DNA of 58,826 nt, counting the filler, from Dugesia japonica (Eukaryota): assembly GCA_001938525.1 (NCBI GenBank). It is 5 parts of 5 records of this genome, joined end to end, with 100 filler letters (N's around TTAATTAATTAA, not from the genome) between each part and the next. Parts side by side here need not be neighbours in the genome. Positions count along the whole stretch, not along the records: positions 12,055 to 25,499 come from MQRL01623684.1; 4 more parts are not named here. One strand, 5' to 3'. Numbering within the stretch: position 1 is the stretch's first letter; each line of letters opens with the position of its first letter. Below, piece by piece: positions 1 through 58,826 of the stretch. The notes under the pieces are model-generated. The model worked only from the letters and a program-made list of their open reading frames with translations. It made no database searches and was not told the DNA's origin. The translations under genes were made by a program, and so were the position numbers.

Positions 1-660
1 AAATTCAGTAGATTTATATATCTCAATGCAGTTTCACATCAAGATGAAAATACCACTGTTAAAATATTAAAAAAAAATTGGATTTTTAAATATGGTGCGC
101 CAAGAATAAATATACATATACATACAGATCGTGGAATATCATTTGAATCAAATCTATTTGAACAATCAGCTAAGGAATTTAATTGNNNNNNNNNNNNNNN
201 NNNNNCATATCATCATATAAGTAATGGAATAATTGAAAGACAATTTCGAACTATAAGAGATACAATTCATATTAGTTTACAGGATAAGAAAAACCAGGAC
301 TGGGCTGAAATTTTACCAGAAATAGTATTTATGCTGAACACCACAATTCAGAGAACGATGATTGTATCTCCAGCTGAATTAGTTTTTGCGAAAACTTTAC
401 ACAAAGAATGGATTGTTAGGAATGATAAAACCAATGTAAATGAAAGAAATCTAAAGCGGAAAAGAATAATAAACAGATGAAATAACTATGAAAATTCCAA
501 AAATTTAGAAAAGAATAATACAGTTAAAAATTTAATATTGGTGACAAAGTTTTAATTAAGAGAGAAAGTCCACATAAAAATGAAAACAGATATGAAGGAA
601 CAGCAATTATTATAGATAAAATACACGATAGGAGTTTTAAATTAGAACTTTCTAATAGTA
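1..660 (+). mobile_element. Ty3/Gypsy integrase remnant (catalytic core and C-terminal part)
   Basis: Manual translation: KFSRFIYL...WIFKYGAP..IHTDRGISFES...YHHISNGIIERQFRTIRD...DWAEILPEIVFMLNTT...SPAELVF; after a frameshift FNIGDKVLIK...RYEGTAII. Homologous to the integrases at 30400-31070 and 34900-35590. Confidence 0.85.
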
Positions 661-789
661 AAAAAATTAACTAATATAACTATGAAAATTAAAAAAAATT
701 ACAAAAAAATTACAAAAATTTAATATTAAAAAATTCTAAATATAATATATCTAAAATACCTAAAAGACTTTTCTATATTAATTAATAAA

Positions 790-1590
790 AAAAAAATTAT
801 TTTTGAAATTTTTTGAGTTGATTTAAAAATATAAAAATCAATAAAATTTTAAATTAAAAGTATAAAAAAAATTAACCAATAAAATTTTAAATTAAAAGTA
901 TAAAAAAAAAATAACCAATAAAATTTCGATAAAATTTAAAGAATTGAGTAACANNNNNNNNNNNNNNNNNNNNNNNNNNNNNNNNNNNNNNNNNNNNNNN
1001 NNNTGATTCGTTTTTAGTGTAAATCAGACTTCAATTATTGAACACTCCAACCTCTAAGGGCGGCAGTAGTTCATATAGTTAAAATATTGCGACTTAAGTC
1101 TGTTTATAGAAATCTGTAGAAATATTGTTATATACCAAAATATTATCATTATTGAAAAGGTGTTTTATTTTATTTATATAGGAAAACACATATATTACAC
1201 TATTTATAATTTGTTTAAAATATCACAGTTATATAATATTGTAGTACACACATAATAAAATATCAAAATCCAAAATTTGATAAAGCATTTGTTATTAACG
1301 AACCATAAAATCTTTTGTTGAGTTATAATACCCAATATTAATTAAAAAAAATTTTTTCAAATTTTTTGAGTTTAGTTGATTTAAAAATAAAAGTTAAAAT
1401 CATTAAAATTAAAAGTAAAAAAAATAAACCAATTAAATTTCGATAAAATTTAAAGAAGTGAGTAACAAAGATCTATTGTATTGAATATCTCAAGAAGCCA
1501 ACATGTTCCTGAAGAAGACTATTGTCGAAAATTTGAACCTTTTTACAAATAAATTTTATTTTGATCGAAGCCTTTTCTTATTGTAATGAA
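790..1590 (+). repeat. Two diverged direct repeats about 514 bp apart; the second copy continues into a hammerhead motif (Penelope pLTR or retrozyme-like)
   Basis: The block ttttgag..ttgatttaaaaata...aaatttcgataaaatttaaagaa.tgagtaaca ends at 953 (then an N gap) and again at 1467. Confidence 0.6.
1505..1538 (+). ncRNA. Minimal type-I hammerhead ribozyme motif
   Basis: GTTC-CTGAAGA-A-GAC(TATT)GTC-GAAA-AT-TT-GAAC: stem I GTTC/GAAC, CUGANGA and GAAA boxes, 3-bp stem II, palindromic AATT in place of stem III. Confidence 0.65.
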
Positions 1591-1749
1591 ATCGATGTAC
1601 TCATTAATAAACCTAATCTGCACAATTTACATATAATTTTATTAATAAAATATGCAAAGTTCATTCAAATTTTCATATATTTACATATACATTTAATTAA
1701 GAATAATTCACAAACTACAATATGTTTTCTACAGGCTTTATAAGATAAT

Positions 1750-2590
1750 TATTGGGTCTTATAATTTAATTACATGGTAATTATATGGTTTCTTTAATGG
1801 ATTTAAAGGTTTTATTAGGTTTGTAATGTAATTACACGTTTTATATGTTCTTATAGTGTTTTGTTATTGGGTTTATTAGTTTTTGTATGGTCTTATAAGG
1901 TAATTATATGGTTTNNNNNNNNNNTTATATGGTTTCTTTATTGGATTTATGAGTTTATTATAGGATTTTTATAGGATCTTATGAGGTATCTATAAGGTTT
2001 GTATCGGGCTTGTAATGTTTTTTATAGGATTTTATATGAGTTTATTGATCAAATATTTCAAAATGACATAGATGTCTATTTAATATTTCCAAACATATAT
2101 GTCAATAGAGTATAATGCACTAAACCTAATAGAGATTCATATATAATAAACTTATACATATAAAACCAATATGGACTTATATACACACAGAGCCAATTTG
2201 ATTTTATACACAATAAAACCAATGTAATCTTATACATAAAATAAACTAAATAGAGTAATTAAATACACACATAATATAGTCATATAATACACATAATATG
2301 TTCTATATATTAATATAATATACACAATAAACTCAATAATGATATAATGCATGCAATACACAAAATAATGCCATAAATTACACCCAGTAATGTCATATAA
2401 TAAACCCATAAAGTCACGTAAATACACACAATATGCTCTATATTCATATATTACATGCAATACACAAAAGAAATATCATATAATACATACAATATACCAA
2501 ATGATGTCATATAATGCACACAAATAACCCAATAAAACCATTAAAACACGCACAAACTTACCCAATAGTGCCTTATAATACACAGTAACT
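1750..2590. repeat. Degenerate inverted arrays of short modules (foldback-like)
   Basis: The G/T-rich arm at 1750-2045 (ttattaggtttg, attgggtttatt) is mirrored by a C/A-rich arm at 2120-2590 (taaacctaatag, aataaacccat, aataaactcaat). Confidence 0.45.
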
Positions 2591-3014
2591 TTATAGAGTT
2601 ATTAAATACATAGATTTTGGTAAACTTTACCAAAAATTACATAGAAGTTGACAAAAAATTCGATTTCCTATGTACACCAACGAAGAAAAATTTCGAAAAT
2701 TCCAAAGAAATCCGAAAAAATTTAAAACATTACATAGAAGTCGGTGAAATTTTATAATGAAAAGAAAAAAAAATTTAAACAGTAAAAATAAATAGTTAAC
2801 AGTGAAAAATTATTTTTAACAATTAATTTTGCAACACTAAATAAAAATAATGTCAATCACAAACAAGAGAATACAATGAAACAATAATGAGAAAAAGTAG
2901 AGAAAGAAAATATAACATTGATAATAAAATTAATAATAATCATAATAATAATAAAAATAATAATAATAATAGTAATAGAAATAAAAGTAATAAAAATAAT
3001 AGTAATAATAATAA

Positions 3015-4069
3015 TGTGAGGGTTCATGTGAATCCCCTCCCAGTTTTATCTGTTTAGGTGTTAAAAATAAATGTCTATGTAAAATAACAATAATTAATTA
3101 ATAATAAGAAAATGTATGACAATAATAATATTAAATATAGGATTTTGTAAATAATAAATTTGGCAAATATAATAGATAGATAATAATAATAAATAATAAA
3201 ATGTTAGATTAGAATAAATAATAATATTATAATAATAGGTATAATAATAAAATAATGATAAATTAATAAATAATAAAAATAAATATTAAATTAGAATAAA
3301 TAATAAAATTATAATAAATCTTAAAAAATAAATTTCATTATTTTGTTAATTGAGCCTTGTCTTGACAAGTGACTCATTATCAATTCGCTGATGTTTGTAT
3401 GAGAGTAGAAAAATGTCCAAATTTGGTGATTTAAGTTAAAATTCTGAAATCACCTAATTTGGACGTGTAGGTGTCATTTGATCGGTTGTTCAATTATATA
3501 TATAATTGCAACCAGATAATCAGTGAACACAAATTAATTGCTCTCAAAAAAATTGAACTTGGAACTTATTAGTGACAATTATTTAGAGTTAGAGGTAAAC
3601 TTTATTTTTTTTAAAATCAGTTTTGTTTTATTGTATTTTGATCAACTAAATTTGATCTAGAAATACAAATCTTGTTCAATAGTAACAAGTTAGGATTAAA
3701 TTACTCTAAAATAAAAAGACTCAAATCAAGAACTAGTGTTGATTTAGTTATTAAATCTAAACACTTAGTTAAAAATAAAAGAATATTTCTCTTTTATTCA
3801 TAGTTTTAAATAGAGCGTTAATCTAAAACGTGTGGATAATTTTGAGCAATTGAACCTTGTGAATTATATTTCTCTTTATAGGTGTAACCTCAAGTAATAA
3901 CTTGTAAAATTATTAATAAATTATTTAGTTTTTATAAGAAGTAAATTAAGTTGTATTGTTATAATTGAGAATAAATTCTTGAGTTTTATTGTGTTTGTCT
4001 TCAAAGTTATTTGCTATTTAATTATATTATCTAAAATTATAGAGTTCATAGTTAAACTTAAACGACACA
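3015..4069 (+). mobile_element. Possible solo LTR
   Basis: Begins TGTG right after an (AAT)n tract and ends CACA. Contains a TATA-bearing palindrome ggttg..caattatatatataattgcaacc near 3484-3513. No target-site duplication found. Confidence 0.3.
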
Positions 4070-4830
4070 GATCGAAATAAATAATTGTCTTATCAAACTC
4101 TCTTAATTTACGCNACCGAAAATTAACTGATTTTGGTCTCGTCAGATTGAGCACATATTGTGAGGACATTTAAATTGAAATTCGTGATAAATAAATATTA
4201 ATTTATCTTTTGAANNNNNNNNNNNNNNNNNNNNNNNNNNNNNNNNNNNNNNNNNNNNNNNNNNNNNNNNNNNNNNNNNNNNNNNNNNNNNNNNNNNNNN
4301 NNNNNNNNNNNNNNNNNNNNNNNNNNNNNNNNNNNNNNNNNNAATATTAATCAAATTTAAAAAATATAATAAATTAATAAATATCATTCAATAAAGTTAA
4401 GTTATTAATTAATTAAAGACAATCATATAATTTAAAATAAAAACTACTGTTGCAATTGCATGCAAAGCAATTTATATTAATTAAAAAGAAAATATTAATG
4501 TTTTTTTATTTGAGATATATTATATCCTATAAATGCATAATAAAACAAAACAATAGTCTATTGAACATTATAAAATCATACAAAACCTAGAAAATCCACA
4601 AACCCCTGGTAAAACGTAAATATTTCTCTAGTAACATTGATATTAATAATGCTTAGAGGGTATTAAAATTAATATTGTCCAGAAGATATTAGCGTTAGTA
4701 AAAAATTTTATAAAACAAAAAAATATATTTTCAAAAAAAAAATTTCGAAATAAAAAAGCTTCTAAAAAAATAATTAAAAAAAAAATTGTTCAAAAAAAAA
4801 CTCAAAATAAGAAAAAAAAAGTAAAACAAA

Positions 4831-5010
4831 AATGTAACTATAACAAGGAAAATGCAACAAGAAAACAACTATGACAAAGAAAATGCAACTTGAATTCAAC
4901 TATAACAAAGAAAATGCAACACTAATGTAACTATACCAAGGAAAATACAACACTAATGCAATTATAACAAAGAAAATGAAACACGAATTCAAGTAAACAA
5001 AGAATATGAG
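4831..5010. repeat. 31-bp minisatellite, about 6 copies
   Basis: The unit AACTATAACAAAGAAAATGCAACACTAATGT recurs at 4836, 4867, 4898, 4929, 4960 and 4991. Confidence 0.85.
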
Positions 5011-6711
5011 TCATATTTGTGCAACATGAATGCAATGGAAACATTGAAAATGTACAATAAATCAAAGTTTTGATTACGGTTCTTTAGAATCTTATGTGAN
5101 NNNNNNNNNNNNNNNNNNNNNNNNNNNNNNNNNNNNNNNNNNNNNNNNNNNNNNNNNNNNNNNNNNNNNNNNNNNNNNNNNNNNNNNNNNNNNNNNNNNN
5201 NNNNNNNNNNNNNNNNNNNNNNNNNNNNNNNNNNNNNNNNNNNNNNNNNNNNNNNNNNNNNNNNNNNNNNNNNNNNNNNNNNNNNNNNNNNNNNNNNNNN
5301 NNNNNNNNNNNNNNNNNNNNNNNNNNNNNNNNNNNNNNNNNATTCCTCATTATTTCATATTTCAATTACAAAGTAAGTGACTATTTATTCATTAATTTAT
5401 TTTAATGATTTTTTTTAAATTTTAGATATTAACAAACTGAATTCAATGAAAAATTTTTCAAAAAACATGACGAGAAGTTTTAACATGTTAAGTTTTATTA
5501 ATTAGCTTATTGTTATTGATTTATATTTCAAACTGAAAAAATAAATGATGTGTCTAAGGAATTTTATGACAATATGACAAAGAAATTTATGAATAGACGT
5601 TAGACTTATTAAGATTAAATTTTAGGTTAATGACTTTCTTTAAGAAATTTTAATTAATGATTTTATTTAAATTGTTAAGTTCACTATCATTACAATTTTT
5701 ATTGTAATGCTTTTATTTACATTGTAAAATTAATTATCATTATAATTTTTATTGTAATGATTTAAACTTTACATAATATTATCAAATTTTAACTTAATAA
5801 TTTTTACTTAGTTTAATGATATAACTTAAATATTATGAAAAGAAGCACATTTACAGGTAATTAATTTTGTTATTTAAACTAATTAAAATGTACTATTAAA
5901 ATCTAATTTACAATTAAGATCCAGTTTTAAATAACTGTACATAATGACTGATTATCTATGTTTTATCAACAATAAATTTTATGTTTTGATTAGTCTTTTT
6001 ATTTGTTTTTATATATTATTATTATTAATATTGTCTAAGAAGCATCTAATCTTAATACTGCCCGGGGGAAATTCACTTCAAATTTGAAAATTTAAACAAA
6101 ATAGGTTTTACCATCAATTTTTTGTGAAAAATCCATTAAAATCATTAAATCATTTAATTTAAATAAAAATCTCAAAAATCCATAAATTTAAACCAATGAT
6201 AAAAATCAATTAATTTAAACAAAAATAGTTAATTTCCCTTAATTTAAAATTGTTAAAATTGACAGAAATTTAATTTTCAATTAAAATTAAAAGCTTTTAA
6301 TGACATTTTTATTTAAATTAAGTGACATTTATTGTGTTATCATGTTACCCATCTATCGATGCGTAATTTTACATCTATCAAGAATATGATGGTTAAAAAT
6401 CAATAAACTATATACACAACAAATAAATGGAAAAATATTAAAACGGATAAGTGCATTTAAATGAAATTTACTAGGATAATATTAGCATTAGTTGCTCCCG
6501 AACAATATAATTATTAAGATATGAAAACTTTGTTAAGTAAATTTTCACGATATATCATGCACAGTAATTAATGATTTTCTTTTTAAATAAACTATATGTA
6601 AAAATTGTAAACTATAATTTTAGTCTAGTTTAAGAGAATAATTTTATTATTTTATTTTTTCGATGTTTAAAATTGGAAAAGAATTCATATATGAAAACTA
6701 TAAATACATAC

Positions 6712-6951
6712 TTGTTCTAATATTGTAAAATCTGATAAACATTTCGCAAAGTTTATTAATTTTCTCACAAGAAATCCACTGGAATTGATTAAATTAATTA
6801 AATTAGCCTCTTCAATGGCACTAGGGGACATTGAACCAGATTCAAAGAAATTATCTATATAAGATTTATGAATAAAAAATAGAGTATCCCATTCTTCTTC
6901 GGTTAATAATCTGGCAAGACCTTCTCGACTAAGCTTATCATTAATTGAAAT
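6712..6951 (-). CDS. Nuclear hormone receptor exon, start of ligand-binding domain (helices 1-3 and signature), NR1-type, possibly HR96/NR1J-like
   Basis: 240-nt phase-0 exon bounded by tttag| and |gtatgt: ISINDKLSREGLARLLTEEEWDTLFFIHKSYIDNFFESGSMSPSAIEEANLINLINSSGFLVRKLINFAKCLSDFTILEQ. FAKxLxxFxxL is the nuclear receptor LBD signature. Confidence 0.8.
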
Positions 6952-7493
6952 CTAAATAAAAAACTAAAGTAAAAGAAGAATATTAAAAATATACTAAATT
7001 TTCTTAAATACTAATAGATAACATTTTTTTAAAAACTATTTTAACCATTGATATGTATAATAACTGAATATTTAGAAAAACAAATTTTTTTTAAATGGAA
7101 AGATCATAAATCATTAAACCATCTTCTATTTACATAGATGGTTCAATATTTCGACTATTGTTCAATTCATTCTGGTTATAAACGTTTAAATAGAAACACA
7201 CTTTACATTAGTATGATTAAACGCATAATAATAACATTAAAATTTAAATTTATTGAACATATTCTCGGCTATTTGGTGGAAACCATAAAAATTGTTGAGG
7301 TTTTAGGCTTTTGATGTTGATTGATGTACAACACTTTGCTTTTATTATTATCTTCCATTCTCACACTTATTCGATTAGTCGCTTTCATATCCATCTGAGG
7401 GGCATACCTAAAGCCCACAAACATTTATAACACGTCTGTGTCATGACCCTTTTCTTAGAGTCCAGTGAAACTTTGTGGTCTTGACTACTTGGG

Positions 7494-7786
7494 TGTTAGA
7501 AAACATCAATCTTATTTACTCAGTAATAATATTTAGTTTCTTTTAATTTCAAGCTTATGTTTTAAAGACATTACCAGATAGAGCAATTTGTTTTTCCGAC
7601 ACTACAATATTGAAGAAAGAAATATTGATTACATTATTAAAATTGAATTTCAACTCATAACCCATCGTTTTAGTAATTTAAACACAAAAATAGTTTTATT
7701 ATTCATTAATTCAAATTGAATATTATTTTAATTCACCGTTATGTACTCGAATAATCATTATTTAATCAATAACACTATCCTTCACA
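7494..7786 (-). mobile_element. Probable LTR
   Basis: On the minus strand, a purine tract aaaggcagg is followed by TGTGAAGG, and the segment ends TCTAACA like other LTR ends in the window. Confidence 0.45.
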
Positions 7787-7949
7787 CCTGCCTTTGCAAA
7801 TTCACAAACATTCTAGTGACATACATATAAAAAAACAATAACGAGCAAAGAAAACAGCGATAATAGCAAAGTATTTTTATTTTGTTATTGATTCCACCTT
7901 GACGATGATGGGGGAACGCGATCCATACTTTGAGAAGCTCTGGTTTAGA

Positions 7950-10390
7950 TAATATATCTGCAATACCATGCTGAATTCCTTTACTATATTCTAATACCAT
8001 GTCTAGACTACTGAGTTAAATAATGCAGGTCTAGTATTGTGACGTAATTGATTTCTTCTTCATCATTATGAAAGTTAAAGCTTTAAAGTCTTTCATAAGA
8101 GTAAATCTTCTATCGTGCAAAGTTAAGTTTGAAATGCATGCAGAAACAAACATCCAATAACTTTTTCATGTATTGCAGTATCCTTTTTCATGACCAGTCA
8201 TTGGCCGTGATCATGGGCAACAACTCTTTCTCTTATTTCTTTATTTTTCTGTGACAATAATGCTTCAATTGTATCAAAAATATNNNNNNNNNNNNNTATA
8301 AATCCGTATATAACATAAAAACACAATATTGGCGCAGTCCTGGGAGCTTTCTTCAGACCCTCAAAAGTATCGCTCATTTTACCTGTCCATTCTAACTTCT
8401 TGTTGCTTGGTCCACTACACAAATATTCTAAGATCCTTGACTTTCTTGCATAGTTTTATTTAAACTTCTTGTAATAATTACAAATTCCTACGGATCTTCG
8501 CAACTCCTTCAGGCAGTTAGGTTTGCAAATGTTCTCATTATGCCTATTTTAGAAGAACCAGTTCTCGCATTATCTCTGTTAATTATATGCACAAAAAATT
8601 TGATTTCGCTTTGAAGAAGCTGACACTTTTCTGGATTAATTCTTTAACTAGCCTTCATTATTTCCTTTAATACTCTGTCAATTCATTCATATTGTCGCTT
8701 TTATTTTTCTTGTATATCCGAATGTCATCAAGATATACTATAGGTTCATTAATTATGTCTACTACTTTTGTCATCATCTCTCGAAATGTACCTGGTGCCG
8801 CTGAAATGCTGAATGGCACTCTATTAAAACAATATTGGCCGTTCTTTGTCAAAACACTATTTTCTTGAGAATTTTCTCTACCCAATAATGCGCATTTCCA
8901 AAATCAATTGAACTAAAATATCTTGCTCCATCTAACTTGTCCAGCATTTTATCGACGTTAGGTAAAGGAAAGTCTTATATTCGTTACTGTATGTAATTGC
9001 TTGGAATTTAAATGTATCCTTATGTTCGTCTTTTCCTTTTTTCAAACACAAATCAGCGGGGTATTCCATGGAGAGTTGCATTTCCGGATAATATTATTCT
9101 CAAACAAGTTTTAAATAGTTTCCAAGTTCATTGGTTGCCTATGCGGTTTTACATTGATTGGTTCACCATTTGTTATTATTTTGTGTTTTTTTCAGACGTG
9201 TACTTCCTATATCCCATTTATCCGCCATAAAAACATCTTCTTTAGTTCCGAGTATTTTCAATAACCGTAAAACGTCTTTAACCTTCAGAGTATTTAAAGC
9301 TCTTGTTAATTGCTCTCCATTTTTAATTTGCCTCCCAAATTTAAATTCAATGTTATAAATGTAATTTTCAATTTTGTATCAAATTTGCTATCCACTTTTG
9401 TACAAGCTTGTATCCCAAGACTTTTTCATATCTATTCCTCCAATCATATTTGGTATCACTNTTTTCGCAACTAAGAAAGTAACTTTGCAAACTTTACCAA
9501 TTGTGGCTCCAGTTCTAACTTTCCCAACAATCTCCAACATAACGCAATTTTTTATCACTCATTTCTAAATGCAGGTCTTGTAATATATTAAAACAACTCA
9601 AACTAAAAACGTTAGTTTGAGCCCCTCTATCTAATAAGCATTCAACTTTATTTCCCTAAATTGGTGCCATAACCTTGGCCTAACTTACAATTTATGGAAC
9701 GAAATATTTGTTCTCTGTTCTGCCTCAATTATTTCAACTCATTTCACTTTTCAATAATCCCGAAAATTTTCCCGCTTTAAAAACCTATAAACGTTTTCTT
9801 TACCTTTCACGATATAATTACACTTCTCATCCCCTAGAGGATAATCAACCAATTGATCTAACAATGAATGGCTTTAACCAACTCCTCTACTGGTGGAGCC
9901 TTGCCTTTTAAGTACTGCCTTTCAGAATCACTTGCATATACTTCCTCATATATATATCTTTTGTATTGACTACTTCATCTGCAATCGCATGTATTCGATT
10001 ATATCACTTTCCTGGCCTTCCAGCAGTCACAAATTTCTCAGTTATTCTTGGCATTTTCAAATTTGTGTAGCACTATTATGCTTTATGTTACAATTTTCAC
10101 ATCGTTTACACCTCACGTATTGACATAACTTTCTAATATGGCCAACTTTTTCACAACCAAAGCATTTTGTTGTTTTTTATCTGACAAACTCGACTTATAT
10201 GTCCTTTTTATGATAAGTTCAACCCTCTACTACTTTTTTCGTCGAACAATTTTTTTTAGTATGACCGATCTTTTGACATAAACAACATTCGATTTCCCTT
10301 CCTTTGTTCTACGCACAGTACGATTTAAAGATTTCTGATAATTTCGATTTATAACTCTAGCGGAATTTCTAACTGCATCAACTTGATCTC
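7950..10390 (-). mobile_element. Degenerate Ty3/Gypsy element (gag zinc knuckles, protease, RT, RNase H; integrase missing) inside the nuclear receptor intron
   Basis: ORF fragments GQYCFNRVPFSISAAPGTF...VYLDDI (RT), CSGPSNKKLEWT...FDTIEALLSQ...ERVVA (RNase H) and EYSKGIQHGIADILSKP. Colinear with the element at 27600-30000. Confidence 0.9.
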
Positions 10391-10438
10391 TTCTTTTCTA
10401 GATCTAATCGATCTCTCTTTCGATCTACTAACGTTGCA

Positions 10439-10735
10439 ATGGGCGAACTACAGAAGAAATGATCGGATCCAAAAATCCGGTACGGTTTCGAGGCTAAGAA
10501 AAACTGAGAGAAGCACCACGAAAACCAAAAAGTCATACCCAAAAATGGCTATCGAATCAATAAGCGTACAGTCTGAACAAGTTAGCGTTGAAAAAATTTT
10601 AAACAAGAGCGTATGAAACATTTGATGGAGATGATTCGATATTCGAAAATTAATAAAGGGTTTGAGTACATTTTTTTAACGTGTATTGATGTATTTAGTA
10701 GATTTGCGAGAGCTGTTCCGGTTAAATCAATAGCA
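10439..10735 (+). mobile_element. Polinton/Maverick-type integrase, N-terminal fragment (pseudogene)
   Basis: Frameshifted translation DPK.NPVRFRG*EKL...QKWLSNQ*AYSLNKLALKKF*TRAY...MIRYSKINKGFEYIFLTCIDVFSRFARAVPVKS matches the Maverick c-integrase pattern (WL..Q.AY.L.K....KF; NKGY.YILT.IDVFSR.A.A.P.K). Confidence 0.75.
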
Positions 10736-10766
10736 ATAATAATAAAAATAATAATAATAAATTTAC

Positions 10767-11092
10767 CAATTTTGACTTTTTAGATACAGACATTATAACT
10801 GTTGGTTTAAATGAGTTATAAGATTTGTTAAAATGAGCAGTTACAGTAGATAAATCTGGAATGATTGCTTCTTTNTTTGATTCATCAATATTATGTACAA
10901 AATTCTCAGAATTTTTAAGATGATTTAAATCATCTTTAACAAAATTAGAATTAGACGTTCTCTCATCGATAGAAGCAGACATACAACTACTTGAAGACAC
11001 AGAATTAGAATTCGTTATAAATTCAGAAGAAGTAAAATATTTATCCTCTACATTTTCACAGGACTTGTTATATTTTCTTTTGTTAGTGTGAC
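10767..11092 (-). CDS. Probable hinge-region exon of the nuclear receptor, splicing in frame to 6712-6951
   Basis: 326-nt open exon bounded by tttag| and |gtaaat: HTNKRKYNKSCEN...SVSKKSKL. It ends in phase 0, matching the phase-0 start of the LBD exon. Confidence 0.6.
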
Positions 11093-11545
11093 CTAAACAT
11101 AATATTTGAAATTATTTTTATTATTTTCCTAAATTAAAATCTTTTGTGAAAGAAATTTACAAAATAAAAATACGTAACTTACGAAATTATATGATGCAAA
11201 AAATCATATATAATGTGTACAATATTGGGGATGCATTAGATAATTTAAATTGTCGCCAGTCACATTCTTTCAAGGCAACAGAGTTTAATAATGAAATTGT
11301 TTTATATTATATCAAACATAATAATAAGCGAAATGATTTTTTTCAATAAAAAAATTAATTGCATTATTTACTTCAATAATTTTTAAGATTATTAAATTAT
11401 TAATAATCCTATGAATAATCTCAAATAATATAATAATAAATAATTAATTATATGAAAAGAAAATTCTAGTCACAGGCAATGAAATATCTCCAATATTGGA
11501 CAAAGTTTCATGAACTAATGACAAAATAAAACTATAATTAAGATA

Positions 11546-11954
11546 TTAGGTTGGTGGGAATGTTTCCGACGATTTTTTTTCAAAATTTAAAAATCAAAAT
11601 GAAAGTTCTATTTAAAGTTTATTCAATACATAATTTCCATCATTATTAATGATCTTCTCCCACATTTGTGGTAAGCACTCAATGTCATCTCTGAATAACA
11701 TTTCACTTTTTGATTCGAAGAAATCTTCCAATGCTTTTTCGATAGCACTCTTATCTTTGAATTTCCACCCTTTCAAGAAGTGCTGGATTGATCGAAATAA
11801 ATGGAAGTATGATGGAGCAATATCAGGATTTGTATAATAGGTATGGAAGGAGTCCCCAACCAAACTCCGTCACCTTCATCTAATAGATTTTGACCACATG
11901 CGGTCCGGCATTGACTCCATGAAGTATGATTTCCTTTCTATTTAGCAGCGCCGG
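11546..11954 (-). mobile_element. Mariner transposon 3' end (transposase C-terminus and TIR)
   Basis: NPDIAPSYFHLFRSIQHFLKG..F...LEDFFESK...LPQMWEKIINNDGNY resembles the mariner YSPDLAPSDYHLF motif. TA followed by a TTAGGTTGGT terminus at 11544-11555. Cut by the linker. Confidence 0.9.
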
Positions 11955-12054
11955 NNNNNNNNNNNNNNNNNNNNNNNNNNNNNNNNNNNNNNNNNNNNTT
12001 AATTAATTAANNNNNNNNNNNNNNNNNNNNNNNNNNNNNNNNNNNNNNNNNNNN
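11955..12054. other. Artificial assembly linker 44N-TTAATTAATTAA-44N
   Basis: Identical 100-bp spacer with stops in all six frames, occurring four times in the window. Confidence 0.95.
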
Positions 12055-12942
12055 TTTTTTTATCTGTTAAACTTTCTTTTGTAGGAATTTCTAGAATTTA
12101 AAAAGAATTTGTTTTAACATTAAAAATATAATCACTATAATTATATTTTATATATTGTTGAGACTTTTCATCAAAAGACTATTTTACTCGATGATATCTT
12201 TTTACTCAGGTTTCAAATTTAATTATTTTAAATTTTTATTCAACATTTGAACAGGCATCCTAATTTCTTTAGAAATAAAAGAATCTTTTAAATTTGGATT
12301 TTAAAAATAAGTTCTTGATATTTAGCTGTTATACAAATCTGTTCAGATTTTTTTAACAACTTTGGATCAAAGTTATTTGCACAATTAATGTAATCAACAG
12401 CATTTTCACACAAATCATTTTTACTCTCTGTAGTCAATTTTTTAGTAATAAAATAAGGTATTACATATATAACTATGTAGAAAATATTTTTGTAACAATA
12501 TAGGGAATTATGTAAGAAAATATTAAAGGAATATATAAATATGGAATTATACAAATAATTACACGAACAATAATTACTAAAAATACAATTATATTTTTTT
12601 GATATTCACATTTTTTNTTTAAATTATCAACATCTTTTATAAAACCATTTATTTCTTTTGTATTTATTTCTATAATCATTTTCTAAAGTAATTTTATTTG
12701 AGTAATTGTTTTGTTATTTGTTATCTTGTTCAGTTTTCTTTAAAGAAGTTAATCTCATTATTTTTTCTTCATCATATTCATTTGCTTTTTTTAATTCTTC
12801 TTTTAAAGTATCATTTTCAATTAATAAATCATAAATTGTATTTCCAACTAAATTTATAGTTTCTTCAAATAATTTAAATTTGGGATAAACTTCTTTTAAT
12901 ATTAAATTTTGTTCTTAAGATGATTGACTTTTTCCTGAAAGT

Positions 12943-12979
12943 CAATTCCTGACGAAGACAAGGTCGAAATATCGAATTG
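12943..12979 (+). ncRNA. Minimal type-I hammerhead ribozyme motif
   Basis: CAATTC-CTGACGA-A-GAC(AAG)GTC-GAAA-TA-TC-GAATTG: 6-bp stem I, both core boxes, stem II, palindromic ATAT in place of stem III, AUC cleavage triplet. Confidence 0.75.
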
Positions 12980-13398
12980 TTATCTAATATCAAAAATCAA
13001 TAAAAAAAAACAAAACTTTTGATCGAAACTTTTATTTTAAATCAATTCTGTAAAACGATCAATGGTTATGTCCAGCAATTATTCTCAAAATAATTGCAAT
13101 TGTTTTAGACTATTCATATATTTTGGATCTTTTTTTATATCTTCGATAAAGTCTTACATTTTATTTTGGAGCCACAAGCCAAAAACACAAGCTAAAACCA
13201 CAACCCTTAATTTTATTTTTATTTTCAAGTCTGTTGTACTGGTATTGATTACCCTTTTTTTCCTATGTAATCACTGATTGATTTCTGTTGTACTGGTATT
13301 CTCTTATCATTTGCACTATTTTGAAGCGTTACGGTCTCGGCTAAAATTTTACTAATCACTATTATAAAAAGATGCTCAGAAATTATAATCTCAATTAA

Positions 13399-13641
13399 CC
13401 TTTTGACTATCCTGTGCATCATATGTTGTACACAATTTGCCTAATTTTCATTAACAAGATTTAATGCTGATTAATAACGAGTAAAAATTACGCGAAGCAT
13501 ACGTAATGTACAGAACGTCTGACTAGTAAACAGTTTAAATATTGCTCTCTGCATCACATGTGGTTCACGTAATTTGAACAAAATTATTTTCGTGGACGTA
13601 CGGTGAAGAAAAAAATATTTACTATGTGGACAGGGAAAGGG
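13399..13641. mobile_element. Possible piggyBac-type non-autonomous element
   Basis: TTAA|CCTTTT...GGGAAAGGG|TTAG ends, with an internal repeated motif tgcatca(t/c)atgt.gt.cac near 13415 and 13550. Confidence 0.4.
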
Positions 13642-14388
13642 TTAGCAATATTTAATTAATTTGAAAATGAATTTTTATCTCTATTTTTATTATTAATTTT
13701 TGGCGACAGATTTGCTCCATTAATATGTAAAAACAATATAATATCAATCAATATTGTAAAAATAAATGTTTAAAAATAATTACATAAATTAAATTATAAT
13801 AAGCAGTTAAATTATTTATATGATTGGGTAAATAATTGTTTAAATTTATTAATATAAATTTAATGAGATCTGCTTAATCATTAGATTTTGTGTCAATGTT
13901 TAATTATTATAATAATACGGTATTATCAAACACGTATTACAGTTTGACCTAATTTTGTTATCTTCTTACGTCATAAAAATTATTAAACAATATAGCCAAT
14001 ATTAAAATATAGTTATACTTTTATAAATCTAATTTAATAAATAATTTCCTTTCATTTAATTATTAATATAATAATTTCGATTAGTTTTTAATTAATAGAA
14101 AAACTAATTTAATAATAAATTTAATTTTATTTTTATTGATAAAAATATTTTATAACAGCCAATAAAAATTATAATCAAATCGTTTAAATTAATTTTAAAT
14201 TTTCCGATTTAATAACTTAAAACGTTTCAGTTGTTTGATAAAATAAATCAAATTTGTTACAATTCAAAAAGAAAATTTAATAGCAATTTTATTACTAGAA
14301 AATCATTTTATTAATTGAATTTAATTTTAAATTTGAAATCTTAGAATAGTTGTGGAATTTTAAATTTTAAATCATAATTGTTTGAGTG

Positions 14389-14700
14389 AAGGCTTGCCAA
14401 CTTTCCCGTTTTTGCTAGAGTTTCTCGGAACTGGATTCCATCTCCTATTTCGTCGTTATCTTTGACTCAGGAGATATAATCCTCTCGTCTTTCCGTTTTG
14501 ACAAGATAATTTTGTTTATATCTTTTTGGTATTAGTCATTATATAGTTAAAATCACACACATCATCATCATCATGTGTACGTTGTAACAGTGTCAACAAA
14601 ACAATGAAAACCACTTTTTATATTTGTTAAGCGTTATACATTATAATGGTTACAATTTTATAATCTCCCGGGTTTGAGGTTGTAAGTGTTGGCAACCCTA
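14389..14700. mobile_element. hAT-superfamily MITE (312 bp)
   Basis: TIRs AAGGCTTGCCAAC / GTTGGCAACCCTA (11 of 13 match), with a perfect 8-bp TSD TTTGAGTG at 14381-14388 and 14701-14708. Confidence 0.9.
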
Positions 14701-15643
14701 TTTGAGTGGTACAAAGTTTGGAGTTAAATAAATTTGATAAATGTTTTAAATGATAAATAATTGTCCTAAAGATATTATTGACCATTATAAATAAATTAAT
14801 ACGTTTTTCTTGTAATTAGTTTAGTTGATAAATTATATTTTCAACTAAATTTTTTTAAAATTAAATCAAACTCATAACCAATTAAATTTATTTAAACTTA
14901 TTTAAAATTAATTTTTACGATCATTTAATATGACAATTATACACAGTAAAAGCAGGTTAAGCTCTGCTCAAATGATTATAAATACCATAAAATCGATAAT
15001 TATAGAGAAAATGTATATTCGAATTTTGATGAGTTTTACTCACATTTTAAATGTTTTGGAGACCTCATATTAAGTGACGCTGGTGCATGCATAGATAGAA
15101 AAAGTCAATACTGTTCTAATAAAACGTCAAAAATTAAAGTTCTTAATGAAGTCAAGATAAAGCAATTAGTTCCATTGCAACTCCTGATATATTAATTTGA
15201 GAAAGTACTTTAAATAATGGTGCAGTATAAATGTCTAAAATTCCAAGTGATACATTATTAAATAAAAATTTATAGCCGATAAAATTCCAACAAGCCAGTT
15301 TTTTGTTAAAGACCTTATTATTTTATTGAATACTTTTAATTAAAACAAATTATTGCGTTCATTGTTCAAAAACTGAATCTTCAGTTTATTGTTTGTTAAT
15401 TTGACTGACACTTTCAATATATTTTATTTCATTACTGTAATCTAAGACTCTATGTATAACTGCTACAACATTTTCTTTATACTTACAGCTTTGATAGTGC
15501 TATTTTTATGAAAAAACCATAATATCAATACATCATAATGTACGTTGAAATTTTAAGATAAAAATATGTCTCATTTCAATTTTTTCACAATCGCTTTGGG
15601 TTAAAATTTTTTATGTGAACAGTTTTAACCAATAATAAACATT

Positions 15644-16090
15644 TGTTAGATAAGTTTGGAAAACTCATCTGATCATTAATATCAGAACTCGAATTCATTA
15701 CAAAATTTATTCAAACAAAAACTATGCTTAACACTATTTTTTTATTCAAACAAATTAAAATCACGTGTTTTCATTGGTGATCATTTTTTTAAAATTTTAA
15801 ATGCAAATTTTATTTATTTAAAATTAATTTACGTTAATTTATTTAAAACATTTTATTTATTTATTTTAAAAAAAAGACCAAATTTTCGTTCACGTTAAAA
15901 ATTTTATTTATTAAAAATTTTTATTTATTATTCATTCGTTATTTTTGAAATTTAAAATTGAAACTTTTATTTATTTAATTAGCCAAATTTCTGTTTACTC
16001 AAAAAATTTAATCTATCATTAAACCAAATATTTATTATTTAAAATTTTCATCAATAATTTAAATCTTTCTTTTAAACAAAAGATTTTAAA
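15644..16090 (-). mobile_element. Solo or 3' LTR of the Gypsy family at 19145 and 31298 (far boundary approximate)
   Basis: Minus strand atgaattcgagttctgatattaatgatcagatgagttttccaaacttatctaACA matches 19429-19483 and 31629-31683. Similarity stops exactly at CA and no PBS follows. Confidence 0.7.
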
Positions 16091-16779
16091 AACATACTGC
16101 AATCACACTCCAATCACACGAAAATCTCAATTTGCTTTTCAAAACCCACTCACAACAGTAATCAATAAACAGTAGTTATGAGTAAGTTTTTATACACTTT
16201 CGTAAAACTTTTCACTAGTAACAATTAACGATAATTATTTTAGGAATTCTCGCTTACAGGAAAAGAACACGAAGCTAAAAGAGTGAGATTTAGCATTATC
16301 TCAGTCAAATCAGATGATAGCCGACATAATCAAGTCGTACGCTAACCGAGAAGGCGCGTTAATAGCAACCATCTGAACTCTAAGTCAAACATCCACGAGG
16401 AACCGAAGAAGAAAGAACCGGAAAAGATAACAATAGATGATGTTCAATGAAGAAGAACATATTGATATAAAAAAAGCTTTCCATATATGTTCATATGTTT
16501 TTGATTTGATAATAAGATAAGTAGGTGAAATTCAGCGAAAAACTGAAGTCAAAAAGAAATAAAAAAAATATAAACAGGATACTGCATAGTCCTGCATGGG
16601 CTCGTGGTAGATGGAACAATGCACGATGCATTGTCAAATTTCTGTTGGCTTCGGGTAACTACTAATAGGAGATATCAAGATGGTCTAAATCAGAAGAATC
16701 ACCATATGAAGAAGATCATCGAGAGAAGGTGTCCAAAATAAAGAAACTTACATATAAATCATCGAAGCACAACACATTG

Positions 16780-18099
16780 AAAATGTCAAAATATTTATTC
16801 AAGAAGGTTTTATTGATTTTATCAAATTAAAAGAGAAAAAGGAAGAAGCATTGATCGCTGTTATATTGACCAAATTTGCTAAAGATGGACTTGACATAAG
16901 AAATACAAGAGAGCAATTATATGAAAATAATACGAATGTCATTAAAGAAAATGAGTTTGCACGTTTTGCATTGTCTAAATTTGTTTGCTTCCATTCATGG
17001 CAACATTATTCTAAAATATTCAATAACATCTTAATTTTTTCTACGATCTGTAAATCGTTGGCAATTTCTTATGTCAATTTGAAAAATATTTTCAAAGGTC
17101 GCAGCTCTACAAAGTAGTCACGAAAGCAACAGCAGTTAAATTAGTAGTAACACAAATAATTGAAACCTGTGAAGCTTTATGAAAAATCTCGAAAAATTCC
17201 ACTAACAAAGTGACAATGTTTATAGCTATAAATTTATTGAAACAAGTTAATTTTGAATTATTGCTATGCTTAGAATATTGGATCTTGATTCTCAAGTTAA
17301 TAAATTTCTTCAATGTCAATGTATGTGTTTATCTTGAGTTTTGATGATTTAAAAAGGTTTATTGGAAACCTTAACTGATATTCAACAAAAAAAAAGAATT
17401 AAATTTTTAAAACAGCAGAGGAAAAAGCAAAGACTTTTAACCTATTACCAAATACCATAGATAAATCGCTTAAGAAAGCCATATCCGAAATATATCAAAC
17501 CAGATATTATCTACAAAAAACAAGTATTTTTTTTGTGAAATTGAAAATGTATTTCAGAGATGACAGCAAAATCTAAATTTTAGAGTATCAGAAATTTTAT
17601 TTATAAATGAAAACTTCAAATTTGTAGTCTCTCTGCTGCTGATTCTAAAGACGTAAATATAGAAGGCATATAAATGGTCAAATATTTTGCTCTGAAATTT
17701 GCAATTTTAAATATCTCACAGCAGAACATTTTAAACAAAATTCTTTCATTTATTTACAATTTTTGACATGAAACAATCATATCTAAATGTTGAAATAATA
17801 TTAAGAATATTTCTAGCATTAATTGCTACATCGGCTCTTTGCGAGAGAGCATTAAGAAAAATTATATTTTTCAAAAATTATTTGAGATCGACAATCCGTC
17901 AAGAAAAACTAATTAATTTAAGTGATTTATCAATAGAATTTGATTTCACTAAGTTTTAACGATGTTCTTGATAAATATTCCAGCGGAAAAGCATGAAAAG
18001 TAACGTAATAATATAGTGCTTACTTTATTTGTCATAAATATATTTTTGTTCCTATATTTTCAGTTTGTCATGGGCGCCGAATATTCTAGTCCGGGGTTG
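16780..18099 (+). mobile_element. Degenerate hAT transposase (ZMYM1-like type) with 3' terminus
   Basis: DGLDIRNTREQLYENNTNV and the dimerisation domain YLNVEIILRIFLALIATSALCERALRK..KNYLRSTIRQEKL..LSIE. GC-rich end ctagtccggggttg. Confidence 0.8.
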
Positions 18100-19483
18100 T
18101 ATATACACCTATAAAACAGTGCAGACCGCTTATAGTTTTTGGGACTAAAAATTTTCTTCGTTATGAAGGAAATTTTATATATAATATAAGCCATTAAAAT
18201 ATCGACAAAAATTAAAGATGAAGAATTTATTCATCTTTCTTTAACGATTTAAATCCAAAGTCAAGTAACGTGATTTGAATTGAGTTTGATCGAAGTATTT
18301 TATATTCAAGACTATCAAGACATAAATCTGCTGTTTAACATTTTATCATAGTGAGTTATTTTACATGAATTCTTTTATTTGAAATGTTGATATGAATTAA
18401 TTTGTTTGAATATTATGAATATTCATCTTTTTAATTTTTTTTATGAAAATCAACACAACCTGTTTTTGAATAAATTTATTATGGAGACTTTTGACATTGT
18501 TAATATATCTACAGATAATTTTATGATTTAAAATGTGTTTCGTGTTTTTAAAACTGTTTACAGCTTTTTGCATCAATTTTTTATCACAAAAGAAGCATCC
18601 ATATATACAACATTAAACGAATAACTACGGCCATCAAAAAATACAAATGTAAGCCATCTGATCCTTGACATATTTACAGCATATTCATATTTGTAAAATT
18701 AAATAATTTATTGTTAAGCAAATTATTAATCTGTTGTTTCGTAGAAATCACTTAATTCAATGTGATATCATTTGAATTCGATTAAGCATTTTATGTTATC
18801 AATCAATAATCGCATTCAGCTATACAATATATGATTGGATAATCACCTTACCTTGTTTGTGTGCACATTTGACTCGATATTTTTTACAGGAATGTTACAG
18901 AAATATTTTTGATCTATATAAATTAACTTTGACGCTTTAGTTTTCATATCAATTACAAAATAAACAAGTGACAGTACCAATTGATTTATTAATAGTTTAT
19001 TTTATTGTTTCAAAATATTGCTCACATAGTCAACATTACTTTTGAGCTGAATTGATTACTATTAAAATAATTGCTGATTCGTAAATTCATTTTATATTTA
19101 ATGGGTAGAGAACTTACCATATACACTTAGATATCGATTTGTGTCTAAGATAGTATTTTTAAAAACAGATTTTTTTTTTATTTTTAAAACGGAATTTATT
19201 AAAATCAAAAGTATATTTAAATTTGTATTAGGAAAATAATTTATAAAATAAATTACTAAAATTCTAAGATTTTTAAATAATATAAAATTAAATGAATGAA
19301 ATAAGTTTATATTATTGTTTTAAAATTAGATATTAATAAAATTTAAGAATTTAAATATTTAGTATTTTCCTTTTTTAAATATGAATTTTTAAATTTTAAG
19401 TTTATAATTTTTTTTAATAAATCTTGTAATGAATCCGAGTTCTGATGTTGATAATCCGATGAGTTCTCAAAACTCATCTAACA

Positions 19484-19496
19484 TGGTGGCAGTGGT
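19484..19496 (+). promoter_or_regulatory. Primer-binding site (tRNA-Leu type)
   Basis: TGGTGGCAGTGGT directly after the LTR-terminal ACA; one difference from the copy at 31684. Confidence 0.8.
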
Positions 19497-20491
19497 AAAC
19501 ACCGATGCAATCACAGAAAGATTGTTGCAAAACATATTTTGCAGAGGCGATGATCTAGAGAAGTTTATTAAACGGTGTGAAATATACTTGGAGGCGAAGA
19601 AAATCGTTATTAAGGAGCGTTGGATAACATGCATGCTTCATGAAGATTTAATGGAAGTATATGTGAAAAAATTGAAGAAAGCGGATGGATATCAAGAGAG
19701 ATTGCAATTAGCTTTTGAGAGCAAGAGAGACGTAATAAAAGATTTACAGAATCTTGTAACCTATCGTCGTGGTGGTGAAGAACTTGAGGTGTTCTTTAAA
19801 AAAGATGAAGACTTGGTCGATAAATTCTTAGTAAATGAAGAGTTGATGAAAGAAAAACTCTTGTCAAAAATGCTAATAACTTGTGAAGATAGTAAAAAAG
19901 CAGAAGAATAGATTATCAAGCGAAAATTGGAAAAAGTAGAAGATATAAAGAAACGCAATCATTAGTTAAAAAAATAGAAAAAAGAGAGTCTTTTAACGGA
20001 GTAAAGAGTTACGTGGATGTAACACGTGGAGAACGTTCCAAAGAGAGGAGAAAAAATATCGAGAGAGTTACAAAAAGAACAGAACCACAGTGTTGGACAT
20101 GCTTAAGTTATGGGCATGCAAAAAGAGAGTGTCCAAATAATTCTCATGTGGAATGTTGGACTTGTCACAAGAAAGGGCATTTAAGTAAAAATTTCCCAGA
20201 CAAGAAATCACCAAAATGTAATGGGTGTAGTAAGATTGGTCATATCAGAAGGATGTGCACAGAAATTGTATGTGGTAGATGTAAAATACCGGATCACAGA
20301 GCCGAAGAATGTTTTTCAAACATAAGTAAACCTAGATTAGAAGAGAGAAGAGACAATTCTAAAAACGGACAACAAACAAAAGATTGTAGTCGGAACAAAC
20401 AAATTCATGCCATTCGAGAAGAATTTGATAATGAGAATGGAGAGAGATTTTCTGAGAACATAATAGAAAATGAAGATACAAGAAGAGAATA

Positions 20492-20567
20492 CCCAAAAGA
20501 CATGGCTTCATCAGTAGACGAGTTGGTCGGAGCCATTCATTAAACGAGTTAACCTTTGAATATCCTC
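20492..20567 (+). promoter_or_regulatory. Candidate -1 ribosomal frameshift signal (slippery heptamer plus stem-loop or pseudoknot)
   Basis: In-phase C CCA AAA, 5-nt spacer, stem GGCTTCATCA / TGGT(C)GGAGCC. The gag stop follows, and the -1 frame continues ELTFEYPQEAEKWDE. Confidence 0.6.
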
Positions 20568-21999
20568 AAGAGGCTGAGAAATGGGATGAGACGAGTAATG
20601 TGAGAGAAAATGCTTAAAGATTCCTAAAAAAGAAAGTTTCTATGATGTGGAAATTAACAAAGCAGAAGTGATAGAAACAATTTAAGAGAGAAATTTTGTA
20701 TTATAAAATTTAAGGGAGACCTAGCATTTCAGTGATGATCAAGGGTGAACAGTTTGATTGTCTGTTAGATACAGGAGCAAGAATAAATGTAATGATTATG
20801 AAAGGATTTAGTTAACTCGGAGAAACAATGTTAGAAAAAAAGCGAGTACAACGTGTGAAAGTTGTACTTTCAGAGTTGTGCAAGGAAGTAACATTTATAA
20901 TAGTAAAGAAATTAATACCAGATTTAATTGGTGGAGTGGAATTTCATAAATTTTTTGGGTATCATCTTTAAAAAAAGTGCAGGGTAGACATCAATAATCA
21001 CCGAGAAAAATTTGTAAGAAAGATACAGACGGGTGAACGATTGAGACATGCAATGAAGATTCTATAAATTAACAAAGATCACAGATTGACTGCAAATTTT
21101 CAGAATAATGAGGATGTATTCATGGCATTTAAATAGTACATTGGATGCACACATTTAATGAAGCATCGAATAATCACTAAAAGAGGTCCAATCAACATAA
21201 AACCGTATCGTCAGCCAATGAATCTGGAAGAGAAGATTGAAGAGGCCATCAAGAATATGTATGATAACAGTATCATCCGGAAGTGTAATTCGCAATGAAA
21301 TACGGCATTAGTCTGCGTTTTGAAAAAGGTAAAAAAGGATATACGATATGCTTAGACTTTAGACAGCTCAATGCTATAACAGAAAGACAAGTTTTTCCTT
21401 TGCCAAATGTGGAAAAAATGCTAGATGCTTTGGAAGGTATGCCGTATTTTAGCTCAAAAGACTTGAAAAATGCTTGAAGTCTTAGTGAAAGTTGAAACAA
21501 GAAAAATGAGCCAAGATCGTTATGTAGGACCCTATAAGATCAAGAGGGAATTTCACGACAGACGCTACATTCTGGAAGATACAAAAGGAAAAAGTCTTGA
21601 AATAAACTTAAAGAAGATCAAAATATTTCTTTGAATCTATATTGAATCTATTTTAGCTAGAAATTTAAAATGTTTACCGAATTATTTGTAATTTTTTTGA
21701 AAATTTTATTAACTTATTGCTGAAGAAAAAAAAATTTTCAAAATTTTTTGCCAAAAAATTTTGCTATTATTGATATTTTATTCAGTAGTGTATTGAAAAA
21801 AATCAAAACATTTTAGTGTTAATTTTTATAAGAATTTTATAAAGTTTACCGAATTATTTTTCAATATAATCTGTGTGCTTTTTCTATTTTAATGAGTGAT
21901 TTTAATTGTTTACCGAATTCTTTTTCAATAAAATCGGCGTGATTTTTCTATTTTAATAAGGGATTTTAATCTTTATATTGACCTAAACATTGATACATG

Positions 22000-23955
22000 T
22001 CTCACTGAAAGCGAAGAGCCTATTCTACGTTATGGTCTTTTTGTAGAAAATGATTACCCAATCTTTGCCTTAATACATGTCCTTCACTGATAATTATTGC
22101 TGTGATTGCAGCTGGTTCATTCTCCTCAGCAAGATCGATATCAGTGTCGATATCAGTACTATTTGTATCATTAGCAATGTGTATTAAATCATCCTCATTT
22201 AATTCTTCATCCACCAACAGTTCAACAATATCTGCTTCAGCTAGGTCATCAAAACTTTCTTCTCCAATTGTATGCGACAACTCAACTATCTGTGCATACT
22301 CATGTTCTATTGATGAAGCAGAAGTATTACCTTCAACAACTTGTGGCTATATATTCTTCCAACGGGCATTGAGTGTTGAATGTTTAATGTCGCAGTATGA
22401 CAATCTTAGATTGTAAAACTTTTCCAGGCATCCATTATGTTCAAAGATTCATCTTTTTCTGTTTCTTCTAAAATATACTTGAAAGTGTGTTTTATGTACA
22501 GTGCCTTAAAAGTTTAAATTATGCCTTAATCTAATGGCTGTATTAAAGAAGTGGTATTCTTTGGTAGAAATACAACTTGAATATTTTTATATTGTAAATC
22601 TTGAGGATGGCTCAGTGCGTTGTCAATTATCAGAAGCACTTTAAAAGGCAAACATTTTTTATTTAAATATCTTTTGGCATCAGGTACAAAACATTTATGA
22701 AACCATTCATCAAATACTATTGCAGTAACTCATGCCTTCTTATTGACCATCCCATAAACGGGAAGATTGTTAATATTAATTCCTTTAAATGCATGTGGTA
22801 TCTTTGCCTTATTGATGGCCAATGGTTTCATTAAGTAATCGCCTGAAGCGTTGCTGCAAAACAGAATTGTTATACGGTCTTTTGCTGCTTTATGGCCACT
22901 AGCTGTTTTGTAAGATTTAGCCACATAAGTCCTTCTCGGCATTATTTTCCAAAAAAGACCGGACTCGTCAGCATTGAACACCTGATCTGGAGTGTATGAA
23001 TTAGTGGCAATAATTTCAGCAAGCTTTGCTGGGTATTCTTTTGCTGCATTTATATCTTCAGATGATAGTTCGCCTTTCAATTTCAAATTATGCAAAGAAT
23101 GCCTTTTTTAAATCTTTAGAATCAACCGTGGCTTGCTGAAAATGACGGCTTTTGGTTTTCAGCTAAAGACGTAGATGGTAACTGATTTTTAACTTTTGAA
23201 TATATCCACAACACTTTATTTGTGATTGCGTTTGTATCGATTGGTATCCGCTTTTGTGTTTGGTCTTCAATCTATATTATTAATGCCTTTTCCATAGTTT
23301 CAATGACAGTATCCCTTTCATATGATGTTGTGCTGTAACTTGTACCACTATCAGATGCTACACTTTTTCTAATTGAGCTTTCATTTTTTTTGATAGTTCT
23401 TATTGTCGCTTCATTCATTGAATATGATTTAGCCACCTCTGTTACTCTTTCTCCTTTACTCAGCTGATCTAAAATTTTGATTTTGGTTTCTTTTTCTTTT
23501 TTCTTGTTTGCTTTTATTTTCTTTTGACATCACGAAGCCTTTAAAAAGCTTAAACTGAATTATAAAATTGCTACAAAAATTATGAATTATTACTTACGAT
23601 AGCTTAATATTTTTAAAAATTTATTATTATAAAAANNNNAATAATCATCAAAATCATCTACTAAATACATAAAATTTAACTCACTAAACCAAGAACAAGT
23701 TCAATCTCTTAATAATTTATGTAGAATGGATGAAATCCCTTTTTTAGTTTTTAATGCCAGTGTTAACAACAAATAACAGTATGTATGAACAAATTTACTG
23801 TTAAAAGTAAAAACTATTAGCATTATATTGTGTATACATTTTGGAAATTTTTTCTTCTGTTTTTTATCCAAATAAAACTTTTTAATCGTTTTTTTAAAAC
23901 CGTGTAAAAGCGAAATCGTGTAAAAAAGGTACCGTGTAAATCGGAGGATAGGTTT
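22000..23955 (-). mobile_element. Tigger/pogo DNA transposon, degenerate transposase with 5' terminal region
   Basis: DQVFNADESGLFWKIMPRRTY...KAAKDRITILFCSNASG (DDE_1 domain), [11 protein letters not shown], and upstream HTH remnants. Terminal cgtgtaaa repeats at 23900-23950. Confidence 0.9.
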
Positions 23956-24092
23956 ACTTTAAAGTCCAACCACGAGTAATAAACATTTAAATAATTTTAT
24001 GATCAAATACAAAACAAAGAAAACATTTCTATTTAGAAGCAATTAAAAATTTGAAAAATACTTTTAATTTTTATTTTCTTTATTTAAATAAA

Positions 24093-25097
24093 TTATTTAA
24101 TATGTAAAAGTTTCAACAAACTGTCCAACATTTCACGCCGAGTGATAAAAAATAGAACGGGATCTCCTAGTGCATGTAGAAAAAATAAATAATAAACCGA
24201 ATACGATGGAAAATTAATCCATTTTAAATTATACAATATAGCTGGTAAATATGAAATAATCATTAATAAATTCGCCAAAAAAAGTATTTTAACAAATTTG
24301 ATCGAACCGATTCTCCGATTAGTAGGTATAAATTTTAATTTTGTTAAAGTCGATTCTTTTCTCAATTCTAGTGTACCGGAATATTTTCTTAATTTTGAAA
24401 TTTCTGAATTCGATTTATTATCCAATTCTGTGACTTTTACTGATTTAAAATCTCTACTAGAAATAATCGAATCTTTGTGATGGAATATTTGCCTACGACA
24501 TAATAGTGTAAACAACACACAATAAATAAGGAAACTTAAGATCATTAAAAATGCACCGAATCTTCCAATGAACAGTTTTGCATATTTATCAATCAATTTT
24601 TGTTTATCGCATTCAATATAATGAATACTTAGAAAAATGAATCTTACCAAATAAAACAATCCAGTTAAAATAGAAAATACTTTGAAACCTTTGAAAACTC
24701 GATCGATCCTCCAGAAATTACTTAATGGCAGTAAAAATGCTAATAATCGATCGATTGCTATCAATACTAAAATGATCATTTGCGATGAAATTGCATAATC
24801 TCGAATTCCTAAATATCCATCAAGTAGAATCGAAGTATCTGTGTCTTTTGAGAATTTTTTGATTAAAATATTCGGTAGAATTAAAATAGAAATAATCAGA
24901 TCAAGAAAAATGAGAACTTGAAATAATTTATGAAATGATCTTTTCTCATTAATAAATTTGTCCTTTTTAATAACAACATAAAGTAAAATTGAATTCAATA
25001 AAACAGAAATCATAAACATTATTGTATAGATTGGAAAAAATCCATTATCGATATCTTTTTTCTCAATGTCATGATATCGACAAGATTCATTATACAT
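24093..25097 (-). CDS. Intronless rhodopsin-like (class A) GPCR, 334 aa, orphan
   Basis: Intact ORF with about 7 hydrophobic segments: TM1 LN, TM2 LIFLD, TM3 IAIDRL (DRY-like), TM6 SYLP, TM7 DPVLF (NPxxY-like). Confidence 0.85.
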   Translation of the reverse strand: MYNESCRYHDIEKKDIDNGFFPIYTIMFMISVLLNSILLYVVIKKDKFINEKRSFHKLFQVLIFLDLIISILILPNILIKKFSKDTDTSILLDGYLGIRDYAISSQMIILVLIAIDRLLAFLLPLSNFWRIDRVFKGFKVFSILTGLFYLVRFIFLSIHYIECDKQKLIDKYAKLFIGRFGAFLMILSFLIYCVLFTLLCRRQIFHHKDSIISSRDFKSVKVTELDNKSNSEISKLRKYSGTLELRKESTLTKLKFIPTNRRIGSIKFVKILFLANLLMIISYLPAILYNLKWINFPSYSVYYLFFLHALGDPVLFFITRREMLDSLLKLLHIK

Positions 25098-25369
25098 TCT
25101 GATTAATAATTAGGCATCCGGTTTGTGCTGTTTAAAATGAGAATTTATGACAAAGTTCAATAACACATAGACAGATTTGATTGTTTCGATTATTTTAATT
25201 GCATTTCTAAAATATATATGTAGGGAATAATAAAAAATGATTTTTCCAATTATAAAAAAATTTCTAATCTCGATTATGAAAGTCGTGTGATTAATTGAAA
25301 ACACGATTTTTTGACAACTAGATAAGCATTAATTTTAATAGTAATTAAGTTAGAAAATATTGTTTTAAC

Positions 25370-25425
25370 TATAATAATAATAATAGTATTAATACTATTA
25401 CAAACAAACTAATACTGATAATACC

Positions 25426-25466
<41 letters not shown>

Positions 25467-25498
25467 TAATAATAATAAATAATAATAATAATAATAAC
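25370..25498. repeat. (AAT)n microsatellite
   Basis: Directly visible. Similar tracts at 2930-3014 and 39670-39728. Confidence 0.9.
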
Positions 25499-25499
25499 A

Positions 25500-25599
25500 N
25501 NNNNNNNNNNNNNNNNNNNNNNNNNNNNNNNNNNNNNNNNNNNTTAATTAATTAANNNNNNNNNNNNNNNNNNNNNNNNNNNNNNNNNNNNNNNNNNNN
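25500..25599. other. Artificial assembly linker
   Basis: N-run, TTAATTAATTAA, N-run. Confidence 0.95.
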
Positions 25600-27485
25600 A
25601 CTTGGTACATTGTTTGTCTGGTTGGCATACTTTTTCAGTATGTCCTTTGTGGCTACATTTCTTGCATTTTACCTCACATGACGCTATCGTGTGGTCTCTT
25701 TATCCACATCTCGTGCAACCCTCCCCTCTAAAGATAGGTTCGATATCCGATTTTTTTACATTGTTTCTTTGTATGTTCTAATTTACCGCAAAATTTGCAT
25801 GGTTTTTCCAACATATGTTTCTTTGGGTGATCTGATTAACCACAATATTTGCATTGTCTATTTTTCCAGCAACTGGTTGCCAAATGCCCAAGTTAACCAC
25901 ATTCACTACACTTGTAGTTTTCTTTTTGTTTATGTATCGTGGGTTTCATTATTACTTCTTCCGTTTCATTCCAGGTTTTTAACAACAATTGCATTGCGAA
26001 TTTTTTCCTTCTTTCTTGTTCTCTGAATTTTGATAGCCTTGACTTAAGGACATTTTCTACTATTGCTTCTACCGATACTATTTTGTACTGAATTGGTTAT
26101 CACTTCCAACTATTTTAGTTGTAACGTTAATAGCCATAACAGCTCTTCCATCTGATCTGTAAGATTGTTATTTGATGATAGTTCTGACTCTTGATTTGAG
26201 TTTGTTATATAGCTTACTTGTTCTGGGTTATATTTTTGATTTATTTCGATTTCATGTGAATTTAGAGAGCCTGCTTCTGACGTCTGGCTTTTGGTTTTCA
26301 TTTTGCCCATTGTTTCTCTTTCATTTTTCCTCGTGGTCCTCACTTCTATGAAATCTTCTGGTTCTATAGCTTCTACGGTTTCCACCTGTAGCATATAGAG
26401 TTTAATTGAGTCGGTCACTGCATTTTTCTGTTCTATTTCCTTTTTGTGGTGAATTTGTGTTGTTTCTTTCTTAGACTTTTCCCGTTTATTGCTAGTTTTT
26501 TAATATGTGTCCTTTTTCGCCACATGAGTGGCATATTTTATCTGTTCAACAACTTTCTTCTATATGTCCCTTATTTTTACATATTTTGCACTTTTGCATT
26601 CTGATAACGATCCGCCGTTCTTGTTCTACGAGTTTTAGTATCCTTGTCACTAACACGGTTTTTTCTTCGGCTTCTTCAGGCATTAGATTTACCTTGTGAG
26701 TTATTTTTTAAATTCTTGTAGTTGCAGAGTTATCGTTAGTAGTAAGTCTTTAGATGCATTCAAGATTTCTTCTTTTTCAATGTTCTTTTCATACTTTGTT
26801 TTCTTGTTCATTGCCGATTTTGGTTCTTGCCACTTTGATACTATCTGTTCGTTAAATAATGTTATGCTTGGAGGCCTTCCTTCATGAAGCTTATCTTTAA
26901 TCGGTTTAGATGTCGGTTATTTCGTCCATCTTCTTTATTTTGAACAAATATATTGATTCCAGAATTTTTCCAGAGTCCCCTAATTATATTGGGTCCATGG
27001 ACTTGCTGTCAAAAAGTGTAGAACCGAAATATAATTCTTCCATTTTTTCGTCTGTCGGCTCCCTTGGTTCTTGGTTGTTATTTCCAATCAATCCTGCTAT
27101 ATAACACCAGCGATAATCTCCTGATATAATCAGTTTTCTCTTATTGCACAGCCATAAAACTTTTATTTTAAATGATTTTAGTTTTAAACCTAATAACATT
27201 TGATCTGGGTTATATACTAACTCTTCTAATAACACTTGGTGTACTTGACTAACCATTGGTTTGAAATTATGTAGAGCTCCGACGGGTTCCGCTGTTCTGG
27301 GTGAAATTAGTTGGTTATTTTTACTTATTACTTCGATGACCTCCTGTATTTTATTAACCCAATCTATTTCTGCTTCTAATTCGTTATTCATTCCTCTGGG
27401 TTTTATTTTCATAGTTTTTTTAGTTAGACAATTTTGATATTGGTCTTCCTGAATGTTTTGGTCTTTTTTTAGATTAGAGATTTCT
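25600..27485 (-). pseudogene. Degenerate gag/ORF1-like sequence with two clusters of zinc knuckles (retroelement of unclear family)
   Basis: CKICKNKGHIEESC..KICHSCGEKGH near 26500-26600 and CKKCSHKGHTEKVC near 25620-25670. Many stops. Confidence 0.55.
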
Positions 27486-27599
27486 TGTCCTTTCTCATGA
27501 CTCGTAATTACGTGTGACCCATATGCAATTACTCTTTCTTGCCCATTGTTGCTCTTTTGAAATAGTACTGCCTCAATCGTATCGAAAATCGCATCCGTG

Positions 27600-30500
27600 T
27601 CCAAATCGAAATTATCAGAAATTAGTAAATAATACAGTGAATAGACATGTAGAGCAAAGAAAAGAAAAACAAAATATCGAATGTTGGTCATGTCATAAGA
27701 TCGGTCATACTAAAGCAAATTGTTCGATTAAACAAGTGGTAGAGTGTTAGACTTGTCATAAAACAGGACATATAAGTCTAGATTGTCCAAATAAAAAATC
27801 AACAAAATGTTTTGGACGTGGAAAGGTTGGTCATATTAGAAGGTTATTTCACGAAGTGAGGTGTAAACGATGTGGTAATGGTGGACATAGTGCTACACAA
27901 ATTTAAAAATGAAAAGAAAAGGTGAGAAATTAATGACTGCAGAAAGATCAAGAAACCGATATAATTAAGTACATGCGATTGCAGATGAAGACGTTAGTAC
28001 AAACGATAGATATGAAGAAGTATATGCAAGTGATTTTGAAAGGCAGCACTCGAAAGGCCAGGCTCTTCAGTAGAGGAGTTTGTTGGAGCCATCCATTGCT
28101 CAATGAAGTTAGTAATTATCCTCAAGAAGTCAAAAAGTGGGATGATATAGGAAAGGTTTTGTGGATGATAGAAAAGTAGAATGGGTTGGAACNGTTGAAG
28201 CAGAAAAGAAAACAAAAATTTTGTACCATAAATTGCAAGGCAGACCAAGTGTTTCAGTATCAATTCAAGGAAAATAATGTAAAATGTCTATTAGGTGCAG
28301 GGGCTTGAATTAACGTGATGAGTTTGAGTTGTTTTAATGAATTACGAGAAGTAAGTTTAGAAATGAGTGATGAAATATTGCGTGGTTCAAATAATAGTAC
28401 ACTTGAAATTGTTGGGAAAGTTAGAACCGGAGTGATAATTGATGAAGTTTGCAAAGAGATTACTTTCTTAGTTTCTGAAAGAGTAACACCAGATCTGATA
28501 GGAGGAATAGATATGCAGAAGATTTTTTAATACCAGCTCATGCGAAATTTCAATAGCAAAACGGATGAAAAAGGTGAAAATTACATTAGGAATATTGAAG
28601 CTAAATGCGGTAGACAAATTAAAAAAAGAGAGCGAATAAATATTTTGAAGATTAAAGAGGATCAACGGTTATTGAAAATAGTTGAAAGTAAAAAAGATGA
28701 TTTTATGGCAGATAAATGGGATGTAGGACGCACACATCTGATAAGACACAAAAAAATCACAATTGGTGAATCAATTAATGTAAAACCGCATAGACAACCA
28801 ATGAACTTAGAATCTAAAATTAAAGAAGCTATCCAAAACCTTTTCGAGAATAATATTATCTAAAAATGCAACTCTCAATTGAATACCTCACTGATCAGTT
28901 TTGTTGAAAAAAGAAAGGAAAGATATAAGAATATGTTTGAATTTCAGACAATTAAATGCAGTAACGAAAAGACAAGCCTTTCTGATGTCTTATGTCGATG
29001 AAATGCTGGAAAAGTTAGAAGGAGTCAAATATTTCAGTTCAATAGATTTAGGAAATGCATACTATTAGGTAGAGCTTGAGGAAGAATTTCAAGAAAAAAC
29101 GGCATTTTTAATAGAATGCCATTTGGCATCGCAGTGGCACCAGGGATATTTTAAGAGATGATGAAAAAAGTGGTAGGCGGAATCAATGTAGTCATGGTTT
29201 ATCTTGATGGCATACTGATATTTACAAACAATAAAGATCAACACTATAAAATAATCAAAAGAGTATTGACGGATTTAATGTAAGCTGGTCTAAGAATTAA
29301 TCCAAAAAAGTGTCAGATTCGTCAAAGCGAAATCAAGTTTCTTTGACAGATAATTAGCAAAGATAGTGTCAGAACTGATCCGTCTAAAATAGAAGCTATA
29401 AAATACATTTGCAAACCTATCTATGTGAAGAAGTTATGAAGTTTCTTAGGAATATGTAATTATTACAGAAGGTTTATAGAAAACTTCGCAAGAAAATCAA
29501 AGATCTTAGACCAGTTGTGTAGCGGGCCAAGCAACAAAAAATTAGAATGGACAGATGAAATAAACGATACTTTTGAGGGTCTGAAAAAATATCTAATGAC
29601 TGCATCAATATTGTGTTTTCCAGACATAGACAAAGCATTTATATTAGATACAGATGCCAGTTTTCATACGATTGGAGCAGTATTGTCACAGAGAAATAAG
29701 AAAGGAAGAGAAAGAGTTGTTGCCTATGAATCACACTCAATGACGGGTCATAAAAAGGATATTCTATCACACGAAAGCAATTATTGGTTGTTTATTATTT
29801 CTGCATTAAGTTCAGACACCATTTGTACGGTAGAAAATTTACTCTTAGAACAACCTTAAATCATGAAGCTCTAATCTTTATGATGATGACGAAGAAACCA
29901 ATTACATCGCAATTTCAGATATGGATTAATCATCTGAGTAGTTTAGACATGGNNNNNNNNNNNNNNNNNNNNNNNNNACATGCTAATGCAAATATGTTAT
30001 CTAGACCAAGATGCAAGGTATGTGTACAATGTCAAATGTCACATGAAGATGCCAAAAAAGGAAATATTAAAACGAGAATATTAAACATGATTGAAAAGAA
30101 AAAAGAAGAGCAATTAAACATTTCTGAGTACACAGATTTAATCAAGAAAATAAAAATTTCGGAGCACAAAATACACAAAACATTTGAAGAAATACATAAA
30201 TTATTTTGTCATGTACAAGTTGTGAATGTGTACGAATACATGAGATACAAACACATTGCAAAGAATTTGTGGAGTTCAATACAGAAAATAGTTCGAAGTT
30301 GTGAAATTTGTCAGAAGATCAAGGTAGTGATGACAGCAACTAAAGAAAAGACAAAGAGATTAGAAGCTACAAATTTGTTTGAATTTATATTCACAGATAT
30401 ATGTAGGCCAATGCGGGAAACAAATGGACGAAAAAATACATTATTGGAATAATCGACCAGTACAGTATATACCTGGTTTTTATACTACTATCTGGTTCTT

Positions 30501-31283
30501 GCCTAGACAAAACGAGGAAACAATACGAAATGCAATTTTCGAAAAATGGATATTGAGATTTGTATATCCAAGAGAAAAAAGACTTGATTGTGGAAAAGCT
30601 TTTGAATCCAAAGTTATGAGAGAGTTTGCACTGAAGTTAGCTACTAAACTTTGCTTTTCGAGTCCCTGTCATTAAATGCAAACAGACAGTTCAAGACAAT
30701 TCGAGATTTGATTAATACAACAGGAAAGAAAGACAACAGATTGGGCAGATCTTTTACCGGAAATAGAATTTAGAATGAAATCAACAAAGCAAAATACGAC
30801 TGGAGTGAGCCCTGCTGAGATCGTATTTGGAAAGGAGATTAGCAGAGTATGAGTCAGATGTTTCCGGTAAAACTAAAGAAAACACTTCAGATGAGAATAC
30901 AAATAGAGAATTCAAAGTGGGCGATTTTGTACTCATTAAGATAAAAACAAGAAATAAAAGTCAAAACAGATTTGAAGGATCTTATCGAATAATTGAGAGA
31001 ATTCAAGAAAGACGGTATGCGGTACAAGGAGAAAATGGGCAGCTATTAGAAAGAAATTGGGAAAAAACTTAGGAAGTTTCTAAAGAAAGGAAATATGAGG
31101 AAATAATTACTTTTTTAATATTTTTAGCCAATAGAAATTGAGTTAAATCAGTACTAAGTTTCAATCAGTTCTTTTCAATGATAATTATTTATAAATAGCA
31201 GAGTGTAGAAGTAAAATTAATGATATCTCAAAATATTAGTTCTGATTTGGAAAATGAATTACCAATTGAAGATTTAGCTAACA
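27600..31283 (+). mobile_element. 5'-truncated Ty3/Gypsy element: gag knuckles, protease, RT, RNase H, integrase, PPT and 3' LTR (31094-31283)
   Basis: CWSCHKIGHTKANC, FILDTDASFHTIGAVLSQ, HKLFCH..CEIC, FEFIFTDI, WILRF..P...DCGKAFES, FKVGDFVLIK..RFEGSY. PPT aaagaaaggaaa at 31082-31093; LTR ends CTAACA. Confidence 0.92.
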
Positions 31284-31297
31284 ATAATATTAATAAT

Positions 31298-34200
31298 TAT
31301 AAGATAGTTTTTAAAAAACTGATTTAAATTTTTATTATTTTTTTATTTAAATTTTTATTATTATTTATTAAAAAAATCAAAAGTATATTTCAAATTGTAT
31401 AGAGAAAATAATTTATAACATAAATTACTAAAATTTAAGTATTTTTAAAATATAAAATTAAATGAATAAAAAGCGTTTATTGTAGTGAATTTTTTTTAAA
31501 TCAAAATATATTTTATGTAGAATAAAATATAAAATTAAATGTAGAATTTTCCGTTTTTTTAAATATGAATTTTTAAATTTGTTTGTTTAAACAAGTAATG
31601 ATGTTATAGTTTTTATTTTAAAATAGTTATGGAGTTGAACTCTGATGTTAATTATTCGATGAGTTTTCCAAACTCACCTTACATGGTGGCAGCGGTAAAC
31701 GCCGATGCAATCACAGAAAGATTGTTGCCAAAAATATTTTGTAGAGGCGATGATCTAGAAAAGTTTATTAAACGGTGTGAAATATACTTTGAGGCAAAGA
31801 ACACCGTTGTTAAGAAAGATTAGGAACGTTGGGTAACATGTATGCTTCACGAAAATTTAATGTAAGCATATGTGAAAACATTGAAGAAAGCTGATGGATA
31901 TCGAGATAGATTGCGATTAGCTTTTGAGAGCAAGGGAAACATAATAAAAGATTTACAGAATCTTGTAATCTATCAACGTTGTGATGAAAAACCTGAGGTG
32001 TTTTTTAAAAAGTGGAAGTTTTGATCGATAAATCTTTAGCAAATGGATGCTGACGAAAGAAAAACTCTTATGAAAAATGCTAATAATTTTTGCAAATAGT
32101 AAAAACGCAGATGAAAAGATTATTATGCGAAAATTGGAGAAAGTAGAAGATATAATAGAAACGTTATCATTAGTTGAATAAATAGAAAGAAGAGAACCTA
32201 TTAGCGTAGTAAAGAGATACGCTGGTGTACCACGTGGAGAACGTTTCGGAGAAAAGAGACAAAATATTGAAAGAGTTACAAAAAGAACAGAACTACAGTG
32301 TTGCAAATGACAGACTTATGAGCATACAAAAAGAGAGTGTCCAAAATATTCTAATGCGGAATATTCTACTTGTCACAAGAAAGGGCATTCAAGTAGGAAT
32401 TTCCCAGACAAGAAACCATCAAAATGTTTTTGGTGTGATAAGATTGGTCATATCAAAAGGATGTGCACAGAAATCGTATGTGCTAGATGTAAAAGACTGG
32501 GTCACAGAGTAGATGAATGTTAATCGAACATTAATAAACCTTGACTAGAAGAGAGAAAATACAATTTTAAAAGCAGACAACAAACAAAAGATTAGAGTAG
32601 GACAAACCAATTTATGCCATGCGGAAGAATTTGATAATGAGAATGAAGAGAGGTTTTCTGAGAGCTTAATAGAAAATGAAGATCCAAGAAGAGAATACCA
32701 AAGGGTATTCTCTGCTCCATCAGCAGAGGAGTTGGTCGGAGCCATTCATTAAACAAGTTAACGTTTGAATATCCTCAAGAGGCTAAGAATGATCAAGGGT
32801 AAACAGTTTGATTGTTTGATAGATAAAGAAGCAATAATTATGTGATGAGCTTGAAAGGATTTAATAAACTTCGAGAAACAATGTTGGATAAAAGCGAGGA
32901 ACAATTGCATGGCGCGAATAACAGCTCATTATAGACAATTGGAAAGATACGTGTCGAAGTTGTAGTCTCAGAGGTCTGCAAGGAAATAACATTTATAATA
33001 GTAGAAAAATTAATACTAGATCTAATTGGTGGAGTGTAATTCCAGAATACATTTGGGTATCATCTCCAAAAAGCGTGCAGGATAAACATCAATAATTATT
33101 TAGAAAAATTTGTTTACTACATCAAGGCCAAATTTGGAAGACAGATACAGACGGGTGAGCAATTGAGACATGCAATGGAGATTCTAGAAATTAACAAAGA
33201 TCAAAGATTGACTGCGATAATTTCGAATAATATGGATGTATTTATGGCGGATAAATGAAACATTGGAGGTGCATACTTAACAAAGCATCGAATGATCACT
33301 AAATGAGGTCCAATCAACACAAAACCGCATCGCTAACCGATGAATATAATGGAAAAGATTGAAAATGCCATCAAGAATATATATAATAACGTTATCATCC
33401 GGAAGTGTAATTCGCAATGGATTACGCCATTAATCCATTTGGAAAAAGGAAACAAATGATATACAATTATGCTTACACTTTAGACAGCTCAATGCAATAA
33501 CAGAAAGACAAGCTTTTCCTACGTCAAATATTGACGAAATGCTGGATGCTTCAAAAGGTGCGCAGTAATTTAGTTCAATAAACTTGGGAAATACATACTA
33601 CCAAGTGGAACTCAGTGAAGATTCTGAAGAAAAGACGGCTTTTTTGACAAACCAAGGACAATTTTTGTTTTAATAGAATGTCATTTGAAATTACAGCAGC
33701 ACCAGGTACGTTCTAGGAAATGATGAATAAAGTAATCGGAAAAATATAAGGAGCAATGGTTTATCTAGATAATATTCTCATATTTAGCAGAACAAAAGAG
33801 CAACACTACGAAATAATCAATAGAGTATTAACAGAAATTAAAAAGGCTGGTTTAAGAGTTAATCTGGAGAAATGTCAGTTCATGCGAAAGGAGATCAAAT
33901 ATTTGGGGCACGTTATCAGTAAAGAATAAGTCAAAACAGATTCAACTAAAATTTAAGAAATTAAGAACTTTAGTAAGCCAAAATGAGTTAAGAAAATGAG
34001 ACGTTTTTTTAAGAATTTGCAATTACTATTGCAAGTTTATTAAAGGTTATTCAAAAAAAGCTAGATTGCTGGAACAACCGCGTAATGGGCCAAGTAACAA
34101 GAAAATTGAATGGGCGAAGGAATTAATAGACGTTTTGTATGGAATGAAAGAAGTACTAATAATGTCTGCAATATTATGTTTTCTAGTTATAAATAGAAGA

Positions 34201-35867
34201 TTTATTTTGGACACGGGTGCGAGTTTCGATACGATTGGCAACTATCTCAAAAGGGCAACAATGGGCAAGAAAGAGTAATTCCTTATGGGTCACACTCAAT
34301 GACGAGTCATGAGAAAGGACATTGTACTACTAGGAAAGAATTGCTCGCAATTTACTACTTTTGTATTCATTTCATACATTACTTATATGGGAAGAGATTT
34401 ATTCTTAGAACCGACCATAAACCTATCACTTTTATGCTAAATACCAAGAAGCTGATTACATCAAAGTTTCAAATCTGGACTAATTATTTGAGCAGTTTAG
34501 ATATAAAATTATAATATAGAAAAGGATCGCTTCATATAAATGCGGATATGTTGTCAAAGAATGAATGTGGTACATATGCACAATGTATAATGTCACATTA
34601 AGATCCCAAAAGTGGAAAATTAAAAACAAGGATGTTAAATACAGTAGATATTCAAGAAAAACAAGGTAATTTTTGTAAGAATAGGAAGGAAAATGGTTAC
34701 GTGATGATAAAGTACAAGAGGCTATAATGAGGAGACACCATCTTTTATGTCATGCTGGAGCAGAAAAGGTAGCAGCGTATATTAAGCATAAATATAACGC
34801 GAAACGTTTGTGGAGCAAAGTACAAGAGGTTGTCCGAAGTTTAAAACATGCTAGAAAGCTAATGTGTTGACAAAAAAACGAAAGAAGAAACGAAAAAGAC
34901 GCACACAGTCGAAATATTTAAACTGTTATTTATAGATGTGTGTATACCACTGCCAAAGACAAGTGATCGAAAAAAATATATTCTCAGTATAATATCGAAT
35001 GCAGTTAGTATGTAGCCTTGATAACAATGATAAGATAGGATGAAGATTCCATAAGGAAAGCAATGTTGCAGAAGTGGATATTAGAGTTCGGGTGTCCAAG
35101 AGAAATTTGAATTGATTGTAGACGAAAATTTGGTCTAAATCAGTAAACTAATACTCTAAGGTTTTTGAGTTCATATTATCATAACACAAATGGGCAAATC
35201 AAAAGGCAGTTTAGAACTATGCGGGATATGATTAATGCAACACTTAAAGAAAGGAATAGTTTAGACTGGGTGGATGTATTGCTAGAGATAGAATTTATCT
35301 TAAACGCTACAAAACAGGAAACTATCAAAAAAAGCCCAGTTGAAATCGTATTTGGGAGGAGAAACAGCAGAGAAAAATGGTATGAAACAAATACTAAAAA
35401 AAGAGGAAATATGAACCAAAAGACAATTCGAGGTCGGTGATGAGGTCTTAGTGGAAGCTAAAACAAGAACCAAGATCGTTATGAAGGACCCAATAAGATC
35501 AAAAGGAAAGTTCACGACAGACATTACATTCTGGAAGATATAAACGGAAAAAGTCTTGAAAAAAACGTAGAGAAGATCATAGAATTTCTTAGAAAGTAGG
35601 ATATAAGATAAATAAATAATTATAGGATAGTTTTTTAAAAAAGATATTAAAACCTTTTATTTTTGAAAACGGAATTTATTAAAATCAAAAGTATATATTT
35701 AAAATTGTATCAAGAAAATAATTTATAACATAAATTTCTAAAATTTAAAGATTTTTAAAATATGAAATTAAATGAATAAAATGTGTTTTTTTGTAGTGAT
35801 TTTTTTATAATCAAATTATTTTTTATATAGAATAAAATATAAAATTAAATATTTAGTATTTTCCGTT
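31298..35867 (+). mobile_element. Near full-length degenerate Ty3/Gypsy element with both LTRs (31298-31683; 35602-35867 truncated)
   Basis: Both LTRs start TATAAGATA and share about 250 bp. 5' LTR ends CCTTACA, followed by PBS, gag, protease, RT (VYLDNI), RNase H (FILDTGAS, KELLAI, LRTDHK), integrase and PPT agaaagtagga at 35591-35601. Confidence 0.92.
31684..31696 (+). promoter_or_regulatory. Primer-binding site complementary to the 3' end of tRNA-Leu (AAG/TAG type)
   Basis: TGGTGGCAGCGGT is the reverse complement of the animal tRNA-Leu 3' end ACCGCTGCCA-CCA and lies directly after the LTR-terminal CA. Confidence 0.85.
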
Positions 35868-36218
35868 AGTAGGTAGATATGAGCGCACCAAACCGGGGCC
35901 CCTCGAGGGGGTAACCCCCCCCATTTTTTGCCCGCCCCTTTTATCTTTTGGACTCCGCCCCTTTTTATCTTTTCCCCCGCCCACTTTTTATCTTTTTCTC
36001 CGTCCACTTTTTATCCTTTTCTCCGCCCAATTTTTGGCCACGCCCACTTTTTTATCTTTTTCTCCGCGCACTTTTTTTGGCCACGTCCACTTTTTATCTT
36101 TTTCTCCGCCCACTCTTTATCCTTTTCTCCGCCCTCTTTTTCTTAGCCCACTTTTTTTGGTCACGCCCACTTTTTTTTTGCCCGCCTACTTTTTGATGAC
36201 TCATATTTTTTTTCAAAA
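35868..36218 (+). mobile_element. Probable Polinton/Maverick terminus with C-rich tandem array
   Basis: Abruptly interrupts the Gypsy 3' LTR with AGTAGGTAGATATGAG, then GC-rich DNA and about 12 c(a/c)cgcccactttttt modules. A related start occurs at 47374. Confidence 0.55.
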
Positions 36219-36318
36219 NNNNNNNNNNNNNNNNNNNNNNNNNNNNNNNNNNNNNNNNNNNNTTAATTAATTAANNNNNNNNNNNNNNNNNNNNNNNNNN
36301 NNNNNNNNNNNNNNNNNN
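36219..36318. other. Artificial assembly linker
   Basis: N-run, TTAATTAATTAA, N-run. Confidence 0.95.
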
Positions 36319-36699
36319 ATTACAATTCTGAATCTATCATCAGTGGAACAACGAGACCTAATACATTAAAGTTACAGAAAACCGAAAGTAAAAACAGGCG
36401 CTACCCAATTCGAGAGCGAAAAGTAAATCCTAAATACAAACACTAAATTCAAGAGGGTGATGTAGAAATATACGTTGTTTAGTCGAAATAATATGTAATC
36501 GGCAGATTTTTAAAACATATTTTGTATATTGAGTTTCTTTTAGTTATAAAACAACAAAAAGCAATTCCAGAAACATTTGCCTGTTTCAGCTGGTCTGTTG
36601 TTGGTAAATAATTTTACCAACAAGACTATATACAGACAGTTTATTGGAAATTATTGTATATTAAATTTTCTCAAAGCTGTAGAAGAAATAAGTAATTAT

Positions 36700-38813
36700 G
36701 TAGTTTATCCATAGTACCAGACAAAATGGAAAAAAGGAAATCAATCCGTTAACAACGATACAAAGAATGTCATTTGCAGCTGCCAGAACATGTCATTTAT
36801 GTAAAAATGCTCTAGTTGATCCGGTTCATAATCATGACCATTTCAGCGGACAGTATTTAGGAGCAGCTTCCAACACTTGCAATTTAAGCCGAAGATTGAA
36901 TGTACAACTTCCCGTTGTATTTCACAATTTAAGAGGGTATGATCTGCATCATATACTTAAACATGGAGTCAATAAATTCCATCATTGGAATCTCTCCTGC
37001 ATTTCTACAAGCAGCGAGAAATTTTTATGCCTAATAGTACATCAGAAAAAAACAACAATACGATTTATAGACTCTTATCAGTTTATAAATTCTTCTCTGA
37101 TAGTGCTGTAAAGTCGTTGCAATCAACATCATTGACAACAATAGAGTTCAACGACAACAGATTAATTCTGTCAAAAGGTATTTTCCCGTATAATCTTGCA
37201 ACCAGTTTACAAGTTCTGGAAACAAAAAAAAGCATGCCACCAAGATGGGACGAAGTCAGTGAGAAAGATTATTTAAAAGCGGTGAATATGTGGAAAATCA
37301 CAAAATGCAAAAATTTATTGGACTATATGATGATATACTTAAAGTTGGATGTATTTTCGCTAGCAGATTCTATTCAACAATTCCGGGCAAAATTGCTAGT
37401 GCACATCAATTTAGAGCCATTGACATTTTTTGGAATCCCAGGTATGAGTTGGGCTTCTGCGTTAATGACTCTAAATCAACCGATTGAGCTTTTGACGAAC
37501 AATAATATGTTCACCTTTTTTGAAGGCGGAATAAGAGGTGGACTCACCTTTGTAAAATAGCATCATGTCGTCACAAATGATGAAACAGTATTGTTGTATA
37601 TTGATATCAACAACTTATATGGTTGGGCATTAAGCCAAAGTTGCCCTATAAAGATTTTGAGTGGATTTATTCGGATTGGGATTTGATATTGGAAGAATGT
37701 AAATCATCAGACCTGAAATCATTATCCTACGGTTATACATTAGAGGTAGACATAGTCATTCCAGATGAAATACAAGATTACCTGAACGATCTCCCAATTG
37801 CGGCAGAACCTCAATATCCTCCATTTTCAAAAGTTAAGAAATTATTATTAAAGCACTACTTTAAGGAAAATTATATAGGGCATTTGAGGTTGCTACAAAT
37901 AAATATGAAATTTGGAGTACGAGTCGTTAAAGTGCACAGAAGAGTAAAGTTCGTTCAGGCAGCTATATTTAAGGATTATATTGATGTCAACACAGATCTC
38001 AGATNNNNNNNNNNNNNTGAGCTGGAGAAAAGTTACTATAAGCTAATAAATAATAGTTTGTATGGTAAAAGTGTTGGAAATATTACGAAGCGGATAAATT
38101 TAAGATTATGTAATTCTGCAAAGAAACTATTGACATACACATCAAAAGCAGGATTTAGAAGGTCAATAAAAATAGATGGTGATTTAATTGCTGTACAATT
38201 AAATAAAGAAATTATATGTTAAGATCCACCAAGCTACATCGAACAAACGGTACTAGANTTATCTAAATTAAGAATGTACCAGCTACAGCATATTGAGTTG
38301 GAAAAGTACCGAAAGGAGGAAAATTGCAAAATAAATATAGTAGCCAGTGATACTGATAGTTTTTTCCTTGAGGTTATAAATATAAAGTTGGAAAAACTAA
38401 CGAGATTGATGATAAGAGATGGATTGCTGGACACGTTAAATTATGATTGAAGTCATCCGCTTTACAGTAACACGCTGAATTCGGTCAATGGAAAATTTAA
38501 GGATGAAAGCAAAAAAAATGAATATAAAGAATGGGTTTTCCATAGACCAAAATGTTAAAGCCTACTTAGCGAAACAGTTTAAATAAAAGCTAAGGGTGTA
38601 ACATTGAAAAATGCATATTTATCACATAAGTCTTATTTGGACTGTTTTAATACAAATGAAAAGGTTCAGCAATTTAGAATAGGTAAAGTCAATCATCAAT
38701 TGTACAGTTTCATGAGACCAAAACTTGCTTTATCAAACAACGATGATAAACGATTTTGGGTAGAAGACAATAAAAGTATACCTTATGGACACTACACATT
38801 AAGAAACGAATAG
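36700..38813 (+). pseudogene. Protein-primed family B DNA polymerase with N-terminal endonuclease VII-like domain (Polinton/Maverick/adintovirus-like), frameshifted
   Basis: CHLC...HNHDHFSGQYLGAASNTCNL, VVFHNLRGYD, RFIDS, KGIFPY, YLKLDV..LAD, GIRGG, LYIDINNLYGWALSQKLP, YYKLINNSLYGK, SDTDS, KAKGV, DDKRF. Confidence 0.92.
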
Positions 38814-40052
38814 TAATTTGTCTCATTAGGATCATACAGTATACTTTTTAATTAATAATTTGATCATTCAATATAATAATAATAATAATGTGACATTCTC
38901 AAATTTTAAATCCGCTCAAATTGTTGCAGAAAATAATTGAATAAGTATGTTTNNNNNNNNNNNNNNNNNNNNNNNNNNNNNNNNNNNNNNNNNNNNNNNN
39001 NNNNNNNNNNNNNNNNNNNNNNNNNNNNNNNNNNNNNNNNNNNNNNNNNNNNNNNNNNATAATTGAAAATATGTATGTTTTTATTTTTTATAAATAATAC
39101 TTATATAGTTATATTTAGTATGCCAGTCTTCTTAAATGAGTATTTGTATAGATTAGAAAATCAAATGAAAAGAAAAAATGAAAACAGTCTAAAATGATAA
39201 TGAAAACTNGGTCCTCTTTAGGACCACAAATTTTGATTGTTCAAATTATCTCGGACGAATTTTATTATCGAAATTGGTAACAATTGTGACTGAAGTTGAA
39301 AATAATAACCGGTTCAATTTATAAACATAACTATTGGATTATAGAACGAAAATCGGTGTTCTTTAGGACCACAAAATTGATGGTTGATAAAATAATTAAT
39401 TTCTTTTTTATGTCTTTGTCTTAATGTTAAATATGCAATACAAATGCAAGTTTAACAAAGAAATTGCAACAAGTACGCCGGTCAAACCAAGCATTAATTA
39501 TAAACAAGGAATGATCATAGAGCTTTATATATGATGGATTTGGATCACATTATTGACAATATTATGGAAAAAATCGATATAAATTATTTGGATTTTAGAT
39601 ATACTGAAGAAAGTCATAGTCAATGCGAACATTTAAAAATTAACCAAGGTAATCAAAGATTTTTATTATAACTATAATTATAATTACTATTATTATTACT
39701 ATTATTATTACTATTATTATTATTATTANNNNNNNNNNNNNNNNNNNNNNNNNNNNNNNNNNNNNNNNNNNNNNNNNNNNNNNNNNNNNNNNNNNNNNNN
39801 NNNNNNNNNNNNNNNNNNNNNNNNNNNNNNNNNNNNNNNNNNNNNNNNNNNNNNNNNNNNNNNNNNNNNNNNNNNNNNNNNNNNNNNNNNNNNNNNNNNN
39901 NNNNNNNNNNNNNNNNNNNNNNNNNNTTTATTAATTAAAATAAAATTATTACCACCAGATTTTGCTTTTCTTTCAATCGCTTATTTGTGTTGTTTTCCAA
40001 ACACGAATGATAGAGATTGTAATTCTATATTAAACTTGATTCCATTTATAAC

Positions 40053-40598
40053 CTACGGACTTTTATATTTGAAGTCAATGTTTAAGGCATTTGCAACTTT
40101 TATTTTATCTTCTTCATAAAATTGGTTTGCTACAGTTGGTGGATTGAGATTGTACAATTTTACCAAATTAAGCATTAGGAAACTTATATTTTCTAATNNN
40201 NNNNNNNNNNNNNNNNNNNNNNNNNNNNNNNNNNNNNTTCTTAATAATACCAGACTATCCAAAAATTGAATTTCCATCAAGGCGTGTAAACCAGCTTCTA
40301 GTATATTCTCCAACCGATGTCGATAGAGTAATATCTCATTATTTGAAATCTCAACAAAAGCATCCATGAACACATCAAGATTGTAAACATTCTTCAGAGT
40401 TTCTGCTTTGTTTGCTTTACATTCGCTTAAAAAATCCATATAATTCAAGGTTACATATTTGCTCATCGTTTTTGCATTTAATGATGTGAGAATTTTTAGA
40501 TTTTTCGATTGAACCATTTCTTTCTTATTTTCATGTTCAATCTCTTCATTGTCGCGAACACAAATATCGATATTTTTCATCATTTCCTCTTGTTTCAA
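40053..40598 (-). CDS. Hypothetical protein, possibly a Polinton accessory gene
   Basis: 181-codon open frame (spanning an N gap) with protein-like composition in very AT-rich DNA between two pPolB copies. No recognisable motif. Confidence 0.4.
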   Translation of the reverse strand: MKQEEMMKNIDICVRDNEEIEHENKKEMVQSKNLKILTSLNAKTMSKYVTLNYMDFLSECKANKAETLKNVYNLDVFMDAFVEISNNEILLYRHRLENILEAGLHALMEIQFLDSLVLLRXXXXXXXXXXXXXXLENISFLMLNLVKLYNLNPPTVANQFYEEDKIKVANALNIDFKYKSP

Positions 40599-40829
40599 TG
40601 ATAATTTATTTATTTTGGTTTTTTTAAAAAAAATAATGATTAATTACAAAAATCATGAATTTATATACATGTCGGTGTGTATGCATGAATGTATGTAATA
40701 ATAATTTAATAAGATTTGTTAAAAATTGAAATGATTTTAATTGAATGTTAAAAACTATATAATCGAAATACAATTTAACTAAAATCATTTATTTTCAAAA
40801 TGTGTTATAAATTTATTGAAAAATTAATA

Positions 40830-41445
40830 GATGTTGAAGACGATCATCAAAATGGAGAAATTGAACCAAATTTGGAATACGATGAAAAACAATGGCCTAT
40901 TAATTTAATATTTTATAAATAATTGATTTAGGAAATATTGAAGCTGATGTACAAATGGTAGAGGAAGCAGAGTTGACGAAAGGTATAGACCTATAAGAAA
41001 AGTCATCAAATACATTCGATAAAGGTTTGATTTAATTTCATTTGAATTATTAGAAAAGTCATNAAATACATTCGATAAAGGTTTGATTTAATTTCATTTG
41101 AATTATATTATTTAGTTTTAGAGTTGTTCATAGAATTACTTGGACTTCTTTATCCATGCCTTGGAGACGATATAATTTATTGTGCACCAGAAATGATTTA
41201 GTACAAAATAAAACAAATAACCGGAGTGGTTTTGTAAAAAGGTCATGAAAATATTCAATGAATATCATAAAGAAGATATTGATTGTGAATATTGTTTGGC
41301 AAAGAAGAAAGATTTAAAGAGAAANNNNNNNNNNNNNNNNNNNNNNNNNNNNNNNNNNNNNNNNNNNNNNNNNNGCAAAGAAGAAAGATTTAAAGAGAAA
41401 ATTTATTGACTCAATCTATCCTGAGTCAAATAAAAAACGATGTTA
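40830..41445 (+). pseudogene. Possible small spliced gene remnant
   Basis: Acidic exon-like blocks (DVEDDHQNGEIEPNLEYDEKQ; NIEADVQMVEEAELTK; YHKEDIDCEYCLAKKK...YPESNKKRC*) separated by short AT-rich segments ending tttag. Confidence 0.3.
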
Positions 41446-42070
41446 ATTTTGTTATTAAAATTAATTTTATTAAATAAATTTTAGTTTTTTAAATTGTTTT
41501 CTTTTTTTTATTAATCATTTTAACAAAAAAAAATTATTAAAAGTTTATTCCCAAAAAAAAATTAAAAGACACAAAATATATTATAACTGACTTGAAAACA
41601 TGTCAGTTGTATCAGTCATTTCATTGTCATAATGATATCAAATTTCATACAGTTTGACAGAGAAATGATACCAAAAACCTTTTTTTTAAAAAAATTTAAA
41701 AGTTCTTTGTTTTTCAATTTCCTTGTAAAGCATGCATTTTTTAATTTGGGTTCTTTAAAGAATAAATAGGTAGTTTATATTTCTTTATCGATTGTTATCA
41801 AAATATTTTCAAAAATTTTATCATTTCGTGTCTAGACATGGTTTTTTAAATTTTAAATATTTAATAACTTCTCACCACTACGTCAGATTGAAATTCGGAG
41901 ATAGTAGTAATGTCCGTCATCTAATTACAATTCCAATGATACCAAGTTTATCACCATAGCATATATATATNNNNNNNNNNNNNNNNNNNNNNNNNNNNNN
42001 NNNNNNNNNNNNNNNNNNNNNNNNNNNNNNNNNNNNNNNNNNNNNNNNNNNNNNNNNNNNNNNNNNNTAA

Positions 42071-42562
42071 ACTGTATCTGTGTTTTTTATTGATATGGAA
42101 GCCTTTCAGGATAATAATGGTGACTATTTAGTTAAAGAATTATGTATAATGGATGTGGATAATATTCTTAAACCGTTTTATTACATGTTTACTATGACTG
42201 AATCAATGTGTAGTTTATCAAAATCTGCTTAAACAACTAATGAGTACTTACGGCTCTGACGTTATCATCTCAGGTGGATTGATATTGATTCTAAATTTGA
42301 TCCAATTCAAATTCTCAAGGACTTGCAAGCAATTTCTAATGATGCACAGTTTTATGTGAATGATCAAGTAAATGAAAAGAAAATCAATACTCTCAAATAT
42401 ATTTTTTCGAGTCTTCGAATTGTCAATTATTAAAACTTAAATGAGCCTCTTCAATTAAGTATACCGGACAATATTTTCTGTCAACATTTTAATCATGGAG
42501 ATTATTGTGCTTATAAAAAATGTTTAAAACTGTGTTTACATTACCTGTCATCGTGTAAATAA
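42071..42562 (+). pseudogene. DEDD-like nuclease remnant with C-terminal CxH..H..CA motif (Polinton-type accessory family)
   Basis: FFIDMEAFQDNNGDYLVKELCIMD...TTNEYL...YHLRW...FYVN...EKKINTL...FCQHFNHGDYCAYKKCLKL. Three stops and a frameshift. Confidence 0.6.
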
Positions 42563-43149
42563 TTTTTTTTTATTTTTTAACATTTTTAAAAATCCCCAAA
42601 AAATCACGTTTTCTTAATTTCCTCAGCTCCTAACAGGATTTGGCGATTTTTAACTAGGTCACTCATGATCAACGTATCAATTCTCTATCGCATAGACCAG
42701 TTTATAATTAAATTCAAGAACAAAATATTTTGGGAAAAATTTTTTTAAAGCTAGAAATAAATACGAAGTCATTCTGAATCGATTTATGTAAAAATCTCGA
42801 CAAAAATCTTTTTCAAACATTGTTCAAATTGGGATTGTATGCCCGGATTCCCTTTAAAATCTTAATTATTTGAATTATTTAAACAAATTCGTCTATTTCC
42901 CATGAATTTCCGTAAAAATGTCACCCAAACAGACCAACTTGAAGAAATTATTGCCAACAAATCATAGAAAATTGACCCTTGTGAGTAAATAATCAACCAA
43001 GTTTGCCTTAACCGAGTAAATTTCATACCAAACCACCCAAAGATCAATCTTCTCAAATAGTCCAGAAAATTTAAAAATTTAAATAATTCCGTAAAGCTTT
43101 TAAATTCAGTAACGGTTTTAAATAATTCGGTAAACTATTCAAAAATACG

Positions 43150-44435
43150 AGCAAAAGTTATGACCGACAATTACATGTACTCTTTCTTTGAAGATTGAAT
43201 TAGAAGACTTTTACTTTTTTGTATAAGCATTATGTAGCTACAGATAATAATACTGAGCTTTTATATTTAAAGATAAATAATTTATTTGGTTGAACTTTAA
43301 GGCCAAAGATTCCTTTTAAGAACTTTGAATGGATTCATTCTGACTTAGAAAACATTCTTGTTAATTGTAAGACTTTAGACTTAGGCTCGTTGTCTTATGG
43401 TTATTGTGTTGAAGTTGATCTGTTAATTAGTAATGATTTACACGACTGATTTTCCATTTTTTGCTGGACACCAATTAGTACCAGTTACAAAATTTAAAAA
43501 ATTAATGCTTACACATCACCCTAAAAAATGTAATACATTGGAGGTTGAAGTATTTAAAAATTTGTATTTAAAAATACTGGTTGAAGTAAATAACCTTCAA
43601 AGGGCTGTAAAATTTGATCAAGATTATATATTTAAGGCTTATGCAGATGGAAGCACTGCAATTAGGCCGGTAAGTAAAAATGAATTAGATAAAAATTATT
43701 ATAAGTTACTAAATAATAGTCTTTTCGGAAAAACAGTTCAAAAAAGAGGATGAATCTCCATCTCTATAACTCTTCTAAAATGTTGGTGACCTATAATTCA
43801 AACCGAGCTTTTAAATTGATATGGATTTGATTGCTGTGCAGCTTAATAAAGATGTTTGTTTGGATCGTCCGAGTTATATTGGTCAATTTTTAATATATTT
43901 GTCTAAATTCCGAATGTATCGATTACAAAATTTATCGAATTAAAAAAATATCGTAACGAGGAGAAATGTTGCATAAATATTGATGCAGGAACCCTAGCAG
44001 CTTCTTTCTAGATGTGAAAAATAATAAATTAGATAAATTATTGAGTTTAATGGTGAGAGATAATATTCTGCTTGACAATTCGAATTATTCAAAAATACAT
44101 CCACTTTATAGCGATAAGTTGAATTCTGTTGTAGAAAAGTTCAAGGAGGAAAATAAGGGAAATAAGTAAAAAGAAAGAATTTTTCTGAGACCAAAATGTT
44201 ACAGTCTCCTTAGCGAAAACACTTCTATAAAGGCTAAAGGAGTAACATTAAAAAAAACTGACATAAGTTATCAGTCATACCTTGATTGTTTTAATAATAA
44301 TCAAAAAGTCTCAGTTAATCAATTTAGAATATTTAGTAAAGACCATCAAATATTTAGTTCAAATAATCCTAAAATTACATTAACAAACACAGACAACAAA
44401 CGAGTATGGATAGATAAAAATATAAGTCTACCATA
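43150..44435 (+). pseudogene. Second, diverged pPolB remnant (polymerase domain only)
   Basis: Colinear with 37500-38800: NNLFG, FEWI, YYKLLNNSLFGKT, PSYIG, HPLYS, FLRPKCYS, KAKGVT, DNKRVW. Confidence 0.88.
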
Positions 44436-44899
44436 CCAGGATTGTAAAATAATTCCTGTAGAAAAACCACTCAGAATCAAGTCAGATAATACAAAAGTAA
44501 TGATTTCTTATTTATTAATTTTAATTAATTAATTAATTAATTTTTCAGTATTTTCAAACAAACAAACTTACAATCAAACAATCGAACCAAGCATACAAAC
44601 AGATTTCATTGAATAAATTTTAAGTTGAAAAAATTTCGTTATTTTTTTTATTTTGTAATATATTTGTCTTTTTAGTTTTTTTATTGTTGTAGGCGGAGAC
44701 TTCAGTATTTAGTGCTGGTTTTTTCTATAACTTTATATGTATAAGGTTTGTTGACTTTTAACCGTGTTATTCATAATAAGCGAAAAATTCTCTATCATAT
44801 TATATAAATGTCGATATATTGCGACTAACGTTTTATTTTTATCGAAGAAGTTACCAAATCAGGAAGGTAAATTTCAATGATTTAAAGTATGACTTCATT

Positions 44900-45640
44900 C
44901 CGTACCCCCTCATATTCGACTAACTAGTCTCCCTCAAAATTTTACCTATTCTCAAGGTTCCTTGAAGTATTCTTTTAATTAGTTTTTGTTTTCGATAATT
45001 TTTTCCGAAATTCAGATGGTTGTGGTTGGAATTGAGCCAAGTGATCCAATTATGCAAGTTTGTAATTCTACTTCAAAGTCAGGTTTTACTATTTTCACTT
45101 TATTTTTTAGTAAATCATATTTTTCTAGATTTCCTTTGTTACACTCTTCAAAATTCTTTTTGGGCATTTGACATCAATTAAGTTTATTGTTTTTCTTTCA
45201 ACATTAGTTACTGTAACATAAACCCTTTCACTAGAATCAGAAATATATTTATTTATTCTATTCACCTTAAAAATAGTATTTGAGGTTCTAATTTGCTGAC
45301 AATAATATCAAGGCAAGCATTGTCTTTTAGTTGCTATTGTCTGATTCATTTTGCATATTGGAAGAACATGTGATAAAGATTCATTTTCAGTAAAGCAGCA
45401 CCGACAGTTTTGTTTTTCATAAAAGAATCTTCCACCTATTTATAGAGAGTTTGTTCGTGCACTGTGAATGAAATTCTACTGAAATTCATTGAGGTCACTT
45501 TTGAAAATCATTTTATTAATAATAGGGTTCATTTGAATAGGTGTGAATATCAAGTTGCTTGTTTGTCATATAAAGGATATTTCTTTATTAAGTACATTAA
45601 ACGATAAACGTGTACCATGAATCCTTTTGAAAAAATTTAT
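44900..45640 (-). mobile_element. Non-LTR retrotransposon 3' fragment with restriction-like endonuclease (R2/NeSL-like group)
   Basis: FIHSARTNSL; zinc knuckle CRCCFTENESLSHVLPIC...KR; RLE motifs LIDVKCP...KYDLL...V...IIGSLGSIP. Confidence 0.8.
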
Positions 45641-46864
45641 TGCAATTCTTATGTTTAGTCACGGTACATAAAATAACAAAACGAAATGCCAAATTATTTT
45701 AGATGATAAACAGAATGCATTATATAAACTTTATATTTTATTATTTGAGTATGAAAATGAATTTCACAATTAATACATTTATATAATAAATATTTTAACA
45801 GATTAAATTAATTACTTTTACTGCGTTAAATTCAAACCGGATTGGTTTATTTTGTACAGAGCATATTTAATTAATTATTTCCTAAATATCTTTTAGTCTT
45901 ATCTTAACACATCACATTAGAAAAAAATTAAAAATCAAAATAAACTCCATTTTATAATTGTGAAATTAATTTATATCAAATTTTACAATTTCACTTTCTA
46001 TAGTTACTTCATATTATATAAAATGTATTTTAAATATCTGGCAGATATAGTTGATAAATAAAATGAAAGGGATAAATTTGAATCTTTAAATAATATGATA
46101 TTAAGCGTAAATATTCTAATTAGTATTTTTATTTCAAATTAAAATAACAATTATTTTATAATTATTAGTTTAATTGATCTTTCATAAATCTATCCAAAAA
46201 TGATATGAATATTTTGTATTTATTTGGTAATTAAATATGAAATATATTTAAACGTTATATTTGAAATTGAATACCACTTGAATTTTTGGTTAACAGTTAA
46301 TAATTTTTGTTTCATTGCATAGTAACACTATTACTTTTAAAATTTATTAAAGTATACATTTATAATTAGTAAGAAGTTAGTTACACACGAGAACAAAGGA
46401 AAATGCAGTAGTTAACTTTACACATCATTAAATTATGAAGAGTGAAAAAATTAATTATTGAAGTGTATGTGTAAGATATATCATTATACTAAATTAAATT
46501 TATTAATCATTAATTGACTTCACACGACATACGTTATATATACTATTAATGAAGCACCCGATCATTATTACCCACATATTACTAACTTCACTTCCCGAAA
46601 TAATAATCACATAAAATTAAAAATAAGTAATTATTAAAAGAGTAATTATTATTTTTATTATTATTATTTTATTATTATTCTATTATTATTAGATTTTTTT
46701 ATATATTATTATTTTTATTAAATTTATTATTTATATTATTATTGCATGATTATTATTTTTCTCCGTGAGAATATTCACACTTTATATTTTACAAATCATA
46801 CAAATTTATTTTTGCATGGAAAATTAAAATTTTTTTTTGAGCAGACTTTATATATATGTATGAG

Positions 46865-47200
46865 ATGGAGCAGTCTTGATATTTAGCAGGGAGCGTTTCT
46901 ATATTTAGCATGGTATGGGGCAGTCTTGATATTTTGTAATTTATTATTACAAGAAATGAAGCAGTCGTGATATTTTACATGGTATGGGTAGTCTCTGTAT
47001 TTTGCATAGGATGGAACAGACTTGATATTTTGCAGTAAATGGGCCAGTCTTGATATTTTTTGTAAGATACTGGACAGTTTTGATTGAAGCATTATTGATT
47101 GTTTTACTTTAAATTTTACTTTAAATGGGTCAGTCTTGATATTTTTAAGAGATTGAGGCATTATTGATTTTTTTTGCTAGGGATGGAACAGTCTTAAATT
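46865..47200. repeat. Degenerate tandem array, unit about 29-30 bp
   Basis: Recurrent (g)CAGTCTTGATATTTT(gcatggtatgg), about 10 copies. Confidence 0.75.
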
Positions 47201-47417
47201 TATAGAAATGTGATTTTCAGTGTATGTGTGCTGCATTCTCATAGCATCTGAGTTGCATACATATTGCATTTATTAAAAAAAATCAATAAAAATTCTCAGG
47301 CGGCTATGTTGAGTTTTAAAAATTCTCAGACGATTTCCTACAAGGTTGTGACCTTTCTTCACGTACATATATGAGTAGATAGATAGGAGGACACGATGAC
47401 AAAGTAGGTCAAAGGGG

Positions 47418-47517
47418 NNNNNNNNNNNNNNNNNNNNNNNNNNNNNNNNNNNNNNNNNNNNTTAATTAATTAANNNNNNNNNNNNNNNNNNNNNNNNNNN
47501 NNNNNNNNNNNNNNNNN
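47418..47517. other. Artificial assembly linker
   Basis: N-run, TTAATTAATTAA, N-run. Confidence 0.95.
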
Positions 47518-47587
47518 AATTCGGTAATGAAATTTGGTCCGATTTACCGGTAAAACCGGTTTACCGAAACCGGTAATGCATGCCCTA
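47518..47587. mobile_element. DNA transposon terminus (hAT-like)
   Basis: Clustered (a)ccggt / ttaccg motifs ending GCATGCCCTA, i.e. TAGGGCATGC on the minus strand. Confidence 0.45.
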
Positions 47588-47819
47588 ATTTGTAGGTTTC
47601 AAGAAAATTATTGATTTATAATTTTTAAAGTGAATAACTTTGTTTCCGATAATTTAATAATCGATGGAAAATAATCAAAATTTTTAAAACAAGGATAATT
47701 TTGACAAAACTCTAGAAAATATGAAAACGGTCATCTAATAATCTAATAATGAATTCATTAACCATTTATGCACGCCATTAACTTTTCATTAGTAATACAG
47801 AATTTCTTATCTTTTTATT

Positions 47820-49520
47820 TAAAACATTTTCTGTTTTACCAAATAATTTTTTAATTAACAAAATAAAATTTTATTTGATAAAATATTTTTTTATTTGATA
47901 AAAATAATTTTTTTATTTTACAAAATAATTTTTTATTTAACGAAATAATTATTTTATTTGATAAATTAATTTTTTATTTTACAAAATATTTTTTTATTTG
48001 ATAAAATTGATTATTTTATTTTACAAAACAATTTTTTAATTAACAAAATAAATTTTTTATTTGATAAAATATTTTTATAATTTTATTTATTTTGCAAAAT
48101 ATTTTTTTATTTAACAAAATTAATTTTTTTATTTTACAAAATAATTATTTTATTTTACAAAATATTTTTTTATTTGATAAAAATAATTTTTTTATTTTAC
48201 AAAANNNNNNNNNNNNNNNNNNNNNNNNNNNNNNNNNNNNNNNNNNNNNNNNNNTTTTTTTATTTGATAAAAATAATTTTTTTATTTTACAAAATAATTT
48301 TTTATTTGATAAATTAATTTTTTATTTTTCCAAAATATTTTTTTATTTGATAAAATTGATTTTTTCATTTTACAAAATAATTATTTTATTTTACAAAATA
48401 TTTTTTTATTTGATAAAAATAATTTTTTTATTTTACAAAATAATTTTTTATTTAACGAAATAATTATTTTATTTGATAAATTAAATTTTTATTTTACAAA
48501 ATATTTTTTTATTTGATAAAATTAATTTTTTTGTTTTACAAAATATTTTTTTATTTGATAAATTAATTTTTTATTCTACAAATTATTTTTTTATTTGATA
48601 AATTAATTTTTTTATTTTACAAAATAATTTTTTATTTGATAAAATTAATTTTTTTATTTTACAAAATATTTTTTTATTTGATAAATTAATTTTTTATTTT
48701 ACAAATTATTTTTTTATTTGATAAAATTGATTTTTTTATTTTACAAAACAATTTTTTAATTAACAAAATAAATTTTTTATTTGATAAAATATTTTTATAA
48801 TTTATAAAACATTTTTTTTATTTTGCAAAATATTTTTTTTCATTTGGCAAAATTATTTTTTTTATTTTACAAATTATTTTTTTATTTGATAAATTAATTT
48901 TTTTATTTTACAAAATAATTTTTTATTTGATAAAATTAATTTTTTTATTTTACAAAATAATTATTTTATTTTACAAAATATTTTTTTTATTTGATAAAAA
49001 TAATTTTTTTATTTTACAAAATAATTTTTTATTTGATAAATTAATTTTTTATTTTTNCAAAATATTTTTTTATTTGATAAAATTGATTTTTTCATTTTAC
49101 AAAATAATTATTTTATTTTACAAAATATTTTTTTATTTGATAAAAATAATTTTTTATTTTACAAAACAAATTTTTAATTAACAAAATAAATTTTTTATTT
49201 GATAAAATATTTTTATAATTTATAAAACATTTTTTTCATTTGGCAAAATTATTTTTTTTATTTTACAAATTATTTTTTTATTTGATAAATTAATTTTTTT
49301 ATTNNNNNNNNNNNNNNNNNNNNNNNNNNNNNNNNNNNNNNNNNNNNNNNNNNNNNNNNNNNNNNTTTAATTAACAAAATAAATTTTTTATTTGATAAAA
49401 TATTTTTATAATTTTATTTATTTTGCAAAATATTTTTTTTATTTTACAAAACATTTTTTTAATTTTCAAAATAATGTTTTATTTGATAAAATTTTACAAA
49501 ATCATTTTTTTAATTTTCCA
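47820..49520. repeat. AT-rich satellite of alternating ~17-18 bp subunits
   Basis: ttttatttgataaaatt alternates with tttttattttacaaaat over about 1.7 kb. Confidence 0.9.
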
Positions 49521-49872
49521 AAACAGTTAAATCTGTGTGAGAAATCCCATACAAACGAGAATAATAATATAATCAAATATGGCCAAAGAAAAAACAAAAT
49601 ATTTTCCTGAAAAAAATCAATTTTGGATTATAATTTTTCTAGATTTATTTCTCCTTCGAAATAATCGAAATAACTTCTATATTAATAGAAAATATTGGAA
49701 TATCACGCACGATAAATAATAGTTTAATGAGATCGCGACATGTGTGTAAATCAATCGTTTACACCTGGATGTTAATGAAACTATCGATTATTATTATTAT
49801 TATTAAATTCATTCAGCTCACAACATGTATATCGTCGGTGCAGGTTTCTCTATATTTATTACCATTAAACGT

Positions 49873-58826: not shown

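Follow-up and report, generated by a model that had tools for sequence, protein, structure and literature searches.

A 37-base motif resembling a minimal hammerhead ribozyme (min-HHR) begins at position 12943 of a 58,826-nucleotide stretch of Dugesia japonica DNA (assembly GCA_001938525.1), and raises the question of what kind of element, if any, brought it there. That stretch, analysed over its whole length, is referred to here as the window. Min-HHRs have been described on the ends of Penelope-like elements (PLEs) in some 40 animal species, including a planarian, and are defined by the core CUGANGA, an extra base before stem II, a G10.1-C11.1 pair and a palindrome at 15.2-16.2 (PMC4209133). 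They are described in the same source as mostly single dispersed copies, the monomers of which were uncleaved and the dimers of which cleaved little (Cervera & De la Pena 2014).

Two minimal hammerhead motifs and the tails behind them

The window, which is approximately 75% AT, was scanned on both strands with a hammerhead descriptor. Exactly two matches were obtained, the motifs at 12943 and 1505, and their elements are as follows.

12943-12979, plus strand: minimal type-I hammerhead, copy 1 (descriptor scan), with a predicted cut after C12973
12943-12948 and 12974-12979: stem I of copy 1, CAATTC/GAATTG
12949-12955: core of copy 1, CTGACGA, followed by an extra A at 12956
12957-12959 and 12963-12965: stem II of copy 1, GAC/GTC, with loop AAG
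12966-12969: GAAA of copy 1
12969-12972: palindrome of copy 1, ATAT, followed by C12973 as the H position
1505-1538, plus strand: minimal type-I hammerhead, copy 2 (descriptor scan)
1505-1508 and 1535-1538: stem I of copy 2, GTTC/GAAC
Within copy 2: core CTGAAGA, extra A1516, stem II with its loop, GAC-TATT-GTC, and GAAA
1530-1533: palindrome of copy 2, AATT, followed by T1534 (U in RNA) as the H position

The linear layouts are CAATTC-CTGACGA-A-GAC-AAG-GTC-GAAA-TA-TC-GAATTG for copy 1 and GTTC-CTGAAGA-A-GAC-TATT-GTC-GAAA-AT-TT-GAAC for copy 2. Both copies contain the min-HHR core (CUGANGA...GAAA...UH) closed by stem I, the extra base between 9 and 10.1, the G10.1-C11.1 pair (G12957-C12965 and G1517-C1526, respectively), and a palindromic centre in place of helix III. 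They differ at N7, in loop II, in the outer part of stem I, which is still paired, and in the tetramer, which is still palindromic. When the window was shuffled 600 times in 1-kb blocks with dinucleotides preserved, the strict descriptor matched 0.003 times on average: two shuffles gave one match each, and none gave two. Looser descriptors gave means of 0.03 to 0.05. Both motifs are real, and well above chance. The preliminary description had placed an intact-core minimal hammerhead at 12943 and a second at 1505-1538, with the same layout, a different stem I that still pairs and a different self-complementary tetramer. Every element was found where it had been reported when the sequence was re-read, with two matches against 0.003 expected.

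No hammerhead family match was obtained for either copy in an Rfam scan (E values up to 5). This result is no evidence against a hammerhead, because the Rfam hammerhead models need helix III. The motifs resemble the published min-HHRs in being type I without helix III, in the extra base, the G10.1-C11.1 pair, the palindrome and the AU-rich flanks, and in their massive dispersal as single motifs (PMC4209133). Centres of the types UA-UC and AU-UU are depicted for Nematostella and Crassostrea in Figure S3 of that source, and a stem II of 3 bp, at the short end of the published range, is given there for C. briggsae. The min-HHR reported there for Schmidtea mediterranea differs in sequence, with a stem II of 5 bp, and belongs to a different family.

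An identical 11-base sequence follows each of the two motifs, and occurs nowhere else in the window.

13017-13029, plus strand: conserved motif TTTTGATCGAA(A/G)C (exact 11-mer), also present in the loose-end consensus lines of the family
1559-1571, plus strand: second copy of this motif, an exact 11-mer match behind copy 2

A comparable G/C-containing 11-mer in common with the tail was found in only 4 of 414 other window pieces, so the two tails are likely to derive from common descent, as judged from sequence. Aligned over their whole length, the tails score no better than the AT-rich background: 90 of 412 window pieces, and 387 of 2000 shuffles, score equally high. AATAAA carries little weight, since it is present in 137 of 919 60-base window pieces; at that background frequency it was rejected as a poly(A) signal. 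Thus, of the common 3' tail proposed in the preliminary description, the 11-mer stands, while the tails as wholes lie at background and AATAAA is uninformative. Copy 2 likely represents a diverged sister family.

In both copies the reading frame of the core also contains a TTT-GAT-CGA motif (69 and 51 bases), and both frames through it stop within approximately 30 codons. A search with 13041-13160 for the first codons of a PLE protein in the unit described below gave two candidates, none at E values up to 10, and no protein match was obtained for the 3' frame of that unit.

Four identical joins, each consisting of 44 N, TTAATTAATTAA and 44 N (11955-12054, 25500-25599, 36219-36318 and 47418-47517), represent assembly linkers, and distances and orientation across them are therefore unreliable. 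The first separates the two hammerhead copies. A number of other features were observed in the window. Decayed Gypsy-like LTR retrotransposon copies, 66-91% alike, are situated at 1-670, 8200-10300 (minus strand), 19400-21500, 27500-30800 and 31600-35440, and carry pieces of zinc-knuckle, RT/RNase H and integrase (integrase identified by Pfam, the others by eye). Broken pieces of a protein-primed family B DNA polymerase, as in Polinton/Maverick elements, occur at 36704-38222 and 43427-44532 (Pfam DNA_pol_B_2 for 37605-38219). DNA-transposon fragments lie at 11612-11869 and 22020-23529 (both minus strand), 16758-17117 and 54084-54437; among them are some with mariner-like and pogo/Tigger-like motifs, and the hAT-like label derives from weak Pfam matches. 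A single 487-aa frame at 49873-51336 (minus strand) contains an EMSY-like ENT domain (E value 1.5e-18) and has one close unnamed relative. An intronless GPCR-like frame is present at 24093-25109 (minus strand), the only named relative of which is S. mediterranea GCR158 (36% identity); this likeness points to a likely planarian host, probably of another species. Tandem arrays with periods of approximately 31, 19-23 and 20-21 bases were found at 4774-4990, 35900-36210 and 47740-49300, and a histone-type stem-loop at 39205-39249 scores below the Rfam cut-off.

The repeat unit, its ends and the RNA reads over it

Of 24 sequencing runs listed, 9 contained part of 12620-14600; no RNA run was listed among these 9, which is no evidence either way. 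Four data sets, namely two contig sets (X1 and X2) and two raw RNA runs (X10 and X11), were compared with 12100-14600. Loose ends were situated before 12938 in 296 (X1) and 287 (X2) contig records and in 197 reads (X11), and behind 13103 in 91, 104 and 290, respectively. Beyond these points the agreement of the flank consensus is only 0.45-0.53, indicating unrelated flanks. Because the loose ends are sharp and the flanks unrelated, the interval 12939-13103 constitutes a dispersed repeat, fixed at both ends. The preliminary description had given the extent as 12943-13040; the hammerhead does lie inside the repeat, but the unit is longer. Its features are listed below.

12939-13103, plus strand: dispersed repeat unit of 165 bp with two fixed ends (loose ends and depth), likely a PLE pseudo-LTR (pLTR) stub
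12922-12947, plus strand: 11-bp fold-back across the 5' edge of the unit, formed by an inverted copy of the unit's first bases and the spacer TTTTCCTGA (12930-12938)
13075-13097, plus strand: 9-bp hairpin, its end 6 bases short of the fixed 3' end, a candidate reverse-transcription start

Summed contig depth reaches approximately 0.85-1.15 million in the two bins over 12940-13107, compared with 33-94 in the bin next to the unit and 16-33 in unique-looking bins. Summed depth is not copy number, and its division by unique-contig depth yields bounds of approximately 3,000 and 100,000, so that the number of copies can be given only as likely in the thousands, a rough estimate. The copy at 12939-13103 is, in its middle, a minority variant, since most family copies depart from it behind 12977/12978, on the GAATTG side of stem I, and the depth at 12995 is approximately 1% of that at 13043. 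As a consequence of this departure, the sixth stem I pair may be specific to copy 1. Nearly all copies have A at 13075, which would break the outermost pair of the hairpin unless 13097 changes; no such change was seen.

Joints to the opposite strand, from 12938 to 13008, 13039 and 13052, represent head-to-head pairs in other copies. A head-to-head inverted copy and a palindrome at the 5' junction are thus both present, the latter as the fold-back at 12922-12947. The spacer, TTTTCCTG, was also observed on the other strand in a three-read loose end from X10, where it adjoins the start of an inverted unit with U at N7 of its core. In X2, a single contig connects 12916 with 13112 and lacks the unit; it would represent the flanking repeat without the insertion. 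Neither a dominant tail of 30-40 bases behind 13103 in the loose-end data nor a clean target-site duplication (8-10 bp) at the locus was found, features that known elements may have or lack (PMC3846280). Each window copy stands alone, not in tandem, and no head-to-tail joint was present among the 15 of 80 joints listed.

No further decayed copies were detected in the window by blastn, and with a covariance model of the two copies and 11 foreign loci the next match in the window scored 12.5 bits versus 44. Five GTCGAAA-like sites, read by eye as possible decayed copies, were unconvincing. No TATA box was observed upstream of the window copies, and a bacterial promoter scan was set aside as irrelevant for animal DNA. 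The unit is situated inside moderately repeated sequence (12100-12930 and 13110-13600; summed depth from hundreds to approximately 3,000), which has lysine/glutamate-rich open frames on the minus strand at 12714-12914 with no significant Pfam family. Another repeat starts at 14452-14600, with a summed depth of 7,000-9,000 and RNA reads mainly from one strand.

The lowest-energy fold of the isolated 37-mer consists of stems I and II (-4.6 kcal/mol), and is no better than those of shuffled sequences (z -0.21). Once the flanks belonging to the unit are included, the prediction favours a competing helix at 12957-12981, and the hammerhead pairs have a probability of 0.0. For copy 2 the predicted probability is approximately 0.97 locally, and that of stem I is 0.15-0.23 in longer context. 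Positive duplex energies (+1.6 and +2.2) were calculated for the 4-base palindromes on their own. A dimer between the two window copies was rejected, because ATAT is not complementary to AATT.

RNA reads from the unit were obtained on both strands. Unit depth in X11, of which approximately 25% was read, was 101-194 on one strand and 165-289 on the other, with near-zero depth in the bin next to the unit and 94% of matched reads running on into unlike sequence; X10, of which 6% was read, gave 42 reads. Over both runs, 94-95% of the reads continue into unlike sequence, and flank coverage is approximately zero (bin 13108-13191). No pile-up of RNA ends was seen at 12974 or elsewhere in these fragmented cDNA/oligo-dT libraries, which are a weak test of the cut. 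These data fit reads from other copies of the unit inside host transcripts, and do not demonstrate transcription of the locus at 12939-13103. The lone copy there is likely an inert remnant, and is predicted to misfold in its context.

Look-alike loci in metagenomes

The core together with the tail gave no matches in metagenomes. The core with a GAC/GTC stem II was found at 39 loci, all from other organisms. A palindromic tetramer is present in 27 of these and a stem I of at least 3 bp in 23, neither of which the search pattern required. It is apparent that the loci fall into a few related groups, and that they have no tail in common with the window family. RT- or GIY-YIG-like frames, scored as long-frame matches to ten query frames taken from the same loci, accompany 12 of the 39, a count that includes self-matches and reduces to approximately four groups, with one locus on the opposite strand. 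A motif in L009, L013 and L024, read by eye and without a Pfam match, is presumably GIY-YIG-like. In L009 and L013, 40 bases separate the end of the endonuclease-like frame from the core, and the homology extends no further than +121. The RT label derives from sub-cut-off Pfam RVT_1 matches in L018, L020, L026 and L032, together with the DKG motif, seen by eye in L012 and L018 and named in PMC8557442.

In 11 of the 39 loci (approximately five groups), a TATAWA begins 34-40 bases ahead of the core, versus a background of 0.8%; a start site would accordingly be expected to fall a few bases before stem I. Homology begins at -7, -7 and -8 before the core in three look-alike pairs, and at -10 in the unit described here. 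It ends at approximately +130 in L028/L037; the present unit spans -10 to +154. In an alignment (A2) of the two copies with 11 palindromic plus-strand loci picked by hand from the 39 foreign ones, paired changes were observed in stem I and the tetramer (covariation 0.453 versus 0.119 in shuffled alignments), a value that is illustrative only because the loci were hand-selected.

Seven of the loci (L012, L018, L020, L026, L032, L008 and L005) contain tandem two-frame elements behind a minimal hammerhead, with a first frame having a weak GDSL-esterase match, then an RT frame, and no evident endonuclease. The 5' edge of the unit in L005 abuts TTAGGG-type repeats. Head-to-head fold-back minimal hammerheads with the same layout as the window-family joints were observed in other organisms (L034:3017-3176 and L033). 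A viral scan returned two loci lacking a closing stem I, which were read as chance.

Origin of the unit

The reading favoured here, and considered somewhat more probable than all others together, is that the 165-base dispersed repeat with its minimal hammerhead is a PLE pLTR that was inserted as a short stub. On balance, the template would have been the front of a full PLE RNA. The 5' end of that RNA would lie at about 12939, approximately 10 bases ahead of the ribozyme core. AT-rich DNA would be nicked by the PLE protein, and reverse transcription would begin inside the RNA, approximately 150 bases past the core and near the hairpin at 13075-13097. Copying would then run back to the 5' end of the RNA, producing a stub with both ends fixed, and would sometimes add a short inverted second copy of the unit. 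Since the 35 bases upstream of the predicted cut are still present in the stub, the RNA that was copied had likely not been cut. The hammerhead of the parent element may cut slowly, and only as a dimer via the 4-base palindrome and/or with the PLE protein.

In favour of this reading are the agreement of the motif with the min-HHR consensus at every point, the sharp ends, unrelated flanks and opposite-strand joints, the X2 contig lacking the unit, and the look-alike loci with their RT- or GIY-YIG-like frames, TATAWA positions and homology starts, although those loci come from other organisms. Several published systems also bear on it. In EN+ PLEs, inverted pLTRs arranged head-to-head around a palindrome at the 5' end are described, as are solo pLTRs of 181-218 bp and a tail (PMC3846280, PMC8557442). 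The present unit resembles the EN+ Penelope elements described there in its length near 180-220 bp, its inverted copy, its 5'-junction palindrome and its solo units, but differs from them in having no internal TATA box, clear target-site duplication, tail or attached ORF. For Poseidon of Anolis (PAc), an internal RT start, protein-assisted cleavage and the use of uncut RNA have been reported (PMC11167929, Frangieh et al. 2024). The likeness to PAc extends to a hammerhead near the front of the RNA, a stem-loop at the internal RT start, AT-rich targets, and uncut RNA as template with no RNA-seq ends at the cut site, as that report gives them. For PAc, however, there are measurements of the mechanism, and stem II is where the ORF begins, whereas the window family is known from sequence and has no lasting frame starting in either copy. 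Not all PLEs have a start 10 bases ahead of the core: the D. virilis Penelope has its start site at position 371 and its hammerhead at 496 (PMC2377424, PMC4209133); that element has an internal promoter (PMC2377424, Schostak et al. 2008).

The link to an autonomous PLE is one of resemblance, because the window contains no PLE RT or endonuclease and the 3' frame matches no protein. The best tblastn E value in the window, with the ten query frames from the metagenome loci, was 0.36, in agreement with the earlier statement that no Penelope RT or GIY-YIG sequence is visible there. This differs from the min-HHRs of PLEs in PMC4209133, in that no PLE frame is linked to the window family. The fixed ends would fit a dedicated non-autonomous master copy equally well.

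The strongest alternative, possible although less probable than the stub, is a SINE-like, PLE-derived non-autonomous element with an internal promoter, whose short masters are copied in trans by the PLE protein. It would account for both fixed ends and for the unrelated flanks of most copies, and the core and tail motif recur in a second unit that has diverged; moreover, pLTR sequences suffice for trans mobilisation in Adineta (PMC3846280, Arkhipova et al. 2013). On the other hand, no unit-length transcript was seen among the RNA reads, which come from both strands, mostly run on and show no end pile-up (a weak test), and ordinary PLE insertions, as described in the sources cited above, are marked by head-to-head joints. 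The fuller form of this alternative is a little more doubtful still. The unit would be a free-living 165-base 'hammerhead SINE' with its own promoter, copied in trans, whose ends are the transcription start and the priming site and in which TTTTGATCGAA is the recognition signal. If it were true, the thousands of copies would constitute a natural mutant library for the start of PLE copying and for the role of the ribozyme.

An origin as an animal non-LTR retrozyme, in which tandem hammerhead repeats give circular RNA, is very unlikely. Such retrozymes are reported to be 51-972 bp in length and to occur as tandem units and also as monomers, and are proposed to derive from pLTRs; cleavage was observed in one of nine dimers (Li, Clavereau & Pollet 2026, bioRxiv 10.64898/2026.07.22.740005). 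The window family is similarly short, non-coding, pLTR-related in appearance and equipped with a type-I hammerhead, and its length lies within that range. Retrozymes are, however, defined by tandem units, whereas this family consists of dispersed single or head-to-head copies: both window copies are single, the listed joints include none head-to-tail, and the loose-end consensus behind 13103 is unlike the unit start. The ribozyme is, in addition, minimal and not canonical. Rare tandems may occur elsewhere in the genome.

It is more improbable still that the host has retained the ribozyme of this locus for transcript processing. The core is intact in both copies, but flank coverage is near zero in both RNA runs, the hammerhead fold is predicted to be absent in context, and there is no compatible partner, the two tetramers being unable to pair and an assembly join lying between the copies. 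Equally improbable, and already largely refuted, is a resemblance due to chance, in an AT-rich repeat that has nothing to do with retroelements. Such a reading could appeal to the shortness of the motif and to shuffled sequences that fold as well as it does, but not to the rate of matches in shuffles or to copy differences confined to N7, the loop, the paired outer stem I and the palindromic tetramer.

With the pLTR stub as the favoured origin, part of the original proposal of a dispersed, possibly undescribed, ribozyme-bearing retroelement family can be retained. The family is dispersed and of high copy number, and has a min-HHR of the PLE type; its kind, though, is well described. No title or abstract opening in the openly accessible literature covered concerns this repeat family. 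It may be a new family of a known kind, which may lack a name. Its interest lies in scale and precision: copies estimated roughly in the thousands, both ends fixed, and the ribozyme whole upstream of the cut. A question left open for PLEs in PMC8557442 and PMC11167929 is whether selection acts on the core of the ribozyme; this, and whether PLE stubs arise by copying the front of RNA that was not cut, could be tested with a genome assembly alone.
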